IMG/VR virus record: IMGVR_UViG_3300012956_000001 | Span: 153,730-217,729 of that record | DNA length: 64,000 nucleotides | Strand: one strand, 5' to 3' | DNA from: a virus | Lineage: Duplodnaviria > Heunggongvirae > Uroviricota > Caudoviricetes | Shown: piece after piece, positions 1 through 64,000 of the stretch | Layout: every line of letters begins with the position of its first letter | How positions within the stretch are numbered: position 1 is the first letter of the stretch | Position numbers and translations under genes: made by a program | Notes under the pieces: generated by a model | What the model saw: only the letters and a program-made list of their open reading frames with translations | What the model was told of the DNA's origin: nothing | Databases searched by the model: none

Positions 1-94
1 CGAACCGGACGAACTCTCCGATATTTGACGTATAGAGTCTATTTATAGCGGTATAATGCAGGTTTCTAATGTATATTTTAAGGAGTAATACAAT

Positions 95-865
95 ATGTCT
101 TCTGAAGTCCAATATCCAACTGAAATAGTAGATCTACCGTCCAAAGGATGGTACTATCCAGAGAGTCACCCGTTGGCATCTGGTCAAATTGAAATCTACT
201 ATATGACGGCTAAGCATGAGGACATCCTCACCAGCCGAAATCTAATTCAGCGTGGTGTCGTTATTGATAAGCTCGTTGAAGCGTTGATCGTGAGTAAGGA
301 TATCAAGTATGAAGATTTGCTTGTCGGTGACAAGAATGGTTTGATGGTTGCTGCACGTATCATGGGATACGGTAAGGACTATAATACCACGATTGAATGT
401 CCAGCGTGTGAACAATCTACGTCACATACGATCAATCTTGAAGAGATCGGTAACAAAGAATTGACGTTTAGTGACAAAAACAAGAACAAGAATGAGTTTG
501 AGTTCAAGCTGCCGTTTAGCAAGCGAACCATCACGTTCCAGTTGTTGAGTCACAAGGATGAACGAGCAGTTCAGGCTGACCTTGATGCAGTAAAGAAAAT
601 GGTTAAGAGTGAAATAACAGCCGACGTTACCACTCGTATGAAAAAGTCTATCTTATCAGTTGATGGAGTACGAGACGGTAAGGCAGTTCGTGAGTTTGTT
701 GACTCAATGTTGGCGCGTGACGCGCAGGCGTTTCGAGAATACGCACGAACCGTAAATCCAGATATCGATTTGACATTTGATTTTGAATGTCCGTCGTGTG
801 GACACCGAGCTCGGTTAGAGGTGCCGATTGATGTAAACTTTTTTTGGCCTAACTCCAGCGTATAA
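95..865 (+). CDS. virion-module protein with two CxxC zinc-ribbon motifs (possible baseplate hub/assembly protein)
   Basis: 256-aa ORF with RBS-like AAGGAG upstream; motifs ECPACEQS and ECPSCGH; position immediately upstream of tape-measure gene. Confidence 0.4.
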   Translation: MSSEVQYPTEIVDLPSKGWYYPESHPLASGQIEIYYMTAKHEDILTSRNLIQRGVVIDKLVEALIVSKDIKYEDLLVGDKNGLMVAARIMGYGKDYNTTIECPACEQSTSHTINLEEIGNKELTFSDKNKNKNEFEFKLPFSKRTITFQLLSHKDERAVQADLDAVKKMVKSEITADVTTRMKKSILSVDGVRDGKAVREFVDSMLARDAQAFREYARTVNPDIDLTFDFECPSCGHRARLEVPIDVNFFWPNSSV

Positions 866-893
866 GTTAGAATTACACGATAGCATTTTTAGT

Positions 894-1064
894 ATGGTTA
901 CGTATGGTAAAGGTGGATGGACATATTCGGATTTGTACAATATGCCCGTCTTCCTTCGTATGTACTATATGAAAAAGCTAGCAGATGCAATTCAAAAAGA
1001 AAACAACGCTACAAAGTCTATGGATCACGGTCATGCTACACGACCCAACATAAGGCCGAAATAA
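894..1064 (+). CDS. small hypothetical protein (56 aa), ORF below the 60-aa track cutoff
   Basis: ATG at 894 to TAA at 1062-1064, packed exactly between stop of upstream gene and ATG 1066 of next gene. Confidence 0.3.
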   Translation: MVTYGKGGWTYSDLYNMPVFLRMYYMKKLADAIQKENNATKSMDHGHATRPNIRPK

Positions 1065-1065
1065 T

Positions 1066-1305
1066 ATGTCTGATACTCCCGCACGTAAACTAACACGATT
1101 ATTCATGGAGTCTTCCACCGAAGATCGTGAGCGAAAGTTTAAGAAATTCTTGGCTAAACACAAAGGCTTTCAACGTCTTTCCAACGAGGTTGATCGCCTG
1201 GAAAAGGAATTGCATAATTCTTTCATGAAGTTAGACAAGGACCATCCGAGACGTAAAGGTTACGAAGATTATTTTTCCTCTGACGAATGGAAGAAACATC
1301 TCTAA
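1066..1305 (+). CDS. small charged protein (79 aa), possibly tail assembly chaperone
   Basis: ORF immediately upstream of tape measure gene with TAATG overlap at 1303-1307. Confidence 0.35.
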   Translation: MSDTPARKLTRLFMESSTEDRERKFKKFLAKHKGFQRLSNEVDRLEKELHNSFMKLDKDHPRRKGYEDYFSSDEWKKHL

Positions 1306-4232
1306 TGTTTGACGAATCTCAGTTTGATAGGATGACAAAAAAAGCTGAAAAGTTTGAGAAGATACTACAACGATCTAAATCTTTGGGTATGTTGAGTGGT
1401 ATTGAAAAAAGTATTAAGTCTCTGTCTGGGGCAAATGAACAGACTAGAGCTTTGTTGGATCGTATCACCAAACTTGAAAAAATAACAAATCAAATTGCTC
1501 GAAGTGATGCGGGTATCACTAAGCGTATGTATGATCGTGTAAAATTCTATGATAAACAAAATGAGTTAATTAATAAGACTGTCGCTGAAATCAATAAACA
1601 GAGAGATGCAAACAGTGCTGCTTCGACTGAGGCTATATCCCAAACTGCATTAGAAATTTCAAAAATTGAACGTCAAATTGCAACACGACAAAAGTTTCAA
1701 AATAATCTAGCAGCCGAATATGAACTACGACGAGACGTTGCGGGATTTGACGATGCTGGTGTTATCGATGTTGCAGAACAGTATGGTGCGTCATTAAAAA
1801 AGCAACTTGAACTAAAGAACAAACTAGCATCGTTAGAACAAGTTAAAACACGTTTACAAGATGCTAGTGATGCAAAAGAAACCGAACTGAATAATAAGCT
1901 AAAAACTCAAAGTAAAATAAGAGAAGAAATCCTTGCACTAAAGGAGGCAGATAAACTCGTTCTTGCTGCGGAAAGAAAACAAGCTGCTAAGAACTTCTTA
2001 ACTAAGGAATTTGGCGGTGGTATTGTTGGTCAGGTCAAAGAATTAGGCAGCGCATTAAAGGCAATGGGCGCCGGCTTTGCTATTTTTGCTCTTATTGCAC
2101 TGGCCCTAAAGGCTATCCTTGGTTCTTACGTCAATGCACTGAAAGAAACTATTGACCAAGGATTGGACGCGTCTCAACGATTCTCTCAAATACAAAACAG
2201 TAGAGATGTTGTTGGAATGGGCGCTGCTCAGTGGGCACTTCTTGATCTAGCAGAAGTACAAAAGCAAACTGGTGCATTGAGTGATAAATTTGGTACCCTA
2301 GAAATACCAAGTGATTTGATTCTTCGTGCATCGTTGCTCAATAGACAACTTGGTTTGTCTGCTGATGAAACATCAACTATCCTTGAATACTTTGTTCGTA
2401 TTCGAGGCGAATCGGCTGCTGCCGCATCTAGTTCTGCACTAGTATTGAAGGCTACCGCGTTGGCAAACAATGCCAACCCAGCTCGAGTTATGCGTGACGT
2501 TGCTGCTAATGCAGCCAACTTTGCTAAGTCTGGTAAGGCTAGTGCTGATGAAATGGGTCGTGCTGCAATCCTCGTCCGTCGATTGGGTACGGAACTATCA
2601 ACCATTAGTGGTATTGCAGATCGTATCGTCACCGACTTTGAAGGTACATTAGAAGCACAAGCATCCATTGCTACGTTTGCACCAGGCATTGACATGACTG
2701 GATTGATGATTGCTTCACAATTTGGTACCGATGAAGATATTGCAACACAATTGAAGGCTACTGTAGATTCTATGGGCATGAATTTTGATAAGATGCCGCG
2801 TAGTTTTAAGTTGGCTATTTCCAGTGGTCTTGGTATCTCTGTACAAGAGCTCGCCAATATTGCTAACGCTACAAATGAAGCTATGAAAGTTACATCGCCG
2901 GGTGAGGATGCAATGATCAAAGCAAACAACAGTGCATTAAATGAATTGCAACAGGCCGTAGCAAATCCATTGGATTCTATTTCACGGGCAGTTATGGGCA
3001 TCTTCTCGTTCTTGACGACTCGTTGGGGCAGAAACGCCGAAGAAAAAGTCAAGGGTATGAACGACCAAGACTTGGCCAAGGCGGCTGGTAGCGGCTACTT
3101 CGTCGGCCGTGCCGGTGTTAAAGAAATGGATCGCCGTTCACTTGAACGTCAAATTCAAGATCTTTCACAGATAACACCGAAGACAAAAGAACAAAAGGCT
3201 CAGATTGACAAAACAATAGCGGATGCTCAGAAACAACTTGACTCAATGAGCGGCGAATCTCGTGCAGTTGGCGGAGTAGTTGGTAAAGACTCAGCACCAT
3301 CTGTATCATTGATGTCTATATTCAAAAACCTAAAGTCGAATGAAGTACCTACCATTCTACATCGCGGCGAAGCAGTACTGAACAAGGCACAAATGGGCAT
3401 CTTGTCTCAGATGACTTCCATCCAATCGAAGTTGAGTACATCACTAACAGGATTTATTGGATCGCTTGGAAAGACCATGACTAGCAAGGGCGGTATTCTT
3501 GACAAAGTTGGTGGTATATTCAACAGCGCTAAATCAGCTGGTGGCATTTTTGGTAAGATTGGTGGTCTCCTCGGTGCTTCAAAGCCAGCTGGAATTCTAA
3601 GTGGTGTTCTGGGTGGTACTGGCGGCGGCCTTCTTAAGAGCATCACCGGCGCATTGTCGGGTGGAGGCCTTGGTGGCATCGCTAAGAGTGTTGGTAGTTC
3701 ACTCGGCCTCGGCAAGATTGGCGCAATAGCTGGATCGGTTGTTCCTGGCCTTGGTACACTATTAGGTGGTGGATTGGGATCGGTTCTCGGTTCACTAGCA
3801 ACATCAGGCATTGGCAAGGCAGTCACCGGACTCATCGGTAAGGTGCCAGGTGTAGGCAGTGTTGTAAAGGGCGTAGGCAGTGTCGTTGGTAAGGTTGGTG
3901 GATTTATCGGTGGCTTGTTTGGCAAAAAGAAAAAGAAGCCAGTACCAGTGCAACCAGATATATCGCAAATGGCCGGTGATGCAGGTATTCTTAACCTGTT
4001 AACGTCTCTGGGCATTCCGGGCCTACAACAAGGTTTTTCCATTGGATCGCCAATCATGGGTTCTGCTACAGGCATGAGTGCTAATGGCGGATTCAGTTCA
4101 GCAAGTACACTAGGTATAGAACAGAAGTTGGATACGCTTATCAATCTACTACGTAGTGGTGCCATCGCGGTCAATATGGATGGTAAAAAAGTCTCTAGCT
4201 CGTTAATCGACGCTAATCGGTATGGAACATGA
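1287..4232 (+). CDS. tail tape measure / tail length determinator protein (true start may be ATG 1305)
   Basis: 981 aa; long N-terminal coiled-coil-like region rich in K/E/Q/L, internal hydrophobic segment FAIFALIALALKAILG, C-terminal Gly-rich repeats (GGIFGKIGGLLG...). Confidence 0.7.
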   Translation: MEETSLMFDESQFDRMTKKAEKFEKILQRSKSLGMLSGIEKSIKSLSGANEQTRALLDRITKLEKITNQIARSDAGITKRMYDRVKFYDKQNELINKTVAEINKQRDANSAASTEAISQTALEISKIERQIATRQKFQNNLAAEYELRRDVAGFDDAGVIDVAEQYGASLKKQLELKNKLASLEQVKTRLQDASDAKETELNNKLKTQSKIREEILALKEADKLVLAAERKQAAKNFLTKEFGGGIVGQVKELGSALKAMGAGFAIFALIALALKAILGSYVNALKETIDQGLDASQRFSQIQNSRDVVGMGAAQWALLDLAEVQKQTGALSDKFGTLEIPSDLILRASLLNRQLGLSADETSTILEYFVRIRGESAAAASSSALVLKATALANNANPARVMRDVAANAANFAKSGKASADEMGRAAILVRRLGTELSTISGIADRIVTDFEGTLEAQASIATFAPGIDMTGLMIASQFGTDEDIATQLKATVDSMGMNFDKMPRSFKLAISSGLGISVQELANIANATNEAMKVTSPGEDAMIKANNSALNELQQAVANPLDSISRAVMGIFSFLTTRWGRNAEEKVKGMNDQDLAKAAGSGYFVGRAGVKEMDRRSLERQIQDLSQITPKTKEQKAQIDKTIADAQKQLDSMSGESRAVGGVVGKDSAPSVSLMSIFKNLKSNEVPTILHRGEAVLNKAQMGILSQMTSIQSKLSTSLTGFIGSLGKTMTSKGGILDKVGGIFNSAKSAGGIFGKIGGLLGASKPAGILSGVLGGTGGGLLKSITGALSGGGLGGIAKSVGSSLGLGKIGAIAGSVVPGLGTLLGGGLGSVLGSLATSGIGKAVTGLIGKVPGVGSVVKGVGSVVGKVGGFIGGLFGKKKKKPVPVQPDISQMAGDAGILNLLTSLGIPGLQQGFSIGSPIMGSATGMSANGGFSSASTLGIEQKLDTLINLLRSGAIAVNMDGKKVSSSLIDANRYGT

Positions 4233-6454
4233 CATACAAAGGTATGACGGATCGGTTTGAAGAAAAAATGGATCGTCTCTACGGCAAATATTCTGCACGG
4301 GGTATCGATGGCGTAGGACAACCATTTTTAGAAATCAAGCCGAACGACCCGGACAGATCTAAAACAGCACACGACACACGATTGTCGCCGGGCCGATCAG
4401 CATCACTTGATCGATCACGTATTGCTGCATTCCTAAAGTCGCCAGCAGGCGTCAGATTCATGTTGAGTCAGGCAGAGTTACAGACAGGTAATACCTTCTC
4501 TGAAACTCGTCTGTACAATCCACTGTTTCCATTTGGACGATTAGATGCTAATTGGCTTCGTATTACTCGACCATTGGGCACTGCTCGTGGTGTAGGCGTA
4601 GGTGGTAACGGATCTACCAATATACTAGGAAGTGTGGTAAAGGGTTTGCTTACTGGTGATAATACCGTAGACCTTGCTGCACAAAAATCGCCTGGCTCTG
4701 ATGACAAGGTTGGTGGTGCTGGTAGACTTCAACGTGCAACATCACGTACGGTAGTAGATCGTGTAGTTGGTCGTAGTGGACCAACGGGACTATTAAACCT
4801 ACTACCACCAAACAAATTGACGCGTGTGGTCTCTGCCGTTAAGGGTGTACTAGAGACGGGCATATTAGATGTCAACGAACGACCAGAACTTGACATTGAT
4901 GGTCAATATTTTAGTATTGCACTATGGACAGGATTCTCACGAGTTCAGAAAGAACCAAATTCCTTTGTAAAGGCTGGTGCCGCTCTTCGTAAGGGTGATA
5001 TTGGTAGTGCATTGAGCAGCTTTGGCAGCGGTATAGTCAATACTATCAAAAAGAGCGTAGTCGGTACGAAGGGGTCGCCAATTCCAAACAAGGCAATAAC
5101 TGGAAGAAACGATCCCTCACGTACCGACTTAAGTGGTCTTCGATACTTCATTGTTAACAAGAATGATGCAGATCGATACTTACAAAATTCTATGCAAGGT
5201 ACACTTCCATCATTAGAATATTTGCATCGGTTGCCATATAAACTACAGGGCACTTCGCCGTTACTTACAAACACACCAAATACGTCTACAGCAACATCTG
5301 CTGCGGATAAACAAAAGCAAGTACAACGAGACACTGAGAAGAAAAAGAGCTTTCTTAGTAAGGTTGGTGGGTTTGTTAAGAGTGCCGCGACTATATTAAT
5401 TGGTGGTACCGCCAAGGCTGGTACAAACATTAACATCGGACCAACCGACCCAACCACAGGTCGATTGATTTCTGGTGCACAAACATCAAATCCGTTTGCA
5501 CAGAATCCTGCAGAAGAACGAATGTTGTTTGGTGAAATGTCACTAGGCAGCAAATACGAATCTGCCGATGGCGATGTAAAAGTATTTAAAGCCGATCTCG
5601 AAGAACAGACCAAGATATGGCAAGCTGACATTCGACAGCTTGTAACCGATAGAACCTATAATCTTGGATACGTCGGTGGTCTTACACCAGGCGTGAAGAT
5701 TGTTGACGATTTTGGTATCTTTGCATCCAAGAGAACAAAAGTTGACGGTGGCCGATACTTCAGCGACGGCGCTGCTGGATCGCCTGCAATTATGACCAAC
5801 AAAGAAAGTGATGTCGGCGGTAGAACGGTCAATGCAGATCTAAAAACAGAAATTCGTGACACATATAAGGATCTCATAGACTTCATGTTTCACGATTACG
5901 TTAACAATCAAGTCATTCCATTTAGAGCATCACTTACCCAGATTGCAGAATCAGTTACGGCAGATTTTGACGCACAACGATACATCGGACGTACAGAAAA
6001 GAATGTCGTATATGCTGGCGCTGGTAGAGAATTGACGTTTACGTTTTATGTACAAGCATATAGCAAAAAAGAGTTAGACTTTATTTGGAAAAAGATAAAC
6101 TATCTGACGGGTTTGTGTTTTCCAGCATCGTATGCTGATGGATTCATGGTTCCACCATTTGTACAATTGACCATCGGTAACTACTACGTCGATCAGCCAG
6201 GATACATTAAGAGCATCAATCACACAGTAGAAGATAATACATCATGGGACATTGATGTTGATGCACAAGTTCCTATGGGCATGACTATATCGGTAAGCTT
6301 CTCAGTAATAGAGAAGACACAGGTTCGAACAGGCTATAGCTTCTATGGCTATCCAGAACCGCCGCCGCGCACACAAGATAATCAGCCAGGATCACAGACC
6401 GTAGCAATTAATACAGCGGGCGTACCGTCTGCCACCGAACCGAGAACCGCATGA
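4229..6454 (+). CDS. tail/baseplate structural protein
   Basis: 741-aa ORF, ATGA overlap with tape measure stop; Gly/Thr-rich, no enzymatic motif recognised. Confidence 0.45.
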   Translation: MTYKGMTDRFEEKMDRLYGKYSARGIDGVGQPFLEIKPNDPDRSKTAHDTRLSPGRSASLDRSRIAAFLKSPAGVRFMLSQAELQTGNTFSETRLYNPLFPFGRLDANWLRITRPLGTARGVGVGGNGSTNILGSVVKGLLTGDNTVDLAAQKSPGSDDKVGGAGRLQRATSRTVVDRVVGRSGPTGLLNLLPPNKLTRVVSAVKGVLETGILDVNERPELDIDGQYFSIALWTGFSRVQKEPNSFVKAGAALRKGDIGSALSSFGSGIVNTIKKSVVGTKGSPIPNKAITGRNDPSRTDLSGLRYFIVNKNDADRYLQNSMQGTLPSLEYLHRLPYKLQGTSPLLTNTPNTSTATSAADKQKQVQRDTEKKKSFLSKVGGFVKSAATILIGGTAKAGTNINIGPTDPTTGRLISGAQTSNPFAQNPAEERMLFGEMSLGSKYESADGDVKVFKADLEEQTKIWQADIRQLVTDRTYNLGYVGGLTPGVKIVDDFGIFASKRTKVDGGRYFSDGAAGSPAIMTNKESDVGGRTVNADLKTEIRDTYKDLIDFMFHDYVNNQVIPFRASLTQIAESVTADFDAQRYIGRTEKNVVYAGAGRELTFTFYVQAYSKKELDFIWKKINYLTGLCFPASYADGFMVPPFVQLTIGNYYVDQPGYIKSINHTVEDNTSWDIDVDAQVPMGMTISVSFSVIEKTQVRTGYSFYGYPEPPPRTQDNQPGSQTVAINTAGVPSATEPRTA

Positions 6455-6729
6455 GCAATAGAGCACAGGCTAGATATACAACCAAGCTAGTAGAAAAAAA
6501 GCTTCCTGACGGTCGAACGGTGTATCAAACAGCAAAACCAAAGCCGATATCACCAGATATAGACGATATCATCATTACGGCCGATGAACGAGACCGATCT
6601 GATATCATTGCTAACAATGTATTCGGATCTGCCATGGAATGGTGGCGTATTGCTGCCGCCAACGGTCGTGTCGATGGAAGCTTGCACTTTACACCCGGAC
6701 AAAGAATCATCATTCCACGTAAGCGGTAA
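6451..6729 (+). CDS. LysM-like small tail protein (P2 gpX / T4 gp53-like fold)
   Basis: 92 aa; segment DIIANNVFGSAMEWWRIAAANGRVDGSLHFTPGQRIIIP resembles LysM peptidoglycan-binding motif; ATGA overlap with upstream gene. Confidence 0.5.
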   Translation: MSNRAQARYTTKLVEKKLPDGRTVYQTAKPKPISPDIDDIIITADERDRSDIIANNVFGSAMEWWRIAAANGRVDGSLHFTPGQRIIIPRKR

Positions 6730-6732
6730 TCC

Positions 6733-9700
6733 ATGTCAGACAAAGAAGAAGATCGTAGACCCTTTCCACAACTAAATTCATTCCGCCCTTGGACTAGTGC
6801 TGAATTAAAGAAGCGCCGAACAACATGGCCGACGCCAATTACCGCGCCATTTGTTCGTATGACTTCGTGCAATGAAGATACGTTCATTGGATACAAATAT
6901 TTCACACTTGGTTTGCACGGATTTGACGCGTCTAACGATACCAATCTCTTTGACCTGACATATGGTGCAAATAGAGACATTGTAGGGTATGCATATAAAG
7001 ATGGAAAGAAGACGCTCATCGATTCTACACAGATCAAGTATGTTACGCCCGACTTTAAAGACTTCAATAATTTGGCAGAAGACCACCCAAAGCGAAAGGC
7101 AGCGAACCAGCGAGTCCAACAGTCACAAGCATTGCAAGATCAAACAACTGCACTTGGCGCACACCCGATACCGGGTATTACGGCTGTTCAAGTCAAGCGA
7201 AGTGGTCTTGCCGCGCCGCTTATTGCCGAGGTTCGTTGGCAGTGTTACAACCAACAACAACTTGAATTTCTACGAAATCACTTTTTGGTGGTTGGTAGCT
7301 ATATTGTGCTGGAATGGGGTCACAAGTATCATGATAATGATAAGCGACCAAGTACAATCCTAGACTTTAACAGTGAAACCATTGAAGATACACTGACCGA
7401 AATTGTTGTTCGTGGACGAAAAGAAGTCATTGAAAAATTCTCACAACAAAATTCTGGAAATTACGACATTATAGTAGGTCAGGTTGGTAACTTTACCGTC
7501 GATATAGATCCAGCAACCAACATCTACAAGTGTAGCACGAGAATTGTATCTATTGGTGAAAACGTATGGGGCTTGAGTACTCAACAAACTGTTACTGTCA
7601 TTGAAAGCGGCAAAGACCCCAACAACGTTAACAGAATAAGTGACATACACAGTTATTTTGCACAAGGCGCTGGCTTTGATCAATTGTTGGGTAAGCTCGA
7701 AGCAACTTCTGCTGGTGCAAAATATGTTCGGCCACAACAAAAGGCATATGGCGAATCGGCACCCACGACAAATGAAACCGCTGAAGTAGGAGCAAATCCC
7801 AAGGATACTGCTTTCATTAGTTGGAAGGGATTTACCACCGATGTAGTTAATGACATCATAAAAATGTTTGATAACGTCAGTACGGATTCTACTACACAGG
7901 AGATGTACAACAAGCTAAAAACAGAACTTCGTGTATTGTTGACGCTCGGCGACGAACCAGACATCAATCTGTCACGACCAGAACTATACGATGAACAAAG
8001 AAAAATATATGACCGGGAGTGGATAGGCAATCATCCAGAATTGCGATCTATTGATCCCAATCTGTTAATCTTGATTACTCCCAAGGTTGCCGCCAATTCG
8101 CCTGCAACGGAATGGTTGGGCAATGGGTTGTTCGGTGAGGGTGCCCCAGATGAAAAACGTGCCAAGCTAAACAAGGGGTTGTGGATTAGCGCCGGATTGA
8201 TTCGTGATTCATTCTTACGAACCACCACCCTCCAAGCAGCAATACAACAGATCTTAAACGGCATGAATATTGCAGTTGGCGGCTATTGGCAGTTGCAATT
8301 GTTCTATGACGATGAAATTTCTGTGTATAAAATTATTGACTATAAGTTTGATGATACCGAAACGACACTCAAGACGCCGTTCTATGTATTTAACTCAAAT
8401 CAAAACGAACATCATAACGAAGTACTAGACATACAGTTCGATTCGGCGTTTCCGCCTGAGTTAATTACGCAGATGATGGTCGTTTCTATGATTCAAACGT
8501 CCACAGCTGAAGAACAGGCAGCGTATTTTGAAAAGTATCCAATGATCAACAATACTTCGCCATTTATGTTTGCGGTTAATTGGACATCATTGACCGATAT
8601 GTTGAAGAAGCGAATAACTGCACGTCGTAAAGAGTTTAGTGCGCCATTAGGTACTACGACATTAACCGTGTCTAAGGGAAATGAACAAAATGAGACCATC
8701 AATCTATCTCAGGGTAATCGAACGGGTGATATAGGCAACATTGGGCCACAGACGGGTAATACACCAACTGATTCTGCATCAGAAGGAACACCCAGAACGG
8801 TTATTGGATCATTGCCTAGTACACCAAAGGTTGAAGAGACGCCAACTGCTCCTGCGCCGCGAGGAACCGCCAAGCCGCCTACGAATCCAAATGAATTTGC
8901 ATTGACGCACAATCCACTGGATTCGATGACTATTACATCTGGGTTTGGTGCTCGATCTGCTCCGACGGCGGGCGCATCGAATGATCATCCTGGTCTGGAT
9001 ATTGCCACGCCACAGGGCACGCCGGTCAAAGCCGCCAGATCAGGCGTTGTTATTGACTCTGCATCAAACGTTAGAGGATACGGTGGTATTGTAAAAATCA
9101 TGCATAGTGATGGACACGAAACATGGTATGCACATCTAAGTAATACAACAATAGTAGAAAAAGGAGCATATGTTACTGGGGGTCAAACAATTGCACTATC
9201 TGGTGGTAGACCAGGCACCCCAGGCGCCGGAACATCTACTGGGCCACATTTACACTTTGAAGTACGATATAGGGGTGTTCCAAAGAATCCAAGCGATTCA
9301 TTATCTAAAGTGGGAACGCAACCCGCCAGACCAGATTCGCTGTTTGATAGATCTACAGCAATAATAATACCACCTGCTGCGTCAGATTCAACAAGCGGCT
9401 TTAAGGTATCAGCACCACAACAACCGCCAAGCAAGACCGAAGATCCTGCTGCTGTACAAAAGGCATTGGAGTATCAAAAGAAATTTGGTGATGACATCAT
9501 CAAGCTCATCCATCCAACAGCATCCATCTTACGTAACACCATTACGAAGCATGGATACGAAAATCTATCGGATACTATGATTAACGCATTTGTCTCGCCG
9601 TTTCCAACAACAACTTCGGTAGATGTACGTGTACAAGGTATAACTGGTATTAGCATTTCGGATGGATTCATGGTTGACAAATTGCCATTTATATTTGCTA

Positions 9701-9828
9701 GTTATGGTGTATTCCAAGTTACTGAATTGACTGATAGTATTACCGATAAGGGCTGGTATACTAACATTCGAGGATACTTCAAGATGATATGGCCCACCGG
9801 CACCGGCGGCTTGCGAGATGATCTATGA
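6733..9828 (+). CDS. baseplate hub / tail-associated protein with C-proximal M23 (lysostaphin-like) peptidase domain
   Basis: 1031 aa; HPGLDIATPQG (HxxxD) ... HLHFEV (HxH) M23 metallopeptidase signature. Confidence 0.75.
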   Translation: MSDKEEDRRPFPQLNSFRPWTSAELKKRRTTWPTPITAPFVRMTSCNEDTFIGYKYFTLGLHGFDASNDTNLFDLTYGANRDIVGYAYKDGKKTLIDSTQIKYVTPDFKDFNNLAEDHPKRKAANQRVQQSQALQDQTTALGAHPIPGITAVQVKRSGLAAPLIAEVRWQCYNQQQLEFLRNHFLVVGSYIVLEWGHKYHDNDKRPSTILDFNSETIEDTLTEIVVRGRKEVIEKFSQQNSGNYDIIVGQVGNFTVDIDPATNIYKCSTRIVSIGENVWGLSTQQTVTVIESGKDPNNVNRISDIHSYFAQGAGFDQLLGKLEATSAGAKYVRPQQKAYGESAPTTNETAEVGANPKDTAFISWKGFTTDVVNDIIKMFDNVSTDSTTQEMYNKLKTELRVLLTLGDEPDINLSRPELYDEQRKIYDREWIGNHPELRSIDPNLLILITPKVAANSPATEWLGNGLFGEGAPDEKRAKLNKGLWISAGLIRDSFLRTTTLQAAIQQILNGMNIAVGGYWQLQLFYDDEISVYKIIDYKFDDTETTLKTPFYVFNSNQNEHHNEVLDIQFDSAFPPELITQMMVVSMIQTSTAEEQAAYFEKYPMINNTSPFMFAVNWTSLTDMLKKRITARRKEFSAPLGTTTLTVSKGNEQNETINLSQGNRTGDIGNIGPQTGNTPTDSASEGTPRTVIGSLPSTPKVEETPTAPAPRGTAKPPTNPNEFALTHNPLDSMTITSGFGARSAPTAGASNDHPGLDIATPQGTPVKAARSGVVIDSASNVRGYGGIVKIMHSDGHETWYAHLSNTTIVEKGAYVTGGQTIALSGGRPGTPGAGTSTGPHLHFEVRYRGVPKNPSDSLSKVGTQPARPDSLFDRSTAIIIPPAASDSTSGFKVSAPQQPPSKTEDPAAVQKALEYQKKFGDDIIKLIHPTASILRNTITKHGYENLSDTMINAFVSPFPTTTSVDVRVQGITGISISDGFMVDKLPFIFASYGVFQVTELTDSITDKGWYTNIRGYFKMIWPTGTGGLRDDL

Positions 9829-10244
9829 GTTTTTCTAATGACCCCATTGGCGACTACCTTCGCGTCACAAAGATAAAAAACGCAATCCGACCGCCGGATA
9901 TGATTCCATATACGCCTATCATCTCAGAACGAGATCGTCGTAATGGTGAAATTGTCAGATATTTTGGCCGATTCATTACTCATACTGATCCATCGGACAT
10001 TGTAGAAGTATCTAAGACAACATACAACTTGTTAACACAGAATGCTCTCTATCAAACAGTAAAAATTAGATGGAAAGTTTCTGGTCGATTGGAAGACGAG
10101 TATGGGTTGCCTAACGGTAACACACAGATTAGATTGTATACTGGACCTCTCACAGCAAACAGACTAAGTGTAGAATTTGCCGACGAGTTATTACCAGGCA
10201 TTGCAAGCTACATTACCGACTACACGAGATTTTGGGAACCATAA
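9825..10244 (+). CDS. hypothetical baseplate-module protein
   Basis: 139-aa ORF with ATGA overlap to hub gene. Confidence 0.35.
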   Translation: MSFSNDPIGDYLRVTKIKNAIRPPDMIPYTPIISERDRRNGEIVRYFGRFITHTDPSDIVEVSKTTYNLLTQNALYQTVKIRWKVSGRLEDEYGLPNGNTQIRLYTGPLTANRLSVEFADELLPGIASYITDYTRFWEP

Positions 10245-10247
10245 TAC

Positions 10248-11606
10248 ATGCAATTGTTAGAAACGGTTACAGATGTAGAAACGGTTATGGAAAGGCTACA
10301 AAAACAGGATATTTTGATTGTTCCGATCCTAACCGATACAAAAACGCACCCGGCTGTAAATCCCGTGTGCGTTTTGTGCATTTCTACGTCTACGGAGTCG
10401 TTTTTAATCGGTTTGGACCACAATGAGATGGAAGTGCTCGATAAGTCCGTTTTATTGCGCCTGGCGTCAAGCCAGAGGGTCTGGGCAGCTGATAAAAAGG
10501 CTCTTTTCCATAGCTTTCCCGACCTGGCGACCGACGATGTGGCCTCGTTGGAGTATCTTGTCTCTGGTGAGGTCACAAAGGCGGAGACGTTCTATACCAT
10601 CACGCATAGGCACATGATGAATGTCTATGATACTGCGGTCAAAGTCAATAAAAGCATACCAATCATGCAGCATATCGCATTTTTGGAGGGCTATGTCGCA
10701 CATTTGTGGTCCGTAATTAATAATCATGTATCAATATGTGACACCACCGCATACAAGTGGTTGAATGAACAAGCAATACCCGCGTTGTCGTTTATTGAAT
10801 CGAATGGAATTCATGTTGACAGGCAACTTGCCGTACAACGATATCCAGATAAACGGCTGGGGAGACATTTAGCAACGGGATTGTTGTATTCGGAATATAA
10901 TCTATTCACCAAAACAGGTCGATGTTCCAATAAATTTGCTGGAATCAACTATGCTGCACTAAACAAACGTGACGGCACTCGTAAAATGTTCACGAGTAGA
11001 TACGAAACCGGCATGATGGTAATGGTTGACTTTGAAAGTTTCCACTTACGATTGATTGCTGACATGATTGGTTATGAATTTCCAACCAACATACCAGTAC
11101 ACCAATATCTGGGTCAGCAATACTTCGACAAACCAAATTTGACACCAGAAGAATATGACGAAGGCAAGAAAATTACGTTTCGATTGCTCTATGGCGAAGA
11201 TCGAGATGATAACATACCAGAATTCTTCAAAGCAGTCTATCAATACATTGATATGTTAATGGTGTTGCTCAACAAAAATGGCTATATTCTATCGCCATAC
11301 AACAAGCGACATATTGAACGAGACAAGATTGAAGACCCCACACCATCTAAGGTGTTCAATTACATGGTTCAGCTAGCAGAAACTGAAGTGAACCTGACGA
11401 GCATCAATAAAATGAAGACATTGTTTGAAAACACAAACTCTAAGCCTATGTTGTACACATATGATAGTATTTTGTTTGATTATGATGTACATGATGGAAA
11501 GAAACTTCTGATGGATGCTATTGCTATACTATCACACGACAACAAATTTCCGATGCGTGTGTATTACGGAAAAACGTATGACGAATTAACGGAGGTATCG
11601 GTATGA
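10248..11606 (+). CDS. highly diverged minimal family-A (Pol I-like) DNA polymerase-like protein
   Basis: 452 aa; VDFESFHLRLIADMIG resembles PolA motif A (DYSQIELR), GKKITFRLLYGE resembles motif B (K...F..YG), YTYDSILFDYDVHD resembles motif C. Confidence 0.5.
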   Translation: MQLLETVTDVETVMERLQKQDILIVPILTDTKTHPAVNPVCVLCISTSTESFLIGLDHNEMEVLDKSVLLRLASSQRVWAADKKALFHSFPDLATDDVASLEYLVSGEVTKAETFYTITHRHMMNVYDTAVKVNKSIPIMQHIAFLEGYVAHLWSVINNHVSICDTTAYKWLNEQAIPALSFIESNGIHVDRQLAVQRYPDKRLGRHLATGLLYSEYNLFTKTGRCSNKFAGINYAALNKRDGTRKMFTSRYETGMMVMVDFESFHLRLIADMIGYEFPTNIPVHQYLGQQYFDKPNLTPEEYDEGKKITFRLLYGEDRDDNIPEFFKAVYQYIDMLMVLLNKNGYILSPYNKRHIERDKIEDPTPSKVFNYMVQLAETEVNLTSINKMKTLFENTNSKPMLYTYDSILFDYDVHDGKKLLMDAIAILSHDNKFPMRVYYGKTYDELTEVSV

Positions 11607-12442
11607 CGACGATTGGGTTGGTTGGTCGAGGCTTTATAGGCGAAGCATTTTACCAACACATGAAAGAGTTTTACGATGTAAAAGTTTGGGATGTCGATCC
11701 AACAAAATGTAACGTTGAGTCGTTAGAAGAATTGGTTCATCGTGCATCTGTAATATTTGTATCGGTTCCCACGCCAATGAATTTGAAAACGGGTACGTGT
11801 GATACAAGTATTGTTGAAGATGTAGTCTCCAAGATTAACTTCATTGCCACCACCGACAAAATTGTAGTCATTAGATCGACGGTGCCGCCTGGCACGTGCA
11901 AGAGTTTGGACAAATCACCGAATGGCGTATCGATTGTGTTCAATCCAGAATTTTTAACAGAAGCAAATCATATTAGAGACTTTGAAGAACAAGATAGAAT
12001 TGTTCTTGGTGGTCAGCCTTTACAAAGTAAGGTGGTGGCAGATATTTATGCTACTGCGTTTCCGCTAGCGTTCATTGTGTTACTGGATTGGACATCCGCT
12101 GAAATGGTCAAATACACTGCCAATACGTTCTTAGCAACTAAAGTAACGTTTGCCAATGAAATAAAGCAAATATGTGACAAATTGAACATTTCGTATGATG
12201 GCATGATTAATGTGGTGAGTATGGATCGCCGCATTGGAGCATCCCATTGGTCTGTGCCCGGCCCTGATGGTCATTTAGGCTTTGGTGGAACGTGTTTTCC
12301 AAAGGATATTAACGCGTTGATTGCCCATGCAAAAAAATTGAAGGTCAAAGTCCCACTATTAGAAGCGGTTTGGAAGAAGAACCTACAATTGCGGCCAGAG
12401 CGTGATTGGGAGCAATCTAAGGGACGTGCCGTAACGCCTTGA
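11603..12442 (+). CDS. UDP-glucose/GDP-mannose 6-dehydrogenase family protein, C-terminally truncated (no UDP-binding domain)
   Basis: N-terminal GLVGRGFIG Rossmann motif; GFGGTCFPKDINAL matches catalytic-Cys motif GFGG[ST]CFPKD; only 279 aa; ATGA overlap with upstream gene. Confidence 0.6.
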   Translation: MTTIGLVGRGFIGEAFYQHMKEFYDVKVWDVDPTKCNVESLEELVHRASVIFVSVPTPMNLKTGTCDTSIVEDVVSKINFIATTDKIVVIRSTVPPGTCKSLDKSPNGVSIVFNPEFLTEANHIRDFEEQDRIVLGGQPLQSKVVADIYATAFPLAFIVLLDWTSAEMVKYTANTFLATKVTFANEIKQICDKLNISYDGMINVVSMDRRIGASHWSVPGPDGHLGFGGTCFPKDINALIAHAKKLKVKVPLLEAVWKKNLQLRPERDWEQSKGRAVTP

Positions 12443-12500
12443 GAGTATTGAGTTTACTACTTATGATGTAGTTCTGTTACATCATATTGGAGTTTGTTAC

Positions 12501-12914
12501 ATGAGCATAAATACTCAGTTACTTTGCACGTTTTGTACGGTTGAAACGCTGGAAGACACCCTCTCTAACATTGTTGCTAGTTACGACGTTGTATTCGATA
12601 CCATTTACGTACTTGAAAACGTAGATAGTCCTGAATCTCTCTGTTGTACGTATAATGTAGACACCGCCGTACCCCATCGCGGTGAAGTACCACCGGCCAC
12701 AATTTCCCTTCATCGTAAAAAGGCAACAAACACGTTATACACTATTAATGCACTTAACTTATTAATTGCTGATCTAAATAATGGTAACGTAGATAAAGGC
12801 TTTAAGGTGCCATGGGAAGATTATCGAAATACGATTTTGGTCACAGCATATAACAAGCTTAAAAAGATTACTACCAAGTTAAACGAGATTGTTAAAGTTC
12901 AAGATATCGCTTGA
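12501..12914 (+). CDS. hypothetical protein
   Basis: 137-aa ORF preceded by GGAG RBS. Confidence 0.4.
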   Translation: MSINTQLLCTFCTVETLEDTLSNIVASYDVVFDTIYVLENVDSPESLCCTYNVDTAVPHRGEVPPATISLHRKKATNTLYTINALNLLIADLNNGNVDKGFKVPWEDYRNTILVTAYNKLKKITTKLNEIVKVQDIA

Positions 12915-12938
12915 CAAACGCAGTAGTTTGAACTATCT

Positions 12939-12962
12939 TATGACCATGCCCGCACAGTAAAA
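12939..12962 (+). terminator. hairpin (cccgcacag-taaaat-ctgtgcggg) flanked by AGTAGTTT/AAACTACT inverted repeat
   Basis: 9-bp perfect stem seen directly; no clear U-tract. Confidence 0.35.
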
Positions 12963-13066
12963 TCTGTGCGGGAACATCGTCGAGAAACTACTTATAAGCA
13001 ATGGTTACGTTTTTAGATTCAAAACGATTTATCATTTACTAATTAAAAATCATTAGGAGTAATTTT

Positions 13067-13891
13067 ATGGCATTAGACGTATCGGCACTTCGTCAGAAAT
13101 TGAACGAACTAAAGGGTGGATCGGCGCGGAACGACATTCTTTGGAAGCCAACAGAAGGTGAGAACCTTATCCGTATTGTCCCGCTCAAGGACAACCCATC
13201 AAATCCATTCACTGAGCTATACTTCCATTATCTAGGTCGAAACACGTATCTATCACCAATCACATTTGGTGAACGTGATCCTATTGCTGAATTCGGCGAT
13301 GCGCTGATTTCTGGTGGTGGTCTATCCAAGGAAGAGTATCGTGAGGCAAAGAAGTTCACGCCACAGTGCAGAACCTTTGTACCGATCATCGACCGCAAGA
13401 AGCCCGAACAGGGCGTTCGTTACTGGGCGTTTGCTAAGACAGTATACACGGAATTGTTAAACATCATGGCCGACCCAGAAGTGGGTGATATCACCGATCC
13501 GCAGTTGGGTCGTGACTTGAAGATTACGTTCATTCCACAGGAAAAGTCCGACACGGGCTTTGCTAAGACCACGGCACGTATTGCGTTGAAGCAAACACCA
13601 TTGACGACGAACGCCGAGGAGCTTGAACTTTGGTTGAATGAGCAGCCAGATTTGATGTCGCTTAAGCAGCACAAGCGATTGAGCTACGATGAACTGAATG
13701 TCATCTTGAAGACATTCGTTGATGGTCCTTCCGCAGCACCAACCACTCGAAAGGTTGTCGAAACGAACGATAGTGACTGGGGTTCTGCCGCAGATGTTTC
13801 TCCGACTGCTTCCAAGTCAGCCAAAGCCACTAAGAAGGCTTCCGCTGTAGACGTAGAAGATCAGTTCGCAGAAATGTTTGACGAAGCATAA
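13067..13891 (+). CDS. gp32: single-stranded DNA-binding protein, T4 gp32-like
   Basis: 274 aa; core resembling gp32 OB region (LIRIVPLKDNPSNPFTELYFHYLG), acidic C-terminal tail VDVEDQFAEMFDEA typical of gp32; AGGAG RBS. Confidence 0.75.
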   Translation: MALDVSALRQKLNELKGGSARNDILWKPTEGENLIRIVPLKDNPSNPFTELYFHYLGRNTYLSPITFGERDPIAEFGDALISGGGLSKEEYREAKKFTPQCRTFVPIIDRKKPEQGVRYWAFAKTVYTELLNIMADPEVGDITDPQLGRDLKITFIPQEKSDTGFAKTTARIALKQTPLTTNAEELELWLNEQPDLMSLKQHKRLSYDELNVILKTFVDGPSAAPTTRKVVETNDSDWGSAADVSPTASKSAKATKKASAVDVEDQFAEMFDEA

Positions 13892-13899
13892 TTGATATT

Positions 13900-13928
13900 G
13901 GGGCAGGCTGAGCAATCAGTTCTGCCCC
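13900..13928 (+). terminator. hairpin ggggcag-N15-ctgcccc downstream of SSB gene
   Basis: 7-bp G/C-rich perfect stem seen in sequence. Confidence 0.4.
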
Positions 13929-13956
13929 ACAATACCCTTAACTATTGTGAGCGTTT

Positions 13957-15087
13957 ATGGCAACAACTAAAAAGAAAACAAATGATACCCGAGAAGACGA
14001 ACTAGCGTTATCTATTGTGGATGCGCTCAATAAGTCATTCAAGGATGGTCAGGTTGCTTATATCATCGGACAAGAGGAAACTCCAACCGATCTCACAGAT
14101 TTTGTAGGCACTGGTAGCTCACTATTAGATATCGCAATTAGCAATAGAGTAAATGGCGGCATTGCATGTGGTCGTATTACTGAGTTGACTGGATTGGAAG
14201 GTTCTGGTAAGAGTCTGATTGCTGCACATATGATGGCCAATGTTCAGCGTGAGGGTGGTGTCGTGGTTCTACTAGACACGGAGAATGCAGTTAATCCTGA
14301 ATTCTTTGATGCTATTGGACTAAATCTAGGACGTATGGTATATGCACAACCCGACACGGTAGAAGACATTTTCGTAATGATTGAGACAATCATTAATCGT
14401 GTGTGTGAAAAGAAAAGCAATGACAAGAAAGTTATTATCGTTGTAGACTCCGTAGCCGCTGCGCCTACCAAGCAGGAACTAGAAGCAGACTATGACAAGG
14501 ATGGATACGCAACGGGTAAGGCGATCATTCTTAGCAAGGCAATGAGAAAAGTCACACAGATTATTGCCAAGCAAAAGGTTGCTCTCGTATTCACCAATCA
14601 ACTCAGACAAAAGATGAATGCACCAGCATTTTCTGATCCGTGGACAACCTCGGGTGGAAAGGCTATCGCATTCCATGCAAGTGTGAGACTTCGATTGGCG
14701 GTTACTGGTAAAATCACGAACAAGGACAAGGAAGTAATTGGTGTATCAGTTAAAGCATCAGTTGTAAAAAACCGATTGGGTCCGCCGCATAGAACGACCG
14801 AGTTTAACGTGTATTTTGATCGTGGTATTGACGACGAAGATTCGTGGTTAAAGTTCTGTAAAGACAAGGATCTATTGTCAACTGGCGGCGCGTATGTTAC
14901 CTATACGGCACTTGATGGAAGTGAACATCGGTTTGCCAATAAAGAATGGAAGTCATTCTTGACAACCAATCCAACCCTTAAAACCGAAATCTACAATCGT
15001 ATGGCTGAGACAATGATCATGAGCTATTCGTCAGAGGGTCTGACGGAAGACGACATAGAACTATCAGCAGGAGCACTAGAGGAATGA
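13957..15087 (+). CDS. uvsX: RecA-family recombinase UvsX
   Basis: 376 aa; Walker A GLEGSGKS, RecA-core layout, Walker B-like VVVLLDTE. Confidence 0.9.
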   Translation: MATTKKKTNDTREDELALSIVDALNKSFKDGQVAYIIGQEETPTDLTDFVGTGSSLLDIAISNRVNGGIACGRITELTGLEGSGKSLIAAHMMANVQREGGVVVLLDTENAVNPEFFDAIGLNLGRMVYAQPDTVEDIFVMIETIINRVCEKKSNDKKVIIVVDSVAAAPTKQELEADYDKDGYATGKAIILSKAMRKVTQIIAKQKVALVFTNQLRQKMNAPAFSDPWTTSGGKAIAFHASVRLRLAVTGKITNKDKEVIGVSVKASVVKNRLGPPHRTTEFNVYFDRGIDDEDSWLKFCKDKDLLSTGGAYVTYTALDGSEHRFANKEWKSFLTTNPTLKTEIYNRMAETMIMSYSSEGLTEDDIELSAGALEE

Positions 15088-15323
15088 TGACCGTCAAGCA
15101 GCTTCGAGAAATTCTCGAAAATTATAAACCAACTGATTTAGTGATTCTGTCATCTGATGGCGAAGGTAATAGCTTCTCACCATTAGCAGATTCAACACGG
15201 GGCTTTTACATTCCAGATACAACATGGGATGGCGACTTTGTTGACGAAGATGATGTTGATGACGATGACGATATAAACCTTGAAGGAGCTTCACGAGCAA
15301 TAGTCTTGTGGCCTACTAACTAA
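15084..15323 (+). CDS. small highly acidic protein (79 aa)
   Basis: C-terminal run DFVDEDDVDDDDDINLE; ATGA overlap with uvsX stop. Confidence 0.45.
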   Translation: MMTVKQLREILENYKPTDLVILSSDGEGNSFSPLADSTRGFYIPDTTWDGDFVDEDDVDDDDDINLEGASRAIVLWPTN

Positions 15324-15324
15324 T

Positions 15325-16362
15325 ATGAATCTCGCAGAAAAGCTTAAACAATTTTCTGCATCTAATGAAGTAGTTGAGCCCATTGGTCGAGACAGCAAGG
15401 TGCTGTTGGTTGATGGGCTCAATTCGTACCTTAGATGCTTTGTTGCCACACCAACGATGAACGATGATGGTATGCATATTGGTGGGATGAGTGGATTCTT
15501 GCGTTCTGTTGGACTTGCCATCCGCCAATTCAAACCAACGCGATGTGTCATTGTGTTTGATGGCAAAGGTGGTAGTCAACGTAGACGAGAGATATTCAAA
15601 GACTACAAGGGCAACCGAAAGTCGATGACTAAACTAAATCGTACGTATGATTTCCAAACGATTGATGAGGAAGTAACCTCACAGAAACATCAGCTCAGAT
15701 TGTTAATCAATGCCATGCAACATTTGCCAGTTACGATTGTTGCCCCGGACAATGTGGAGGCCGATGACGTGCTTGCTTACTATGCCAACTTGATTGCTGA
15801 TCGTGGTGGTAATGCTATCATTATGTCTACCGATAAAGACTTCCTACAGCTTATCAATAAAAACATCAAGGTATGGAATCCAGTAAAGAAAAAGATGTAT
15901 GACGTTGATGCTGTATTAGAAGAATATGGCATTCATCCAAACAACTTTATCATCCTACGAACCATTGTTGGTGATGACAGCGACAATATTCCAGGCGTCA
16001 AGGGCATTGGACCAGCAACACTAAAGAAACATTTTCCCGAATTGGCAAATGAAACAATGGTGCCATGGGATCACATCTTTGCATCGGCAGAAAACAATAC
16101 CAGTAAAGCTGCTCAATTGCTATTGAATAGTAAGACGTTGCTTGAAATGAATACAACACTCATGCGATTAGATGAACAACAAATGAGTGGTAATACAAAA
16201 GCAAAAATTCTTGATCAGTTCGATGCTCCAATTGGATTACTTAACAAGTTGGGCTTGACACAGATGTTCGTTCATGATAGATTGATGAGTGCATTTCCTA
16301 ACCTAGATGATTGGTTGTTAAATACATTCGGTCCACTCACTCGTTTCAGCCACAAGGATTAA
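15325..16362 (+). CDS. rnh: RNase H / 5'-3' flap endonuclease (T4 rnh-like, FEN family)
   Basis: LLVDGLNSYLR, EADDVLAYYAN, IIMSTDKDFLQL correspond to the FEN/RNase H acidic-cluster motifs. Confidence 0.85.
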   Translation: MNLAEKLKQFSASNEVVEPIGRDSKVLLVDGLNSYLRCFVATPTMNDDGMHIGGMSGFLRSVGLAIRQFKPTRCVIVFDGKGGSQRRREIFKDYKGNRKSMTKLNRTYDFQTIDEEVTSQKHQLRLLINAMQHLPVTIVAPDNVEADDVLAYYANLIADRGGNAIIMSTDKDFLQLINKNIKVWNPVKKKMYDVDAVLEEYGIHPNNFIILRTIVGDDSDNIPGVKGIGPATLKKHFPELANETMVPWDHIFASAENNTSKAAQLLLNSKTLLEMNTTLMRLDEQQMSGNTKAKILDQFDAPIGLLNKLGLTQMFVHDRLMSAFPNLDDWLLNTFGPLTRFSHKD

Positions 16363-16363
16363 C

Positions 16364-17791
16364 ATGAAAGAAGATTTCCGCGAAGAAAATTTAGACACAC
16401 TACAAAAATTCGGTACCACGTTTCAAACAAAGGCTATTTCGTGTCTGCTCAATAGTCGGGAATTTTTGGATCAATCATACGACATTGTTGTACCTCATTA
16501 CTTCGAGAGTGATGCAAACAAGTGGATCGTAGAAAAGATATTGTGGTACTTCATTGAATATAAAAAGGCACCAACGCCAGAAGTGTTCAAACAGGAAGTG
16601 GACAAACTCACCCCGGAACAGAGTGTGTTACGCGTTTCTATTATTGAACAGCTCAAGCACGTATACAAGAATACTAAATCAGAAGATTTAGCATATGTAC
16701 AAAACGAGTTTCTAACCTTCTGTAAGAATCAAGCCATTAAGAATGCCGTTCTGCGTAGTGCAGACATGCTTAAGCGTGGCAAGTATGATGACATTAAGGT
16801 GATGGTGGATCGGGCCCTTCGATCTGGTCAGGAACGTAACATCGGACACGTATGGGCCGAAGACATTGAATCTCGTGTCACCAAGCTTGCTCGTGATGTT
16901 ATTCCGACGCCGTGGCCGTGTATCAACGAATTGATTGATGGTGGCTTGGGTGCTGGTGAACTTGGTTGTATTATTGCGCCGTCTGGTATTGGTAAAAGTT
17001 GGTTGCTTCGTGCCATCGGTGCCGAGGCGCTGCGCCGTGGAAAACGTGTCGTAGACTACACCTTTGAACTATCAGAAACATATGTCGGTCTTCGATATGA
17101 CACCATTATCACTGGTATCGAACCATCACACATTAAGAACAACGTACAAGCTGTCAAAAATCAAATCGATCAAATCGATGGTGAGTTGTTCATTAAGTAT
17201 TTCCCAACACGATCCGCATCTGTGAACCATCTCATGGCACACATCAATAGAATGACACAACTTGGGTATCCACCCGACTTGGTTATTGTAGACTACGCAG
17301 ATCTAATGCGATCCACCGAGAAGTCCAACGCACGACACGAAGAACTTGGATTCATCTATGAAGAACTTCGTGGTATGTTGGGTGAACTAAAGATTCCGGG
17401 TTGGACCGCATCACAAAGTCAACGATCTGCTCTTCAAGATGATGTTGTTGAGGCTGATAAGATTGCTGGTGCATATGCAAAGATATTCGTATCTGACTTC
17501 GTAATTTCAGCAAGTCGTAAATTGGCGGACAAGGTAAGTAACACCGGCCGAGTTCACGTAATTAAGAATCGATTTGGCGCAGATGGCATGACATTCCCAG
17601 CGAACATGGACCTCACACACGGTCAAATCGAAATCTATGATGAAAAGTCATCGGATGGTATGCTCATTAAGAATCGTATGCAAAACGGACAAGGGGTGGT
17701 CAAGCAACTTCTCCAAAAGAAGCTACTAGACATAGGTAAGGTCCAACACGCACTAGACGAGGGCGATACAGAATCCATTCAGTTAGATTAA
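16364..17791 (+). CDS. gp41: replicative DnaB-family helicase (T4 gp41-like)
   Basis: 475 aa; Walker A IAPSGIGKSW, Walker B DLVIVDY, RecA-like C-terminal domain. Confidence 0.85.
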   Translation: MKEDFREENLDTLQKFGTTFQTKAISCLLNSREFLDQSYDIVVPHYFESDANKWIVEKILWYFIEYKKAPTPEVFKQEVDKLTPEQSVLRVSIIEQLKHVYKNTKSEDLAYVQNEFLTFCKNQAIKNAVLRSADMLKRGKYDDIKVMVDRALRSGQERNIGHVWAEDIESRVTKLARDVIPTPWPCINELIDGGLGAGELGCIIAPSGIGKSWLLRAIGAEALRRGKRVVDYTFELSETYVGLRYDTIITGIEPSHIKNNVQAVKNQIDQIDGELFIKYFPTRSASVNHLMAHINRMTQLGYPPDLVIVDYADLMRSTEKSNARHEELGFIYEELRGMLGELKIPGWTASQSQRSALQDDVVEADKIAGAYAKIFVSDFVISASRKLADKVSNTGRVHVIKNRFGADGMTFPANMDLTHGQIEIYDEKSSDGMLIKNRMQNGQGVVKQLLQKKLLDIGKVQHALDEGDTESIQLD

Positions 17792-17802
17792 CAAAGTAGT
17801 AG

Positions 17803-17837
17803 ATGCTCACAGATACTAAATCTTGTCTCTGTGAGCA
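17803..17837 (+). terminator. intrinsic-terminator-like hairpin (atgctcacaga ... tctgtgagcat) followed by T-rich tract
   Basis: 11-bp perfect stem then actatttatcttt. Confidence 0.55.
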
Positions 17838-17882
17838 TACTATTTATCTTTCCATTCACCACTTTAGAATTAGAGATGTACT

Positions 17883-19733
17883 ATGAACCTTAGTAGCAAG
17901 ATTTTGTCCGACCTTACCACCCACATGAAATATTCGAAGTATCTCCCCGAATTCAATCGTCGTGAAACCTGGCAAGAGACTGTAACACGTAACAAACAAA
18001 TGCATCTGAAGAAGTTTCCTCAACTTGCAGATGAAATTGAACAAGCTTATCAATATGTCTATGATAGAAAAATCCTACCATCAATGCGATCCGTACAATT
18101 TGCAGGTAAGGCTGTTGAACTGAATCCGGCCCGAATTTACAATTGTTCATTTTTGCCTATTGACAGCGTTGATGCGTTCTCAGAAATTATGTTTTTGCTT
18201 CTATCTGGTGTGGGTGTTGGATATTCAGTCCAACGGCATCACGTAGAAAAACTTCCTCCAATTAATAAGAACAAAAAGACTCGTCGATTTGTTATCGGTG
18301 ATAGCATTGAAGGATGGGCCGACTCCATTAAAGTATTAATCCGTGCGTATCTGGACGGCAAGCCGACGCCAGTATTTGATTTCTCAGATATTCGTCCAAA
18401 GGGTGCACGATTGGTGACTTCTGGCGGCAAAGCACCGGGACCAGAACCACTTAAGGACTGCTTGCACAACATTCAGAAGATTCTAGATCGTAAGGATACT
18501 GGCGATCAACTACGACCAATTGAAGTACACGATATTTGTTGTTATATTGCCGATGCTGTATTAGCCGGTGGCATTCGTCGGTCTGCTATGATTGCATTGT
18601 TCAATATTGACGACGAAGACATGCTATCAGCAAAGACGTTTGATGAATTGGAACGTAACCCACACCGTCACCGTTGTAACAATAGTGCTGTCATCATTCG
18701 TCACAAGATTGAGAAAGAAGTGTTCCTTGATTTGTGGGCGAAGATCGAGGCATCGAAGTCTGGTGAGCCGGGCTTCTTTATGACGAACAGCGCCGATTGG
18801 GGATTGAATCCCTGTGCTGAAATCAGCCTACGACCATTCCAATTCTGTAACCTCACTACGATTGACGTTACTGATCTTGAAACCCAAGAAGAATTTGATG
18901 CACGAGCAAAGGCTGCAGCATTCATTGGTACACTACAGGCATCATACACAAACTTCCATTATCTTCGTGATATCTGGAAGCGTACGACCGAGAAGGAAGC
19001 GTTAATTGGCGTCAGTATGACTGGTATCGCGTCGGGTAACGTTCTCGCGTTGAACATGAAGACTGCTGCTGGGATTGTGAAGGAAGAAAATGCTCGTGTG
19101 GCTGCATTAATTGGCATTAACAAGGCCGCTAGAACCACTACGATTAAGCCCGAAGGAACTACTTCATTGGTATTGGGTGCCTCGTCTGGTATTCACGCAT
19201 GGCACAATGATTACTACATTCGTCGTATTCGTGTCGGTAAGAACGAAGCAATCTATCATCACCTAAACCAATACCATCCACAGTTGCTGGAGGATGAATT
19301 CTTCAAGCCAAACCAACAAGCCGTCATTGCTATTCCGGTCAAGGCACCAACTGGCGCTATAACACGACAAGAATCAGCCATTGATCTATTGTCACGCGTC
19401 TCTAAGGTGTGGAAGGAGTGGGTTAAGGCAGGGCATCGCCGTGGTGACAACGTAAACAACGTATCAGCAACCATTACTGTTAAGGATGAAGAATGGGTGG
19501 ATGTTGGTGAATGGATGTGGACGAACCGAGAACATTATACTGCACTATCTGTATTGCCATACGCGGACCACAACTACATTCAGGCACCATTTGAAGACAC
19601 CACACAGGAAGTGTATGACGAAATGATGTCACACATTGAAGCATTAGATTTGTCGCAGGTGTACGAACCAGAAGATGAAACCGAGTTGCAGCAGACCGTT
19701 GCGTGTGGCGGCGGCAGTTGCGAAGTGGTCTAA
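17883..19733 (+). CDS. nrdJ: adenosylcobalamin-dependent ribonucleoside-triphosphate reductase (class II, monomeric)
   Basis: 616 aa; active-site NPCAEISL motif, C-terminal CGGGSCEVV redox tail typical of class II RNR. Confidence 0.8.
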   Translation: MNLSSKILSDLTTHMKYSKYLPEFNRRETWQETVTRNKQMHLKKFPQLADEIEQAYQYVYDRKILPSMRSVQFAGKAVELNPARIYNCSFLPIDSVDAFSEIMFLLLSGVGVGYSVQRHHVEKLPPINKNKKTRRFVIGDSIEGWADSIKVLIRAYLDGKPTPVFDFSDIRPKGARLVTSGGKAPGPEPLKDCLHNIQKILDRKDTGDQLRPIEVHDICCYIADAVLAGGIRRSAMIALFNIDDEDMLSAKTFDELERNPHRHRCNNSAVIIRHKIEKEVFLDLWAKIEASKSGEPGFFMTNSADWGLNPCAEISLRPFQFCNLTTIDVTDLETQEEFDARAKAAAFIGTLQASYTNFHYLRDIWKRTTEKEALIGVSMTGIASGNVLALNMKTAAGIVKEENARVAALIGINKAARTTTIKPEGTTSLVLGASSGIHAWHNDYYIRRIRVGKNEAIYHHLNQYHPQLLEDEFFKPNQQAVIAIPVKAPTGAITRQESAIDLLSRVSKVWKEWVKAGHRRGDNVNNVSATITVKDEEWVDVGEWMWTNREHYTALSVLPYADHNYIQAPFEDTTQEVYDEMMSHIEALDLSQVYEPEDETELQQTVACGGGSCEVV

Positions 19734-19746
19734 CAGGAGAAAGATA

Positions 19747-20331
19747 ATGACAGGTTATGTAAATCATAGTGGTGGATGTAAAGGCGCTGATATGGCGTGG
19801 GAAGTTGCTTGTGATGCACACGGTGTAAAGACGATTGCATATTCATTTCACAATCACATTAATGAATCTGCAAATCCATATATTATGACAATTGATGAAC
19901 TTAAAGAAGGATACGAACAAGCGTTAATTGCTGATAAGTCTTTGCATCGTCAATTTACACGTACATTCCCAACATATGAAGATCCATTGCACATGTATGT
20001 AAAGAATTTAATATGTCGTAATTGGTTTCAAGTCAAACATGCTGAGTCAATTTATGCTATTGGCACATTTGCCACTAAAAACAAAACACAAGTAAATGGT
20101 GGCACCGGATGGGCAGTTCAAATGGCAGTAGATAATAGCAAGCCTGTACTTTTCTTTGATCAAGACTCAGATGGATGGTACATCTATGATTATTCTGTTG
20201 GCAGATTTGAATACATCGAGGGGACGCCAATATTGACGGTTCAATTTGCGGGTATAGGTACGAGAGACATTAAAGACAATGGTCTTCAAGCAATACTAGA
20301 TGTGGTGGAACACACTTTCTCACCAAAGTAA
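19747..20331 (+). CDS. Rossmann-fold SLOG/DprA-LOG-like nucleotide-binding protein
   Basis: N-terminal GGCKGADMAWEVA resembles the GxxxGxD motif of DprA/LOG/SLOG proteins; start set at ATG 19747 after AGGAGA RBS rather than the track ORF start that overlaps nrdJ. Confidence 0.4.
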   Translation: MTGYVNHSGGCKGADMAWEVACDAHGVKTIAYSFHNHINESANPYIMTIDELKEGYEQALIADKSLHRQFTRTFPTYEDPLHMYVKNLICRNWFQVKHAESIYAIGTFATKNKTQVNGGTGWAVQMAVDNSKPVLFFDQDSDGWYIYDYSVGRFEYIEGTPILTVQFAGIGTRDIKDNGLQAILDVVEHTFSPK

Positions 20332-20412
20332 TCTTCGAATTGAAACTTCGAATGTTGTTTTTGATTTGAACTTCAACTACTTATAGTTGAAGTATGGAAA
20401 CAAGAGGGTTTT

Positions 20413-20967
20413 ATGGGTAATAAGCGCCGATCAAAATATGAAAACAAATTTGCCAGTGGTCACACATTTGGCCACTGGCAGGTAACCACGGGCCAGATCG
20501 TTGGCTCACCAGCAACCATTGAAGTTAAGTGTGTTTGTGGTCATACCAAGTTTGTTGATGTATATACGTTGGTCAACGGTAAGTCGGTTAGTTGTGGCTG
20601 TGTTCGCGTAGGCGAGAACGCTCCCAACTGGAAGGGTGTCAAGGGGGTTGCCACGGCAACACTCTCACGAATGATCGGAACGAGCAATGTGTCTGCCAAT
20701 TATGCATCGGTGGTGTACAATGCTCAGAATGGACATTGTGCTCTTACAGGACAGACGCTAACCGCAACATCTGCTCGAGTAGCTCCTATCGATGTATCCA
20801 AGCCCATCTCTGGATCTAATGTAATGCTCGTACACAATAGTATTGCTAGTACTGCTAATGCACTTGGTGCATATGGTACACAAGCAATATCTAATCAGAT
20901 TGTCTCCAATACTTCATTTTCAAACAACATTTTCGATAAGTTAGGATTCAAACCTAACGGAGACTAA
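20413..20967 (+). CDS. HNH-like homing endonuclease (degenerate), paralog of 23034-23654
   Basis: N-terminal FGHW...C.CGH...SCGC zinc-binding block shared with the 23034 ORF; HCALTGQTL...ID...NVMLV resembles a DRID-type HNH core. Confidence 0.45.
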   Translation: MGNKRRSKYENKFASGHTFGHWQVTTGQIVGSPATIEVKCVCGHTKFVDVYTLVNGKSVSCGCVRVGENAPNWKGVKGVATATLSRMIGTSNVSANYASVVYNAQNGHCALTGQTLTATSARVAPIDVSKPISGSNVMLVHNSIASTANALGAYGTQAISNQIVSNTSFSNNIFDKLGFKPNGD

Positions 20968-20969
20968 TC

Positions 20970-21149
20970 ATGTGTTACGTTCGCTCTTGTTGCAACTGTT
21001 GTGGCTGTAGATGCTGTCACGGATATCATTATGTGGCACCACGACCAATATACATTTCACCAGTTACAACCACAACTGTAGTTACCACCACAACCACCAC
21101 ACGTACTAACGTCCTAGATAAACTAGGCTTCAATAAAAGAGGTTACTAA
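20970..21149 (+). CDS. cysteine-rich, Thr-rich mini-protein (59 aa) not in ORF track
   Basis: MCYVRSCCNCCGCRCCHGYHY...TTTTVVTTTTTT...LDKLGFNKRGY; 2-nt and 1-nt spacers to flanking genes. Confidence 0.45.
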   Translation: MCYVRSCCNCCGCRCCHGYHYVAPRPIYISPVTTTTVVTTTTTTRTNVLDKLGFNKRGY

Positions 21150-21150
21150 T

Positions 21151-21915
21151 ATGGCTACCAAGACTACCAAGACTGTAAAGAAGACAGTCAAAGCAAAGAA
21201 GACTACATCGAAGAATACCGCCAAAAAGACTTATGTAGCCATTGTTCTTGATCGTTCTGGCTCAATGGGTGGACTTGTAAAGGAAACTGTTGCTGGATTA
21301 AACGAACAGTTTGCTGCACTTCGCCGAGACGCTGATCTAGGCGGTGAAACCGAAGTTACTCTGGTACAGTTTGATGATCGTATTGATATCATACTGGATG
21401 GACAGCCGGCTAAGGAACTGGTTAATTGGACGGACAAAGATTTCCAACCGCGTGGCATGACCGCTATGTACGATGCCATCTGGACAGCCATCACCAACTT
21501 GAAGTCCAAGCATGAAACAGAAGATACGGGCTTTTTGGTATGTGTTATTTCCGATGGTCACGAAAATTCATCCCGCGAAATTACCCAACCAGCTCTATCA
21601 GCAGAAATCAAGCGTCTTCAAGATAGTGGCAAGTGGACATTTACGTACATGTTGGCAAATCAAGACATTCATCAGGCGGCTGCAACGCTTGGAGCCAACA
21701 TCAACAATGTCAGTTCATGGACGACCACGACTGCAGGTGCCGGAATTGCATATACAAGTAATGCCGTCGGCGCAGCATCATATCTAGGTGCTCGTAATTC
21801 TGGGTTGAGATCGGTAAGCAACTTTTATGCTAGTGCCACACCCACGGTAGCTAACATTGATCCAAATTCAACTGCTGCACCATCAACCACAACAGCCAAT
21901 ACACAAGGTAAGTAA
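21151..21915 (+). CDS. von Willebrand factor A domain protein with Lys-rich histone H1-like N-terminal tail
   Basis: MIDAS motif VLDRSGSMGG (DxSxS), downstream T and D residues (ISDGHENSS); N-terminus MATKTTKTVKKTVKAKKTTSKNTAKK. Confidence 0.75.
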   Translation: MATKTTKTVKKTVKAKKTTSKNTAKKTYVAIVLDRSGSMGGLVKETVAGLNEQFAALRRDADLGGETEVTLVQFDDRIDIILDGQPAKELVNWTDKDFQPRGMTAMYDAIWTAITNLKSKHETEDTGFLVCVISDGHENSSREITQPALSAEIKRLQDSGKWTFTYMLANQDIHQAAATLGANINNVSSWTTTTAGAGIAYTSNAVGAASYLGARNSGLRSVSNFYASATPTVANIDPNSTAAPSTTTANTQGK

Positions 21916-21916
21916 T

Positions 21917-22228
21917 ATGACCGAACTCACCCCGTCTGAATTTGACACACTAGTAACCACCAATGACATGTTTGTAATAAAGTTTTGGGCGGGGTGGTGC
22001 GAGTCTTGTATGGAAGCAGATCCTATTATTGAATCCGTCGCATCTACAACAGAAATACCATTTTATTCTGTGAATGTAGATTTGTATCCAGAAATTAAAC
22101 ATAGTGCACGTATAAAAGCGATCCCGGCTGTTTTATTTTACAAAGAGCGCCGTGTGCGATCATTTTTATTTGGCAATATTACAGAAGATAAAATCAAACA
22201 ACGACTATTGATGTTGGAGAGAATGTAA
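21917..22228 (+). CDS. thioredoxin-like protein
   Basis: FWAGWCESCM contains WCxxC active-site motif; start taken at ATG 21917 one nt after vWA stop. Confidence 0.7.
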   Translation: MTELTPSEFDTLVTTNDMFVIKFWAGWCESCMEADPIIESVASTTEIPFYSVNVDLYPEIKHSARIKAIPAVLFYKERRVRSFLFGNITEDKIKQRLLMLERM

Positions 22229-22229
22229 T

Positions 22230-22688
22230 ATGAACATAGGTTTTATGAAATTAGATCCAAAAGCAACCATTCCCACCAAAGCACATGATGATGATCTTGG
22301 ATTTGATTTGTATGCTTTAGAAGATGTAGACATTCTCGCAGGCGATGTAACAAAGGTACGAACGGGTATCGCAATGCGGTCACCCTCTAAATTCTTTACG
22401 AATGGATTGCTGACTACATTGGTAAACTATGGTGGAATACTAAAGGATCGATCCAGCGTGGCCACCAAGCAAAAAGTGTTCGTGGTTGCTGGGGTTATTG
22501 ATCCTCAATATACGGGTGAAATACTCGTAGCATTTGCTAATCCTCTTAATAAGGATGTAATGTTTAAGGCCGGTGATAAAATTGCACAGTTGGTACTAGT
22601 AGCTAGTCATCCAGCAGATGCACATGAAATTTTTGAAATTCAACCAACTACACGAGCCGACAAAGGTTTTGGGAGCAGCGGAACATGA
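22230..22688 (+). CDS. dut: dUTP pyrophosphatase
   Basis: 152 aa; GFDLYA, RSPS, GVIDPQYTGEI motifs of trimeric dUTPase. Confidence 0.85.
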   Translation: MNIGFMKLDPKATIPTKAHDDDLGFDLYALEDVDILAGDVTKVRTGIAMRSPSKFFTNGLLTTLVNYGGILKDRSSVATKQKVFVVAGVIDPQYTGEILVAFANPLNKDVMFKAGDKIAQLVLVASHPADAHEIFEIQPTTRADKGFGSSGT

Positions 22689-22999
22689 ACTTAATTGATT
22701 GGATTGATTCAAAGCCATTTGAATTCAAGAAAATCAACGTTCGTCCGTGGGGCGGATTTGAGCTATCCGTAAGCAAAGATGCTACTAATTGGATTGCTTT
22801 TAGCCGCCCCTTTGGCTCTGGATTCACTGAAAAGGAAGCATTTGAAAGCCTCTTGATTGAATCGTTACAATCTGATATATTACGTCCACAAATTACCAAT
22901 TGGATCGGTGAGGAATGGATTAAAGAATTGCAAGAAATCCCACAACCACAGGTTACTGATGTTCCAGAACATATGCATTTGACACCATACACTAGCTAG
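22685..22999 (+). CDS. hypothetical protein
   Basis: 104-aa ORF with ATGA overlap to dut. Confidence 0.4.
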   Translation: MNLIDWIDSKPFEFKKINVRPWGGFELSVSKDATNWIAFSRPFGSGFTEKEAFESLLIESLQSDILRPQITNWIGEEWIKELQEIPQPQVTDVPEHMHLTPYTS

Positions 23000-23033
23000 T
23001 TATACAGTATAATAACTACACATATGGTGATTC

Positions 23034-23654
23034 ATGAAATATTCTATGTTACAAATTGCAAGCAATAGTAAGTATATTAATTTTGTTAAGCTAAATGAAT
23101 GTTTTGGTCATTGGCGTATATTAGATATTACCGCACATGTGACAAAAAATAAAAGACAAAGCGGCATTTATTTTTTATGCAAATGTAATATATGCCAAAT
23201 AAAAACTCAGTTTGTTAACATACATCAATTAAAAAAACATAAGTCTTTTAATTCTGGTGGGTGTATTTCTTGTTCTAGGAAGCGTAATACGCCGTCGGGA
23301 AATGAAAGTATATTATGGAAGGGTTACGAAGAAATACCGATGTCGTATATACACAACATACGAAATTCTGCAATTAGAAGAAATTTGAAATGGGATGTAG
23401 ATTTGCCTTATTTGTGGAATTTATTTCTACACCAAAATAGAATGTGTAAAATTTCTGGTGTGTCATTGAATTTTTCATCTTCTATAAATTTACGAGATGG
23501 AACAGCATCATTAGATCGTATTGATAGATCTATAGGATATATTCGTGGTAATTTACAATGGGTACACAAAATTGTAAATGAAATGAAGTGGGACATGACG
23601 GATGTTGAATTAATCAATTGGTGTAATACTATATCACATTATAATGGTAAATAA
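23034..23654 (+). CDS. freestanding HNH homing endonuclease, markedly AT-rich
   Basis: N-terminal FGHW..C.C..C zinc module; C-terminal SLDRIDRSIGYIRGNLQWV HNH core; local AT-rich composition and flanking palindrome AGTTATAcagTATAACT at 22997-23016. Confidence 0.7.
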   Translation: MKYSMLQIASNSKYINFVKLNECFGHWRILDITAHVTKNKRQSGIYFLCKCNICQIKTQFVNIHQLKKHKSFNSGGCISCSRKRNTPSGNESILWKGYEEIPMSYIHNIRNSAIRRNLKWDVDLPYLWNLFLHQNRMCKISGVSLNFSSSINLRDGTASLDRIDRSIGYIRGNLQWVHKIVNEMKWDMTDVELINWCNTISHYNGK

Positions 23655-23660
23655 TACTAG

Positions 23661-26225
23661 ATGTATAACAATATATTTATAACAAATAGAACTGCCGATC
23701 AAGACTCTATTGTATATGTGTGGGGTGACGGCCAACATAATGATTCAGGATTGCACACATACAATTGGTCAGATTTTAACTATTCTTATAAGCTTGATCG
23801 TAATGGTGATAAGCAAACCATTTACGGTGATCGTGTAAGTCGTACAACACGATGGACCGAGGGTGCAAGCAATATATTCGAGAGCGATGTACCGCGTGAA
23901 ACCCGCGTACTCACCGACCTATATCTTGACAGCGACGAAGTAGCCAAGAATCATCGACTGCTTGTATTCGACTTGGAAGTGGAACGTGTTGCTGGTGCAT
24001 TTGCCTCGGTCGAAAAGGCTGATGGTAGAATCACCGCAATTGGTTGTTATGCCGACGTTCGTGATGAGTACGTGGTGTTTCTGCTCGATGATAAACAAAG
24101 ATTCTCCCCAAGAAAACAAACCGTAAAGAACGAAACCATTATTGCATTTGACTCTGAGAGTGAAATGCTTGAAGCGTTTCTATCCTATTATAGTGACTAT
24201 GCACCAACGTTGCTAACTGGATGGAACATCTATGCATATGACGTACCATATCTGTATCGTAGATTGATGGTGTTGTTTGACAAAGAAACGGCCAACTCAC
24301 TCAGTCCGATTGGAATGGTCAAATACTCCAAGCGCCGCGGGCAGTATCAAATTGCTGGTGTAAGTTGTTTGGACTATCTTGAAATGTATCAGAAGTTTAC
24401 ATTCTCACGCCGTCCGAGTTATCGCTTGCATGACATTGGATTGTATGAAGTAGAGATGGGTAAGATCGAATACGATGGCAGTCTAGATGACTTCTACAAA
24501 AACGACCTACCAGGCTTTATTGAGTACAACCTTCAAGACGTGCGTATCGTTGTTGAAATTGACAAGAAGATGAAGCTTGTGGATCTGGTCAAGAATATCA
24601 GTCACGTTGGCCATACACAATACGAAGATTATCGTTACAGTTCAAAGTACATTGAAGGTACGATTCTAACTTATCTACATCGTCAGGGTCGTGTCGTACC
24701 CAACAAGCGTGCTGAAGGACGTGCTGAATTTGAAGAAAAGCTTGAACTAGACGAGGAAGGATTCAAGGGTGCGTATGTAAAGGAACCAGAGACGGGCTTG
24801 TATAATTGGGTGTATAACCTAGACTTACAATCACTGTATCCGTCAATCATTATGTCATTGAACATTAGTCCAGAGACAAAGATTGGATACGTCAAGAATT
24901 GGAACCTTGACCAGCATTTAAAGAAAACTGCAACACATTACATTGTTGAGATTGGATCGGCAGAAAATCTACTGACCAGAGATCAGTTTATTCAATTCAT
25001 GAAAGACGAAAAGTTCATGGTATCGTCCAATGGTGTATTGTATCGATCCGACAAGCTCGGCGTCATTCCAGAAATTCTAGATGTGTGGTTCAATCAGCGA
25101 CTAGAATTTAAGAGCCTACAGAAGAAATACAAGAAAGAGGGTAATGTCGATCTTGCTGGGTACTATGATCGTCGTCAGCACGTGCAGAAGATTTTGCTGA
25201 ATTCGATTTATGGTGTTCTTGGATTGCCTATCTTTAGATTCTACGATCTGGACAATGCATTGGCTGTTACTGCGACCGGACAAGATGTTATCAAGATGAC
25301 CGCAAAATTCATCAATCAAAAATACATCAAACACACCGGGGACACCGATAAGACAGATTGGTGTATTTACATCGACACTGACTCTGTATATTTCAGTGCA
25401 GAACCATTTTTTGATGGCACCGAGAAAACCGACGAAGATCGTATTAAGAAAACGATTGAAGTTGCTGCGGATGCGGAAGAATCAGTAAACAAGTTCTATG
25501 ATGTGATGTCACGCGTTTCATTCTTCTGTATGAATCATCGATTTGTCATTAAACCAGAATATGTTTCACGTAGAGCAATGTGGGTGGCCAAGAAGCGATA
25601 TGCATTATGGACCGTACACGATTTAGACAATAATGTGCCGGTTACATCTACAGAACCATCCGTCAAGGGATTAGACATTCGTCGATCAAGTTTCCCACCA
25701 GCGTTCAAGGATTTGATGAACAATTGCTTGACCGGCATTCTTAATGACGCACCAAAGGAAGAATTGGATGTCATTATCTTGAAGTTTAGATCGGATATGA
25801 ACTCTATGTCATTTAAGACTATCGCACGAAATACATCAGTGAAGAATGTTTCAGAGTTCGATGTCAAGGGTGCAGTAGGATACCAAAAGTTTCCTAAGAA
25901 GGCCGCTGCTCACGTAAAGGCATCGGTATCATACAATCGTTGGCTCCGAGCACACAAGATGGATAAATCGCATGGTGTGATTCGTGACGGTGATAAGATC
26001 AAGTGGTGTTACTTGAAGAAAAACGAATTTGGTATTAAGACAATGGCGCTTAAAGGATATGATGATCCCGAGGAACTACAAGAACTCGTATACAACAATA
26101 TTGACCACCAGACCCTATTCGACAACGAATTAAAGAATAAACTGGATGATTTTTACTCTGCTATGGGGTGGGGATTGGTGCCAACCTCAGTCAATCAGTC
26201 GGCCGCGACCTTCTTTGACTTCTAG
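23661..26225 (+). CDS. gp43: family-B DNA polymerase (T4 gp43-like)
   Basis: 854 aa; exo motif LVFDLEVE, motif A DLQSLYPSII, motif C YIDTDSVYF, KKRY motif. Confidence 0.9.
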   Translation: MYNNIFITNRTADQDSIVYVWGDGQHNDSGLHTYNWSDFNYSYKLDRNGDKQTIYGDRVSRTTRWTEGASNIFESDVPRETRVLTDLYLDSDEVAKNHRLLVFDLEVERVAGAFASVEKADGRITAIGCYADVRDEYVVFLLDDKQRFSPRKQTVKNETIIAFDSESEMLEAFLSYYSDYAPTLLTGWNIYAYDVPYLYRRLMVLFDKETANSLSPIGMVKYSKRRGQYQIAGVSCLDYLEMYQKFTFSRRPSYRLHDIGLYEVEMGKIEYDGSLDDFYKNDLPGFIEYNLQDVRIVVEIDKKMKLVDLVKNISHVGHTQYEDYRYSSKYIEGTILTYLHRQGRVVPNKRAEGRAEFEEKLELDEEGFKGAYVKEPETGLYNWVYNLDLQSLYPSIIMSLNISPETKIGYVKNWNLDQHLKKTATHYIVEIGSAENLLTRDQFIQFMKDEKFMVSSNGVLYRSDKLGVIPEILDVWFNQRLEFKSLQKKYKKEGNVDLAGYYDRRQHVQKILLNSIYGVLGLPIFRFYDLDNALAVTATGQDVIKMTAKFINQKYIKHTGDTDKTDWCIYIDTDSVYFSAEPFFDGTEKTDEDRIKKTIEVAADAEESVNKFYDVMSRVSFFCMNHRFVIKPEYVSRRAMWVAKKRYALWTVHDLDNNVPVTSTEPSVKGLDIRRSSFPPAFKDLMNNCLTGILNDAPKEELDVIILKFRSDMNSMSFKTIARNTSVKNVSEFDVKGAVGYQKFPKKAAAHVKASVSYNRWLRAHKMDKSHGVIRDGDKIKWCYLKKNEFGIKTMALKGYDDPEELQELVYNNIDHQTLFDNELKNKLDDFYSAMGWGLVPTSVNQSAATFFDF

Positions 26226-26312
26226 TTGTATAGATTGTATACAACCTAGTATATCTTGAAATTGGTATACTAATTGAGTATCTTTATACAATGACCCGAA
26301 CCAGAGGATATA

Positions 26313-26759
26313 ATGAAGCTATACATTCCGCGCATTGGCGAAATTATTGAACTGTCTGCCCCGTGGCAGTTCGACTTGTTTTATGAAAATCGCAATGAGA
26401 GCGTATGGATGAAACTTAATCTTCCACTTGCTATGCCTCAACCAGGCGGATTTAACTATTTTGGGGCAAGCACAGCATTTGATCCCACCGATATTACCGT
26501 ACATAATCTTACAATGATTCCTCGTGAGAAATTTCCACCCACATCATGGAACAGATATATTGTATCTGCACCAGTGGAGTTTCCGACCGGGACAAAACTT
26601 AGTATCGAAAAAATTCAAATTCGTAGAGGTATGCGCCAATTTGATTCTATTACATTTCGAGTTCAACCCGGCACCACACCCGGATTTGAAAAAGGCAAGC
26701 CTAAATTCTGGGCCAAACTAGATCAAGTAAATACTATGGAGTGTGTTGACCGTGTATAA
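26313..26759 (+). CDS. hypothetical protein
   Basis: 148-aa ORF, GAGGA RBS; 3' end overlaps ligase start. Confidence 0.4.
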   Translation: MKLYIPRIGEIIELSAPWQFDLFYENRNESVWMKLNLPLAMPQPGGFNYFGASTAFDPTDITVHNLTMIPREKFPPTSWNRYIVSAPVEFPTGTKLSIEKIQIRRGMRQFDSITFRVQPGTTPGFEKGKPKFWAKLDQVNTMECVDRV

Positions 26760-27861
26760 GATCATCCATTCGTCACCCGAACTTGTGTCCACCACCAGAA
26801 CTGGTAGTCAGAAGTTCTGGCAAGGTCATGTTGGTAATGATGGCTCGAAGTGGTACACCCAAACTTCATATTGGCAAGTCAACAAGGCTGGCAAAAAGTC
26901 ACTGGTCCAATTTTCTGATCCGTATGAAGCAACGGTCAAGAATGCCGGGCGCGCCAACGAAACTAATCCCGAACAACAAGCAAATTTTGAATTCACTAGT
27001 ATGGTTCAAAAACAACGTGACAAGGGCTACACCGAAGTTGGTGCGAAATCCACGGTATTGCCATTGCCTATGTTGGCAGAGAAGTTCAAGGATCGTGGTC
27101 ATAAGATTACGTGGCCTGCGTATGTACAACGTAAGTACAACGGTCAGAGAATGCTGTTTGATGGGTGGGTTGGCTGGTCACGGGGAGGCAAGTATATCAT
27201 CCCCGAGGTCATTCAACACCTAAAGAATGGAACCACACTCAATTATATTCTTGATGGTGAATTGATCCTGCCTAATAATCTCTTGTTGCAAGAGACAATG
27301 AAGGCATCAAAGAAATACACCAAGGGATTGTCTGATCAGCTTCTATATATCGTATATGATATCGTTATTCCTAACGAACCATTTAGCAAGCGATTGGAAA
27401 TTCTCAAAAAGCTTATGCCAACTATGCCTGCCAACGTTAAGCTGGCTGAGACATATTTGGTTCACGATGTTTCCGAAGTGGCTACTTATCAAAAGCAATT
27501 TACCGCCGCTGGATACGAAGGTACGATGATTCGTGACGATTCTGGTGGTTATGAGATTGGGCATCGGTCAAATCAGCTACAAAAGTTGAAGGACTTTGTA
27601 GACGCTGAATTTAAGATTGTCGGTGTCAATGAAGGATCGGGTCGTTTTGCCGGGGCCGCCATCTTCTCGTGTGACAACGGCTACGGACAACTCTTTGACT
27701 GTGTGCCCGAGGGCACAATGGAATATAAACGAGATTTGTTTAATACCCGTGACTCACTGATCGGTCAATGGTTGACCGTTCGATATCAAGAATTGTCTAA
27801 GGACAAGGTTCCGATCTTTCCTGTTGGTGTGACGATCCGAGACGAGGCAGACTTTAAATGA
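26743..27861 (+). CDS. ATP-dependent DNA ligase
   Basis: motif I RKYNGQRML (KxDG-type adenylation lysine), nucleotidyltransferase domain followed by OB domain; GTG/TTG start. Confidence 0.8.
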   Translation: MLTVYKIIHSSPELVSTTRTGSQKFWQGHVGNDGSKWYTQTSYWQVNKAGKKSLVQFSDPYEATVKNAGRANETNPEQQANFEFTSMVQKQRDKGYTEVGAKSTVLPLPMLAEKFKDRGHKITWPAYVQRKYNGQRMLFDGWVGWSRGGKYIIPEVIQHLKNGTTLNYILDGELILPNNLLLQETMKASKKYTKGLSDQLLYIVYDIVIPNEPFSKRLEILKKLMPTMPANVKLAETYLVHDVSEVATYQKQFTAAGYEGTMIRDDSGGYEIGHRSNQLQKLKDFVDAEFKIVGVNEGSGRFAGAAIFSCDNGYGQLFDCVPEGTMEYKRDLFNTRDSLIGQWLTVRYQELSKDKVPIFPVGVTIRDEADFK

Positions 27862-28145
27862 CCACATATCGTGACAATCTTGGACACTTTTATATTCCGC
27901 CTCATTTGTTGGAATTGTCTGAAAAGTACGTTCCAGAAAAGTCTACATACGATCAGGTGTTTTCGCCGGACGTTGGTCCGGCCGTATGGACGGTTGTAAA
28001 ATCATTCAAGGCATCAAAGGGAACCTCCACGCATACAGTTGAGCGTAAGGGAAATGAATTGAAGTGTTCATGTCAATCGTTTCGTATTCAAAAGATGGGT
28101 TCTTGCAAGCACACAGTTGCAGTTGCTGAGGAACTCGGCATCTAA
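27858..28145 (+). CDS. hypothetical protein with C/H cluster
   Basis: 95 aa; CSCQSF...CKH possible zinc site. Confidence 0.35.
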   Translation: MTTYRDNLGHFYIPPHLLELSEKYVPEKSTYDQVFSPDVGPAVWTVVKSFKASKGTSTHTVERKGNELKCSCQSFRIQKMGSCKHTVAVAEELGI

Positions 28146-28157
28146 TGGAGTTGAATT

Positions 28158-28517
28158 ATGTCATATTGTAGATTTAGTAATGGTGATGTGTACATGTACC
28201 TTCATGCAGATGGTTTCATTGAATGTTGTAGCTGTTCATTCGAACCCACCACAAAAACCAATATGGGTGCGTTAGCAAAAATGCTAGGGCTTACACCAAA
28301 AACACATCCAGAACTGTATGAAGATTTTGATATGCCCGGTTCAGCACAGTTCAATCTTCGAAGTGAAGCAATTGAACATTTGTTGAAGCATAGAGAAGCC
28401 GGACATAGCATTCCAAAATATGCAATTGAAAAACTAAACAAGGAAATTCGAAACGATGGGGATTCTGTCAAGCCCGATGAAGATGGGGCATCATCCATCG
28501 TAGATTTAGGTAGTTGA
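28158..28517 (+). CDS. hypothetical protein
   Basis: 119-aa ORF. Confidence 0.35.
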   Translation: MSYCRFSNGDVYMYLHADGFIECCSCSFEPTTKTNMGALAKMLGLTPKTHPELYEDFDMPGSAQFNLRSEAIEHLLKHREAGHSIPKYAIEKLNKEIRNDGDSVKPDEDGASSIVDLGS

Positions 28518-28562
28518 GTTATACACTTGACTTTTGAATGGTTATGAGTTAGATTTACTACG

Positions 28563-28612
28563 TATAGATGAACAACGAAAGATGTTTTCGGACAAGTAGT
28601 TGTTCATCTATA
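28563..28612 (+). repeat. 14-bp perfect inverted repeat TATAGATGAACAAC / GTTGTTCATCTATA with 22-nt loop
   Basis: seen directly; lies between hypothetical gene and NAD-salvage genes. Confidence 0.6.
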
Positions 28613-28623
28613 ATAAAATACAC

Positions 28624-28648
28624 CTTAGATACAGATACGAGGTAACAT
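28624..28648 (+). promoter_or_regulatory. copy 1 (diverged) of repeated upstream element CTTAGATACA(A)GATA...
   Basis: accttagatacagatacgaggtaacatATG directly upstream of NMNAT gene. Confidence 0.4.
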
Positions 28649-29584
28649 ATGAGCAACGATACCCCTACAACGGATGTGGGCGTTATTATCGGTAGATTTC
28701 AAGTTCATCAGTTGCATGAAGCTCACATTGAGCTGATTGAGACGGTGAACAAGAAGCACGATAGGACGCTCATTTTTATTGGCCTGAGCCCACTCCGCAA
28801 CACCACCAGAAATCCTATGGACTTCAACACGCGTCGAAAGATGATTCTTGAATCATTTCCGCAGGTTGAAGTTTATTATATCGAAGATCATCGTAGTGAC
28901 GAAGTTTGGTCTGCCAACTTGGACCGAGAAATTACTAAGTGGTTGAAGCCCCACCAAACCGTCACACTCTATGGTAGTCGGGATAGTTTTATTTCGTCTT
29001 ATCATGGACGATACCAGACTGTTGAATTGCAGTCGAGCAAGATTATCTCTGGATCAGAAATCCGGCGGCGTATTTCGAATTCCTTTGAAAAGGATAAGTC
29101 GTATCGTGCCGGTGTGATTGCCGCGACATTTGATCGATATCCTACCAGTTACACGACCGTTGACATCGCAATCATAAACGAAAAGAATGAAGTTTTGCTG
29201 GGCAAGAAGCCCGGTGAGTTTGCTCTTCGATTCATCGGCGGATTCGCCAGCCCTGATTCCGACACATTCGAACAGGATGCTCGTCGTGAAGCAATGGAAG
29301 AAACTGGACTGAGCATTGATACTCTACGATATGTTGGATCGGCCAAGATCGATGACTGGCGGTACCGTGGTGAGATAGACAAAATCAAAACACTGTTCTT
29401 TGTAGGAAATTACATGTACGGTGCTCCCGAAGCAGGAGATGACATCGAATACGTGGAATGGGTAGATATGACGAGTCTGTTTTCTGGTAAGATTCACATT
29501 GTACCCGAACACATTCCGCTCGTTGTTATGCTCGGTGAATATGTGGGACAAAAGGCTTCGATTTTCAACAACAAAACCTCTTAG
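28649..29584 (+). CDS. bifunctional nicotinamide-nucleotide adenylyltransferase / Nudix hydrolase (NadM-Nudix type)
   Basis: N-terminal GVIIGRFQVHQLHEAH (cytidylyltransferase-fold HxGH-type motif), C-terminal Nudix box REAMEETGL. Confidence 0.7.
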   Translation: MSNDTPTTDVGVIIGRFQVHQLHEAHIELIETVNKKHDRTLIFIGLSPLRNTTRNPMDFNTRRKMILESFPQVEVYYIEDHRSDEVWSANLDREITKWLKPHQTVTLYGSRDSFISSYHGRYQTVELQSSKIISGSEIRRRISNSFEKDKSYRAGVIAATFDRYPTSYTTVDIAIINEKNEVLLGKKPGEFALRFIGGFASPDSDTFEQDARREAMEETGLSIDTLRYVGSAKIDDWRYRGEIDKIKTLFFVGNYMYGAPEAGDDIEYVEWVDMTSLFSGKIHIVPEHIPLVVMLGEYVGQKASIFNNKTS

Positions 29585-29607
29585 ATACAAGATATAGGAG
29601 AAATACA
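29580..29607 (+). promoter_or_regulatory. copy 2 of repeated upstream element CTCTTAGATACAAGATATAGGAGAAaTACAATG
   Basis: near-identical 33-nt string also at 29913-29945. Confidence 0.5.
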
Positions 29608-29910
29608 ATGACACCCGAAATCAGAACTATGGAAGAACAGGTACGAGAATTACAGAAGAAAATTGAATCTGCAAAAGCCGCTGAGTTGGAAGCAAATGAT
29701 CCGGCTAAAAAAGTTGCCGATTTGATCCATACCGTAACCTGTCACTCCAATCATGTCGATATGTGTGGCTGGGAGTATGAAAATTCAGAATCATATAAAA
29801 AGCCCGGTACCACTAGAAATCGATATTATGTTCGCGCACAAAAGCTTATTGTGAACGAAAATGTAAAGGAACTCATTCGTATTATCACCAAATTTCATTC
29901 AACCAGATAA
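29608..29910 (+). CDS. hypothetical protein between the two NAD salvage genes
   Basis: 100 aa, own copy of the repeated upstream element. Confidence 0.4.
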   Translation: MTPEIRTMEEQVRELQKKIESAKAAELEANDPAKKVADLIHTVTCHSNHVDMCGWEYENSESYKKPGTTRNRYYVRAQKLIVNENVKELIRIITKFHSTR

Positions 29911-29914
29911 CACT

Positions 29915-29942
29915 CTTAGATACAAGATATAGGAGAATTACA
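29915..29942 (+). promoter_or_regulatory. copy 3 of repeated upstream element CTCTTAGATACAAGATATAGGAGAAtTACAATG
   Basis: seen directly. Confidence 0.5.
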
Positions 29943-31322
29943 ATGACAAATTCCATTATGACCACGAGCAACATTCTTCGTAGTGACTCATACAAGGTCA
30001 GTCACCACAAGCAATATCCAGAAGGCACCACAGGCATCTATTCGTATATGGAGAGCCGCGGCGGCGCATTCCCCGAAACAGTGTTCTTTGGTCTTCAATA
30101 TTACTTGAAGGAATATCTCTCCCGCCAGATCACAATGGCCGATGTAGATTATGCCGAACAACGTATGAACAAGCACCTTGGGCCCGGCATTTTCAATCGT
30201 GCTGGTTGGGAACGTATTGTGACCAAGCACAACGGCTATCTGCCTGTTCGTATTAAGGCGGCACCAGAGGGGTTGGTCATTCCTACGCGTAACGTATTGA
30301 TGACCATTGAGAATACCGATCCTGAGTTGCCGTGGGTTACCAATTATGTCGAGACAATGTTGCTGAAAACATGGTATCCCATTACGGTCGCCACCATTTC
30401 CCGCGAAATCAAAAAGCTGATTCACCGATATCTTGATGAAACAGGTGACGTTAGTGGCATCGATTTCAAGTTGCATGACTTCGGATATCGTGGTGTGAGC
30501 TCCGAGGAGTCGGCGGCTATTGGTGGTATGGCACACCTTGTCAACTTCAAGGGTACGGACACCATGATTGCCCTTGAAGCCGCTGATATCTACTACGGCG
30601 AGGATATGGCCGGATTCAGCATTCCTGCCGCAGAACACTCGACCATTACCGCATGGGGTCGTGAGTTTGAATATGAAGCATATCAAAACATGATTCAACA
30701 GTTTGGTAATGGCCCATTGTACGCCGTGGTCAGCGACTCCTACAACATCTATGATGCATGTGAAAAGTTGTGGGGTGGGTCGTTGAAGGCACAAGTACTT
30801 GCTGCACCGGGCACATTGGTCATTCGTCCTGACTCTGGTGTACCACATGAAGTGGTTCGTCAGATTACCGAAATTCTCGGCCGTCAGTTTGGTTATACAA
30901 CCAACGACAAGGGCTATAAGGTACTGAATAAGGTTCGTGTCATTCAGGGCGACGGCATCAACTACGAAGAAATTGGTCGCATCCTTGAAGCATTGAAGAT
31001 TCGTGGATGGAGTGCTGACAACGTGGCATTCGGCATGGGCGGTGCCCTACTTCAGCAGTCGAACCGAGACACACAGAAGTTTGCCATTAAGGCGTCGAGC
31101 ATGGTTCGTAATGATCGTATTCGTGATGTATGGAAAGATCCGGTCACGGACAACGGTAAGCGCTCTAAGCGTGGTCGGTTGAAGCTTGTGTGGAATAGTG
31201 GCGTATTGGAAACGGTGGAAGAACATCAGCCCGGCCACGATGTAATGCAAACGGTTTGGGAAAATGGTGAATTGTTGGTGGATCAGACGTTTGATACCAT
31301 CCGTGGATCGGCCAAAATTTAA
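29943..31322 (+). CDS. nadV: nicotinamide phosphoribosyltransferase (Nampt/NadV)
   Basis: 459 aa; N-terminal ILRSDSYKVSHHKQYP and overall type-II PRTase layout characteristic of NadV. Confidence 0.85.
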   Translation: MTNSIMTTSNILRSDSYKVSHHKQYPEGTTGIYSYMESRGGAFPETVFFGLQYYLKEYLSRQITMADVDYAEQRMNKHLGPGIFNRAGWERIVTKHNGYLPVRIKAAPEGLVIPTRNVLMTIENTDPELPWVTNYVETMLLKTWYPITVATISREIKKLIHRYLDETGDVSGIDFKLHDFGYRGVSSEESAAIGGMAHLVNFKGTDTMIALEAADIYYGEDMAGFSIPAAEHSTITAWGREFEYEAYQNMIQQFGNGPLYAVVSDSYNIYDACEKLWGGSLKAQVLAAPGTLVIRPDSGVPHEVVRQITEILGRQFGYTTNDKGYKVLNKVRVIQGDGINYEEIGRILEALKIRGWSADNVAFGMGGALLQQSNRDTQKFAIKASSMVRNDRIRDVWKDPVTDNGKRSKRGRLKLVWNSGVLETVEEHQPGHDVMQTVWENGELLVDQTFDTIRGSAKI

Positions 31323-31339
31323 AACGGGGGGCATGTAAT

Positions 31340-32014
31340 GTGTTGCAATTTCTTAAAGAATATCAACTAACTGAATCGTTTATTGTTGATGCAAGCAACG
31401 CGGCCTCGTGGCCATTAGATGTACTTAAACCTCTAGTAAGAACACATGAATCATTTGTGGCTGGTGGATACTTCAAAGATTTATTCAGTTCACCGCCCAA
31501 AGATCCTCGTGATATTGATGTGTATTTTTACAATCAAGAATCATTTGATCTAATGTATGATAAATTTAATGCGTCACCGGTATACAAAAAGAAGCACCGC
31601 GGTACAAATGCAATCGCATATGAACATATACCAACTGGACATAGTATTGATTTGGTAACTTCAATTTTTGGCAAGCCACAGGAAGTATTGCGGTCGTTTG
31701 ATTTTACTATAACTAAATGTGCATTAGTACAAAAATTTGGTGAATTTCATCTACTGATGCATGATCAGTTTATGGATCATGTCAACAACAAAGTTCTAAC
31801 TACAGATGCGTATATAGATGTAGGTGTGGATCTGACCTTTGAAGATTTAAATATTACCGCAGTAAAAGACATTGATTGTAATAAACTGTTCAATCGAATG
31901 ATAAAGTATACCTTGTATGGGTATAAGCCATCACACGAATTGAAGACACAACTATTTAGATCAATTAAAGTACAAAAGATCGACACAATTACACCAGTAA
32001 TTACAGAATATTGA
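31340..32014 (+). CDS. pol-beta-superfamily nucleotidyltransferase-like protein
   Basis: VAGGYFKDLFSSPPKDPRDIDVYF fits hG[GS]-x(9-13)-DhDh minimal nucleotidyltransferase motif; GTG start after GGGGGG. Confidence 0.4.
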   Translation: MLQFLKEYQLTESFIVDASNAASWPLDVLKPLVRTHESFVAGGYFKDLFSSPPKDPRDIDVYFYNQESFDLMYDKFNASPVYKKKHRGTNAIAYEHIPTGHSIDLVTSIFGKPQEVLRSFDFTITKCALVQKFGEFHLLMHDQFMDHVNNKVLTTDAYIDVGVDLTFEDLNITAVKDIDCNKLFNRMIKYTLYGYKPSHELKTQLFRSIKVQKIDTITPVITEY

Positions 32015-32020
32015 TACATC

Positions 32021-32050
32021 TAAACCACTCTTGATTTTAAGGGTGGTTTA
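32021..32050 (+). terminator. hairpin TAAACCAC-N14-GTGGTTTA
   Basis: 8-bp stem directly after stop. Confidence 0.45.
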
Positions 32051-32089
32051 GTGTATATTGGATCTTGTTCTTTTACCTCAGAGGAGTAC

Positions 32090-32809
32090 ATGAAAAAGAG
32101 TTTACTTGAACGGTTTATTTCGAAGTACAATCTAGCTGGTGCGGTTGACGGAGTTACGTGGACCGCTGATGCTACAGGCCTATCCACAGAATTTGTAAGT
32201 GACGACAAGCACGTTATCGGCAAGATCAAAACCCCAAACATTAAATTTGATGATGGCAAGTATTCCATCTATGAGACGAAGGCGTTTCGTAGTTTGTTGG
32301 GTGTCTTAGACGATGAGATTGCTGTGTCCGTCAATCTTACCAACAATAAGCCACGGTCTTTGTCCATTAAGGATGATTCTACAAAGGTGGCATTCGTTCT
32401 TGCAGACCCGGCCAACATTCCGGGTGTTGCTACTTTGAAGCAGTTGCCTACGTTTGAAAACGTTATCACCTTGGACAAGACATTTGTTGACCGATTCATT
32501 AAGTCAACTGGTGCATTGGTAGATGTAGAAACGTTCACGGTCTTGTCTGATGGCAAGAAGGCTGAGATTGTGGTTGGATACGACAATAACAACACCAATC
32601 GCGTAACACTCTCCGTCACTGGCACACAGCTACAGAAGTGTGATCCCATTGATTTCCATGCACGATACATGAAGGAAATTTTGATGGCGAATCGTGAAGC
32701 CACGAGCGGTAAGTTTGAAGTGGCCAACGCTGGACTAGCACGTATCACATTTGAAATTGAAGATTTCGAAGTTGTGTACTATCTTCCCGTGGTCAAGCGA
32801 GAGAACTAA
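32090..32809 (+). CDS. gp45: sliding clamp (T4 gp45-like), start placed at ATG 32090 after GAGGAG
   Basis: about 240 aa, two-domain beta-rich protein located in clamp/clamp-loader synteny upstream of gp44 and gp62 homologs. Confidence 0.55.
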   Translation: MKKSLLERFISKYNLAGAVDGVTWTADATGLSTEFVSDDKHVIGKIKTPNIKFDDGKYSIYETKAFRSLLGVLDDEIAVSVNLTNNKPRSLSIKDDSTKVAFVLADPANIPGVATLKQLPTFENVITLDKTFVDRFIKSTGALVDVETFTVLSDGKKAEIVVGYDNNNTNRVTLSVTGTQLQKCDPIDFHARYMKEILMANREATSGKFEVANAGLARITFEIEDFEVVYYLPVVKREN

Positions 32810-33982
32810 ATGAGTTTAGATCAGTTTTTTGATACACCACAATTTGATGTAGAGGCCGAGAAGGTTCGGTTTATCGAACACCTAGATCGCCTAAAAGCGA
32901 TGGATGTTCGTGAACAAACTCTATATCAGAAATGGTATGAATTGTCCACCGAATACAAGTGGGCATCAAACAAAGCATCCATCTTGAAGGCCAATATCTG
33001 GCGACCCACGAATATACAGGATCGTGACGGAACCATTGCCGAATTGAAGGCCCTTCGTCCTAGGCTGCGTTTTATCGAAAAGACTGATAAGAAGGGTATT
33101 GAGGATTGGCTCATTTATCGTGTATTGATGAGTACGTTTAACTTCGACCAAAATCCGGGCCGATTCCTCAGATTTCTCGTTGAAGATGAAGTAACGGACA
33201 AGGTGCTTGGTATTACGTCACTGGGCTCTGATGTCATTAACATTGGATGCCGTGACCGATATATTGGTTGGAATGAAACCGACAAGTTGGCGGGCATGTT
33301 GAATCACACTGCCATTGGCACAACCATTGTCGCAACTCAGCCATTCGGTTACAACTTCCTTGGTGGTAAGCTTATCGCTGCCTTACTTGTGACGCCTACC
33401 ATTCGAGACATTTGGAAGCGTGAATACGGCGAGACATTGGTGGGCATTACTACCACTTCGTTGTATGGCGACGGATCAATGTATAACAGCATTCCGTGGT
33501 GGAAGTCATTGGGTGAAACCACTGGTAAGATTCCATTGAAGCCCACGGATGAATACTACATGCCATGGCACGAGATCATCAAAACCAAATATCCAGAACA
33601 ATATGATAAGTTGTTGTGGAACGCTGTTGGTGGTCCGTCCACTGGCGTTAAACAGAAAATCATTAACGTGATTTTCAAAGAAGTGGGCGTCAAGCCATCA
33701 CAGTATGTACACGGTTTCAATCGTGGTGTCTACTTTGCTTCGTTGTACGAAAACACCAAAGAGTTTCTCCGTAAGGAAATCACCGATGCTGAATTGATAC
33801 CAATCAAGCGATCAACGTCGATGGACGCCGTTATGGAGTGGTGGACAAAGAAAGCCATTTCACGATACGAGAAGTTACATGCCGAAGATAGACTAAAGCC
33901 CGAAGTGTTGTTCTATAATGATGTAATGTTCCAAACATGGGACGAAACAAAAACCAAATATCTTGGTGAGGTTGGCCGATAA
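32810..33982 (+). CDS. hypothetical 390-aa protein inserted between clamp and clamp-loader genes
   Basis: no motif recognised; TAAATG overlap with clamp gene. Confidence 0.45.
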   Translation: MSLDQFFDTPQFDVEAEKVRFIEHLDRLKAMDVREQTLYQKWYELSTEYKWASNKASILKANIWRPTNIQDRDGTIAELKALRPRLRFIEKTDKKGIEDWLIYRVLMSTFNFDQNPGRFLRFLVEDEVTDKVLGITSLGSDVINIGCRDRYIGWNETDKLAGMLNHTAIGTTIVATQPFGYNFLGGKLIAALLVTPTIRDIWKREYGETLVGITTTSLYGDGSMYNSIPWWKSLGETTGKIPLKPTDEYYMPWHEIIKTKYPEQYDKLLWNAVGGPSTGVKQKIINVIFKEVGVKPSQYVHGFNRGVYFASLYENTKEFLRKEITDAELIPIKRSTSMDAVMEWWTKKAISRYEKLHAEDRLKPEVLFYNDVMFQTWDETKTKYLGEVGR

Positions 33983-34188
33983 TGTCATCAATACGAAAAA
34001 ACAAACGAATGTTATTCAATAGAGCATTTGGCCGTCGAAGTGCAAAGGAAGAACCACAAAACTTGCCGGCGATACCAAACCCAAATGCATATCCTGTTAG
34101 GCACAAGCCATTAGGCAGATCGTCGGGAAGTGTAGAGGGTGTTGCCGGGTGGCGGTCAAATTACTATAAATTGGATGAAATCAAATGA
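33982..34188 (+). CDS. small basic hypothetical protein
   Basis: 68 aa; overlaps flanking genes by 1 and 4 nt. Confidence 0.3.
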   Translation: MSSIRKNKRMLFNRAFGRRSAKEEPQNLPAIPNPNAYPVRHKPLGRSSGSVEGVAGWRSNYYKLDEIK

Positions 34189-35102
34189 ATCATAGTTTGT
34201 GGGTTGAACAATACAGACCAACCACACTTGACGATTACATTGGCAACGATGCTTTGAAGGCCAAGGTTGGTCGTATGATTGCAGATGGCGACATTCCACA
34301 TCTATTGTTGAGTGGTCCACCGGGCACGGGCAAGACGACTGTTGCTAAGATCATCGTCAAAAACATTGAGTGTGATTACCTATACATCAATGCATCAGAT
34401 GATAACAACGTCGAAACCGTCCGTACTAAGATCAAGTCATTCGCATCTACCATCGGCTTCAAGCCAATGAAGATCATTATCTTGGACGAGGCAGATTACA
34501 TCACGATCAACGGCCAGGCTGCTCTCCGTAACATCATGGAGACGTTCTCACGGACCACGCGGTTTATCCTAACATGTAACTTCGTGGAACGAATCATTGA
34601 TCCGATTGTCAGTCGTACACAACAGTTTCATGTTGTACCACCGACTAAAATCGATGTTGCCAAGCACGTTGCTGGTCTTTTGAAAAAGGAAGATGTGAGT
34701 TATCAACCAACCGATGTGAAGTTGTTGGTGGATGCCCATTATCCCGATATTCGAAAAATCATTAATGAAGCCCAATTGAACACGATGAACGGTCAACTGA
34801 CCATTGATGCTGAAGAAGTCGTGTCGAGCGACATCAAGTTGAAGGTGGTTGAGTTGCTCGGTCAGAAGGGCGATGCAAAGAAACGATTCCAAGATATTCG
34901 TCAATTGGTTGCCGATGCTGGCATTCGAGACTTTTCGGACATGTATACGCTTCTATACGAGAAGGTCGATCAGTATGGCAAGAGTCATGTGAGTCAAGTC
35001 ATCTTGCATATTGCTGAAGGTCAGAAATATGATGGTCAGGTAGTGAATAAAGAAATCAACATGATGAGCACAATCATCAACATACTTCAAACCATAGGAT
35101 AA
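34185..35102 (+). CDS. gp44: clamp loader large subunit, AAA+ (T4 gp44 / RFC-like)
   Basis: EQYRP...LLLSGPPGTGKTT Walker A, IIILDEAD Walker B, SRT/SRC-like sensor (VSRTQ). Confidence 0.9.
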   Translation: MNHSLWVEQYRPTTLDDYIGNDALKAKVGRMIADGDIPHLLLSGPPGTGKTTVAKIIVKNIECDYLYINASDDNNVETVRTKIKSFASTIGFKPMKIIILDEADYITINGQAALRNIMETFSRTTRFILTCNFVERIIDPIVSRTQQFHVVPPTKIDVAKHVAGLLKKEDVSYQPTDVKLLVDAHYPDIRKIINEAQLNTMNGQLTIDAEEVVSSDIKLKVVELLGQKGDAKKRFQDIRQLVADAGIRDFSDMYTLLYEKVDQYGKSHVSQVILHIAEGQKYDGQVVNKEINMMSTIINILQTIG

Positions 35103-35332
35103 CACATGTTTACATTACTAATCATAGGATTTGCCGGCTATGTCGGATACAAAATTGGCAAGTCCGATAAATAAGATCATTCATGCGGTTACTAACCCCG
35201 GTTCGATGCCTGCATTTCATGCTAAGACAATGCAACGGCATCGAACCGAATGGCCCGCCCTGTGGTCTGCAATAGATGAGTTAATTCAACAACAAGGTAC
35301 TACTTATAGTAGAAACCTACTAGGAGACAAAA

Positions 35333-35668
35333 ATGAGCATTGAAACTGGCATGGGCAATATAACGGGTGCAAGTCCGGTACAACTGGATATCTCAGCAAC
35401 CACTCCGGTTGTATGTGAATGTGGTAATTACACATTTGTACATTCGGTATTTTTGCGAGAAGTATCTGCACTAGTATCACCGTCTGGTAAGGCTGGTATT
35501 GTGCCAGTGCCAACGTTTACATGTAATTCATGTGGTCGCGTGCCTGACCAAGTAGTACCGCCGTTCTTGAAGACGGAGAAGCAGGGCACCACCGCAGCAA
35601 TACCCGCAGGATCGGTTACAACCACACCAAGTTTGTCAAAGGGTGGATTAACCCTGTTGACTGACTAA
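35333..35668 (+). CDS. hypothetical zinc-ribbon protein
   Basis: CECGN...CNSCGR. Confidence 0.35.
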   Translation: MSIETGMGNITGASPVQLDISATTPVVCECGNYTFVHSVFLREVSALVSPSGKAGIVPVPTFTCNSCGRVPDQVVPPFLKTEKQGTTAAIPAGSVTTTPSLSKGGLTLLTD

Positions 35669-35670
35669 TT

Positions 35671-35970
35671 TTGGAGAACGTGATGTCAAATTTAAGTCTT
35701 GAAGTTGAAAACATTAAGGATTACATGCGTAAGGGCATGCCCGAGGGCGCTGAACCTGTAATCAAGTCTATTAATGTATTGTTCCGTCGAATCGAAGAAC
35801 TAGAACATGCCTTGATTCCATTTGCTCGCCAGGGATTGGCTAGCAACGAAGACAAGCCATTGATCCTAGTCTATCACAAGCACTGTCAGGCCGCTTACAA
35901 AACGTTGTCTGCTCGTGTTGCTGAATCGGTTCGTCCACCTGAGCCAGAGTATCTCCCAGCAGAGGTCTAA
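35671..35970 (+). CDS. hypothetical protein
   Basis: 99-aa ORF, GGAG RBS. Confidence 0.35.
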   Translation: MENVMSNLSLEVENIKDYMRKGMPEGAEPVIKSINVLFRRIEELEHALIPFARQGLASNEDKPLILVYHKHCQAAYKTLSARVAESVRPPEPEYLPAEV

Positions 35971-36330
35971 ATGCCGTTCTATAGAAAGAAGCCTGTAGTT
36001 ATTGAAGCAGTTCAATGGACAGGCAGCAATATTAATGACGTAGTAAGTATGCCTAGAAACTTTGATCTTAGTCATCTTATTGTAAATTGGAATGGTACGC
36101 TTAGCATTAAGACTCTTGAAGGTGTGATGCAAGCTGAGATCGGTGACTTCATCATCTGCGGCGTCCAAGGTGAATTATATCCGTGTAAGCCTGATATCTT
36201 TAAGCAGACATACGAGGATATAGAAGCCGAAGCGAAGTCAGCATTACCATCTCAGTTTAAAGAATTGAAGTCATTCATTTCTGATCTGAAGAATCGAGCA
36301 CAAAATAGACTTGATGAGCTAACCAAATAG
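35971..36330 (+). CDS. hypothetical protein
   Basis: 119-aa ORF, TAAATG overlap. Confidence 0.35.
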   Translation: MPFYRKKPVVIEAVQWTGSNINDVVSMPRNFDLSHLIVNWNGTLSIKTLEGVMQAEIGDFIICGVQGELYPCKPDIFKQTYEDIEAEAKSALPSQFKELKSFISDLKNRAQNRLDELTK

Positions 36331-36337
36331 AGGATCT

Positions 36338-36784
36338 GTGTCTCAAAAAACGCCGTTCGATCATATCAACGCCATATACAATAATCAGCGACTTGATTAT
36401 TATGATACACTAACCGACCACGACAAGAAAACATTCAATGCCTATGTGATTAGCATGGGCATTAGTATGAACTGGGATTTCTTGCCTATTGTCAATATAG
36501 CAAATCGATATTGGGATGAACTATCTCCACGATCATTGTATTTGTTCTATAGCCAGCTCATCCCGAAGGGCAAGTATTTCAACAAGTGGGTCAAGGGTAA
36601 AAAGGATGCCTCGTATGAGCCATGGCTGATTCAGTTGGTTTCCAAGAAATACGAAATTTCACACGATGAAGCAACAGTATATATTTCGATCTTTCTAAAG
36701 ACTGACGAGGGCCGCGCTGAACTACGAGAGATCTGTACTGGCTTTGGTGTAGACGAGAAGAAACTCAAGAAGGCAAAACTGTAA
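36338..36784 (+). CDS. gp62: clamp loader small subunit (T4 gp62-like)
   Basis: LIPKGKYFNKWVKGKKDASYEPWLIQLVSKKYEISHDEATVYISIF parallels gp62 region AVPRGKRYGKWAKL...LAKRYQVNTNDAINYKSIL. Confidence 0.6.
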   Translation: MSQKTPFDHINAIYNNQRLDYYDTLTDHDKKTFNAYVISMGISMNWDFLPIVNIANRYWDELSPRSLYLFYSQLIPKGKYFNKWVKGKKDASYEPWLIQLVSKKYEISHDEATVYISIFLKTDEGRAELREICTGFGVDEKKLKKAKL

Positions 36785-36794
36785 GGAGTGTCTT

Positions 36795-37121
36795 ATGTGG
36801 GAAGGTTTAGACAATCTGCCAGAATCGTTGATTCGTAAAACTAATGATGACGTATTCGTATGCATCTATTGTGGCAATAAAGATCTAAAACGTTGTAATA
36901 CACCATTGGATTCTATACTATCATCAAATCCAAGTAAGATGCGTGCCGAAGTAACTTGTGGTAAATGCCATCGTGAATTGCCATATTTGAATGAACGTTG
37001 GTATGGATTGAAATCACGAGAACTCATGAAGAACTACGGATATTCTAAAACTAACCCCTGCCCATTTTGGACGGGCAAGTTACCATTTTGGGCGATAAGC
37101 AATGCCAAAAAAACCGATTAA
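36795..37121 (+). CDS. hypothetical zinc-finger protein
   Basis: CIYCGN...CGKCH. Confidence 0.4.
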   Translation: MWEGLDNLPESLIRKTNDDVFVCIYCGNKDLKRCNTPLDSILSSNPSKMRAEVTCGKCHRELPYLNERWYGLKSRELMKNYGYSKTNPCPFWTGKLPFWAISNAKKTD

Positions 37122-37241
37122 GCAACAATCAGGCAAAGGCGACACGCCGAGACCCATCGCCGTCGATCCAAACCAATACGAATTGAATTGGGAACGAACA
37201 TTTGGATCACCGAGTAAAAAAACAGATAAACTAGATGATAA

Positions 37242-37276
37242 ACACCCCACACCTTGACTTTTCGGTTGTGGGGTGT
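37242..37276 (+). terminator. hairpin ACACCCCACA-N15-TGTGGGGTGT
   Basis: 10-bp perfect stem. Confidence 0.5.
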
Positions 37277-37310
37277 TACATTTGTACAACACCTATTTGT
37301 CGAGAGTCCA

Positions 37311-38219
37311 ATGACTGATGAAGCAGTTTTAGATATTCCAAAGGTTCGATCTGTAAGTTATAGTCAATATACATTATGGGCTACTTGTCCTGAGCAATGG
37401 AAGATTCGTTATGTTGACGGCGTAAAGTCTGAGTCTGGTATCGAACTGGTATTCGGAACTGCCATGCATGATACGATTCAACATTGGCTGACATTATTGT
37501 ACGGACCAAATCCAGAGAAGGCGAAAATATTTGATGTGAAGGGATATCTCAAAGAACGATTGATGCTTCATGTCAAGAAAGAATTGTTCTTGGAAGATCG
37601 AAAGCTTACCACAAAGGAAGAAGTCGCTGAGTATTACGCTGATGGATGTAATATCATCGATCACGTACTTCAGCACAAGAAAGATTTCTTTCCAAAAAAC
37701 TATGAGTTGGTTGGTATCGAAGTTCCGCTGGAGTTGGAGGCATCGCCTGGTGTACGGTTTCGCGGCTTTATTGACGTAGTGTTGTATCATAAGGCGGCAA
37801 AAACATATTACATCTATGACTTCAAAACGTCACGTTACGGCTGGTTCTCACAGAAGAAAGATCACAAGAAACTCGACCAGCTTCTACTATACAAGAAATA
37901 CTACAGCGAAGTATTGGGTGTGTCGCCTGACAACATCAATGTCAAGTTCATTATTCTCAAGCGTAAGGTTAACGAAAATTCTGACTATGCCGTAAAGCAT
38001 ATGGTTGGGTTTGAGCCGTCGCATGGTTCGACCAGCATGAAGCGTGCCAATGAGCGATTCTCTAAGTTCCTCGAATTGTTTGACGAGAATGGTGTTCCAA
38101 AGTTGGATACTATTCGACCTACGCCATCTGAGTCGGCATGTAAATATTGTATTGCAAAAAATGATCCGAAGATGTGTGCATTTTCATTTTACAAGTCCAA
38201 TAAAAAATCACTGGTATAA
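37311..38219 (+). CDS. Cas4/RecB-like PD-(D/E)xK exonuclease with four-Cys cluster
   Basis: GFIDVVLY...YIYDFKTS nuclease core; one N-terminal Cys (CPEQW) plus C-terminal CKYCIAKNDPKMC; start moved to ATG 37311 (track ORF begins at TTG inside terminator). Confidence 0.65.
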   Translation: MTDEAVLDIPKVRSVSYSQYTLWATCPEQWKIRYVDGVKSESGIELVFGTAMHDTIQHWLTLLYGPNPEKAKIFDVKGYLKERLMLHVKKELFLEDRKLTTKEEVAEYYADGCNIIDHVLQHKKDFFPKNYELVGIEVPLELEASPGVRFRGFIDVVLYHKAAKTYYIYDFKTSRYGWFSQKKDHKKLDQLLLYKKYYSEVLGVSPDNINVKFIILKRKVNENSDYAVKHMVGFEPSHGSTSMKRANERFSKFLELFDENGVPKLDTIRPTPSESACKYCIAKNDPKMCAFSFYKSNKKSLV

Positions 38220-38224
38220 CGACT

Positions 38225-38842
38225 ATGATTCTTAAAAAATGGAAGGATGCGCTGTTGCGTAAGAGTGATGAAGAATCGTTAGATTCTCAAGCGGTTACCG
38301 ATCTAAAAAATCAGATCATGGAATCGTATAAAGATTTACATCAAAGAACCCAAAATATGCAGCGCGCGTTAAAAATACCGCCACCAACTTCCGGCCCAAG
38401 TGGTGCTGCGCCGCTACCACCGACTAACTCCGGTATAATTCCCAATGCTATGTTACAGGGCGGGATGTCCATACCAACACAATCAGCATATACGATTGGA
38501 AGTGGATCAATTGGTCCGGGCCAAATCAGTATAAGTCATGGACAAGCATTTGGTCCACTTAATGGTCCATCTACTACCATTTCTGATCTAGAAAAACATG
38601 TTGATGATATGGAAGTAAGGATAAAGAAACTCATTGTGGAACGTGATGAAGCCCGCAAATATGCTGAATTGTATCGAGACAAGTACATTCAGTTAAAACG
38701 TGGTGTGACTGTTGCTGATGCTAAAAGACACGATGCCATTCGAAAGCAGTTATGGAATTCGGATTTGCTAAATCAAAATGATCCAGTAATCAAAAATATT
38801 CAAGAACAATTTGACAGCATGTTTAACGAGGATCAAAAATGA
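38225..38842 (+). CDS. hypothetical protein with Pro/Gly-rich middle and coiled-coil C-terminus
   Basis: 205-aa ORF. Confidence 0.35.
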   Translation: MILKKWKDALLRKSDEESLDSQAVTDLKNQIMESYKDLHQRTQNMQRALKIPPPTSGPSGAAPLPPTNSGIIPNAMLQGGMSIPTQSAYTIGSGSIGPGQISISHGQAFGPLNGPSTTISDLEKHVDDMEVRIKKLIVERDEARKYAELYRDKYIQLKRGVTVADAKRHDAIRKQLWNSDLLNQNDPVIKNIQEQFDSMFNEDQK

Positions 38843-39234
38843 GTGGATGGCGAGGAGTAGACTTGGACGGCACCCTAGCAGAATATCATCATGGTGATCT
38901 ACGAACGCACGGATGGACATATATCGGACCACCAGTTCCAGCGATGGTCGAACGTGTTAAGCAATGGCTCGCACAAGGCGACGAAATTCGAATTTTTACT
39001 GCCCGTGTATCCGAGGAACATCCAGGCGAATTAGCCAAAATTCGTGAAGCTATTGAAAATTGGTGTGAAGAACACATTGGACAAAAGCTCATAGTAACTA
39101 ATGTAAAAGATTACAGTATGTTTGAATTGTGGGATGACCGCGCCGTACAGGTCATACCGAATACTGGTGAAAATGCCGCTGAAGCTGCATATGATAGGGG
39201 CTACGAAAATGCCATTATGGGTGAGGGGTACTGA
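38839..39234 (+). CDS. HAD-superfamily hydrolase-like small protein
   Basis: VDLDGTLAEY matches HAD motif I DxDG[TS]. Confidence 0.45.
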   Translation: MSGWRGVDLDGTLAEYHHGDLRTHGWTYIGPPVPAMVERVKQWLAQGDEIRIFTARVSEEHPGELAKIREAIENWCEEHIGQKLIVTNVKDYSMFELWDDRAVQVIPNTGENAAEAAYDRGYENAIMGEGY

Positions 39235-39236
39235 AA

Positions 39237-39764
39237 ATGATATTGGACTATAATGAAGTGGCGGAGTGGATCGAAGTACATACCCGACGAGTTTCGCCTA
39301 TGCAAACTGGCTCACTCACCTTCAAACTAAATGAGTTTCAACAGACTCTACTATATGAGATTTGTAAATTTGATCGAATCATTACGGTCAAGGAACGTCA
39401 AGTTGGTGCATCTACATTATTGATGGGATTTGCACTGTACGTATCTGATGTACACAAGCAGGGAGTTGCATACTACACCCACACACCGGGCAACGAAGGC
39501 CGTAGATTTCGTAAGATAAATGGACATACAAGTGCAGATACCATTGATAGAATAAGATTTTGTCAACGAATAGAAAATATCTCTAGTTGGAATATATCCA
39601 CTGTTATTAGTGATACGCATGATATCTTTAGTCCAAATTTAGCACATGACATTCCAACAACAGCCAATTGTATAGGCCCCAACGATATAGCAAAGACTAT
39701 AATCGTCATTGATAAAATTCCAGAAATGGTGAAGGGAAAATATGCCGCTGATCACTACAAATAA
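39237..39764 (+). CDS. hypothetical protein
   Basis: 175-aa ORF. Confidence 0.35.
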   Translation: MILDYNEVAEWIEVHTRRVSPMQTGSLTFKLNEFQQTLLYEICKFDRIITVKERQVGASTLLMGFALYVSDVHKQGVAYYTHTPGNEGRRFRKINGHTSADTIDRIRFCQRIENISSWNISTVISDTHDIFSPNLAHDIPTTANCIGPNDIAKTIIVIDKIPEMVKGKYAADHYK

Positions 39765-40335
39765 ACCTCGTGTGTTGTATCTTGATGTTGACGATACACT
39801 TTTGATTTGGCAACGGACCACCGATGGCACGGATGGTGTTTCTGGATTTGCGGCACCAAGAGCTGCTGAATTCATTCGGTGGGCTGTGGAACACTTCGAG
39901 GTTCGTTGGTTGACCATGTGGTGCCCGCCGGGCACACTAGACCAACATTCAGCAGATGAATTGGAATACAGATTCAACAAGCGTATTTCTGCCCAAGAAT
40001 TTATGGCCATTCGCAATCCAATGAAATTTGAAGCAGGGCTTAAGACGGATGCTATTGATTTTGATGATCCCCTCCCGTGGGTCTGGGTCGAAGATGATAT
40101 AATGCTGACCGAGGAACAACTCCTACGTCGCAAGCATCTATACGATAACTTCTATCCTACGAATGTGAGCATAGACCCAACCAGATTACAATTAACGTGG
40201 CAAAAACTTGCACATCGATTTATGCTGCCCGATGCACCTAGTATCATTACCACGGAAGTAGATCACCCACCAACCGCCGTCCTAACCGAGGTGGAAATCA
40301 TGAAAATGTTTAGACCGAAAATGAGGATTTTATGA
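39742..40335 (+). CDS. HAD-like hypothetical protein
   Basis: LYLDVDDTLL resembles HAD motif I. Confidence 0.4.
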   Translation: MPLITTNKPRVLYLDVDDTLLIWQRTTDGTDGVSGFAAPRAAEFIRWAVEHFEVRWLTMWCPPGTLDQHSADELEYRFNKRISAQEFMAIRNPMKFEAGLKTDAIDFDDPLPWVWVEDDIMLTEEQLLRRKHLYDNFYPTNVSIDPTRLQLTWQKLAHRFMLPDAPSIITTEVDHPPTAVLTEVEIMKMFRPKMRIL

Positions 40336-40961
40336 CCGATGTAGTACAAATATCAGCCGATAAGGCACGATTCATAAGTGACACGCACTATGGACATGCC
40401 AATATCATCAAGTATTGTGGTCGTCCGTTTACGTATCCAGACACGTATCTAATGGACATGACAATGCTCAATCACTTCAAGGAAGCTGACGCATCTGGTA
40501 AGATCGTATTCCATTGTGGTGACTTCCTGTTCAACACCAAGAATCTTCTCAAAGATGATTGGCGACCAACCGGACAACACTACATTGTTCTTGGTAATCA
40601 CGACAAAGGTGCTGATCCAACTGGTAAGCATCGAGCCCTATATAGTGAATACTTTACACACATCATAGGTACGTCCTCAACGTGGAAAACACACACCCTA
40701 CGAATTTTGGTAGATGGTGTGGCCGTGGTACTGAGTCACGAACCACAAAGGCATCTCGGGGATGCACAGTATAATGTGTATGGACACCATCACAATAATC
40801 TGGTCAGACCGAACACCCACGACCCAGAACTAGTAGAACGAGACTATGGGTGGATATTCGACAATGATCGATACTACAATGCTGGCGTAGAACTCACCAA
40901 CTATAAGGCAGTCTCCCTCGAAGAACTGTCCACTCTCCCTAGACCCACGAAGTCGGCGTAA
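40332..40961 (+). CDS. calcineurin-like metallophosphoesterase
   Basis: ISDTHYGH (GDxHG-like) and LGNHDKG (GNHD) motifs. Confidence 0.7.
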   Translation: MTDVVQISADKARFISDTHYGHANIIKYCGRPFTYPDTYLMDMTMLNHFKEADASGKIVFHCGDFLFNTKNLLKDDWRPTGQHYIVLGNHDKGADPTGKHRALYSEYFTHIIGTSSTWKTHTLRILVDGVAVVLSHEPQRHLGDAQYNVYGHHHNNLVRPNTHDPELVERDYGWIFDNDRYYNAGVELTNYKAVSLEELSTLPRPTKSA

Positions 40962-40980
40962 CTGCCGACTTCTGTGTTTT
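40949..40980 (+). terminator. intrinsic terminator GAAGTCGGC-gtaact-GCCGACTTC then TGTGTTTTTC
   Basis: 9-bp perfect stem plus T-tract, overlapping stop codon. Confidence 0.6.
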
Positions 40981-41028
40981 TCTACTATCTTCTACTATTT
41001 ATAGTCAGTACCTTAACGGAGATAGTAC

Positions 41029-41208
41029 ATGGTCAAGCCACCTAATGACGCGGAATACGGAACGATTCAAATCCGGCGTCATGTCAAAGATCAAGTCGTA
41101 GATTTTTGTAATCGAAAAGGATTGAAAATCGGTCGATTTGTAGAGAATTTGTTTTTACACGCTGTATCTGGCTCCGGCGGAACATTCAGCGGATCTATGG
41201 AGAAATAA
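41029..41208 (+). CDS. small ribbon-helix-helix (CopG/Arc-like) DNA-binding protein, 59 aa, not in ORF track
   Basis: GTIQIRRHVKDQVVDFCNRKGLKIGRFVENLFL = beta-strand then two helices; GGAGA RBS; stop 1 nt before next ATG. Confidence 0.45.
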   Translation: MVKPPNDAEYGTIQIRRHVKDQVVDFCNRKGLKIGRFVENLFLHAVSGSGGTFSGSMEK

Positions 41209-41209
41209 T

Positions 41210-41473
41210 ATGAAAGTATGGAAATTGTGTATTGCATTAATTCGTGAGTACGGACTATTCGGCGAATTGACAGATTTAAACTTTTCAAAGTATACACCAC
41301 TAGTCAACAAGACTCTATCAGTACCTCTGAAAGATGGCGAAAATTTGAAAGTAGATTACAGAGAGGTAGATAAAATACTTCGAACCACACCAGGCGGAGG
41401 ATTCGTCGCCACTCATAATAATTGGTCAACCAGTACAAAAGATCCCATCAACGACAAGCCGGTTGGATCATAA
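41210..41473 (+). CDS. hypothetical protein
   Basis: 87-aa ORF immediately after RHH-like ORF. Confidence 0.4.
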   Translation: MKVWKLCIALIREYGLFGELTDLNFSKYTPLVNKTLSVPLKDGENLKVDYREVDKILRTTPGGGFVATHNNWSTSTKDPINDKPVGS

Positions 41474-41476
41474 ATT

Positions 41477-42058
41477 ATGACAACATCAGAAATTGTTACT
41501 CCTGCTGTAACTAAGCCACCCAGAGATGGTTGGCTACCCAAGGATCAACGTAAGAAGATACTGTTGTTAAGTGACGATCTCCGCATGCCGAGTGGCGTTG
41601 GCGTTATGTCCAAGGAAATCGTTTCTCAAACATGTCATCGACTAAACTGGGTTCAACTGGGTGCTGCTATCAACCATCCAGAGGTAGGTAAGGGTGTGGA
41701 TGTATCAGAATCGTTGAGTGCTGAAGTGGGCGTTGAAGACACGTACCTTCGTGTGTTTCCCTACAACGGATATGGTGACCCGGGCATTCTTCGTTGGTTG
41801 TTGAAGACGGAAAAGCCCGATGCCATTATGCACTTTACCGATCCTCGCTTCTGGGGATGGCTCTATCAGATGGAACACGAAATTCGTAGAGAAATTCCAA
41901 TTACATATTTGCACGTTTGGGACGATGTACCATTCCCCCGATATAACAGAGATTTCTATAGATCGTGTGATGCCATTTTTAGCATTTCTAAGCAAACACA
42001 TAATATCGTAAAGCAGGTTGTAGGTGTTGAAAATGTTGAATCCATTAAAGTGTATTGA
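41477..42058 (+). CDS. glycosyltransferase family 4 (GT-B), N-terminal half; ends at in-frame TGA
   Basis: KILLLSDDLRMPSGVGV resembles GT4 N-terminal Rossmann; same frame as 42065 ORF. Confidence 0.5.
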   Translation: MTTSEIVTPAVTKPPRDGWLPKDQRKKILLLSDDLRMPSGVGVMSKEIVSQTCHRLNWVQLGAAINHPEVGKGVDVSESLSAEVGVEDTYLRVFPYNGYGDPGILRWLLKTEKPDAIMHFTDPRFWGWLYQMEHEIRREIPITYLHVWDDVPFPRYNRDFYRSCDAIFSISKQTHNIVKQVVGVENVESIKVY

Positions 42059-42064
42059 GGATAT

Positions 42065-42985
42065 ATGCCACAACCAAAGCGTGAACATGATGAATCCAAG
42101 TTAAAAATTGCGTATATCCCACACGGCGTAGATTCAAATCTGTGGAAGCGTCTCACCACAGAAGAAGAACTGAAGGCCGCAGCAGAAGTACGTACCAGAA
42201 TGTTTGGTGCTGATGCTGACAAGGTTAAGTTCGTTGTACTATACAACAACCGAAATATTCGTCGTAAGATGACGGGTGATGTAATTTTGGCATATCAACG
42301 ATTCCTAGAAAAGCTTACACCACAAGAACGTGATGCATGCAGATTGCTATTTCATACGGCTCCTGTGGACGACAATGGTACCGACCTCTTTGCTGTTCTC
42401 CGCGATCTTGCACCAGAGGTTAAGGCCATATTCTCCACAGATCGTGTGTCCACAGAAGATATGGTGAAGATTTACCATAACTGTGATGTGGTCATCAATC
42501 TGGCGTCGAACGAAGGCTTTGGTATAGGAACACTGGAAGCGATCATGTCAGAGAAGATGATCGTTGCTAATGTCACCGGCGGACTTCAAGATCAGATGGG
42601 TTTTGTAGACGAAGATGGTAACTCATTAGACGCTGATGTACATTACAATGCAGAATGGAGCACCAACGCCGATGGCACATATCGTGAACATGGTGAGTGG
42701 GTAGTTCCTGTATTTCCAAACAACCGTGCCTTGATCGGGTCACCTCCAACCCCATACATCTTCGATGATCGTTGTGATTGGCGTGACGCAGCTGATGCAC
42801 TACACGAAGTATACAAGCTTGGACCAGAGGAACGAGCCCGTCGAGGCAAGCTAGGTCGTGAATGGGCTATGAAGCCTTCCGTGGGCATGACGGCCGAAGA
42901 GATGGGCCAACGACTATTAAAGGCATTTGATAATGTCTTTACCACATGGACGCCAAGAAAGTCATTTGGCATTTACAAGGCATAA
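42065..42985 (+). CDS. glycosyltransferase family 4, C-terminal donor-binding half
   Basis: VINLASNEGFGIGTLEAIMSEKMIVANVTGG matches GT4 E-x7-E region. Confidence 0.65.
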   Translation: MPQPKREHDESKLKIAYIPHGVDSNLWKRLTTEEELKAAAEVRTRMFGADADKVKFVVLYNNRNIRRKMTGDVILAYQRFLEKLTPQERDACRLLFHTAPVDDNGTDLFAVLRDLAPEVKAIFSTDRVSTEDMVKIYHNCDVVINLASNEGFGIGTLEAIMSEKMIVANVTGGLQDQMGFVDEDGNSLDADVHYNAEWSTNADGTYREHGEWVVPVFPNNRALIGSPPTPYIFDDRCDWRDAADALHEVYKLGPEERARRGKLGREWAMKPSVGMTAEEMGQRLLKAFDNVFTTWTPRKSFGIYKA

Positions 42986-43280
42986 TATGACAGACAAACT
43001 AACTCCCGTGATGGAAGAGCTTCAACCTGTATTGGATAGCTTTTTGAAGATACACATCAATCAGCCATTGACAGATGAACTGAAAGAAATCCTAGTTCAT
43101 CTATTGGACGCCAAACTCACCGACGCAGGTTACACAGATCGACTGATTCGTGTTACAGAAGCGTTACCTGGCGAACCAACGATGATTATGGTGTTTACCA
43201 GAAATGACAATGATAAGGCAGAGAACAAGATTACAGCTACTACAATTTCTATTAGAGATACTATAGATGGGGACATTTGA
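42927..43280 (+). CDS. hypothetical protein
   Basis: 117-aa ORF. Confidence 0.3.
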   Translation: MIMSLPHGRQESHLAFTRHNMTDKLTPVMEELQPVLDSFLKIHINQPLTDELKEILVHLLDAKLTDAGYTDRLIRVTEALPGEPTMIMVFTRNDNDKAENKITATTISIRDTIDGDI

Positions 43281-44635
43281 TAATGAATAAACCGATGTGT
43301 ATAATTCAAAGCCCACTAGAAACACGTTCTGGCTATGGTGACATGGCCCGAGATATCGCACGTCATATTATTGAGTTGGATCTATATGATGTAAAGCTTG
43401 TTAGTTTGCCGTGGGGTGCCACGCCAATGAATGCACTAGATCCGGTCAAGGATATAGAGCTCATCAAGCGAATTGCACAACCACCAGTTCAGCTGCCCCG
43501 TCAGCCGGAATTGTTTATTCAGATTTCTGTACCAAATGAATTTCAACCAATCGGTAAGTACAATATTGGCATTACGGCTGGTATTGAAACCACACTAGTA
43601 TCGTTACCGTGGATTCAAGGTTGTAACCGAATGAATGCCATTTGGACGATCTCACAACACTCGAAGGAAGTGTTGATGAACACCACCATAGAAGAAAAGG
43701 ATCAATCGGGTCGAGTCACTGCGACAACAAAGTTAAACGTACCAATTGACATTTTACACAATTGTATACATCCAGACATTATCAAGAAGATTACCGTAGA
43801 AGAAATTTCTGATCCGGTACGATCTGTGATGAGCAATGTAAAGGAAAAGTTTGCTTATCTGTTTGTTGGTCATTGGCTCCGTGGTAACATGGGCGAGGAT
43901 CGAAAGAATGTTGGTCTATTAATTAAAATCTTCTGTGAGACATTCAAGACGACTTCCTCCGTGAATCGACCGGCTCTTATACTAAAGACCTCAGGCGCCG
44001 GATTCAGCATCCTCGACCGAGAAGATTGTTTGAACAAGATTCAACAAATTCGTGGTAGTGTGGGTCCGAACTGTCCAAACGTATACTTGCTTCACGGCGA
44101 ACTGTCTGATTCAGAAATGAATCAATTGTACAATCACCCAAAGGTTAAGGCACACGTTAGCTTTACGAAGGGTGAGGGCTTCGGCCGTCCACTTCTAGAG
44201 GCTACCATAAGTCAAAAGCCAGTAATTGCATCTAATTGGTCAGGCCATCTAGACTTCTTAAATGTTGATGAAGCCATATTGGTTCCTGGCGAATTACGGC
44301 CTGTAGAGCCGGGTGCTGTCTGGGAGAACGTCATCATTCCACAGTCGGCATGGTTTAACGTGGACCCCAACAATGCCGCGTCAGCATTGATGCATGTGTT
44401 TAAGCGATATGATCAATTCTTGCTACCAGCCAAGAGGCTGGCCAAGAAGAATCTTGAACAGTTCTCGTACGAGGCCATTAAGAAGCAGACAGCTGATCTA
44501 TTGGCCAAGTATGTACCGGCATTCGTCATGGAAGTACCTGTCAATCTGCCTACCTTAAAGAAGCTTGGCGGCAAGCCCGCACAACCTACCGTCTTACCTA
44601 CACTAAAGAAGATTGTTGCAAATGAAGAAAACTAA
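43277..44635 (+). CDS. glycosyltransferase family 4
   Basis: SFTKGEGFGRPLLEATISQKPVIASNWSG GT4 signature; 452 aa. Confidence 0.7.
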   Translation: MIMNKPMCIIQSPLETRSGYGDMARDIARHIIELDLYDVKLVSLPWGATPMNALDPVKDIELIKRIAQPPVQLPRQPELFIQISVPNEFQPIGKYNIGITAGIETTLVSLPWIQGCNRMNAIWTISQHSKEVLMNTTIEEKDQSGRVTATTKLNVPIDILHNCIHPDIIKKITVEEISDPVRSVMSNVKEKFAYLFVGHWLRGNMGEDRKNVGLLIKIFCETFKTTSSVNRPALILKTSGAGFSILDREDCLNKIQQIRGSVGPNCPNVYLLHGELSDSEMNQLYNHPKVKAHVSFTKGEGFGRPLLEATISQKPVIASNWSGHLDFLNVDEAILVPGELRPVEPGAVWENVIIPQSAWFNVDPNNAASALMHVFKRYDQFLLPAKRLAKKNLEQFSYEAIKKQTADLLAKYVPAFVMEVPVNLPTLKKLGGKPAQPTVLPTLKKIVANEEN

Positions 44636-45041
44636 GCTTCCACTTCAAAGTGCTAAGCTCGAATCTGAAAGTGCCCAACACTTGGCAAGTCACAGATCGT
44701 ATATGTCAAATGCAACAAAGATTACTCCAAAGCAAATCTCGGTGGGCGATGTAATTCAGTTCATGTATGACGGCGAACAGCGAACGGTCTATGTGATGAA
44801 TCCAGATTGGGCAATGAAGTTACACGGACTGTCCATGAAGGCAATTGATCGCAGAACATTGATGGTTGAAGTCGTAGCTAAGTCAGATCTGTATAAGAGT
44901 CCACAAGACTTCTATACACGCGTACTAAGTCAAGGTCCGGTGAGTAAAACAGATTCGTATAGAACGTATGATCTCAGAAAGATGGGCAACATCATGAAGG
45001 TTGAATATCAAATCGATGAACGGGGTCGTGAAGAACTATGA
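44613..45041 (+). CDS. hypothetical protein
   Basis: 142-aa ORF. Confidence 0.3.
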   Translation: MLQMKKTKLPLQSAKLESESAQHLASHRSYMSNATKITPKQISVGDVIQFMYDGEQRTVYVMNPDWAMKLHGLSMKAIDRRTLMVEVVAKSDLYKSPQDFYTRVLSQGPVSKTDSYRTYDLRKMGNIMKVEYQIDERGREEL

Positions 45042-45778
45042 TCAATGTCATATATCGGTTGAGTGACAACGGATACAACAAGCCCAAGTTTCCTAATGCA
45101 ACAAAACTGCACTGCTTTAAAAACATGTTGTCTCAATTTCATCCAAATTGGGTACATGTCTTTGTAGACGAAACTAATTTGTTGCCGGAAACTAGACAGG
45201 CAATGATCGATGAGAACAATCATTGGTGGGCAGAATACGGAGATCAAATTGGAGCCGGATTTGGACACTTTGAATTCTACACGGCTGGTAGTTCAGCAGC
45301 CAGTTGGCGACATGTTTTTGACTTTGCACTAAATAAGTTTCGACCGGAAGAATATGTGTACTTTGTGGAAGATGATTATCTACATCTGGAAGGTGCACGG
45401 TCAATATTAACACAGGGATTACAAATTGCAGATTACGTTAGTCTGTACGATCATAATGACAAGTACATACCAGCATCCCAAGGTGGCAATCCGTTCATTG
45501 ATGAAGATGCAGGCGAAGTAACCAAGGTATTTCGTACCAAAGATGTACACTGGAAGCTTACCAATAGTACCACGATGACGTTTGCTACTACGGTTGCTCA
45601 ACTACGTGAAGATGAGGCCACTTGGCGTGAATTTACACAAGGATCACATCCAAACGATTTCTCTTGTTTTTTGAAACTACGTGAACTTGGTCGATCATTG
45701 ATTACACCCATCCCCGGCTATTCCACACACTGCGAACCACGCTGGGCAAGTCCTGGCACTGATTGGGATGTCGTATGA
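45038..45778 (+). CDS. putative GT-A-fold glycosyltransferase
   Basis: YVYFVEDDYLH DxD-like motif; context. Confidence 0.35.
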   Translation: MINVIYRLSDNGYNKPKFPNATKLHCFKNMLSQFHPNWVHVFVDETNLLPETRQAMIDENNHWWAEYGDQIGAGFGHFEFYTAGSSAASWRHVFDFALNKFRPEEYVYFVEDDYLHLEGARSILTQGLQIADYVSLYDHNDKYIPASQGGNPFIDEDAGEVTKVFRTKDVHWKLTNSTTMTFATTVAQLREDEATWREFTQGSHPNDFSCFLKLRELGRSLITPIPGYSTHCEPRWASPGTDWDVV

Positions 45779-46629
45779 AAGATTTGTTAATTGGTGCAGC
45801 TGATCTATATGATTGGTCCAAGATAAAGGTATGGGCCACTTCAGCACGCCAAAGTGGCTTTACGGGTGATATTGTATTGTTGACGTATCGCGTTGCACCG
45901 GATGTAGTTGAACATGCCAGTAAGCTAGGCGTCGATGTATATCAAATTGAGCACAATTCCTTTGGTGGTCCGATTACACATAATGATAAGGGGCGAGATA
46001 CCCAGGCACATCAGTTGCGATTCTTTCATATGTGGCAATTCTTATCCACTGATGACAAATATCAAGAATATGATCGTATTATAACTACCGATGTTCGGGA
46101 TGTGTGGTTTCAAAAAAATCCGTCAGATTGGTTAGATAAACATCGTGATATATTATGTAAGTCGCCACTGGTAGCATCATCAGAGGGCATCAAATATAAA
46201 GATGAACCGTGGGGCGCTGATAACATGATTAACGGATTTGGGCCTTTAGTATGGAATGTTGCAAAAGAATGGACCATATACAACGTTGGAGTGGTGGCTG
46301 GACAATCATTTCGTATGATGGGGTTGTTCTTAACGTTGTATCACATGACTACTGGTAGATACATCCCATCAGATCAATCTGCATATAACATATTAACCAA
46401 TCAAACCATGGCTACTCAATTTATGAACACTATGCACATTGATGATTGGGCATGCCAATGTGGTACGGTTCTAGATCCACAAAAATCTCATTTGGAATTG
46501 TCTGACCAACGACCAATCGTATTACCAGATGGTCATGTCATAAATCCTAGTGGTGAAGAATACCACATTGTACATCAGTATGATCGAGTTCCAAAAATAC
46601 TTTCCTTAGTGGAGTCGTTATATGCCTGA
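45775..46629 (+). CDS. hypothetical protein, possible nucleotide-sugar transferase (DxD: TTDVRDVWF)
   Basis: ATGA overlap at 45775; context in glycosylation island. Confidence 0.3.
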   Translation: MKDLLIGAADLYDWSKIKVWATSARQSGFTGDIVLLTYRVAPDVVEHASKLGVDVYQIEHNSFGGPITHNDKGRDTQAHQLRFFHMWQFLSTDDKYQEYDRIITTDVRDVWFQKNPSDWLDKHRDILCKSPLVASSEGIKYKDEPWGADNMINGFGPLVWNVAKEWTIYNVGVVAGQSFRMMGLFLTLYHMTTGRYIPSDQSAYNILTNQTMATQFMNTMHIDDWACQCGTVLDPQKSHLELSDQRPIVLPDGHVINPSGEEYHIVHQYDRVPKILSLVESLYA

Positions 46630-46744
46630 TATACCACCCAAGCCTAAGCCACCAGAACTAGAAGATCTCCCCGATCACATCAGTCCGTGGTTCGCCCTAT
46701 TATTTGTAATTCCCTTTGTCATCCTCATCATTCGGTCTCTATGA
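46622..46744 (+). CDS. 40-aa Pro-rich peptide with C-terminal transmembrane anchor, not in ORF track
   Basis: MPDIPPKPKPPELEDLPDHISPWFALLFVIPFVILIIRSL; start overlaps upstream stop, stop overlaps downstream ATG (cTATGAt). Confidence 0.35.
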   Translation: MPDIPPKPKPPELEDLPDHISPWFALLFVIPFVILIIRSL

Positions 46745-48210
46745 TATCCATCGTTGTATGTTATCGTAATCGTGAAGAACATCTCAAAAAGTTTGTACCG
46801 CATATGCGACAATTCTTTAGAGATACACCACACGAAATCATCATTGTTGAACAGGCCGACAATCTTCGGTTCCGCCGTGGCAATCTATTGAACGAAGGCG
46901 TTCGTATTGCCAAGGGCGATGTGATTGCTTTGCATGACGTAGATTACCTACCAACGGAAGGTACATCATATTGGCAGGATGGAACCGATGTACACCGACC
47001 AGCTGGCCGTGTAGAATTTATTTTGATGGACGGGTCGCCCCGACCAGAAGAAGATATTCCATCTGGCTATCGTCACTTTAAAGATAAGGTAGATGATGAT
47101 TTCTTTGGCGCTGTGACGGTGTTTAGCAAAGAAGCAATTTGGAAAATTAACGGATTTAACCCACTATATGACGGATGGGGATTAGAAGATGCAGATCTCA
47201 GACAAAGGATTGCTGCCAGCGGATTGCACGTGTCCAGCGGACACAACCTGTTCCAGGCCTTGCCGCATGCGGACTCATTCCCAGGCCTCAGCGACGAGGG
47301 GTTCCAGCATAACCAAAGGATATTTTCCCAGGCAGATGAATTTCGACTACTTGGCATTAACACAACCTTCCCAACCGTCATGGCTCGATCAGATAAGGCT
47401 AAGGAATGGGGCGTGGATCAATGGATTGAAGCAACGAATTTTACGGCGGTTTCGCCGGAATTAACAGCGTACATGACCGTAGACAACGTATCTGAGATGT
47501 ACGAAGATACACCTGATGTGCATACATTAATCTGGAAGAACTTCAAGACGCTTGTCAACGCAACGCCACATTTAAAAGAACATCGTGATTGGGTTGTTCA
47601 AAATAACTGGGGCTATGGCAATCGAGCATTTCACTGGATGTGGAATATTCTAATTCAGCAGGCACCACAAAACTTCAAGTTCTTGGAGATTGGTGTATTC
47701 AAGGGTCAAACGATTAGCTTGATTTCCATGTTAAATGGAATTCACCGGAAGAACGGTACAGTATACGGCGTCACTCCATTGAGTAAGTCTGGTGACAAGT
47801 ATGCAACACACCCAGATATTAATTACGAAGAATGTATACAACACATCTATGGTCAATTTAAGCTTGATGCATCCGATCTCAATATCATTGAAGGATACAG
47901 TAATGACCAAGCAATTATTGACATATCCACACAAGAAGGCCCGTATGATTTTGTATATGTGGATGGCTGTCATGACTATGATGTAGTCGTTTCCGACCTA
48001 GAGAAATATGGCGATATGCTCCGGGTTGGTGGATACTTAGTAGTAGACGATAGTAGTAATAATCTACAGATTCCAGATGGACTAATTCGCATGAATTGGC
48101 GTGGACTGCCAGATGTTACGAAGGCCGTTGAGGATGTACTAGAAACAAATTCCAAATTCACTCATCGGTTTGCCGTCGGGCACAATCGAATCTTTCAGAG
48201 GATTGCATGA
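46741..48210 (+). CDS. bifunctional glycosyltransferase (GT-A, beta-4-galactosyltransferase-like) / class I SAM methyltransferase
   Basis: N-term SIVVCYRNREEHL...IIIVEQ...FRRGNLLNEG...HDVDYLP (GT-A DxD); C-term LEIGVFKGQT and DFVYVDGCHDYD (Methyltransf_24-like). Confidence 0.6.
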   Translation: MISIVVCYRNREEHLKKFVPHMRQFFRDTPHEIIIVEQADNLRFRRGNLLNEGVRIAKGDVIALHDVDYLPTEGTSYWQDGTDVHRPAGRVEFILMDGSPRPEEDIPSGYRHFKDKVDDDFFGAVTVFSKEAIWKINGFNPLYDGWGLEDADLRQRIAASGLHVSSGHNLFQALPHADSFPGLSDEGFQHNQRIFSQADEFRLLGINTTFPTVMARSDKAKEWGVDQWIEATNFTAVSPELTAYMTVDNVSEMYEDTPDVHTLIWKNFKTLVNATPHLKEHRDWVVQNNWGYGNRAFHWMWNILIQQAPQNFKFLEIGVFKGQTISLISMLNGIHRKNGTVYGVTPLSKSGDKYATHPDINYEECIQHIYGQFKLDASDLNIIEGYSNDQAIIDISTQEGPYDFVYVDGCHDYDVVVSDLEKYGDMLRVGGYLVVDDSSNNLQIPDGLIRMNWRGLPDVTKAVEDVLETNSKFTHRFAVGHNRIFQRIA

Positions 48211-48848
48211 TGCTATTACAGAAAAAGATTGCAGGTATACTTGAAGACCTAAAGGCAGGCAAGCCCGTTATTGTCGTTGACAATTATGATCGTGAAAATG
48301 AAGGCGATCTGGTCATGGCTGCTGAGAAGGTAGATGCCAAGACACTTGCATTTATTGCACGAGAAGCTCGAGGCATCATGTGCATTCCTACAGCAAAGAC
48401 CATTCTTGATAGACTTGAAATTCCGATGAGTCCATCAAACAACAATGACAAGTTTAGTACGCCGTTTACGGTGAGTATTGATGCTCGTGATGGCGTCACA
48501 ACGGGTGTAAGCGTAGAAGATCGTATGGTTACAATTGGATTGGTGCTTGACGAAACCACCAAGCCAGAACAGTTGGCCTATCCGGGTCACCTATTCCCAC
48601 TTCGTCCTCGTCGTGGATTGCTTAAGGAACGTCAGGGACACACCGAAGCGTCGGTACAACTGTGCTTGATGGCGAAGATGAAGCCGGTTGCAATTATCTG
48701 TGAAATTATGAATAATGATGGTTCTATGGCACGCGTTCCCGATCTAGAACTATTCTCTATTGAACACAATTTGAATATGATCTCAATTGATGAAATTATA
48801 GAGTTCTGTGAACATGCTGGATGGGAGCCATCGGAGGATGTAGGCTAA
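48207..48848 (+). CDS. ribB: 3,4-dihydroxy-2-butanone-4-phosphate synthase
   Basis: VIVVDNYDRENEGDLVMAAE matches DHBP synthase signature (DDEDRENEGDL), about 213 aa as for RibB. Confidence 0.75.
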   Translation: MMLLQKKIAGILEDLKAGKPVIVVDNYDRENEGDLVMAAEKVDAKTLAFIAREARGIMCIPTAKTILDRLEIPMSPSNNNDKFSTPFTVSIDARDGVTTGVSVEDRMVTIGLVLDETTKPEQLAYPGHLFPLRPRRGLLKERQGHTEASVQLCLMAKMKPVAIICEIMNNDGSMARVPDLELFSIEHNLNMISIDEIIEFCEHAGWEPSEDVG

Positions 48849-49792
48849 TGGAAATTAATGCACGTGCATATAACACATTTGAATTACGACCAAACGGACT
48901 AATCAAAAAATCTAGTCCGACCGAACGACTTGCAGATGAAATTGGCTATTATAGAATCGTTCAACGTGACATCAACAAGTCTATATTCTTTCCACGACTT
49001 GTGGCATCGCAAATGGGCAATCCAAATTGGATTCTAATGGAACGGTACGGATACAAAAATCTGGGAGAATATCTCGTGGGCCGTGCCGGCACAGTTCCAG
49101 ACTGGACTGAATTGTACACTCAGTTGGCTATGACACTCAGCCAATTTGAAATGTTTACTGATACCCAACCGGGCAATTCAGCATACATCATTGACATGCT
49201 CATTACAAAGACCGAACGTGAAATGAAGGCGCTTGCTGATGCTCGTCCTGATTTAGCGTCGTTGTTTACACGGGACACCGTTACACTCAATGGTGTGGTA
49301 CTAACAAACTTCCACAAAATCTGGCCGGAAGTGTCCAAGTACATCATGTCGGACATGTTGGAGTATAACAGTTCTATGATTCATGGCGATATGTGCTTTA
49401 GCAATATTCTGTATGAAGATGGCATCATGAAGTTTATTGATCCTCGTGGATCATTTGGCAAAAAGGGCATCTTTGGTGACATTCGATACGATGTGGCAAA
49501 GTTGTATCACTCGGTCGATGGTGGATACGAATTCTTGATTAACGACGAATATGAATTGATCACCGTTGAAGACCAATATACATTGTATTACTCGTGCAAC
49601 AGCATTAAAGCCGCGGCTCAACAAGAGTTTGAAAGTATGTTTTTACGTGGTGCCTTTAACAAGAAGCACATTAAGATCATTGAAGGATGTATCTTTATCG
49701 GTATGGCCGCACGACACTATGATTCAACACTTAGACAAAAAGCCATGTATCTCATTGGCGTTCGTTTACTAAACGAGGCAATGAAACTATGA
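48848..49792 (+). CDS. APH/choline-kinase-family small-molecule kinase (LicA/AmgK-like)
   Basis: Brenner motif IHGDMCFSNIL and FIDPRGSFG...D; start placed at ATG 48848 (TAATG overlap). Confidence 0.65.
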   Translation: MEINARAYNTFELRPNGLIKKSSPTERLADEIGYYRIVQRDINKSIFFPRLVASQMGNPNWILMERYGYKNLGEYLVGRAGTVPDWTELYTQLAMTLSQFEMFTDTQPGNSAYIIDMLITKTEREMKALADARPDLASLFTRDTVTLNGVVLTNFHKIWPEVSKYIMSDMLEYNSSMIHGDMCFSNILYEDGIMKFIDPRGSFGKKGIFGDIRYDVAKLYHSVDGGYEFLINDEYELITVEDQYTLYYSCNSIKAAAQQEFESMFLRGAFNKKHIKIIEGCIFIGMAARHYDSTLRQKAMYLIGVRLLNEAMKL

Positions 49793-50556
49793 ACGTATTA
49801 ATCTTGATGGCCGGTGATGGTAAACGGTTTGTTGATGAAGGCATCAACATGCCAAAGCCATTGATTGAGGTAAATGGAAAGACCATTCTAGAATGGACCA
49901 CTCGTTCTATTCCGTTCATAAATCATGACAATGAAAATCCAGATGGTCTACCATCAAACCGATTGTATTTTGCTATTCGTGAAGAGCATGAGGAACAGGG
50001 CATTAGTGACAGGTTAAAGTCAATTTATGGCGATGATATCAACATCATCACGTTTAAGAAGTTGACTAATGGCAATCTTGAAACCGCATATATGTGTGCA
50101 ACATTAATAGATGAAGATGAACCTCTGCTGGTATTGGATAGCGACAACAAATATAACGATAACAACATACTAGAGACATTTGTTGAGTCGTTGGATTTTG
50201 ATCATAGCATGGTCGTGTCGTACTTTGATCCAATTGATGACAGTTCCAAGTGGGCATTTATATACACAGATGGTGCGGTTGTCAAGAAAATTGTCGAAAA
50301 AGATCCTAAGGCATTAGAACAGGGCGGTCTTCCATTGGTGGGTACATTCTGGTTTAAGACCAATAGACTGTTCTTGGATCTGTCAGAGTATATCATTGCT
50401 AATGGTTTTAAAGTAGGCACGCCTGGGAAGGAAGAATTCTATATGACACAAGTACCAGCATTACATGCTGCCAATGGCGGTGCTGTATTTGCCCACAAGG
50501 TTGATGGCGTGGTGCCGCTTGGTACTCCCGCCGATGTAGCGAAGTTCAGAGTATGA
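49789..50556 (+). CDS. sugar-phosphate nucleotidyltransferase (LicC/MurU-like, GT-A fold)
   Basis: MNVLILMAGDGKRFVDEGINMPKPLIEVNGKTILEW matches N-terminal G-x-G-x-R-x-(n)-K-P-L signature. Confidence 0.7.
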   Translation: MNVLILMAGDGKRFVDEGINMPKPLIEVNGKTILEWTTRSIPFINHDNENPDGLPSNRLYFAIREEHEEQGISDRLKSIYGDDINIITFKKLTNGNLETAYMCATLIDEDEPLLVLDSDNKYNDNNILETFVESLDFDHSMVVSYFDPIDDSSKWAFIYTDGAVVKKIVEKDPKALEQGGLPLVGTFWFKTNRLFLDLSEYIIANGFKVGTPGKEEFYMTQVPALHAANGGAVFAHKVDGVVPLGTPADVAKFRV

Positions 50557-50927
50557 AGCAACTACGACTGTGTTTTGACGTTGATGGAACTATCTGTACC
50601 AATAAAACGGGCGACGAATCTTATGAAGATGTAGTTCCGTTGCCTGGTGCTATAGAATCACTCCAAGCATTAAAAGATCAAGGCCATTACATTATTCTAC
50701 AAACTGCACGGCACATGAAAACCTACGCCGGCAACGAGGGACAAATTCTTGCACAATTTGGATATTTCTACAAGTGGTTAGAAAAATGGAATGTACCATA
50801 TGATGAAATTTACATTGGTAAGCCTCACGCAGATTTATTCATCGACGACAAAGGCAGACAACATTTAGATTGGTCACAAACATCAACTCTCATAGAAACA
50901 TTTGGAAGGTCACATGACAACGGTTAA
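50553..50927 (+). CDS. HAD-superfamily phosphatase
   Basis: CFDVDGTICT (DxDGT) motif I; small cap-less 124 aa. Confidence 0.55.
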   Translation: MKQLRLCFDVDGTICTNKTGDESYEDVVPLPGAIESLQALKDQGHYIILQTARHMKTYAGNEGQILAQFGYFYKWLEKWNVPYDEIYIGKPHADLFIDDKGRQHLDWSQTSTLIETFGRSHDNG

Positions 50928-51771
50928 GCAAACTCCACTATTCTTTTTTGACACAGCAGATCTAGATGTAATCCAAAACGTATGGGATAGATTGGGACCA
51001 TACGTTCCAGACGAAGCAATGGCCGGCATCACCACCAATCCAAGTGCATTGGCAAAGGTCAACTGTGATGATCTTGACAAGTTTGAAACACTTACATACA
51101 AGTTGGCTCGATTTGTAAGCAGCGTACGCAAGAATGATATCAATTTTGAAACTGGTACGGTACACGTTCAATTGCCAAGTTCCACGGCAACAGAAGCTGA
51201 GTTGGTGGCATGGACCAACTACGTTAAGGATCTCGGCGACGGCCGGTGTCATATTGCTATGAAAATTCCACCGTACAAGCATATTCTGGACATTGTAAGT
51301 GCACGTAGCCTAGAAGAAAAGGTACAGATCAATGTCACTGGTACCTCAGACGCGGCCACGGCCCTACGGTGTTTCAGCTATCCACAGGTTTCGTATGTAA
51401 GCATCATTCCAGGCAGAATGGAAGAAGTGGGCATTGATGCAACCAAGCACCTAAATTTGGTACATCAACGTTACAAGGCCTTCGCCGGTGAACAGTATGT
51501 AATTGCTGGTTCCATGCGAACGGTTGATGGATTAAAGCGATCCATTGCTGCTGGTTGTGTACCAACCATTGGTCAACGTGTGTGGGATGCTATGACCGAT
51601 CAAGACTATAAAGAATTTGCATCGTGGTGGTCCACCATCACACCGACCAGTTCGTACATTGATGATATTCCTCAGATTGATCAAACTAACATTGATCTAA
51701 CAGATGCTTTCTTCAAGCAAATGGACGAGTTGGGCCAGCCACTCTACAAGGCATTTGCCGCAACAGTATGA
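50914..51771 (+). CDS. transaldolase / fructose-6-phosphate aldolase family protein
   Basis: FFFDTADLDVIQ and GITTNPSAL are transaldolase-family signatures. Confidence 0.65.
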   Translation: MTTVKQTPLFFFDTADLDVIQNVWDRLGPYVPDEAMAGITTNPSALAKVNCDDLDKFETLTYKLARFVSSVRKNDINFETGTVHVQLPSSTATEAELVAWTNYVKDLGDGRCHIAMKIPPYKHILDIVSARSLEEKVQINVTGTSDAATALRCFSYPQVSYVSIIPGRMEEVGIDATKHLNLVHQRYKAFAGEQYVIAGSMRTVDGLKRSIAAGCVPTIGQRVWDAMTDQDYKEFASWWSTITPTSSYIDDIPQIDQTNIDLTDAFFKQMDELGQPLYKAFAATV

Positions 51772-52505
51772 AAATTGCTCTGTGCATGAGTGGTCATGCT
51801 AGAACCTACGCACAGACATTTGAAACGTGGCGTGATAATCTCCTGGCACACCACGATGTTGATGTATTTTTTCATGTGTGGGATACACTCGGACCAAGAA
51901 CATATGGCAGAGGAGCCCCGGGCCACTCAGGCATAGAACAAAGTGAATTACTAAATTTAGATCACTTAATTAACATATGGCATCCTACACTTGCCATCAT
52001 GGACAAGTATGTATATTTTCATCAACACTTTGATACAAAGTCTGCCAAGTGGTATCGTACCAGAGAAGCATTAGGATTACGAGACATTGATCGACCACTA
52101 GGCAATATGTCAATGTATTACAAGTGGCGTGAGTGTAACAACCTTCGACTCCGCCATGCAGAACAACATAACATCACCTACGATATGGTCATTCGGTCGA
52201 GGCCGGACATAGCATTGCGGGAACAGTTGCCAGCAGAATGTTTTCATAATAATTCGGTTACCTATATTCCTATTGCTGGGTCTTGGGCAGAAAACGAAAT
52301 TAGTGATTACATCACACTCGGCACATCCGAACAGTTAAATCACTGGTGTAGCATATACGATCAGCTGGACGAAAAGTATACTTCAGCATTAGAAAGCAAC
52401 GACTTTACAAAAGCGTTATATCCACACAAATTGTTCTACCATCACTTTGTCGATCATAACCAACCATTTAAACAGGTTCCTATTAATTGTGAGATCATTA
52501 GATGA
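51768..52505 (+). CDS. hypothetical protein, tandem paralog A
   Basis: MKIALCMSGHARTY...TF...DVFFHVWD parallels next gene. Confidence 0.4.
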   Translation: MKIALCMSGHARTYAQTFETWRDNLLAHHDVDVFFHVWDTLGPRTYGRGAPGHSGIEQSELLNLDHLINIWHPTLAIMDKYVYFHQHFDTKSAKWYRTREALGLRDIDRPLGNMSMYYKWRECNNLRLRHAEQHNITYDMVIRSRPDIALREQLPAECFHNNSVTYIPIAGSWAENEISDYITLGTSEQLNHWCSIYDQLDEKYTSALESNDFTKALYPHKLFYHHFVDHNQPFKQVPINCEIIR

Positions 52506-53224
52506 AAACTGCACTAATCCTTAGCGGACAGCCACGCTCTGTAGAAAAGACATTCCCACTTATCAAACAACACATTCTCGACATTAACCAGCCGGATGTA
52601 TTCATTCATACCTGGCGAGATGATAGATTGTGTGGCCGGTCACCTGTGTCATCCGGTGGTGTGGTGGCATCTGATCCCATTCCAGAAAACATCAACGAAA
52701 TTATCTTAAACTTGTATAATCCTGTTGCAATTAAAATTGAACGGCCGATTGAGTTTAATGAGTTCAATTTCAATGATAACAAATATCCACAGATTAAACC
52801 GAAGAATTCCCTTAGCCAGAGATATTCTGTTCGGGAGTCATTCAAGTTGTTACTAGATCACGCTGCATGGACCGACACAACTTATGATTATGTCATTCGT
52901 ATGCGGTTTGATTGGGCGATTCAAATGGACATAGATGTAACTACATTGCCAACGGACACAATCACCACACCTAACGACTGTCCACATCAAGGTGGATTGA
53001 ATGATCAATTTGCTGTGGCTCCACAACACTTAATGTTGCACTATGTTCAACTATTTGATCAAATTCCAAGATTATTTTCGTATGGTGTGCCGTTTTGTGA
53101 TGAAATTCTTCTTGGGGAACATCTACGAAGTGCCAATATTGTAGCAAATGCCATACCGATACCATATACAATTCAGCGTTCGTCAACAGGCGTTACCAAC
53201 ATTCTACATACGGATGTAATATGA
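52502..53224 (+). CDS. hypothetical protein, tandem paralog B
   Basis: MKTALILSGQPRSV...TF...DVFIHTWRD. Confidence 0.4.
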   Translation: MKTALILSGQPRSVEKTFPLIKQHILDINQPDVFIHTWRDDRLCGRSPVSSGGVVASDPIPENINEIILNLYNPVAIKIERPIEFNEFNFNDNKYPQIKPKNSLSQRYSVRESFKLLLDHAAWTDTTYDYVIRMRFDWAIQMDIDVTTLPTDTITTPNDCPHQGGLNDQFAVAPQHLMLHYVQLFDQIPRLFSYGVPFCDEILLGEHLRSANIVANAIPIPYTIQRSSTGVTNILHTDVI

Positions 53225-53952
53225 TTAAGTTGGTCGATACAAAGGACAAATACACGAATGATCAGGCGGCCAAGCAACAATTGGCTGATCTGTTTGGTGA
53301 CACCACAAAGTATACTCTAGAGTTTGATCCATTTTGGAATGAGATGGTACCTCAAGCGATCAAGATGCACAATCGTCATGGTATGGGTGAATATGCCGGA
53401 TCGGGCTGTGTGGACTATAACGAGGCTAAGGCACTATACATTTTTACTCGGCTATTGCGTCCAAAGATTGTTGTAGAACTCGGGTATGCGGGAGGCATAT
53501 CCACCAGTTTTATTGCACGTGGATTAGAAATGAATGGTGCCGGCCAAGTTCACACCGTTGATCTATCGCCAGAATACTGGGATGTATGTCCCACGTTTCA
53601 ACAGTATCGTAAACAAGAAACGATTGTACAGTATCATGCTACTGATGCTATTCAATTCTTGAAAGACACCGACGTAGCCCCGATCCTAACGTTTAGTGAT
53701 GCCACTCACGAAGAAGAACCCACTCGACAAATTGCTGAATTACTAAAAAAGAAGTGGCCTCATGCCGTACACTTATATCACGAATGGGGTATGAGTAATA
53801 AAAGTGCTGCAGAAGAACGATCCTATGTCAGCATGCAAAATTTAATTGGTACACAATATGAACGTGATGCCTTTGAGAGTGTATTTGGCGATCAATATAG
53901 ACACGGTGGATTGTATGGGTCGTGTGGCCTTGGAATTGTGATGCCTCTATGA
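53221..53952 (+). CDS. class I SAM-dependent methyltransferase (Methyltransf_24/TylF-CmcI-like)
   Basis: IVVELGYAGGIST glycine-rich SAM loop, acidic residue downstream (HTVDLS). Confidence 0.55.
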   Translation: MIKLVDTKDKYTNDQAAKQQLADLFGDTTKYTLEFDPFWNEMVPQAIKMHNRHGMGEYAGSGCVDYNEAKALYIFTRLLRPKIVVELGYAGGISTSFIARGLEMNGAGQVHTVDLSPEYWDVCPTFQQYRKQETIVQYHATDAIQFLKDTDVAPILTFSDATHEEEPTRQIAELLKKKWPHAVHLYHEWGMSNKSAAEERSYVSMQNLIGTQYERDAFESVFGDQYRHGGLYGSCGLGIVMPL

Positions 53953-54314
53953 TAATAACAAGCATTGATCCGACCGAGATAAAATCATACGCAAAGTCGT
54001 ATATAAGTGAGGTGGCGGCCACGTATTTTGAAATTCGAAAGTCGTGGGGCCCTGGCTGGAAAGTGTTCGAATCGCCCGAGGACATAGAACGTATCATATA
54101 TTATCTTATAGATAGATGTTGTGAAACACCGACTGGCAATACCATTGACACTACCGGCATAAAAGTACGTGTCCAACGAGCAATATTTACAGAAGACGCC
54201 CGTGTACACTATGACTCGAAATATCCAAAACATAGTCGTGCAGCAAACGGTAAGGGACTACAAGATTATACCAGTTTGGATATAACCTTCATTCTATCGG
54301 ATCGTACTAAGTAA
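53949..54314 (+). CDS. hypothetical protein
   Basis: ATGA overlap at 53949. Confidence 0.3.
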   Translation: MIITSIDPTEIKSYAKSYISEVAATYFEIRKSWGPGWKVFESPEDIERIIYYLIDRCCETPTGNTIDTTGIKVRVQRAIFTEDARVHYDSKYPKHSRAANGKGLQDYTSLDITFILSDRTK

Positions 54315-54354
54315 AATGTATACATCTTAACACATCTAGATTTTGTACCTCAAT

Positions 54355-54403
54355 CCGGTTAGATTTATCACGTTCCTTGTAGGACGTTTCCAAATCTAAC
54401 CGG
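54355..54403 (+). repeat. 12-bp perfect inverted repeat CCGGTTAGATTT / AAATCTAACCGG with 25-nt spacer
   Basis: seen directly upstream of SPFH lipoprotein gene. Confidence 0.55.
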
Positions 54404-54415
54404 AGTTTTTATACA

Positions 54416-55249
54416 ATGAAGTTCACACGATTTGTTCCTCTTATTGCTCTTTTGACCCTCGCGGCCTGTGAGCGGGTCGATCAGACCGAATATTGTGTAA
54501 AGACACAATACGGCAACGTCACCGATAAGGGCTTGGAGCCCGGATTGACCAATACGGCGTCTCCCGGTGTCTCGCTGACCTGTTTCTCCCTAACGGATCA
54601 AAACTTCCCTGAGAAGACGAGCGATGAAGATCCGGGCACATTGACCCTCGAAGTCCAGACGGGCGGCGGCGAACAGCCACTAACCATTGCGGTCGAAGTC
54701 AGCGCAGTATATGCATTTGATCGTGCCTCGGTCTATGATGTATTCGTTGCCAAGCGTACCGAAGATGCTGCTGAAGTAGAAGTCTTTAACAGCATTCAGG
54801 AAGGTACTCGTGCGGCCTTCGGATCGTGGACGGTTACGGAAATCTTCTCCGATCAGCGTGCCACATTGTCGGACAGCCTTCGGGCCCACATTCAACGAAA
54901 GCTTGGCAATCGTGCGATTATGAAGAACGTGTTCGTGAAGCGAATTTCCTTGCCTAAGGCCATTGAAGATGCACGAATTGCATCGGCACAACAGGCACAG
55001 ATTTTGGCGAAGGCACAACAGCAATTTGTAATTGACAGTCAGAATGCCCGTGGTGTTCTTATGAAGGCCGAGGCCGACGCCAAGGCAAACGAACTTCGTG
55101 GTCAGTCATACCAGTCAAATCCCAAGTTGCTTGACCTTGAAATCGCCAAGGCGTGGTCCGATGGATTGAAGGGTGCATGTAATGGCGCATCAACTTGTAT
55201 CATCGGTGGCCAGGCACTTGATCTCCTTCCTCTCCGAAATCGTCAATAA
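54416..55249 (+). CDS. SPFH/band-7 (stomatin-prohibitin-HflK/C-like) lipoprotein
   Basis: signal peptide with lipobox LTLAAC; Ala/Gln-rich coiled coil ...AKAQQQFVIDSQNARGVLMKAEADAKANELRGQ typical of SPFH C-terminus; GC clearly above window average. Confidence 0.7.
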   Translation: MKFTRFVPLIALLTLAACERVDQTEYCVKTQYGNVTDKGLEPGLTNTASPGVSLTCFSLTDQNFPEKTSDEDPGTLTLEVQTGGGEQPLTIAVEVSAVYAFDRASVYDVFVAKRTEDAAEVEVFNSIQEGTRAAFGSWTVTEIFSDQRATLSDSLRAHIQRKLGNRAIMKNVFVKRISLPKAIEDARIASAQQAQILAKAQQQFVIDSQNARGVLMKAEADAKANELRGQSYQSNPKLLDLEIAKAWSDGLKGACNGASTCIIGGQALDLLPLRNRQ

Positions 55250-55261
55250 TTAACGTGGAAT

Positions 55262-55284
55262 GGGGTGAGCTAATAACTCACCCC
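55262..55284 (+). terminator. hairpin GGGGTGAG-N7-CTCACCCC
   Basis: 8-bp G/C-rich stem after SPFH stop. Confidence 0.5.
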
Positions 55285-55292
55285 AACTCATA

Positions 55293-55601
55293 ATGTATAT
55301 ACTTAATGGATTTGGCGTATGGGTTGTTTTGTTGTTTGTAATATTGATGGTACTCAAGTTTGGCGGTCATGTAGTCAATGATAAAGAAAACTGGGCAGTC
55401 GGCGCAGCCGATTTGGCAGCTGAGTTTAGAGAGGCACCAATTCACACCATCGGCATTTTTGGAATTGTTAGTGTTATCGTTATTGGTGCATGGCCGATCA
55501 TTCTTACCGTAATGGCATTGGCCTTCGCGGCATTTCTCATTGGCGGGGTTCCATACATTGTATTTACCCGTACTATATCAACGCCTAAGCAGGAGAAGTA
55601 A
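55293..55601 (+). CDS. small integral membrane protein (3 predicted TM segments)
   Basis: hydrophobic stretches VWVVLLFVILMVL, IGIFGIVSVIVIGAWPIILTVMALAFAAFLIGG. Confidence 0.4.
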   Translation: MYILNGFGVWVVLLFVILMVLKFGGHVVNDKENWAVGAADLAAEFREAPIHTIGIFGIVSVIVIGAWPIILTVMALAFAAFLIGGVPYIVFTRTISTPKQEK

Positions 55602-55603
55602 TC

Positions 55604-55810
55604 ATGGTTATTTTCGCTGAACTATTTTTGTTTGCTATGGTTCTTTTTGGCGTCTTTCGGTTCTTGAAGAATGAAATTGAAATCAAGGTTCTTCGAGCAA
55701 AGAATGCCAAGCTTGAAGAGGATGTCATTGAACTTCAAAAGATTCTTCTTCAAGATGAAGTTGACGAATTTGGCAAGGCGCCAAGGGGCAAGCAAATTCT
55801 TCATGGATGA
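55604..55810 (+). CDS. single-pass membrane protein with coiled-coil tail
   Basis: MVIFAELFLFAMVLFGVF then KNEIEIKVLRAKNAKLEEDVIELQK. Confidence 0.4.
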   Translation: MVIFAELFLFAMVLFGVFRFLKNEIEIKVLRAKNAKLEEDVIELQKILLQDEVDEFGKAPRGKQILHG

Positions 55811-55813
55811 CAT

Positions 55814-56353
55814 ATGACACAACAGAACTATGATGAATTGTACGCTCAATTAACATCACACCCGACTGTAGGTGAGACAGGGCCGCCGCATGCAGAATTT
55901 CTTATGCATGCGGCGAGACAGTCAAATGCAAAAGTCATTGTTGAAATTGGGTTCAATCGAGGCAGTTCAGCTTTATCGTTACTTATGTCGAGTGATGACT
56001 GCGTGGTGTATTCGGTGGATATTCGTACACCAGAAGAAGTTCGGGCATCGTGTGATTTCTTGACTGCACAATTTCCAAATCGATTTCACTACATCCACGG
56101 TAACAGTAGAGAATTATTGTCGTTGTTGCCCATTAGTAATGCTGATCTTGTATTCATTGACGGGGATCATTCGTATGATGGTGTGCGAAATGACGTTGAA
56201 CAATCCTTACAACTAAATCCTCGATGTATCGTATTTGATGATTATTATCACGGGTCACACCGACATGATATTCAACGGGTCATTGACGAATTTCAGTTAG
56301 TTGTAGCAGAAACAAGTGATATTGGATGTGGGCAGGCGTTTGTCAATCGATAG
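55814..56353 (+). CDS. class I SAM-dependent O-methyltransferase-like protein
   Basis: VIVEIGFNRGSS glycine loop, DLVFIDGDHSYD motif. Confidence 0.6.
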   Translation: MTQQNYDELYAQLTSHPTVGETGPPHAEFLMHAARQSNAKVIVEIGFNRGSSALSLLMSSDDCVVYSVDIRTPEEVRASCDFLTAQFPNRFHYIHGNSRELLSLLPISNADLVFIDGDHSYDGVRNDVEQSLQLNPRCIVFDDYYHGSHRHDIQRVIDEFQLVVAETSDIGCGQAFVNR

Positions 56354-56422
56354 TCCATTTCTACTATTTTATGATACTACTTATTAGTGGTGTTACTGGT
56401 CATAGTTTAGTGGAGAAACATC

Positions 56423-57169
56423 GTGGGACAAAAGCCAGCAGAAATAATATATGGAATATGTGAATTGTGTAGGGTCCAATTTGCATATCCAGACAAGACA
56501 ATAAATAAGAACCGAAGATTTTGTTCCGGTTTTTGTGCTAAATCACACAATGGTTTATCTAATAAAGGACGAGAGAGAACCAATGAATGGAAGTTGTGGG
56601 CAAAACAATATTTTTTAGGTGAGAATAATCCGTTCTATGGCAAGACACACACATCAGAATCAATTTCACGGATGTCACAAGCAAGTAAAGGCCGTCCATG
56701 TAAACCGGAAGTGAAACAATTTTTCTCCGATTTGTATTCCGGTGAGGGCAATCCATTTTATGGAAAGACACATTCCGAGCAGACTCTCTTAAAAATAAAA
56801 CAGCATGCTAACTCGGAGCAGGGTCGTAGAATTAGAAGAAACAACGCCATAAAGAAAAATCAATTCACACCAAATTATAGTAAAGATGCGTGTGAGTTGT
56901 TTGATGAAATCAATCGTGAACTTAGTTGGAATGGACAACATGCAGAAAACGGTGGCGAGTTTTTTATCAAAGAGTTAGGCTACTGGGTGGATTACTACGA
57001 GCCAAATCTTAATATTGTGATTGAATACGATGATAAATCGCATAACTTGAAGTCAAAGAAAGAACGAGATGCAAGAAGACAACAAGAAATTGAACAACAT
57101 CTCGGTTGTAAATTTTATAGAATCCCATTTAATAGGAAGGCAGGATGGAAAAAAATTATACAGTCCTAG
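56423..57169 (+). CDS. homing endonuclease-like protein: Zn finger + two NUMOD3 repeats + C-terminal Vsr/DUF559-like PD-(D/E)xK domain
   Basis: NNPFYGKTHTSESISRMS and GNPFYGKTHSEQTLLKIK (NUMOD3); C-term NIVIEYDDKSHN...ERDARRQQEIEQHLGCKFYRIP; GTG start after GGAGAAA. Confidence 0.6.
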   Translation: MGQKPAEIIYGICELCRVQFAYPDKTINKNRRFCSGFCAKSHNGLSNKGRERTNEWKLWAKQYFLGENNPFYGKTHTSESISRMSQASKGRPCKPEVKQFFSDLYSGEGNPFYGKTHSEQTLLKIKQHANSEQGRRIRRNNAIKKNQFTPNYSKDACELFDEINRELSWNGQHAENGGEFFIKELGYWVDYYEPNLNIVIEYDDKSHNLKSKKERDARRQQEIEQHLGCKFYRIPFNRKAGWKKIIQS

Positions 57170-58182
57170 TGACTGGCGCAGCAGGGCTATTGGGTTCTAG
57201 ATTAGCTGAATATTTGATAGCTACCAAACAAAATGTAACGGTGGTTGGCGTAGACGATCTATCCGGTGGATTTGTTGAGAACATACATCCATCGGTAATA
57301 TTTCATCAACACGATGTTGGTGATCCAGAAAGCCTAGATAAGTTGTTTGCCACACATAAATTTGATGTCGTCTATCACTTTGCTGCGTATGCTGCAGAAG
57401 CATTAAGTCCTTTTATTCGACAATTCAATTATACCAACAACTTACTCAATACGGCCAATGTCGTCAACTTGTGTATCAAGTATGATGTTGGCCGTTTGGT
57501 GTTTACATCAAGCATGGCGGTCTATGGAACAGGCATCCCACCATTTGACGAGTCACAACCACGTAATCCAGTTGATCCATACGGTGTCGCCAAGGCGGCC
57601 TGTGAAATGGATATTGAGATTGCCGGTGAACAACACGGACTAGATTACTGTATCATCCGACCACACAACGTATACGGTCGTAATCAAAATCTGTGGGACT
57701 CGTATCGTAATGTGTTGGGCATTTGGATGTACAAGCATATGAACGGTGATCCACTTACCATATTTGGTGATGGTGAACAGCTCAGAGCATTTAGCGAGAT
57801 GAACGATGTGCTTGAACCGTTCTGGGTTGCAGGCACAGACGAGAAGGCATCTAGACAGATCATCAATCTCGGCGGTATCCATGAAACAAGCATTAAGGAT
57901 GCGGCAAATATTCTGACTGATGTAATGGGTGGTGGCACGATCATTCATCTTCCACCACGACACGAAGTAAAGTACGCATATCCAACGTGGAAGAAGTCTG
58001 TTGAATTGTTGGGCTTTGAGCATAAGACTTCATTACATCATGGATTGTCTAATATGTGGTCATGGGCACAACAACAGCCAAAGAGAGAACGATTTATCTG
58101 GTCGAAGTATGAACTGGATAAAGGCATGTATGATTATTGGAAACCAGAAGCTCTGAAAGACGGGCATTGGAGAACATCATGA
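57145..58182 (+). CDS. NAD-dependent nucleotide-sugar epimerase/dehydratase (extended SDR)
   Basis: VLVTGAAGLLGS (GxxGxxG), YGVAKAACE (YxxxK). Confidence 0.8.
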   Translation: MEKNYTVLVTGAAGLLGSRLAEYLIATKQNVTVVGVDDLSGGFVENIHPSVIFHQHDVGDPESLDKLFATHKFDVVYHFAAYAAEALSPFIRQFNYTNNLLNTANVVNLCIKYDVGRLVFTSSMAVYGTGIPPFDESQPRNPVDPYGVAKAACEMDIEIAGEQHGLDYCIIRPHNVYGRNQNLWDSYRNVLGIWMYKHMNGDPLTIFGDGEQLRAFSEMNDVLEPFWVAGTDEKASRQIINLGGIHETSIKDAANILTDVMGGGTIIHLPPRHEVKYAYPTWKKSVELLGFEHKTSLHHGLSNMWSWAQQQPKRERFIWSKYELDKGMYDYWKPEALKDGHWRTS

Positions 58183-58445
58183 AATTTTGTGACCCATATA
58201 ATTTGCCTATAGAAATTGGTGACGGCGTTATAAACATGGATTTATTTCCTACAAGATATCCAATTTCAGGCGGATTTCCATACTCTAGAGAAGATATAGC
58301 GACTGTCATAGAAGTTGGACCGGCCTCGGGATCTAGCGACGGGCATCGTTACGCACAGGTAACCATACAATGGCCACCTAGATATGGCAGCTCCGGCACA
58401 TACACATACCAAGCAGCAAGTTTGTTACTCGTATCTAAACCATAG
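58179..58445 (+). CDS. hypothetical protein
   Basis: ATGA overlap at 58179-58182. Confidence 0.3.
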   Translation: MKFCDPYNLPIEIGDGVINMDLFPTRYPISGGFPYSREDIATVIEVGPASGSSDGHRYAQVTIQWPPRYGSSGTYTYQAASLLLVSKP

Positions 58446-58454
58446 GAGGTTGGT

Positions 58455-58739
58455 GTGACGAATCACGAAACCAATCCTTTGCTAGAATTAGCAAAGGATG
58501 AAGCTATACAGAAAAAAAACAAAGTAGTTTTCGATGGAGTCTTTGGTAGAAAATACCCAGGCTGTTCTGTCGATTTTGAGAAAAACGTTATTACCTGTGA
58601 AGAAGATGGTGTCGTAACGTCGATGTCATTCGCGGTGGCAATTCAATTAATGGTATTGCACAATATGAACATGGATGATATTGTGGAAAATCTCCGTAGT
58701 CTATTTGAAATTCTAGACGTTGATGGACAATTAATATAA
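58455..58739 (+). CDS. hypothetical protein
   Basis: GTG start after GGAGG. Confidence 0.3.
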   Translation: MTNHETNPLLELAKDEAIQKKNKVVFDGVFGRKYPGCSVDFEKNVITCEEDGVVTSMSFAVAIQLMVLHNMNMDDIVENLRSLFEILDVDGQLI

Positions 58740-59539
58740 TGTCAAATGTTACATTGATTATTCCGTCGTATCGTAATCCCAAGTATCTTGATCTCTGCCT
58801 TAAGTCAGCAGTCGAAAATCGAGTTGATCCAAAGAACGGAATCACTGTCATACTAGATGGCTATGTCGAAGAAAATCGTGAAGTGATTGCTTTATATGAA
58901 GATGCTGTAGATTTTATTGAACTAGAAGAAAATCAAGGCATGCAAACGGCACTCAACTACGGCGTAATGCAAGCCACTACACCATATGTCTTTATTATCA
59001 ATGACGACAATGTAATGCCTAAGGAATGGGATACTCGTCTCATGAAAGATGTGTTGGTAATGGGCGATAAGTTTGCACTTACTGTCGATCAGATAGAACC
59101 CACAGGACCAGGCATGTTCAAGTTTCCGGTTCATGATTTGGGGCAAGATGTAGATTCATTCGACTATAAAGCTTGGTTAGAATATGAATATTCTACAAAA
59201 CAAATGATGGTCGCCGGTGATGGCCGAATCTTTCCATTTGTTATGAAGAAGAAGTATTATCTGGCGTGCGGTGGGTTTGATACGTTTTATGATAGTCCAA
59301 ATATCTGTGATTGGGATTTCTTTTTGAAATTGGAATTGCTTGGGTTCAGCTTCCCACGCACCAGATCATTACGACTCTATCATTTTGGATCGGTGGCTAC
59401 AAAGAAAAATGCAGAGTCTACTCAGTTCACAGAACGTGAACGACATGCATATGAAATGTATAATTGGAAGTGGGGCGCACTACCATACAACGGTAATCAA
59501 AATACAAAAATTCATCCGAGCGGATTCAGAGGGTTTTAA
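58739..59539 (+). CDS. glycosyltransferase family 2 (GT-A)
   Basis: LIIPSYRNPKYLDLCLKS and FIINDDN (DxD). Confidence 0.6.
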   Translation: MSNVTLIIPSYRNPKYLDLCLKSAVENRVDPKNGITVILDGYVEENREVIALYEDAVDFIELEENQGMQTALNYGVMQATTPYVFIINDDNVMPKEWDTRLMKDVLVMGDKFALTVDQIEPTGPGMFKFPVHDLGQDVDSFDYKAWLEYEYSTKQMMVAGDGRIFPFVMKKKYYLACGGFDTFYDSPNICDWDFFLKLELLGFSFPRTRSLRLYHFGSVATKKNAESTQFTERERHAYEMYNWKWGALPYNGNQNTKIHPSGFRGF

Positions 59540-59541
59540 TC

Positions 59542-60087
59542 ATGATTCAGGTTATTGGTATTTCTGGCAAGGCCGGAAGCGGCAAAGATTACATCAGTCA
59601 TCAGTATCTTGCCCCATTGGGATTCAAACAATGGAGCCTGGCTTGGCACTTTAAGGTGTGGATTGTGGGCAAGGGGCTGGCAACACACGAAGAAACATTT
59701 GTGACCAAGCCGCCACATATTCGGAACGAACTTCAACTTGAGGGAACCGAACGTGGTCGAATGGTATATGGCGACGATGTATGGTGTGAGACCGCCCGTG
59801 AATGGTTTACGGTGTTACATGAACAATGGGGGATTGATAAGTTTGTGATCCCCGATGTTAGATTTCCAAATGAAGTAAAATTCATAAGAAATATGGGCGG
59901 CAAAGTTATCAGATTACATGCACCCAATAGAATTTTAAACAGTTCGTTGACTGAATCTGCCCGCCAGCACATTAGCGAAACTGCTCTGGATCATTTCATA
60001 CCAGCACAATTCGATGGCATCATAAACAACGATCCCGAATATGCACACACAGTACAAGATCAATTAATGCATATATTGGCACAATAA
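59542..60087 (+). CDS. P-loop kinase resembling T4 gp1 deoxynucleoside-monophosphate kinase
   Basis: MIQVIGISGKAGSGKDYIS vs T4 gp1 MKLIFLSGVKRSGKDTTADF. Confidence 0.55.
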   Translation: MIQVIGISGKAGSGKDYISHQYLAPLGFKQWSLAWHFKVWIVGKGLATHEETFVTKPPHIRNELQLEGTERGRMVYGDDVWCETAREWFTVLHEQWGIDKFVIPDVRFPNEVKFIRNMGGKVIRLHAPNRILNSSLTESARQHISETALDHFIPAQFDGIINNDPEYAHTVQDQLMHILAQ

Positions 60088-60104
60088 TACAACTAAAGGT
60101 TATC

Positions 60105-60848
60105 ATGAAAAAGCTAAATTTGATATTCGATCTTGACGATACACTGGTGGATTGTAGTAAGTTCTATAAGCAGCAACAGGAAGCATTTGCACAATATCAG
60201 CACGAACGCACGGGCTTGTCTGTTGACCTAATTAAAAAGGTTCGTGAAGACATCGACGTTAACTTTATGTCTACACCAGATGGGTTTAGCCGTGCCAGAT
60301 TTCCACGATCATTTGCCGCTACATCAATGACCATTGATATGATGTTGGGCAATTCTATGGATGAAGAAGCTGCGAGGCAAAGTTTTGAACTGGGTGATCT
60401 AGTATTTGACGCGGAGTATCCACTATGCCCCGGTGTAGATGTCATGTTATCAGCATACAAAGATGCCGGTCATAATTTGTTTCTTGTCACAAAGGGCGAT
60501 TTTGCCGTACAAACCAAAAAGATAGAAATGAACGGCTTATCGAACTGGTTTTCTACTGACAAAATCTATATTGTTGCACAAAAGTCACACGTAGAATATG
60601 GTCGAGTGTTGCATGATCACCACTTAGACAAATCAGATACTTGTATTATTGGTGATTCAATACGTGATGACATGATTAGTGCTGAACACCTTGCAGTTTC
60701 TTGTGTATGGGTACACGGTAGGCACAATACCGGCTGGTCATATGAAAATGCAAAATATAAACCAATATTCAGTATAGAACATGCTGCAGATCTTGTAACT
60801 TTAATTGACCCAATTACTGGAAAGTTGTTGGCTGATCCCCTCGTGTGA
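60105..60848 (+). CDS. HAD-superfamily hydrolase (phosphatase)
   Basis: IFDLDDTLVD motif I, VTKGD motif III-like, IGDSIRDD motif IV. Confidence 0.6.
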   Translation: MKKLNLIFDLDDTLVDCSKFYKQQQEAFAQYQHERTGLSVDLIKKVREDIDVNFMSTPDGFSRARFPRSFAATSMTIDMMLGNSMDEEAARQSFELGDLVFDAEYPLCPGVDVMLSAYKDAGHNLFLVTKGDFAVQTKKIEMNGLSNWFSTDKIYIVAQKSHVEYGRVLHDHHLDKSDTCIIGDSIRDDMISAEHLAVSCVWVHGRHNTGWSYENAKYKPIFSIEHAADLVTLIDPITGKLLADPLV

Positions 60849-60892
60849 TACTTATACGTGTAGTTTGCTGTATAATTTCACAGGAGAACAAT

Positions 60893-61219
60893 ATGTTGCA
60901 GGATACTTTGGCAGTAGTTACACCAACAACCGGATCGGAATTGATCTTGTATTGGGTCACATTGCTAGCAGGCGCAGCATCTGGATATGCTGTAAAGGGT
61001 CTTGAAAAGGTAAAGGCATTCGCTGGTAAGTTGACCGAATTTGTTAAGCTAGCCGTAGTTGCTGGTCTATCATTTGTAGGCCTAAAGTTCGCTGTATATT
61101 TTGGCCTTGCTCTACCAGACAATCCTCTAAGCTGGGACCCAATTGCAGTAAACACGGCATTGTCCACCATACTAGGTTATGTCGTTGCTAAGACTGGTCT
61201 GGTAAAAAAGACTTCATAA
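60893..61219 (+). CDS. small membrane protein with 3 hydrophobic helices (holin-like topology)
   Basis: start at ATG 60893 after AGGAGA; LILYWVTLLAGAASGYAV, LAVVAGLSFVGLKFAVYFGLAL. Confidence 0.4.
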   Translation: MLQDTLAVVTPTTGSELILYWVTLLAGAASGYAVKGLEKVKAFAGKLTEFVKLAVVAGLSFVGLKFAVYFGLALPDNPLSWDPIAVNTALSTILGYVVAKTGLVKKTS

Positions 61220-61250
61220 AAACCCTCTGATACTCGGAGTATCAACTATC

Positions 61251-61700
61251 ATGTCTCGTATTCTTAAGAATCTTTTTGTATTTATGGCACTGGTCGGATG
61301 TACACCGGCCTTGTCAGCAGCTCCAGTTGTAAAGCCTGCCGCAAAGACCGCAATTGCTCGTCCAGCTATGGCCACCGCGATTGTTGCTGGTGACACCATT
61401 CTTGTTCGTGCAACTTGTGACACCGACGCACCAAGCGTTGCTTGCTTCATCACGGTTCGTGACTCCATCGCAGGCACCACCGTTCTAAATAACGTTCGCG
61501 TTACCTTGGGACAGACCGTTTCCCTACCGCCACGACTTTGTACAGTTCCGGGTCCGGTGGTATATACAGCGTCATTTGTAGGTGTTACTGCGTCAGGCCG
61601 TACCTCAGCAACAACAAACGCACGTGGCGAAGTAACATGCGACCCAGCGGCCGCACCAGCCCGTGCAACTTTGATAGTCGAAATCCGACCAGGCGGTTAA
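61251..61700 (+). CDS. secreted/lipoprotein of unknown function
   Basis: signal peptide MSRILKNLFVFMALVGCTPALSAA with lipobox-like LVGC; GC elevated. Confidence 0.45.
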   Translation: MSRILKNLFVFMALVGCTPALSAAPVVKPAAKTAIARPAMATAIVAGDTILVRATCDTDAPSVACFITVRDSIAGTTVLNNVRVTLGQTVSLPPRLCTVPGPVVYTASFVGVTASGRTSATTNARGEVTCDPAAAPARATLIVEIRPGG

Positions 61701-61701
61701 T

Positions 61702-63201
61702 ATGAATATCACGCGAAAATTACTCGCGTGGGCATCATTGGTGGCGTTGGGGTATATCACTCCAGCGCCACTTGTTGCTCAAGCGCAGGTAAGCTTATCT
61801 CATTGGATCGTACAACCAGCAGAAGTAAAGGATATAGATTCACTAGAAGTTGTCATAAAGAATATCGGTGGAACATTGGAAAAACCCGATATTAAGATGT
61901 ATTTGATTCATGCACCTTGGTTAGCTGCACGCGACTCACTATTCCTACGTACCGACGCAAGTCGATATGGTGTGGTTGGAAAGCACGTTGCAGTAACTGG
62001 TCCGTGGAAGCGGTTTATATCGTTTATTGAATTGGATGGTTTGGTAGAAATTGCCCCCGATTCTCTTATTGATAATGAGGCAGCAAGTCCTCAAAGTTTT
62101 GCTGTTTGGTCAATTCCCTTTCACGGCGCTGATTTAGCATGGCAAATGGGTGCCCGTGGACAAGGCACCGTCGGCGCAGGCGCGGATACTGGAATTGACC
62201 AATTTCATAGAGAGTTTAGTGGTCGATTTCTTCGTGGACTTAATGTTGGCACGAACGGCACTAATCCGGTAGATTCGACCAATTTTACGGATACCATCGG
62301 TGGATGTAATGGGCACGGAACACACACCACCAGTAGTATTGTCGGTGCTACGGTTGGCATGGCACCAGATGCATCTGCTGTACATTATCGTGTATTTGAT
62401 AGTGGCGGCGGAGGATGCTTGGCCTATGCCTCATCGACAACTAGGGCGATTCTTGACGCAACCCGCGTCGGCTACGATGCAGTAAATGTCAGTATCGGCC
62501 ACGGCGGCTTGCCTTATTCACTTGGGGTTGCGGTCACCGGATTTAGAAATGCTGGCGGCATAGTTTGTGGGTCCAATGGCAACAGTGGAACGTCGGGACT
62601 TTTTGCGCCTGCAGGATTTGCAGACGCAGTCGCATCGGCCGCCGTGGATGGGTCTGGTAATAGAGCAGGCTTTTCACAGTATGGTGCTGAAACAGATTTT
62701 GGGTCCGCAGGCGTTGGTGTCAATGGCGCTATGCCCGGTGGTGGATATGCCGCTAAATCCGGCACTTCTATGGCAAGTCCAACCACATGCGGACTATTCT
62801 TACAATTATTTAGTACACCAGAATTTAAAGCAATGGCAAGAAATCGTGCCAAAGTAGATTCAGCACAAGCGCTACTCTGTGCAAGTGCAGAACGTAAACC
62901 GGCCGGTGGTCGAGATGTATACACAGGCTGCGGAACCCCAAATATAGCACGTGCCATTGCTATGATGCGTGGCGGCGTAGAAATTGCGGGAGTAAAAACG
63001 GACACCATTCCACCAGCAGCACAAATTCCACCATCTACATGTAAAACGGTGGTATCAACAAAACCGTGGTCAGCAACAACTGATTCACCGTGGATTACGT
63101 TATCATCTACACCAACACAACTATGTTATAGTGTCAATCCTAGTTTAATTCCAGCAGGCGTGTCAAGTACTACAGCTATTATCAATTATAGATCAAATTA
63201 A
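61702..63201 (+). CDS. secreted subtilisin-like serine protease (peptidase S8)
   Basis: signal peptide; Asp GADTGID, His NGHGTHTTS, Ser GTSMASP catalytic triad motifs. Confidence 0.85.
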   Translation: MNITRKLLAWASLVALGYITPAPLVAQAQVSLSHWIVQPAEVKDIDSLEVVIKNIGGTLEKPDIKMYLIHAPWLAARDSLFLRTDASRYGVVGKHVAVTGPWKRFISFIELDGLVEIAPDSLIDNEAASPQSFAVWSIPFHGADLAWQMGARGQGTVGAGADTGIDQFHREFSGRFLRGLNVGTNGTNPVDSTNFTDTIGGCNGHGTHTTSSIVGATVGMAPDASAVHYRVFDSGGGGCLAYASSTTRAILDATRVGYDAVNVSIGHGGLPYSLGVAVTGFRNAGGIVCGSNGNSGTSGLFAPAGFADAVASAAVDGSGNRAGFSQYGAETDFGSAGVGVNGAMPGGGYAAKSGTSMASPTTCGLFLQLFSTPEFKAMARNRAKVDSAQALLCASAERKPAGGRDVYTGCGTPNIARAIAMMRGGVEIAGVKTDTIPPAAQIPPSTCKTVVSTKPWSATTDSPWITLSSTPTQLCYSVNPSLIPAGVSSTTAIINYRSN

Positions 63202-63238
63202 TGAAATGCCTCGGCGTAACCCGAGTGGAGATACAGTA

Positions 63239-64000
63239 ATGAAAATTATAAAAGCAGCATTGGCACTATGTTTGTGGTTGGTACCATCTGTAATGGTTGC
63301 ACAAAAGCCTACATCTGTTCGTATAACAACGGTAGATATGGTCGATTCGGTAAAAATCACCGTATCGTGGCCCAAGCTTACCAACTATAACACCTACGAT
63401 GTGTTAACCTTCAGCAATCCTCGATTGTTTGAAACAGAACAACTTCGTATCGTTACTGGTACAAGTTGGTCTTTGTTTATACCAAAGAGCAAATTAGTTG
63501 ATGGATTAAAGTTTTACGCCAGCGTCCGCGCGTCATCAACACCGACATATGGATCTATAACATATACGCCGGTTGTGACTCCGCCGCCGGATACAGTAAT
63601 TGTCACCCCACCACCAACAGATACCGTAGTTACTCCGCCGCCAGTTGTGGTGCCGCCATTTGATGGTTCTTTGCCACCACACCCACGAGTTTGGATGGAT
63701 GCCTCTCGTATAACACATTTAAAAGCTCAACGGGCTGCTAATGCGGTTCGTTGGACGCGAGTTTTGGCTGCAGCGGATGGTCAGGTTGGCCGAACCACAT
63801 TTAACATCGTTGATCTGGACAAGGTACCCGATCTTTGTTTGGTGTACCTTGCCACGGATGATGTACGATATGCACAGCGAGTAGGCGTAATTCTTACAGC
63901 ATATGCTACAGAGGCAAACAACCTTACTGGTGATTCTGGTTATGGTGTAAGATTCAACTTGCCGCTTGTTACTATGGGACTAGATTGGTGTTACAACGGA
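63239..64000 (+). CDS. partial secreted protein (continues beyond window): signal peptide, beta-rich domain, Pro/Thr-rich linker, then possible polysaccharide-lyase-like domain
   Basis: MKIIKAALALCLWLVPSVMVAQ signal peptide; TPPPDTVIVTPPPTDTVVTPPPVVVPP linker; open to window end. Confidence 0.4.
   Translation, partial: MKIIKAALALCLWLVPSVMVAQKPTSVRITTVDMVDSVKITVSWPKLTNYNTYDVLTFSNPRLFETEQLRIVTGTSWSLFIPKSKLVDGLKFYASVRASSTPTYGSITYTPVVTPPPDTVIVTPPPTDTVVTPPPVVVPPFDGSLPPHPRVWMDASRITHLKAQRAANAVRWTRVLAAADGQVGRTTFNIVDLDKVPDLCLVYLATDDVRYAQRVGVILTAYATEANNLTGDSGYGVRFNLPLVTMGLDWCYNG

Follow-up and report, generated by a model that had tools for sequence, protein, structure and literature searches.

The closest described relatives of the polymerase analyzed here form the divPolA1 group, which was first described in 2024 by computation from 14 phages, with gp001 of Flavobacterium phage vB_FspM_immuto as exemplar (Yutin et al. 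2024, Virol J 21:200, PMC11348598). A second diverged PolA, divPolA2 of barbaviruses, has no normal thumb and stands beside a regular PolB; it carries an unrelated N-terminal globular domain, occurs in a variable genomic context and has a structure like that of RNA polymerases (PMC11348598). A literature search yielded no biochemical evidence on record for any divPolA1. Pol nu and Pol theta of eukaryotes are family-A polymerases with an inactive exonuclease, which serve in repair and not in bulk replication. In phage T7, thioredoxin reportedly binds the DNA polymerase through a 76-residue insertion at the tip of the thumb (Doublie et al. 1998).

Here we show how a phage locus compares with these systems. 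The analyzed DNA (the window) is a stretch of 64,000 nucleotides, in which a sequence-only reading had pointed to a minimal, diverged family-A polymerase gene next to a gene resembling UDP-glucose dehydrogenase (UDPGDH). Coordinates of the features are collected in Table 1.

Fold and family membership

The ORF at 10248-11606, further called mini-PolA, does encode a family-A polymerase, and a highly diverged one. The AlphaFold (AF2) model (pLDDT 92.6, pTM 0.91) can be superposed on the structures of Klenow, Bst, Pol nu and Pol theta, and has the exonuclease-like domain, palm and fingers of Klenow and Bst (Foldseek E 3e-18, TMq 0.75). PolA DNA polymerases account for all 50 of the 50 best PDB fold matches, so that no RNA polymerase is found among these. 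When searched against the PDB, a profile of 44 homologs finds the Klenow fragment (E 8e-6); a larger set of 245 homologs, aligned to Klenow with hhalign, reaches a probability of 97.6% (E 2.9e-12) over residues 211-442. Thus motifs A, B and C, recognised earlier in the 452-aa ORF, are present far beyond chance, and the profile and structure analyses suggested at that time both confirm a palm with fingers.

The single sequence scores 26.9 bits against PF00476, under the Pfam gathering score of 34.3 bits, and therefore the label 'diverged' was right; for NCBIfam PRK05755 the score is 20.2 against 720. Compared with a canonical PolA, the palm/fingers fold and the two metal-binding aspartates are present, but the curated profile thresholds are not reached and the Glu steric gate, the O-helix Arg, the HDE of motif C and the full thumb are all missing.

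BLASTP against immuto gp001 yields an alignment at 2e-43 with 28% identity over 402 aa that spans all motifs, and tblastn gives 2e-35. In a megablast search with the locus as query, none of 50,697 phage records matched. The similarity to the exemplar, together with a shared gene order running from the baseplate to SSB, RecA, FEN and helicase, places mini-PolA in divPolA1. Both proteins are homologous, measure about 440-450 aa, conserve motifs A, B and C, are extra to a regular DNA polymerase and have SSB, RecA, 5'-3' exonuclease and DnaB helicase downstream in the same order. They differ in that identity is only 28%, the regular polymerase here is a PolB and the source contig measures approximately 200-218 kb. 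The regular polymerase of immuto has 777 aa. Overall, mini-PolA matches the published description point by point (PMC11348598): similarity to the exemplar, motifs A, B and C, a lost thumb, a replaced exonuclease site, presence in addition to PolB, and synteny. We propose to annotate the ORF as 'divergent family A DNA polymerase (divPolA1)'.

The window further encodes a regular T4-type PolB, a clamp (32051-32809) and a clamp loader (34185-35102 and 36338-36784), all as listed in the sequence-only reading. Its central claim, that a second and minimal diverged family-A polymerase exists alongside a PolB replicase, is hereby borne out by the fold on the one hand and the PF00136 gene on the other. 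Judging from its residues, mini-PolA is apparently catalytically competent and sits beside a complete T4-type PolB replisome.

Table 1. Features of the mini-PolA locus and of related genes in the window. Residue equivalents refer to Klenow.
Feature	Coordinates	Strand	Basis or residues
orf139, closing ORF of the baseplate/tail genes, ending 3 bp before divPolA1	9825..10244	+	ORF call
divPolA1-type mini family-A polymerase gene	10248..11606	+	ATG, 452 aa; AF2, Foldseek, BLASTP
3'-5' exonuclease-like domain, residues 1-165, active site apparently lost	10248..10742	+	hhalign vs Klenow exonuclease domain
Thumb remnant, residues 191-220, non-conserved linker	10818..10907	+	245-member alignment, PDB profile alignment
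Motif 2 region TKTGRCSNKFAGINYAALNKRDGTR	10908..10982	+	R225 = R668; N239/K240 = R682/N683; R245 = R690
Motif A MVMVDFESFHLRLI	11016..11057	+	catalytic D261 = D705; H266 = E710, steric-gate position
Motif B / O-helix YDEGKKITFRLLYG	11154..11195	+	Y303 = R754, K307 = K758, F311 = F762, Y315 = Y766
Motif 6 KVFNYMVQLAETE	11349..11387	+	N371 = N845, Q375 = Q849, family-specific invariant E378
Motif C LYTYDSILFD	11451..11480	+	Y405 = H881, catalytic D406 = D882, S407 = E883
GGAGG Shine-Dalgarno (11591-11595, 7 nt before ATG) and ATGA stop/start overlap (11603-11606)	11591..11606	+	
Short two-domain nucleotide-sugar dehydrogenase homolog, 279 aa, putative accessory cargo	11603..12442	+	ATG; Pfam, TIGR03026, AF2
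orf137, basic 137-aa protein, conserved companion of divPolA1	12501..12914	+	co-occurrence, synteny
Thioredoxin (WCESC), not linked to mini-PolA	21917..22228	+	PF00085 6.7e-16
Regular T4-type PolB, 854 aa, with exonuclease domain	23661..26225	+	PF00136 1e-43, PF03104 1.1e-20

Conserved and replaced active-site residues

Residue counts were obtained from 245 family members (28-95% identity), with the register taken from hhalign against Klenow. The equivalents of D705, D882, R668, K758, F762, Y766, N845 and Q849 are kept. In the motif 2 region R225 is found in 245/245 members, K240 in 235/245 and R245 in 244/245. Motif A reads DFESFHLRL, with D261 in 245/245 and H266 in 244/245, and motif B follows the pattern YxxxKxxxFxxxYG (K307 in 245/245, F311 in 236/245, Y315 in 244/245). 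Q375 and E378 of motif 6 are invariant (245/245) and N371 is seen in 234/245; the corresponding Asn/Gln pair N845/Q849 is involved in minor-groove sensing. Motif C has Y405 and D406 in 245/245. The catalytic residues of the motifs are conserved across the 245 relatives, and the substitution of the motif C aspartate that had been considered does not occur.

Against this background several positions deviate from Klenow: E710 is replaced by His, R754 by Tyr, H881 by Tyr and E883 by Ser. At position 303, the equivalent of R754, the family has Tyr in 211 members, Ile in 17, Leu in 5 and Arg in only 5 (n = 245). To our knowledge all characterised PolA enzymes, and T7 RNA polymerase too, have the Arg of R754 at this position. 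Position 407, the equivalent of E883, is Ser in 211, Ala in 31 and Gly in 3 members, and acidic in none (n = 245). A His for the steric-gate Glu, a Tyr for R754 and a Ser for E883 together imply a rewired nucleotide pocket, and consequently kinetics or a substrate preference that would differ from Pol I.

Loss of the thumb and of the exonuclease site

The alignments indicate that the thumb of mini-PolA is deleted down to approximately 30 residues. Spacing between IExxG and TGR ranges from 15 to 37 residues (median 31, n = 245) against 121 in Klenow, and the PDB profile alignment skips from residue 235 to 326 of the Klenow construct at this point; the thumb is thus about 90 residues shorter than that of Klenow.

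The 3'-5' exonuclease site likewise appears to be destroyed. The N-terminal domain aligns to the Klenow exonuclease domain with an hhalign probability of 75%, so its register is moderately secure. In this register D355 of ExoI corresponds to P26 (Pro in 215/245) and E357 to L28 (hydrophobic family-wide). The position of D424 of ExoII holds D82 here, yet is Asp in only 112/245 members (46%), and D501 of ExoIII aligns to a gap. The catalytic residues are thus lost as in Bst and Taq. A new metal site composed of H34, H58 and D97 was considered and rejected: H58 and D97 align with H387 and D441 of Klenow and are therefore ancestral structural residues. The Klenow alignment provides no explanation for H34. 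Different from Pol I, no 5'-nuclease is fused to mini-PolA; FEN is encoded by a separate gene approximately 3.7 kb downstream.

The same domain distinguishes mini-PolA from other thumbless or single-subunit enzymes. Whereas divPolA2 has its own N-terminal domain and no constant neighbourhood, mini-PolA retains the PolA exonuclease-like domain and a fixed context. The alignment of this domain with that of PolA also separates the protein from single-subunit (T7-like) RNA polymerases. Such a polymerase, which lacks thumb and proofreading yet keeps a conserved active site and has a rewired pocket, is attractive for enzymological study and perhaps also for engineering.

A thioredoxin gene had been brought forward as a possible partner by analogy with the PolA of T7. 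The gene is indeed encoded in the window, and both systems thus combine a family-A polymerase with a thioredoxin that is encoded or available. The analogy itself fails because there is no thumb for docking: where the T7 thumb carries its 76-residue insertion, the whole subdomain is absent and only some 30 non-conserved residues are left. The thioredoxin gene is located between a vWA gene and a dUTPase, about 2 kb after a class II RNR.

Distribution and gene neighbourhood

The divPolA1 family comprises 737 cluster representatives at E<=1e-30 and is present in at least 594 IMG/VR contigs. It is therefore far larger than the 14 published phages, with hundreds to thousands of metagenomic members, and is almost confined to surface-water metagenomes. 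A search of cellular genomes produced only 11 matches, all on short MAG contigs with inconsistent taxonomy, which are probably mis-binned phage DNA. Rather than a curiosity of 14 phages, divPolA1 belongs to the backbone of a very large freshwater and marine clade of T4-like phages, including phages with a full replisome of PolB, clamp and clamp loader.

As noted in the sequence-only reading, mini-PolA lies at the boundary between the baseplate and replication modules. Upstream lie baseplate and tail genes that end with orf139; they include T4_baseplate (95-865) and an M23-peptidase protein of 1031 aa (6733-9828). A homolog of orf139 was detected in only 16 of the 51 loci with enough upstream sequence. 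On the 3' side the order is gp32, UvsX, FEN and gp41, with FEN at 15325-16362; a ligase is encoded further on, at 26743-27861. Downstream of divPolA1 in IMG/VR loci, gp32, UvsX and FEN are each found in 32/34 and gp41 in 30/34, and synteny around the gene is kept from 95% down to 27% identity. Within one phage clade this is weak functional evidence, because the whole backbone is conserved. In this clade the regular polymerase can be of family A, B or C, and divPolA1 stays throughout.

Sequence comparison points to orf137, not the UDPGDH-like gene, as the real conserved companion of divPolA1. This gene is located downstream of divPolA1 in 66/67 IMG/VR loci, and among the 50,697 phage records both genes occur in exactly the same 6. 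Its product has the invariant motif HRKK-x2-N-x2-Y-x2-N-x2-N. Searches of Pfam, PHROGs and PDB sequences gave no match for orf137, for orf139 or for a cargo protein of approximately 400 aa that is discussed below. The His at E710, the Tyr for R754 and the Ser/Ala for E883 are new with respect to the published description; neither the His steric gate, the R754-to-Tyr and E883-to-Ser replacements nor the orf137 companion is discussed by Yutin et al. 2024 (PMC11348598).

Possible roles of mini-PolA

We consider it probable, with moderate confidence, that mini-PolA is a divPolA1 member built from a dead exonuclease-like domain, palm and fingers, which serves as an extra, non-bulk polymerase and as a backbone gene of aquatic T4-like myoviruses, the UDPGDH-like gene being cargo. 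The gene always stands beside a regular replicase in this large clade. The putative activity is that of a distributive, non-proofreading, DNA-templated DNA polymerase, which probably performs short-patch synthesis beside the replisome instead of bulk replication. Candidate jobs are the filling of gaps after primer removal by FEN/RNase H, as a 'split Pol I' with separately encoded FEN, and the extension of recombination intermediates made by UvsX, either alone or in addition. Several points weigh against this explanation. A thumbless polymerase may hold its primer-template poorly on its own. R754 and the steric-gate Glu are replaced and the second motif C carboxylate is absent, which all argue against a mere miniature of Pol I. 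The gene could also be transcribed together with late structural genes instead of with the replication genes, as set out below, and the conserved synteny within one clade says little about function. Its function would show what a complete T4-type replisome still lacks.

Mini-PolA could also be a damage-tolerance polymerase for translesion synthesis or end joining that, like Pol nu and Pol theta, helps UV-exposed aquatic phages to pass lesions or join ends. The polymerase domains of both enzymes are among the top structural matches (E ~1e-17 to 1e-18), and the lost exonuclease site and weaker DNA grip are seen in low-fidelity polymerases too. In addition, the gene adjoins UvsX and gp32, and the family's near-restriction to surface waters fits such a role. 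Nonetheless we regard it as rather unlikely. The equivalents of Y766 and F762 and the minor-groove checks of N845/Q849 are kept in 234-245 of the 245 members, which is typical of accurate PolA enzymes, and all inserts specific to Pol theta and Pol nu are absent. Unlike mini-PolA, both enzymes have a complete thumb, a Glu at the steric gate and R754. The role overlaps with the short-patch synthesis proposed above, and computation cannot separate the two.

A further reading, which seems quite unlikely, sees in divPolA1 no small Pol I but part of a specialised polymerase made of two components. As the other component, the strongly basic orf137 protein (~130 aa) would then replace the DNA grip of the thumb in trans, in a manner likened to thioredoxin or UL42 serving other polymerases. 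The invariant His, the Tyr for R754 and the missing motif C carboxylate suggest an unusual nucleotide preference under this reading; substrates would be ribo-, modified or otherwise non-standard nucleotides, or synthesis would be limited to single-nucleotide or short additions. Given that divPolA1 stays when the regular polymerase changes family, it might even be the polymerase that initiates synthesis in this clade and is indispensable there.

Synthesis of RNA or of a mixed polymer, in a primase-like or transcription-related role, is improbable. The idea draws on the lost Glu gate (His in 244/245), on the Ser, Ala or Gly at E883 and on a motif C resembling that of T7 RNA polymerase (YDS vs HDS). 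PolA has been co-opted for making RNA in T7-like phages, which offers a precedent by analogy. The same possibility was raised for the sister group divPolA2 (Yutin et al. 2024, PMC11348598). On the other hand, a bulky His could still exclude the 2'-OH, the rest of motif A follows D[FY]xx[FY]xLR as in DNA polymerases, RNA polymerases are absent from the top 50 fold matches, and neither a promoter-recognition domain nor a specificity loop is present in the 452 aa. We searched the 64-kb window for a primase and found none. As a general explanation, however, replacement of the primase by mini-PolA was rejected: the exemplar phage immuto has divPolA1 plus a DnaG primase, and priming as a primase substitute is therefore unlikely.

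That mini-PolA is a pseudo-enzyme, i.e. a non-catalytic scaffold of the replisome or of recombination in which the PolA fold is kept only for binding DNA or protein, is decidedly improbable. Such a role would fit the loss of the thumb, of the exonuclease site and of R754 and E883, and the single-sequence Pfam score below threshold, but both metal Asp and the equivalents of K758, Y766, Q849 and R668 are found in 244-245 of 245 members at otherwise ~30% identity, the pattern expected from purifying selection on catalysis.

It is very improbable that the protein is expressed late or packaged with the tail and baseplate proteins and acts at injection or packaging, for example by sealing concatemer gaps, instead of at the fork. 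The 3-bp packing to the baseplate-module ORF and the promoter-like sites 3' of the unit make co-transcription with late structural genes possible. Gaps to the upstream structural ORF are -11 to +5 bp in the window, loci L001, L002, L003 and L005 and Microcystis phage Mel-JY01 (for which a literature search returned nothing), and the best sigma70-like sites are located 3' of the unit, as is a conserved hairpin element. In the marine clade, however, upstream gaps are 36-52 bp. Promoter-like sites number 22 against a shuffled expectation of 18.5, sigma70 and terminator scans are not above shuffled expectation, and a search for the T4 late promoter TATAAATA yielded 3 matches, no more than chance would give and without exception on the minus strand.

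The dehydrogenase-like gene

The 279-aa product encoded directly downstream matches PF03721 (1.1e-24) and PF00984 (2.5e-26), whereas the C-terminal UDP/GDP-binding domain PF03720 gave no Pfam match. It scores 202.5 on TIGR03026 (cutoff 189.8) over profile positions 69-295 of 413, and alignments to solved enzymes end at residue 297-313 of 444-450. Its AF2 model (pLDDT 88.8) is similar to UGDH/GMD in Foldseek (TMq 0.63-0.81, TMt 0.40-0.54). With UDP-glucose 6-dehydrogenase and GDP-mannose dehydrogenase the protein shares the Rossmann-type NAD-binding domain with GxGxxG, the central domain and the motifs NPEFLxE, KxxxN and GGxCFPKD, the last with the catalytic Cys; in place of the whole C-terminal nucleotide-binding domain it has a short tail. 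The catalytic motif GFGGTCFPKD is located at 12278-12307 (C231), and 32 homologs show no variation at G8, G10, G13, C231, K234 and D235. Scores for UDP-glucose 6-dehydrogenase equivalogs remain far below threshold (AglM 128 vs 670, TuaD 128 vs 700, PRK15057 93 vs 757).

This gene had been described as a truncated UDPGDH. The catalytic Cys motif is kept and the C-terminal domain is absent, as was stated, but we reject a decaying copy: homologs of the two-domain form (275-298 aa) number thousands and constitute a large conserved family with the invariant tail motif NLxxRPExDWExxKGRA. We therefore prefer the annotation 'nucleotide-sugar dehydrogenase-like protein, short form' and do not treat it as a functional pair with the polymerase.

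The ATGA overlap between both genes exists as reported, and it is kept wherever the UDPGDH-like gene follows the polymerase, which is only in the clade of at least 64% identity. The gene is absent after the polymerase in relatives at 55%, 34%, 33% and 31% identity and in all of the 67 other IMG/VR loci, while in 44/60 loci a different gene of ~400 aa fills the slot between divPolA1 and orf137. A functional pairing of the two proteins, which might serve to handle sugar-modified or oxidised nucleotides, could appeal to the UDPGDH reaction, in which a primary alcohol is oxidised to the acid, and to the overlap, but is hardly credible given a phyletic pattern that largely refutes it, an ATGA junction that is the commonest in the window (15/68 junctions) next to a ribosome-binding site of the gene's own, and a dehydrogenase family that partners other enzymes elsewhere.

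More plausibly, the UDPGDH-like gene would be an unrelated sugar-nucleotide auxiliary gene that landed in a variable cargo slot; if functional at all, its product may work with the glycosyltransferase and epimerase genes of the phage, which are clustered at 41.5-58 kb in the window. Among the auxiliary genes of pelagimyophages, UDP-glucose 6-dehydrogenase is listed as one of LPS type (PMC7029224). In other genomes the short dehydrogenase comes after a 281-aa epimerase/dehydratase and GT2 glycosyltransferases. One relative is longer (356 aa, locus L005), and its extra length is an intein-like insertion, not a C-terminal domain.

Identity of the polymerase

The sequence-only reading placed both the polymerase and the UDPGDH-like gene exactly, and its account of the surroundings is correct as well: PolB, clamp, clamp loader and thioredoxin are encoded in the window, with baseplate/tail genes upstream of the polymerase and replication genes downstream. 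The latter comprise gp32, UvsX, a 5'-3' exonuclease (FEN/RNase H) and a gp41-type helicase on the 3' side. Coordinates are collected in the table.

Features of the polymerase region and related loci (window positions unless a locus of a relative, L001 to L019, is named)
Feature	Position	Strand	Size	Remark
T4_baseplate	95-865			upstream of polymerase ORF
M23-peptidase protein	6733-9828		1031 aa	baseplate/tail side, upstream of polymerase ORF
divPolA1-type polymerase ORF	10248-11606	+	452 aa	
UDPGDH-like ORF	11603-12442	+	279 aa	
Conserved intergenic element	12453-12500 (hairpin 12462-12486); L001 ~7358-7405; L006 ~4530-4574			directly 5' of orf137
orf137	12501-12914		~130 aa class	basic protein; motif HRKK-xx-N-xx-Y-xx-N-xx-N invariant
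orf137 homologs	L001 7406-7819; L002 7404-7820; L010 1346-1801; L019 13245-13634			
GC-rich hairpin	12949-12972			CCCGCACAG-taaaat-CTGTGCGGG; between orf137 and gp32
Thioredoxin	21917-22228			
T4-type PolB	23661-26225			
ATP-dependent ligase	26743-27861			
Sliding clamp	32051-32809			
Clamp-loader subunits	34185-35102 and 36338-36784			

Several lines of evidence agree on a predicted PolA fold for ORF 10248-11606. In a single-sequence search Pfam DNA_pol_A reaches 26.9 bits over residues 211-317, below the gathering score of 34.3, and PHROGs returns phrog_17 ('DNA polymerase', 1.6e-8). More than 400 homologs are present in a large protein database, nearly all of 430-460 aa and mostly on metagenomic contigs of 100-250 kb. 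With a profile of 44 homologs the best solved relative is the Klenow fragment, and hhalign of 245 homologs against Klenow (a sequence identical to PDB 1dpi, residue numbering checked) aligns residues 211-442 with 97.6% probability (E 2.9e-12). The structure prediction concurs: the AlphaFold2 model, made with an alignment (pLDDT 92.6, pTM 0.91), is superposed by Foldseek on Bst, Klenow, mycobacterial Pol1, Pol nu and Pol theta (E ~1e-18, TMq up to 0.75), the N-terminal domain included. Among predicted viral structures it matches only full-size PolAs of at least 517 aa.

One homolog, gp001 of Flavobacterium phage vB_FspM_immuto, is annotated 'DNA polymerase family A'. Its class, divPolA1, was defined by Yutin et al. 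(2024, 'DNA polymerase swapping in Caudoviricetes bacteriophages', PMC11348598) as the divergent PolA of immuto and 13 related phages, which accompanies a regular PolA, PolB or PolC in the same genome and lies 5' of a conserved replication gene string. Catalytic residues are kept, the thumb is truncated and the exonuclease domain is inactivated (PMC11348598). The window polymerase matches gp001 at 2e-43 across 402 residues and shows every defining feature, and is therefore a new divPolA1 member. The steric gate and Okazaki-fragment processing are not discussed in PMC11348598, and our literature search found no mention of divPolA1 in later papers. The family itself is already published; new and directly testable are its true size, the altered nucleotide pocket and the strict co-occurrence of orf137.

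Active site and domain anatomy

Conservation was counted over 245 family members, with Klenow equivalents given in brackets. The catalytic D261 (D705) and D406 (D882) are each present in 245/245, as are R225 (R668), K307 (K758) and Q375 (Q849), followed by Y315 (Y766) in 244/245, F311 (F762) in 236/245 and N371 (N845) in 234/245. A substituted Asp in motif C had been considered; this Asp is invariant and the residue lost is the adjoining Glu.

In characterised PolA enzymes E710, R754, H881 and E883 are constant. In divPolA1, however, the steric-gate Glu E710 is replaced by His (H266, 244/245), R754 by Tyr (211/245; Arg in only 5), H881 by Tyr (245/245) and E883 by Ser, Ala or Gly, with an acidic residue in none. 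A new invariant carboxylate of motif 6, E378 (245/245; nucleotides 11379-11381), lies three residues past the Q849 equivalent, where Klenow has Ala852, and could be a relocated carboxylate that makes up for the lost E883.

The thumb is essentially deleted: the spacing from IExxG to TGR, 121 residues in Klenow, is 15-37 in the family (median 31), and the residues in between show no conservation. At the N-terminus, residues 1-165 can be aligned with the exonuclease domain of Klenow (hhalign probability 75%), but its active site is gone. D355 corresponds to Pro26 in the window polymerase, E357 is hydrophobic in the family, D501 falls in a gap, and the D424 position holds Asp in just 46% of the family. 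H58 and D97, both conserved, match Klenow H387 and D441 and are therefore structural relics.

T7-style use of thioredoxin needs the thioredoxin-binding loop of the polymerase thumb. A thioredoxin is indeed encoded in the window, but the polymerase is without that subdomain and the proposed T7-like link between the two is not supported. The neighbours of the thioredoxin gene, those for a class II ribonucleotide reductase and dUTPase, point to the usual function as a reductant.

Family size and gene order

The family is far larger than published. An exhaustive profile search gives 2312 cluster representatives at E<=1e-3; 1210 of them also pass E<=1e-10, and 737 pass E<=1e-30. IMG/VR contributes at least 594 stretches with a relative. 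Among 185,579 species genomes of cellular organisms divPolA1 occurs in 11 short MAG contigs only, of incoherent taxonomy, and is therefore phage-restricted; the simplest explanation of these contigs is phage DNA wrongly binned into MAGs. Their assignments include Nitrosopelagicus (an archaeon), Pelagibacter, Nisaea, Omnitrophota and several Bacteroidota.

From 95% down to 27% identity the gene order is rigid: tail/baseplate, divPolA1, a variable slot, orf137, gp32, UvsX, FEN, gp41 and RNR. In 80 IMG/VR loci, counting those with sufficient sequence, gp32, UvsX and FEN are each found 3' of divPolA1 in 32/34, gp41 in 30/34 and orf137 in 66/67.

Possible role

A catalytic centre so strictly conserved speaks for an active nucleotidyl transferase. 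Motif A is of the DNA-polymerase type and the fold matches are to DNA polymerases only, which points to DNA synthesis, and the loss of thumb and proofreading points to distributive, short-patch work. We favour an accessory role for such an enzyme, because the window holds a complete PolB replisome and the neighbourhood of SSB, recombinase, FEN and helicase is fixed. It would fill gaps after primer removal, as a kind of Pol I whose FEN and polymerase parts are encoded apart, or extend recombination intermediates, alone or besides gap filling.

A translesion or end-joining polymerase is a rather unlikely alternative. Synthesis of RNA or mixed polymers is more doubtful, since motif A is of the DNA-polymerase type and RNA polymerases are absent from the top 50 Foldseek matches of the model. 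The strictly conserved catalytic centre also speaks against a non-catalytic scaffold, which we consider quite improbable. Late expression or association with the virion has a slim chance: the final baseplate ORF lies tight against the polymerase ORF, and downstream there are promoter-like sites, which favours it weakly. A primase substitute is unlikely, as immuto also has a DnaG primase.

The dehydrogenase-like gene

The UDPGDH-like ORF gives solid Pfam matches to the N-terminal and central domains of UDP-glucose/GDP-mannose dehydrogenases and none to the C-terminal domain. Described earlier as truncated, the gene is not decayed: homologs sharing 50-70% identity with it number in the thousands and have 275-298 aa, the C-terminal tail (N260, R264-P-E, D268-W, G274-R-A) is invariant, and the fold is confidently predicted (pLDDT 88.8), spanning only the first two of three UGDH domains (TMt 0.40-0.54). 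In NCBIfam it passes the nucleotide-sugar-dehydrogenase subfamily (202.5 vs a cutoff of 189.8) and stays far below the UDP-glucose 6-dehydrogenase equivalog cutoffs.

An ATGA stop/start overlap (11603-11606) joins it to the polymerase ORF. Such overlaps are the commonest junction in the window (15/68), and 7 nt before the dehydrogenase gene lies a GGAGG ribosome-binding site of its own; the 'coupling' thus reflects the usual dense packing of phage genes. The same 4-bp overlap with a dehydrogenase recurs only in relatives at >=64% identity; the gene is missing after divPolA1 in those at 55%, 34%, 33% and 31% and in all IMG/VR loci (0/67), where the slot holds a different ~400-aa gene in 44/60. 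This phyletic pattern contradicts a functional pair of polymerase and dehydrogenase, which is hardly tenable. Overall, the earlier observation stands, the links to dehydrogenase and thioredoxin are not supported, and the interpretation is supported in part.

The gene is best read as an auxiliary sugar-nucleotide gene that entered a hotspot for cargo. Its functional context is likely the glycan cluster at 41477-58182 (GT4, two GT1, a GT7-methyltransferase fusion, a transaldolase-like gene and a gene for a GalE-like epimerase/dehydratase). Elsewhere the short dehydrogenase directly follows a 281-aa NAD-dependent epimerase/dehydratase and adjoins GT2 glycosyltransferases. In pelagimyophages, UDP-glucose 6-dehydrogenase is among the LPS-type auxiliary genes scattered over the genomes (PMC7029224).

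The short dehydrogenase, also seen in loci L013-L018 of relatives, forms a very large family on phage-like contigs, without the nucleotide-binding domain and usually translationally coupled to the epimerase/dehydratase. In another relative (L005, 7353-8423) the ORF has 356 aa owing to an intein-like N-terminal splicing region (TIGR01445, E 5.6e-5, just under cutoff). The insertion starts at about the catalytic Cys and may be an intein or intein remnant in the active site; the next gene (8493-9155) encodes a 220-aa DUF7487 protein. The marine-clade slot protein of ~400 aa (L008, 9378-10637) is conserved, starts MNFDHIVREWFYRLPKGY and has no family match.

orf137 and neighbouring elements

Among 50,697 phage records orf137 is found in exactly the same 6 as divPolA1. 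Invariant residues are N52, H71-R72-K73-K74, N77, Y80, N83, N86, W105 and N110, and Pfam, PHROG and PDB give no match. The protein could be a partner subunit, or simply a clade-specific backbone gene. The element 5' of it contains a 9-bp hairpin (TATGATGTA/TACATCATA), with two compensatory pair changes in L001, and is overlapped by a sigma70-like TTGAGA-17-TATGAT site; it travels with orf137 whether the dehydrogenase gene is present or absent. The hairpin region between orf137 and gp32 folds with z = -3.3, has no T-run after the hairpin, and may have a regulatory or processing function in front of gene 32.

A 390-aa ORF (32810-33982) between the sliding clamp and clamp-loader genes matches DruA, a Druantia defence protein (PF14236, 8.5e-26), a family unexpected in the replication module of a phage. 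Between ligase and clamp lies an NAD salvage pair (28649-31322): a 311-aa protein with a cytidylyltransferase-like N-terminal part (phrog_395/phrog_3041, residues 7-94) and a NUDIX domain, and a nicotinamide phosphoribosyltransferase (NAMPT, phrog_448, 1e-163).

Follow-up and report, generated by a model that had tools for sequence, protein, structure and literature searches.

A Cys-rich microprotein and an HNH-derived protein share a C-terminal motif upstream of a MIDAS vWA gene in T4-like phages: a possible docking cassette

The ligands of integrin I-domains, CMG2/TEM8 and TRAP supply an Asp or Glu residue beside hydrophobic residues. In phages T4 and RB69, gp43, gp33, and gp55 carry C-terminal tails that bind the sliding clamp. 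Ku70/80 recognizes Ku-binding motifs (KBMs) in XLF, APLF, PAXX, and WRN, its clients include nucleases, and its vWA domains are not known to carry a MIDAS site. The vWA of Ku serves as a DNA-bound hub that recruits unrelated clients via short linear motifs on their flexible termini (PMC10682503). Here we describe a phage locus in which the same short motif ends two otherwise unrelated proteins encoded next to a vWA protein.

We analyzed a stretch of 64,000 nt (the window) covering positions 153,730 to 217,729 of IMGVR_UViG_3300012956_000001 (Caudoviricetes), and its approximately 68 ORFs were scanned with Pfam and/or PHROGs. Uncultivated T4-like phages of one clade share a conserved unit at this locus (the cassette), made up of the genes for an HNH-like protein, a Cys-rich microprotein (the mini-ORF), and a vWA protein. 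Eleven lineages carry it (the window, L004, L006, L008, L170, L172, L090, L174, L175, L176, and L177), with vWA identities down to 45%. Its surroundings form a replication module encoding FEN, helicase, NrdJ, PolB, ligase, clamp, and clamp loader. A megablast search with positions 19600-23700 against 50,697 phage records returned no match. By PolB, the closest isolate is Microcystis phage Mel-JY01 (39.6%), in which no vWA gene is annotated near PolB, and the vWA homologue of Synechococcus phage BUCT-ZZ01 is flanked by hypothetical genes only. The features of the locus are as follows:

20413..20967, + strand: HNH-derived protein, 184 aa, first cassette gene (phrog_374 match)
20926..20949, + strand: tail motif NIFDKLGF of the HNH-like protein, residues 172-179 (alignment, codon comparison)
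20959..20962, + strand: Shine-Dalgarno GGAG for the mini-ORF, within the last codons of the HNH-like ORF (sequence)
20970..21149, + strand: microprotein gene, 59 aa, second cassette gene; Cys/His head, Thr/Val middle, and candidate docking-type tail
20973..21020, + strand: Cys/His-rich head of the microprotein, residues 2-17, 8 Cys (sequence)
21063..21107, + strand: Thr/Val tract of the microprotein, residues 32-46 (sequence)
21108..21131, + strand: tail motif NVLDKLGF of the microprotein, residues 47-54 (regex census, codon table, alignment)
21137..21142, + strand: Shine-Dalgarno AAGAGG for the vWA gene, within the last codons of the mini-ORF (sequence)
21151..21915, + strand: vWA/MIDAS protein, 254 aa, Lys-rich N-terminal residues 1-26, third cassette gene
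21917..22228, + strand: thioredoxin, 103 aa, WCESC; neighbour outside the conserved cassette (PF00085)

The mini-ORF begins with ATG and encodes a 59-aa product, MCYVRSCCNCCGCRCCHGYHYVAPRPIYISPVTTTTVVTTTTTTRTNVLDKLGFNKRGY. An earlier note on this DNA was essentially correct in what it observed, two details aside; it is partly confirmed, and its interpretation is partly supported. The CCNCCGCRCC block, the Thr tract, and the C-terminus that it described for a 59-aa mini-ORF were all found at 20970-21149. It had counted 10 Cys in the first 17 residues, where there are eight (positions 2, 7, 8, 10, 11, 13, 15, and 16); all Cys residues of the microprotein fall within residues 2-16. The Thr tract comprises 11 Thr between residues 33 and 46. 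The 1-nt spacings it reported are also present: the mini-ORF stop codon at 21147-21149 is followed one base on by the vWA start at 21151, and the vWA stop at 21915 is followed one base on by the thioredoxin start at 21917.

Conservation of the mini-ORF, a check suggested in that note, was evident in all 11 diverged lineages, where it was kept in the same place and frame. One further called homologue, P0129, was retrieved by an exhaustive phmmer search of 1.84 billion representative proteins, bringing the family to 12 members. Every one of the 12 begins M-C or M-x-C, carries 6-12 Cys and 2-7 His in its head, and continues into a Thr/Val/Ile-rich middle and a tail with the motif described below. 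The middle stretch is rich in beta-branched residues in all members; the pure Thr run, which was the basis of an earlier idea of O-glycosylation, is missing in L090 and L175. A Shine-Dalgarno sequence (GGAG, AGGAG, or AAGGAG) precedes the mini-ORF at the same spacing in 7 of the 7 lineages compared by codon, and the equivalent sites for the vWA gene in relatives read AGAGG or AAGGGG. Between the window and L004, its closest relative, the mini-ORF has 10 synonymous and 2 non-synonymous changes, giving a pN/pS of 0.06 versus 0.12-0.33 for five neighbouring genes. The mini-ORF is a real gene under purifying selection.

Most assemblies leave the mini-ORF uncalled, and most cassette-bearing lineages have a gap of 170-230 nt in its place, making it a clear example of how standard gene callers can overlook a gene that is conserved and under selection. 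The microprotein had no Pfam match at E <= 0.1 and no PHROG match at E <= 0.01; a tblastn search against phages gave no match. Because a word-indexed search with the microprotein against 5.8 billion proteins also found nothing, its relatives were reached via the vWA gene. The family is thus new to Pfam and PHROGs, with a single homologue among the 1.84 billion representatives.

Being short, having runs of codons for Cys and for Thr, stopping a single nucleotide ahead of the start codon that follows, and being passed over by gene callers, the mini-ORF could instead be a leader peptide, on whose codons ribosomes would stall to tune the coupled translation of the vWA gene, as in attenuation of the thrL/hisL type. 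Selection acts at the amino acid level (the low pN/pS given above), the motif persists through synonymous changes and recurs in a protein of 184 aa, and the Thr run itself is not conserved, all of which make this explanation quite improbable. Moreover, no terminator or antiterminator was found. Since no Rfam family matched at 20300-22300 and predicted promoter and terminator sites did not exceed shuffled expectation, an RNA element or attenuator in this region was rejected.

The HNH-like ORF ends in ...NNIFDKLGFKPNGD, and the earlier note had remarked on the DKLGF that it has in common with the mini-ORF. This duplication is real and extends to an eight-residue motif, N-x-[FL]-[DE]-[KRQN]-[LM]-G-[FM], with which the HNH-derived ORF and the microprotein both end in every cassette lineage. 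A census of 2,704,048 six-frame residues (178 loci plus the window) gave 29 matches; all 29 lie in HNH-like or microprotein ORFs, 4-9 residues from the stop codon. In this set the motif is exclusive to the two proteins. A back-translated pattern of the HNH tail (AAYATHTTYGARMARHTNGGNWTBAARCC) had 0 matches in IMG/VR. The motif codons vary synonymously between lineages (GAT/GAC/GAG/GAA for the acidic residue, TTA/TTG/CTA/CTT/CTG/CTC/ATG for Leu/Met, and GGA/GGC/GGT/GGG for Gly), and the 4-9 residues between the motif and the stop codon differ in both sequence and length.

When two proteins with no other relation carry one short conserved motif close to a flexible C-terminal end, a degradation or turnover signal is another possibility, in which case a protease or adaptor would recognize it and both proteins would be short-lived. 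C-terminal degrons of the ssrA type depend on the terminal residues, which are precisely those that vary here. In addition, the invariant acidic residue and Gly of the motif suggest a structured contact, and a degron would leave the strict linkage to the vWA gene unexplained. We consider a turnover signal to have a low probability.

The HNH-like protein, carrier of the first tail, consists of an N-terminal zinc-finger-like module (CxC...CxC), a degenerate HNH core, and a flexible C-terminal tail. Its residues 15-72 match phrog_374 (HNH endonuclease), and BLASTP relates it to a canonical HNH ORF at 23034-23654 (E 2e-7); no Pfam HNH model matched. The best Foldseek matches of its AF2 model were the HNH domains of Cas9, Gme, and T4 EndoVII, with probabilities up to 1.0 over approximately 70 residues and weak E-values (from 0.017). 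By manual comparison, the protein in the window keeps His141 (LVHNS) and lacks the Asn four residues after it. L006 has that Asn (...VHKDINRMKN), keeping the canonical HNH motif. The catalytic His is lost in L170 (WVNN), L090 and P0127 (WVSP), and L174 (WVYT), and the first cassette gene of L174 carries a SegE-type GIY-YIG domain. The tail motif is retained through these changes of carrier, on the canonical HNH protein of L006 and the GIY-YIG fusion of L174, and also where the catalytic His is gone (L170, L090, and P0127). Homologues of the HNH-like protein form only 7 clusters among 5.8 billion proteins, all of which end in the motif. In an alignment of the HNH-like protein, N172, I173, F174, and G178 are invariant and the preceding approximately 30 residues vary; nothing else in the C-terminal third is as well conserved as the tail. 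In the AF2 model, residues 161-184 have pLDDT values of 44-59 and include a single-turn helix (173-176), and the tail is therefore predicted to be flexible.

Given this ancestry, the mini-ORF and the duplicated tail might be a functionless scar of a local duplication or of a homing-endonuclease insertion, as implied by the earlier suggestion of a gene split by an endonuclease. The upstream ORF does show homology with HNH homing endonucleases, and the second HNH gene at 23034-23654 is clearly mobile, being present in the window and absent from L004. A scar would not be expected to keep its start codon, Shine-Dalgarno sequence, frame, head, middle, and tail in 11 lineages this diverged, nor to show a pN/pS as low as that of the mini-ORF or to include the best-conserved part of the HNH-like C-terminal third. 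The relatives are not recent recombinants that share one identical segment, as their codons differ. Both tails have been kept by protein-level selection in 11 lineages, through many synonymous changes, and therefore do not represent an insertion scar; we regard that origin as extremely improbable.

The vWA protein was assigned to phrog_7371 at E 1.6e-36. Its Pfam match to PF00092 is marginal (25.4 bits versus a cut-off of 23.8), and it is below the cut-offs for PF13519 and PF10138 (27.3 versus 29.4 for the latter). The AF2 model has a core of alternating strands and helices with pLDDT above 90, for which Foldseek returned 325 PDB matches at E <= 0.001 with vWA/I-domains ranked at the top; the top matches are the MIDAS vWA domains of CMG2/TEM8, integrin I-domains, TRAP, ArnB, and TFIIH p44. 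The MIDAS motif (DxSxS...T...D) is complete. MIDAS conservation, also suggested earlier as a check, was found to be strict: D34, S36, S38, T104, and D135 are invariant in an alignment of 33 sequences and are kept at 90% or more in 121 sequences. The protein is Lys-rich at one end as the earlier note had stated, with 10 Lys in residues 1-26, but that end is the N-terminus and not the C-terminus.

Homologues of the phrog_7371 vWA protein occur in 220 deposited phage genomes and hundreds of metagenomic contigs, and in only one subclade do the HNH-like and microprotein genes stand upstream. Neighbour clustering of 152 loci with a recognized vWA ORF (140 of them in the main vWA cluster) revealed no universal partner gene, and in the close relatives L171 and L091 the vWA gene is the only one of the three present. 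It follows that the vWA protein functions in the absence of the two putative clients. The reverse was not seen, as the HNH-like and microprotein genes were never found apart from the vWA gene in the loci examined. A literature search on phage vWA/MIDAS proteins found nothing relevant.

We propose that the shared tail docks the HNH-like protein and the microprotein on the vWA protein, and that the head of the microprotein binds metal; we put the probability of this reading at roughly 40%. On its flexible tails, the shared motif would serve as a short linear docking peptide through which both proteins reach a common partner, and the most economical partner would be the vWA protein encoded next. 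Three sets of observations point to that protein. The first two cassette genes are always directly upstream of a vWA gene in the lineages examined, although adjacency of genes is circumstantial support. The MIDAS is invariant, and the nearest solved structures are ligand-binding MIDAS domains. Finally, Cys131 of the vWA protein is present in 11 of 11 cassette-bearing lineages and in 2% of 140 others, and in L174 the microprotein gene is directly followed by the insertion of another MIDAS vWA gene, unrelated to the first. Cys131 was the only residue returned by a search for positions specific to cassette-bearing lineages; its link to the cassette is suggestive, but it occupies a core-strand position, and the contrast depends on two relatives, the nearest without the cassette, which have Ile or Thr there. 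When the microprotein was fused to the vWA protein for AF2, its part was modelled with pLDDT 47-59, without secondary structure, and no docking was predicted, in what is a weak test given that this part had no alignment rows and the model was monomeric and free of metal.

The tail could alternatively dock on another hub, with the vWA protein a mere neighbour; the phage sliding clamp (32051-32809) and host proteins are examples. The cassette is located in the replication module, AF2 placed no tail on the vWA protein, and the vWA gene of L171 and L091 does without both clients. NIFDKLGF also bears a loose, gapless likeness to the clamp-binding tail of RB69 polymerase, SLFDMFDF, the two sharing I/L, F, D, and the final F. 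Several observations argue against such a hub. The motif is absent from all the other replication proteins encoded in the 64 kb and in the related loci. The phage's own PolB ends in ...SAATFFDF at its extreme C-terminus, a different pattern from the shared motif, which lies 4-9 residues from the end. In the loci examined, neither gene occurs away from a vWA gene. We consider another hub unlikely, but it is the foremost of the alternatives.

For docking on the vWA protein, a mechanism can be sketched. The MIDAS metal may take the invariant Asp/Glu of the motif, with a pocket accommodating the hydrophobic residues on either side. The vWA protein may sit on DNA through its Lys-rich tail, with the HNH-derived protein as a DNA-binding client. 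Judging from its composition, the head of the microprotein plausibly binds metal; its Cys and His residues may form a thiolate cluster around metal ions, as metallothioneins do. The microprotein could then be a competing decoy or a metal-dependent switch for the nuclease-derived client. The fuller picture of a DNA-associated phage complex, in which a Lys-tethered MIDAS vWA hub captures nuclease-derived and metallothionein-like clients, is tentative and in our estimate rather doubtful.

The earlier note had grouped the mini-ORF in an operon with thioredoxin. The thioredoxin itself is well supported (PF00085, 58.6 bits versus a cut-off of 23.5), and its active site, WCESC at residues 27-31, differs from the canonical WCGPC. 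It lies two genes downstream of the mini-ORF in the window, L004, L006, L008, and L177. No thioredoxin follows the vWA gene in L170 and L175; L172 has NrdJ-Trx-dUTPase ahead of the cassette, L174 has thioredoxin next to NrdJ, and in L171 thioredoxin and vWA genes are adjacent without a mini-ORF. Because its position varies with the NrdJ/dUTPase genes, thioredoxin is outside the cassette and belongs to the adjacent NrdJ/dUTPase nucleotide module.

This unlinking bears on the idea that the mini-ORF product is a redox-active or RiPP-like peptide relying on thioredoxin for its maturation or to stay reduced, for which a 59-aa peptide with eight Cys and many Thr, and the downstream thioredoxin in five of the lineages, would speak. 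In L170, L175, L172, L174, and L171 that linkage is broken. No lanthipeptide enzyme (LanB/LanM), YcaO protein, or radical SAM enzyme was found in the window or in the gene lists of relatives, which leaves the RiPP precursor proposed earlier unsupported, and a tail held in common with a 184-aa protein does not fit the logic of leader and core. We find a thioredoxin-dependent peptide very improbable.

Also at odds with the gene content is the earlier proposal of cobalt delivery to NrdJ, in which the vWA protein would be a CobT/ChlD-like chelatase subunit and the Cys-rich peptide would pass cobalt or another metal to the B12-dependent enzyme. NrdJ is encoded 1.4 kb upstream in the window, and JGI labels some vWA homologues "Mg-chelatase subunit ChlD". 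No MoxR, CobS, or ChlI AAA+ protein was found in the 64 kb with Pfam and/or PHROGs, the only AAA+/P-loop proteins there being the clamp loader, a DnaB-like helicase, and a RecA-like protein. By neighbour analysis NrdJ is near the vWA gene in 15 loci versus 140 loci in the vWA cluster, and NrdJ works with preformed adenosylcobalamin. This proposal has hardly any probability.

What the locus offers depends in part on whether docking on the vWA protein is correct. If it is, the locus would exemplify a bacterial virus that uses a short linear motif for recruitment to a vWA hub, a domesticated homing endonuclease that has gained a recruitment tail, and a phage-encoded Cys/His metal-binding microprotein. 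If not, the motif and the microprotein family remain valid as annotations. The tail peptides SNNIFDKLGFKPNGD and TNVLDKLGFNKRGY are candidate ligands for the phrog_7371 vWA family, which is a function orphan. Should the hub complex exist, it would include the first phage metallothionein-like protein and would be a prokaryotic-virus counterpart of vWA/short-motif recruitment of the Ku type; a literature search on phage metallothionein-like proteins found nothing relevant.

Comparison with known systems shows likeness and difference for each part of the cassette. The microprotein resembles metallothioneins such as the cyanobacterial SmtA and the mycobacterial MymT in its very small size, in Cys arranged as CC, CxC, and CCC, and in interspersed His. 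It differs in having no Pfam or PHROG homology, in its Cys being confined to the first approximately 20 residues, in its richness in aromatic residues and His compared with classical metallothioneins, and in having a Thr/Val segment and a conserved tail; its metal binding is putative. The first cassette gene is homologous to free-standing HNH/GIY-YIG homing endonucleases of the Mob/Seg type in T4-like phages. Whereas those are sporadic, the cassette gene is fixed at one locus across 11 lineages, its catalytic residues are degenerate or lost in most members, and its C-terminal tail is conserved, with no counterpart in the mobile copy at 23034-23654. The clamp-binding tails of T4/RB69 are similarly short hydrophobic/acidic motifs on the C-termini of several proteins of one phage, but the motif described here is not at the extreme C-terminus, unlike the end of the phage's own PolB.

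For the vWA protein, the TerY-YegL type (PF10138, vWA-TerF-like) differs in its partners, as no TerY-type kinase or phosphatase is encoded beside the phage gene. The closest solved folds to its core are those of integrin I-domains, CMG2/TEM8, and TRAP (Foldseek E 3e-9 to 1e-7), which are extracellular eukaryotic receptors with 12-19% identity to it. The phage motif could supply acidic and hydrophobic residues much as integrin-type ligands do, a putative parallel in which AF2 modelled no docking. The likeness to Ku and its KBMs lies in the same short motif being placed on the flexible termini of unrelated proteins, here the HNH-like protein and the microprotein. There is no sequence relation to Ku, the phage MIDAS is intact, and the vWA protein is here a proposed binding partner of the motif. 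Whereas Ku is a ring that encircles DNA, the phage hub would be a single-domain protein with a Lys-rich tail.

Every long ORF of the window lies on the + strand, and the gene content is that of a T4-like replication and nucleotide-metabolism module:

within the window, +: gp32-like SSB and RecA/UvsX-like protein
within the window, +: FEN and DnaB-like helicase
17883-19733, +: class II RNR NrdJ
23661-26225, +: PolB
within the window, +: ATP-dependent ligase
32051-32809, +: clamp
34185-35102, +: clamp loader
about 41477-59539, downstream of the replication module, +: large sugar-modification island

By PolB, the closest deposited phage is Microcystis phage Mel-JY01 (39.6% identity), and none of 50,697 phage records matched 19600-23700 at the nucleotide level; the same DNA is contained in the Logan assembly of SRR6448880. 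Between the clamp and clamp loader genes, inside the phage replication module, sits a 390-aa ORF (32810-33982, +) that matches DruA of the Druantia anti-phage defence in Pfam (E 8.5e-26, 91 bits against a cut-off of 27). Adjoining genes for a NUDIX-domain protein (28649-29584, +) and a nicotinamide phosphoribosyltransferase (NAMPT, 29943-31322, +, E 2.5e-56) resemble a phage-encoded pair for NAD+ salvage or reconstitution. The 18-kb sugar island encodes GT4, GT1 and GT2 glycosyltransferases, a GT7/GalT-like one fused to a methyltransferase, three Methyltransf_24 proteins, an NDP-sugar epimerase/dehydratase, a nucleotidyl transferase, a transaldolase-like protein and a DHBP synthase (ribB, E 6.6e-72). 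A subtilase-family (S8) protease (61702-63201, +, E 4.1e-20) and an SPFH/Band 7 protein (54416-55249, +, E 2.6e-12) were also found. Mom-like genes (PF25680) recur near or downstream of PolB in six related loci (L008, L170, L172, L174, L175 and L177, the last with a tandem pair), a hint that DNA bases are modified in this clade; no Mom match was obtained among the window ORFs scanned with Pfam. In the related locus L176 (1201-4188), NrdJ is a 995-aa protein with intein-splicing and LAGLIDADG domains, indicating an inserted intein.

The mini-ORF (20970-21149), the vWA ORF (21151-21915) and the thioredoxin ORF (21917-22228) are arranged with 1-nt spacers as the earlier note had described, and the first 17 mini-ORF residues contain 8 Cys rather than the 10 it had counted. 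The mini-ORF has no Pfam or PHROGs match, and direct searches with the 59-aa query returned nothing from 5.8 billion predicted proteins or, by tblastn, from phages. Because these searches were empty and the gene list of the assembly with the same DNA has a gap where the mini-ORF stands, relatives were reached through the vWA protein, for which 501 homologues were collected (the closest at 88, 64 and 61% identity). Most contigs fetched for the closer homologues have an uncalled gap of 170-230 nt ahead of the vWA gene, and every such gap contains an ORF at the same position and in the same frame. In L174 the mini-ORF lies within a similar gap upstream of an extra vWA gene, and in L176 the gene had been called in the assembly. 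An exhaustive phmmer search of 1.84 billion representatives yielded a single further homologue that had been called, P0129 (59 aa, E 4.9e-5).

The resulting set spans 11 lineages (the window, L004, L006, L008, L170, L172, L090, L174, L175, L176 and L177) with vWA identities down to 45%. The microproteins, also when aligned, share a head that starts M-C or M-x-C and contains 6-12 Cys and 2-7 His, a middle rich in beta-branched residues (P-x-[WY]-[VI]...P-x-T-T-T-T), and the tail N-x-[FL]-[DE]-[KRN]-[LM]-G-[FM]. A Shine-Dalgarno sequence, GGAG or AAGGAG, precedes the start in all seven lineages examined by codon and lies inside the upstream ORF, in its final codons. The mini-ORFs of the window and L004 differ by 10 synonymous and 2 non-synonymous changes, giving a pN/pS of 0.06, against 0.12-0.33 for five flanking genes. 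No Rfam family matched the region, and there was no excess of promoter or terminator sites around it. From these sequence comparisons we conclude that the mini-ORF is a gene under purifying selection and in all likelihood translated. Readings of it as a RiPP precursor, a leader peptide or a factor in cobalt delivery were contradicted by the data.

The upstream HNH-like ORF (20413-20967) ends NNIFDKLGFKPNGD. A regular-expression census of the motif N-x-[FL]-[DE]-[KRQN]-[LM]-G-[FM] in 2.7 million six-frame residues (all 178 loci and the window) gave 29 matches, all 29 of which fall in the HNH-like ORF or the mini-ORF, 4-9 residues before the stop; all other window ORFs lack it. Synonymous positions of the motif codons are free to change, and the motif is not at a fixed distance from the stop; therefore it is conserved at the protein level and is no by-product of the Shine-Dalgarno site downstream, which accounts only for the terminal G/K-E residues. 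All HNH-like members end in N-I-F-[DE]-[KQ]-[LM]-G-[FML], and the NIF and NxL flavours, HNH-type and microprotein-type respectively, are each retained across genomes. Both tails are old and separately maintained, with no homogenisation by gene conversion. The insertion scar that the note had envisaged was likewise contradicted by the data.

The HNH-like family is tiny, with seven clusters in 5.8 billion proteins. The window protein shares homology (E 2e-7) with the canonical HNH endonuclease encoded at 23034-23654. Its AF2 model is moderate (mean pLDDT 68), with HNH domains as the best structural matches at weak E-values; residues 161-184 form a predicted flexible tail (pLDDT 44-59) that includes one helical turn at IFDK. 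Most members have degenerate catalytic residues, and L170, L090/P0127 and L174 have lost them. L006 retains the canonical HNH motif with a tail identical in type, and in L174 (3023-5753) a SegE-type GIY-YIG nuclease domain is fused in front of the module. Since the tail is kept in L006, L174 and the degenerate members, it persists while its carrier's catalytic machinery changes. The canonical HNH gene (+) stands immediately 5' of PolB and is missing there in the 88%-related L004, where a 100-aa ORF abuts PolB instead; the canonical HNH gene thus probably encodes a mobile homing endonuclease. An ORF matching phrog_768, a DprA-like recombination mediator (E 5.7e-17), sits between NrdJ and the HNH-like gene, and seven cassette-bearing loci keep it at position -3. 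Read from the ATG that makes it longest, the ORF spans 19675-20331 (+) and overlaps NrdJ by 59 nt, and the assembly gene call starts at 19747.

The vWA assignment is supported by PF00092 (25.4 bits) and phrog_7371 (E 1.6e-36). MIDAS conservation, on which the earlier note had staked its reading, was borne out, as D34, S36, S38, T104 and D135 are all invariant in a 33-sequence alignment; the Lys-rich tail of the protein is in fact N-terminal, with 10 Lys in residues 1-26. The core gave a confident AF2 model, whose closest matches among solved structures are MIDAS domains that bind ligands (CMG2/TEM8, integrin I-domains, TRAP, ArnB and TFIIH p44). Cys131 (21541-21543), four residues before Asp135, is invariant in 11 of 11 cassette-bearing lineages, occurs in 2% of 140 other family members, and gives way to Ile or Thr in the two closest relatives that lack the cassette. 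Members of the vWA family occur in 220 deposited phages and at hundreds of metagenomic loci, and neighbour analysis found no constant neighbour gene for it. The HNH-like and microprotein genes always co-occur, directly 5' of a vWA gene; L174 has an additional, unrelated MIDAS vWA gene standing between the microprotein gene and the orthologous one. Both upstream genes are missing in the close relatives L171 and L091, where the vWA gene is present, and are therefore clade-specific additions. The microprotein family is real, previously unannotated, and part of a conserved cassette of three genes that has a shared tail motif of its own.

The thioredoxin (PF00085, 58.6 bits; the dUTPase was also confirmed by Pfam/PHROGs) had been placed in an operon with the mini-ORF, a grouping that did not hold, since its position relative to the cassette varies among relatives. 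It is downstream of the vWA gene in the window, L004, L006, L008, L177 and the contig of the homologue P0013, absent there in L170 and L175, adjacent to NrdJ in L172 and L174, and directly 5' of the vWA gene in cassette-less L171. By gene order it belongs with the NrdJ/dUTPase genes.

Most parsimonious is a hub-and-client arrangement, in which one eight-residue peptide on flexible C-termini would let a single partner recruit two proteins that are otherwise unrelated. A serious alternative is that the tail docks on the sliding clamp or another hub; however, no other replication protein carries the motif, and the PolB tail is different from it and truly terminal. As the docking partner, the best candidate is the vWA protein encoded next. 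MIDAS domains capture acidic ligand residues, and here the motif's invariant Asp/Glu could contact the MIDAS site, with the vWA protein itself held on DNA through its Lys-rich tail. AF2 on a microprotein-vWA fusion gave no confident docking, which counts weakly against it, the microprotein part having been run without alignment rows and no metal modelled. Going by its composition, the microprotein head may bind metal.

Short-motif recruitment has a precedent in the Ku80 von Willebrand domain and the Ku-binding motif of XLF (PMC10682503), where a vWA domain is paired with a client motif by the same logic as that proposed for the phage cassette. The cassette is best classed as resembling two known kinds of system: vWA hubs that recruit clients by short motifs, and Cys-rich peptides that bind metal.

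Follow-up and report, generated by a model that had tools for sequence, protein, structure and literature searches.

A conserved leader repeated before the genes of a phage NAD+ salvage operon, with a probable role in translation

We analyzed a 64-kb stretch of DNA from a Caudoviricetes genome (the window), which contains a NAD+ salvage operon of three genes on the plus strand. These are nadM (28649-29584), encoding a 311-aa bifunctional NMN adenylyltransferase/Nudix enzyme of the ADP-ribose pyrophosphatase type; a 100-aa small ORF (29608-29910) assigned to phrog_12218 by a family profile match; and nadV (29943-31322), encoding a 459-aa nicotinamide phosphoribosyltransferase (Nampt). The two enzymes were assigned from Pfam matches and PDB relatives. 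NadV matched the Pfam families NAMPT_N (E 3e-31) and NAPRTase (E 2.5e-56) and aligned over residues 11-458 with solved NAMPT structures (7YQO, E 9e-151; human NAMPT structures, about 1e-138). NadM matched NUDIX above the cutoff (E 7.5e-12) and CTP_transf_like at 18.9 bits, under the cutoff of 21; its closest solved structures are the bifunctional NadM-Nudix enzymes 2QJT/2R5W and 2QJO, with which both domains align, weakly (E about 1e-8). The protein carries the motifs GRFQ..HEAH (HxGH-type, with the G replaced by A) and ISGSEIRRR and has 1949 homologues at E<=1e-60, under the JGI name 'bifunctional NMN adenylyltransferase/nudix hydrolase'. A NadV homologue was present in 2020 phage records with a top identity of 57%, the locus had no megablast match among 50,697 phage records, and a NadM scan of metagenome contigs returned relatives of at most 48% identity only. 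The operon is surrounded by phage replication genes for a family B DNA polymerase, an ATP-dependent ligase, a class II RNR, a dUTPase, a DnaB-like helicase, and a clamp loader, in a region with 96% coding density and every gene on one strand.

Judged by sequence, the gene pair is that of NARP2: one phage genome carries both a Nampt and a NadM-type NMNAT/Nudix. The original prediction had named this pair and had described phage NAD reconstitution as a known counter-defence; the gene identities hold, with the NAMPT structures and the NadM-Nudix structures 2QJT/2QJO as their nearest solved relatives, and the pair corresponds to the published pathway (bioRxiv 10.1101/2024.02.11.579819). The operon has two enzymes in common with NARP2 of Vibrio phage KVP40 (Nampt and Nmnat), where the Nmnat is NadM-type and fused to Nudix. 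As published, NARP2 rebuilds NAD+ and overcomes Thoeris, DSR, and similar NAD+-depleting defences (bioRxiv 10.1101/2024.02.11.579819; PMC9503650). By analogy with that study (bioRxiv 10.1101/2024.02.11.579819), the enzymes of the window operon would be active and would serve in counter-defence. In contrast to NARP2, the window operon adds a phrog_12218 gene between the enzymes and a reiterated conserved leader. We found no description of this third gene or of the leader in the passages on NARP2, NadM, and NadV of two papers (bioRxiv 10.1101/2024.02.11.579819; Iyer et al., PMC9503650), and a full-text search for riboswitches of phage nadV/nadM returned nothing relevant.

The protein encoded by the small ORF matched the phrog_12218 profile with an E-value of 4.9e-9, as did all 30 of its aligned homologues, and 440 cluster representatives were recovered at E<=1e-3. 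Members of the uncharacterised phrog_12218 family share an invariant H41-C45-H49-C53 (HCHC) set in an NH.D.CGW.YE motif. The protein matched no Pfam family and no PDB fold, its AlphaFold2 model is all-helical (pLDDT 81), and no exact entry for its 93-aa JGI product was on record.

The operon contains two nearly identical plus-strand repeats, one upstream of the small ORF (copy 1, 29578-29613) and the other upstream of nadV (copy 2, 29913-29948). By ungapped extension they are identical at 35/36 nt, reach into codons 1-2 (ATG ACA) of both genes, and form the top direct repeat of the 64-kb window. A diverged copy on the same strand precedes nadM (28621-28651) and has 25 aligned identities to each of the other two. 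A near-identical element of ~33 nt before the small ORF and nadV, with a diverged copy before the NMNAT gene, had been predicted; both parts proved real, the element measuring 36 nt, and a search of the 64-kb window for further copies of the motif found none beyond the three of the module. The string CTCTTAGATACAAGATATAGGAGAA[A/T]TACAATG occurs at 29578-29610 and 29913-29945 and nowhere else in the window even when up to 3 mismatches are allowed, with a chance expectation of 0 in 100 shuffles. The 10-mer CTTAGATACA has exact matches in the window at 28624, 29580, and 29915 only, and a looser GATA..GATA scan of the 64 kb revealed no additional copy adjoining any gene start. Leader copies in the 64 kb thus total three, all inside the NAD module. 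A recurrent CTACT(A/T)TTTATAG-like intergenic motif, also scored in the analysis, was not above chance as a pattern.

The copies are predicted to fold into small hairpins at the ribosome-binding sites. In copy 1, the stem arm CUCUUA (29578-29583) is followed by the loop GAUACAAGAUA (29584-29594) and the arm UAGGAG (29595-29600), which holds the Shine-Dalgarno sequence, and then by the spacer AAAUACA and the ATG at 29608; the nadM stop codon TAG (29582-29584) lies inside this copy. Copy 2 has its stem at 29913-29918, its loop at 29919-29929, the Shine-Dalgarno arm at 29930-29935, and the ATG at 29943, with the small-ORF stop codon TAA (29908-29910) 2 nt upstream. From 28622 to 28651, the nadM copy reads ACCUU, loop AGAUACAGAUAC, GAGGU, then a spacer and the ATG, and its predicted 5-bp stem includes the Shine-Dalgarno sequence (-3.4 kcal/mol). 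The minimum free energy hairpins of copies 1 and 2 were predicted at -4.6 kcal/mol (56% of the ensemble) and -4.2 kcal/mol, respectively. Every leader is predicted to form a weak hairpin of 5-6 bp (about -4 kcal/mol, z about -2) with an 11-nt loop, in which the Shine-Dalgarno sequence is buried. Among relatives the stem tracks the Shine-Dalgarno variant (CUCU/AGAG, CUCC/GGAG, CCCU/AGGG, UCCU/AGGA, and CCUUU/AAAGG), and pairing is better between cognate flanks than between non-cognate ones (permutation p = 0.004); this covariation was tested by a script, as the MAFFT alignment of the leaders had no internal gaps. Shine-Dalgarno-occluding stems of at least 5 bp were also found at 10/42 other Shine-Dalgarno-bearing genes in the window, so a stem by itself does not set the leaders apart. 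The AT-rich leader copies of L067 form little or no stem, and some relatives fold differently.

We compared the leaders with those of related loci from IMG/VR viral contigs (L-numbered below). Relative to L257, amino-acid identity is 59.5% for NadM and 68% for NadV and third-codon identity is 36-50%; the leader of the small ORF is identical at 32/32 nt, and the nadV leader, including the final codons of the small ORF, at about 46/48 nt. Leaders of the form YCU..GAUAYR(A)GAUA..RGGAG precede nadM and nadV in L004, L058, L095, L096, L099, L100, L113, L145, L146, and L147, and orthologous copies upstream of nadM are present in all relatives. The core GATA[CT][AG]A?GAT was matched 24 times in 13.5 kb upstream of nadM/nadV and 35 times in 934 kb elsewhere, counts that are slightly biased by the inclusion of L113 and L174, which were found through motif-like pattern searches. 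The resulting 48-fold enrichment covers 14 loci in about five phage lineages, including the distant L050/L057, L067, and L021, with a p-value from a statistic that ignores shared ancestry among the loci. L174 carries a looser GAUA..GAUA form, and L050 resembles the window in that its NAD module holds a pair of near-identical leaders, each about 30 nt long. The core was absent from all 155 upstream zones taken from 80 bacterial nadM loci, and the exact 23-nt motif had no match in IMG/VR. A scan of IMG/VR for the hairpin plus GATAY pattern returned 45 stretches, of which L004 and L113 alone were real; a scan for the leader pattern returned 27, with L174 as the sole NAD locus and most of the others representing one unrelated conserved element. 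For some relatives, the final codons of the upstream gene (D-N/T-R-stop) and the GAUA..GAUAA motif overlap, and part of the motif's conservation could therefore be coding.

Judged by these comparisons, the cassette is shown to be module-specific and under strong purifying selection. The proposal of a dedicated, reiterated regulatory or translation-initiation cassette accordingly gains support from its confinement to the module, its near-identity in L257, and its recurrence before nadM/nadV elsewhere. The cassette is not obligatory: the nadV leader of L058 has kept the Shine-Dalgarno-to-AUG half alone, and in L095 and L258 no cassette precedes the small ORF. The gene order nadM-small ORF-nadV occurs in five lineages (the window, L058, L095, L257, and L258), and the small ORF is decayed or gone in other relatives. 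In P0004, the closest relative by NadM (85% identity), a long ORF begins 38 nt after nadM and there is no small ORF; L096, L100, L113, and L145-L147 have a single leader between nadM and nadV; and by reading of the sequences, L004 and L099 retain decayed 3' remnants of the small ORF. Because relatives that lack the small ORF keep the leader, the small ORF is unlikely to be required for regulation, and we rejected it as a candidate regulator of the leader.

Upstream of nadM, the consensus scan identified a putative sigma70-like promoter (TTGACT-17 nt-TAGATT, plus strand, 28527-28555) with 9/12 matches. A TTGAC(A/T)-N17-TAnAnT element lies equally far upstream of nadM in L004, L058, L095, L096, L099, L100, L113, L145, and L146, and we infer promoter function for 28527-28555. 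It is followed on the same strand by a hairpin (28563-28612) built on a perfect inverted repeat of 14 nt, with a 14-bp outer stem, an internal loop GAAAGA/AGUA, a 4-bp inner stem, and a UUCG loop; no U-tract follows. The minimum free energy fold of the nadM leader has -22.6 kcal/mol (z -3.4). In eight phages, 93.8% of the cells of this hairpin pair, compared with 71% in shuffles, and 12/14 pairs change on both sides, a covariation score reached by 0/500 shuffles. The internal loop is invariant between two covarying helices, and the covariance model found one match per genome, at the nadM-leader position only. An upstream ORF in the nadM leader was also considered and was rejected, as its AUG is missing in L095 and L099.

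On the sequence evidence, the leaders probably control translation of the three operon genes. We favor, with moderate confidence, the reading that the repeats are copies of a leader that serves translation initiation specifically in this module, a phage NARP2 operon, and act as an RNA-level translational operator. Translational operators that occlude the ribosome-binding site include the targets of T4 RegA, gp32, and gp43, E. coli thrS, and the MS2 coat-protein hairpin. The phage leader is like such operators and coupling hairpins in its predicted short Shine-Dalgarno hairpin with a particular loop before individual cistrons and in the position of the upstream stop codon at the foot of the hairpin. 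The sigma70-like promoter at 28527-28555, the operon's own, would probably drive early transcription, giving an mRNA that begins with the structured hairpin (28563-28612). Before each cistron, this mRNA would present a pyrimidine anti-Shine-Dalgarno tract, the 11-nt loop GAUACAAGAUA, and UAGGAG, which is separated from the AUG by a spacer fixed at 7 nt; the stop codon of the preceding gene falls within the 5' arm of the hairpin or immediately ahead of it. The ribosome-binding site would be kept closed until a terminating upstream ribosome opens the hairpin (translational coupling); alternatively, a candidate sequence-specific partner may open it by acting on the GAUA..GAUA loop. We found no trans-acting partner of the leader, and the RegA family had no Pfam match among 20 neighbouring ORFs, including those near the clamp-loader genes. 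To our knowledge, no reading of GAUACAAGAUA as a site for CsrA, TRAP/HutP, Fur (Fur box), IHF, or MazF, or as a tRNA-anticodon mimic, fits all copies. The outcome would be a coordinated, limited output of a pathway reported as costly or toxic (bioRxiv 10.1101/2024.02.11.579819). NARP2 consumes PRPP, and its operon is reportedly toxic to clone. We propose that the two copies in the window are nearly identical because of selection on the cassette; recombination between them may add to this near-identity and would also explain the gain and loss of the intervening small ORF.

Other readings of the same features were weighed. The nadM hairpin, the GAUA-loop hairpins, or both may form a metabolite-sensing riboregulator that binds a small-molecule ligand associated with NAD+ depletion, the candidates being NAD+, ADP-ribose, nicotinamide, NMN, and PRPP, and opens the ribosome-binding sites only on demand. 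We consider this unlikely, and the same holds for the fuller version in which leaders and hairpin together would constitute a phage-specific riboregulator sensing a consequence of NAD+-depleting immunity. Restriction of the element to NAD-salvage genes and to phages would suit such a sensor, as would the invariant GAAAGA/AGUA internal loop flanked by covarying helices and the complementarity of the 3' arm of the outer stem to the ribosome-binding site (9/10 in L113, 8/10 in L100). In addition, the leaders of L058, L146, L147, and L174 contain two same-loop hairpins, the second holding the Shine-Dalgarno sequence; such tandem hairpins resemble the layout of guanidine-II (mini-ykkC) riboswitches, in which the second hairpin also overlaps the Shine-Dalgarno sequence, but the loop differs in sequence and size. 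NAD+-I/II riboswitches likewise place an RNA element ahead of NAD genes, yet no Rfam match, NAD+ riboswitches included, was obtained for 28400-30100 at E<=10 or for six related loci at E<=1. Moreover, the copies before the internal cistrons, at about 30 nt, leave no space for an aptamer, and a 10-14 bp outer stem is too stable for easy switching.

A functionless recombination junction or duplication scar, with the small ORF inserted or deletable through short repeated ribosome-binding regions, is quite doubtful. The repeats do flank a facultative gene, absent in P0004 and decayed in L004 and L099, and PeSL-mediated shuffling is documented in T4-type phages, where recombination between short repeated cassettes flanking small, non-essential ORFs adds or removes ORFs (Arbiol et al., 2010, PMC2839356). 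The sequence ahead of nadM, where a stem-loop comes after a sigma70-like promoter, also looks PeSL-like. However, neutral copies should decay, whereas both are near-identical in L257 despite saturated synonymous divergence, and the motif also precedes nadM and occurs in lineages that lack the small ORF. The 36-nt repeats lack the promoter and terminator that define a PeSL, having no terminator and, as a promoter-like match, only a 9/12 site with its -10 over the ATG; there are three copies in one operon rather than many dispersed ones, conserved across deeply diverged phages; and the nadM hairpin, which lacks a U-tract, contains an invariant internal loop. It is very unlikely that each repeat is an internal promoter, either sigma70-like (TAGATA-16 nt-TACAAT) or phage-specific, giving one transcript per gene. 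Both repeats score 9/12 in the consensus scan, and GATATAGGAGA is loosely like the initiation region of T7-type promoters, but promoter-like sites in the region equal chance (13 found vs 10.6 expected) and a better promoter lies about 65 nt upstream of the nadM copy. Since the -10-like TACAAT shares bases with the start codon, a transcript from such a promoter would lack the ribosome-binding site of its own gene, and among relatives TATAGG and TACAAT are variable, in contrast to the persistent GAUA..GAUA and stem. Least credible of all is that the element serves as a DNA operator bound by a regulator of NAD genes such as NrtR, NiaR, or NadR. NrtR controls bacterial nadM-nadV operons through a dedicated cis-element ahead of NAD salvage genes (PMC2330246), and the L059 contig has an NrtR-like Nudix gene adjoining nadM. 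The reading is largely refuted by the shape of the motif: NrtR boxes are palindromic over 21 bp and contain GT-N7-AC as their core, and the NadR box reads TGTTTA-N6-TAAACA (PMC2330246), whereas the phage element is repeated directly at ribosome-binding sites, is not a palindrome, and has no GT-N7-AC core. It also lies between cistrons, far downstream of the promoter, and is missing from the 80 bacterial nadM loci.

The operon is of a known type, NARP2, which is an established phage counter-defence. Near-invariant while the enzymes diverge to 60-68% identity, the leader offers a testable handle on the control of NARP2. The analysis adds two candidate RNA motifs absent from Rfam and links phrog_12218, a widespread small zinc-motif family, to NAD+ salvage in five lineages. 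Should the unlikely riboregulator reading prove true, the counter-defence operon would have its own RNA sensor, with the enzymes translated only when needed, and the sensed signal might be ADP-ribose, nicotinamide, NAD+, or a protein reporting them.

The window is phage DNA: one strand carries all called genes except three short ORFs, at a coding density of 96%, and the replication genes encode a family B DNA polymerase, an ATP-dependent ligase, a class II RNR, a dUTPase, a DnaB-like helicase, and clamp-loader subunits. A DNA-level search of the locus against deposited phages gave no close relative. Both predicted enzymes were confirmed. The nadV gene (29943-31322) encodes a Nampt (Pfam NAMPT_N and NAPRTase; full-length alignment to solved NAMPT structures, E 9e-151) with homologues in 2020 phage records (top identity 57%). 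The nadM gene (28649-29584) encodes a NadM-type NMNAT/Nudix protein that has a Nudix domain and matches nucleotidyltransferases weakly; both domains align to solved relatives, the best being the bifunctional NadM-Nudix enzymes of Francisella and Synechocystis. Its clade comprises 1949 proteins under the JGI name "bifunctional NMN adenylyltransferase/nudix hydrolase". Nampt and Nmnat form the published NARP2 pathway, by which phages overcome Thoeris and DSR2 (bioRxiv 10.1101/2024.02.11.579819; PMC9503650). By analogy with these reports, the window enzymes would have NARP2 activity. The enzyme pair is thus the already known part of the finding, adding another member to an established pathway.

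The ~33-nt repeat proposed for this module is real. Allowing up to 3 mismatches, it matched the window only at 29578-29610 and 29913-29945, and shuffled sequences gave no match. The repeat extends to 36 nt (29578-29613 before the small ORF and 29913-29948 before nadV; 35/36 identical), covers codons 1 and 2 (ATG ACA) of both genes, and is the top direct repeat of the whole window. The diverged copy expected before nadM was also present (28621-28651), sharing 25 aligned identities with each of the other copies, and CTTAGATACA occurred exactly at 28624, 29580, and 29915 only. Looser scans of the 64 kb yielded no additional copy adjoining any gene start. The leader is confined to the module, and the refuting condition named beforehand, copies scattered inside genes, did not hold in the window.

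Protein searches supplied the relatives L004, L058, L095, L096, L099, L100, L145, L146, L147, L257, and L258, and a DNA pattern supplied L113 and L174. Judged by sequence conservation, locus L257 is the decisive case demonstrating purifying selection on the leader repeat. Protein identities between L257 and the window are 59.5% for NadM, 65% for the small ORF, and 68% for NadV, and third-codon identity is only 36-50%; synonymous sites are therefore near saturation. The small-ORF leader is identical at 32/32 positions (TAGATACAAGATATAGGAGAAATACAATGACA), and the nadV leader at ~46/48, with the 3'-terminal codons of the small ORF included in the match.

The leader core, GATA[CT][AG]A?GAT, had 24 matches in 13.5 kb upstream of nadM/nadV versus 35 in the remaining 934 kb of the same strand, a 48-fold enrichment (binomial p 6e-29, with loci treated as independent despite shared ancestry). 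These matches are spread over 14 loci, including lineages with NadM identity of only 38-46%. In L050 and L057, the core occurs in three copies, one upstream of each of nadM, a 371-aa ORF, and nadV; two of these copies are near-identical over ~30 nt, as in the window. Among NadM-divergent lineages, L067 has three to four copies and L021 also has the core, and in L174 a looser GAUA..GAUA version precedes both nadM and nadV. Across 80 bacterial nadM loci, mostly Bacteroidota, the core was absent from all 155 upstream zones, an Rfam search of the leader region matched no family, and the literature search returned no description of such a leader element. By chance, the leader pattern scan also picked up a ~60-nt conserved element, ACTCTAAATA(A/G)TTGAGTTTGTAAAGTTGTACTTGATATTAGATAAGGAG, common to ~20 unrelated viral contigs (for example at L158 7306-7354); NAD genes were absent near it in these IMG/VR contigs (L151-L175), and a role as phage promoter or RNA element is conceivable.

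In the MFE folds of copies 1 and 2 (-4.6 and -4.2 kcal/mol), a 6-bp stem CUCUUA/UAGGAG holds the Shine-Dalgarno sequence, with a predicted 11-nt loop, GAUACAAGAUA; the nadM copy is predicted to fold as ACCUU/GAGGU around AGAUACAGAUAC. Copy 1 contains the nadM stop codon (29582-29584), and the small-ORF stop (29908-29910) lies 2 nt 5' of copy 2. In relatives, the 5' pyrimidine tract varies with the Shine-Dalgarno variant (CUCU/AGAG, CUCC/GGAG, CCCU/AGGG, UCCU/AGGA, CCUUU/AAAGG), and cognate flanks pair over a mean of 4.32 bp versus 3.95 bp for exchanged flanks (permutation p = 0.004). Shine-Dalgarno stems of at least 5 bp also occur in 10 of the 42 other Shine-Dalgarno genes of the window, and several relatives' leaders are predicted to adopt other folds; therefore, the loop sequence, not the stem, is distinctive. 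Folding and pairing lend the hairpin modest support. The start context (A/U)UACA-AUG, at a fixed distance after GGAG, is common to four window genes (starting at 95, for example AAGGAGTAATACAATG, and at 29608, 29943, and 54416) and may be an initiation context that this phage favours irrespective of the GAUA loop. The gene at 54416 is preceded by an inverted repeat (54354-54404, + strand) whose 13-bp arms match perfectly and enclose a structured interior of 25 nt; its 3' arm extends into the Shine-Dalgarno sequence (ccGGAG) of that gene, making it a possible further translational control hairpin.

Upstream of nadM, a sigma70-like promoter, TTGACT-17-TAGATT (28527-28555), conserved in position in relatives, is followed by a leader hairpin (28563-28612). 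In eight phages compared, the 22-nt core of this hairpin (GAAAGAURY-N5-GNNRAGUA) never varies in length, nor does the internal loop GAAAGA/AGUA in sequence, and both helices covary: 93.8% of cells pair versus 71% in shuffles and 34-49% in slid controls, with two-sided changes in 12/14 pairs and a score reached by 0/500 shuffles. A covariance model placed the hairpin once per genome, at this position only, in 865 kb. With its AGUA/GAA arrangement, the hairpin may contain something akin to a loop E or sarcin-ricin motif. L058, L146, and L147 have a different hairpin in its place, its loop again GAUA..GAUA. In L257, a GIY-YIG / I-HmuI-like homing endonuclease gene (1363-2004) between the DNA polymerase gene and nadM stands where other relatives have the promoter and 5' hairpin. 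Elsewhere in the window (12913-12975, + strand), a second sigma70-like promoter, TTGACA-17-TATCTT, precedes a 9-bp GC-rich hairpin (cccgcacag/ctgtgcggg), a promoter-then-hairpin layout like that of the promoter-early stem-loop (PeSL) cassettes of T4-type phages.

The 100-aa small ORF (29608-29910) belongs to phrog_12218, a family of ~100-aa members without assigned function (440 cluster representatives at E<=1e-3) with invariant residues H41, C45, H49, and C53. Its AlphaFold2 model is helical, and a fold search with this model found no solved relative. The JGI gene call starts at Met8 (29629; 93 aa, P0001); we prefer 29608, which fits better with the Shine-Dalgarno sequence and the repeat and also with the 100-aa length of homologues. 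In five lineages (the window, L257, L058, L095, and L258), nadM and nadV have this ORF between them; it is missing from the nadM-nadV loci L096, L100, L113, and L145-L147 and apparently from the contig of P0004, the closest NadM relative. In L004 and L099, the translated intergenic sequence appears to consist of its decayed 3' remnants. Given this patchy presence and the remnants, the two leaders flank a repeatedly lost gene. Leader-leader recombination would cleanly remove it, leaving a single-leader junction as in relatives.

Directly after nadV, a 224-aa ORF (31340-32014, + strand) has a GG..DIDV nucleotidyltransferase-like motif; a Pfam search gave no match for it, and it is 32% identical (E 3e-32) to an L100 ORF tagged PF26128 Gad2. 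Three genes 3' of nadV, a 390-aa ORF (32810-33982, + strand) has a Pfam match (E 8.5e-26) to DruA, a protein of the Druantia defence system, with conservation at 57% identity in L004 and synteny in L100; it might be a decoy or anti-defence gene. These two genes and the NARP2 pair appear to form a small counter-defence cluster within the replication module. Among the relatives, L058 has a Tad3 (PF25185) homologue (13770-14234) and L095 a Macro domain (1-46), further NAD/ADPr-conflict genes near the NAD-salvage module.

The original prediction of a dedicated, reiterated regulatory or translation-initiation cassette is supported by a leader that is module-specific, selected, and recurrent in its core before nadM/nadV in other phages. 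The best-supported reading, which we favour somewhat cautiously, is a module-specific RNA leader governing translation initiation of each cistron; the established features are module specificity, purifying selection, a predicted Shine-Dalgarno stem, and an upstream stop at the hairpin foot. Translational coupling may limit and coordinate pathway output; alternatively, some partner would recognise the GAUA..GAUA loop to the same effect. NARP2 is reported to be costly and toxic (bioRxiv 10.1101/2024.02.11.579819).

The covarying nadM leader and the tandem identical loops make a metabolite-sensing riboregulator an attractive reading, which we nevertheless consider unlikely. That the repeats are a neutral recombination scar of the PeSL kind (PMC2839356) is distinctly unlikely, because neutral copies would be lost over the L257-window divergence at two positions in two genomes; L257 contradicts a scar as the sole explanation, and recombination probably contributes alongside selection. 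Internal promoters are highly improbable, since the ATG and the -10-like box overlap and the region has about as many promoter-like sites as chance predicts, and an NrtR-type DNA operator, for which the motif has the wrong shape, is very improbable indeed. Within the literature searched, no description exists of the ultraconserved leader in its repeated copies, of the 5' hairpin before nadM, or of the third gene that recurs in the operon.
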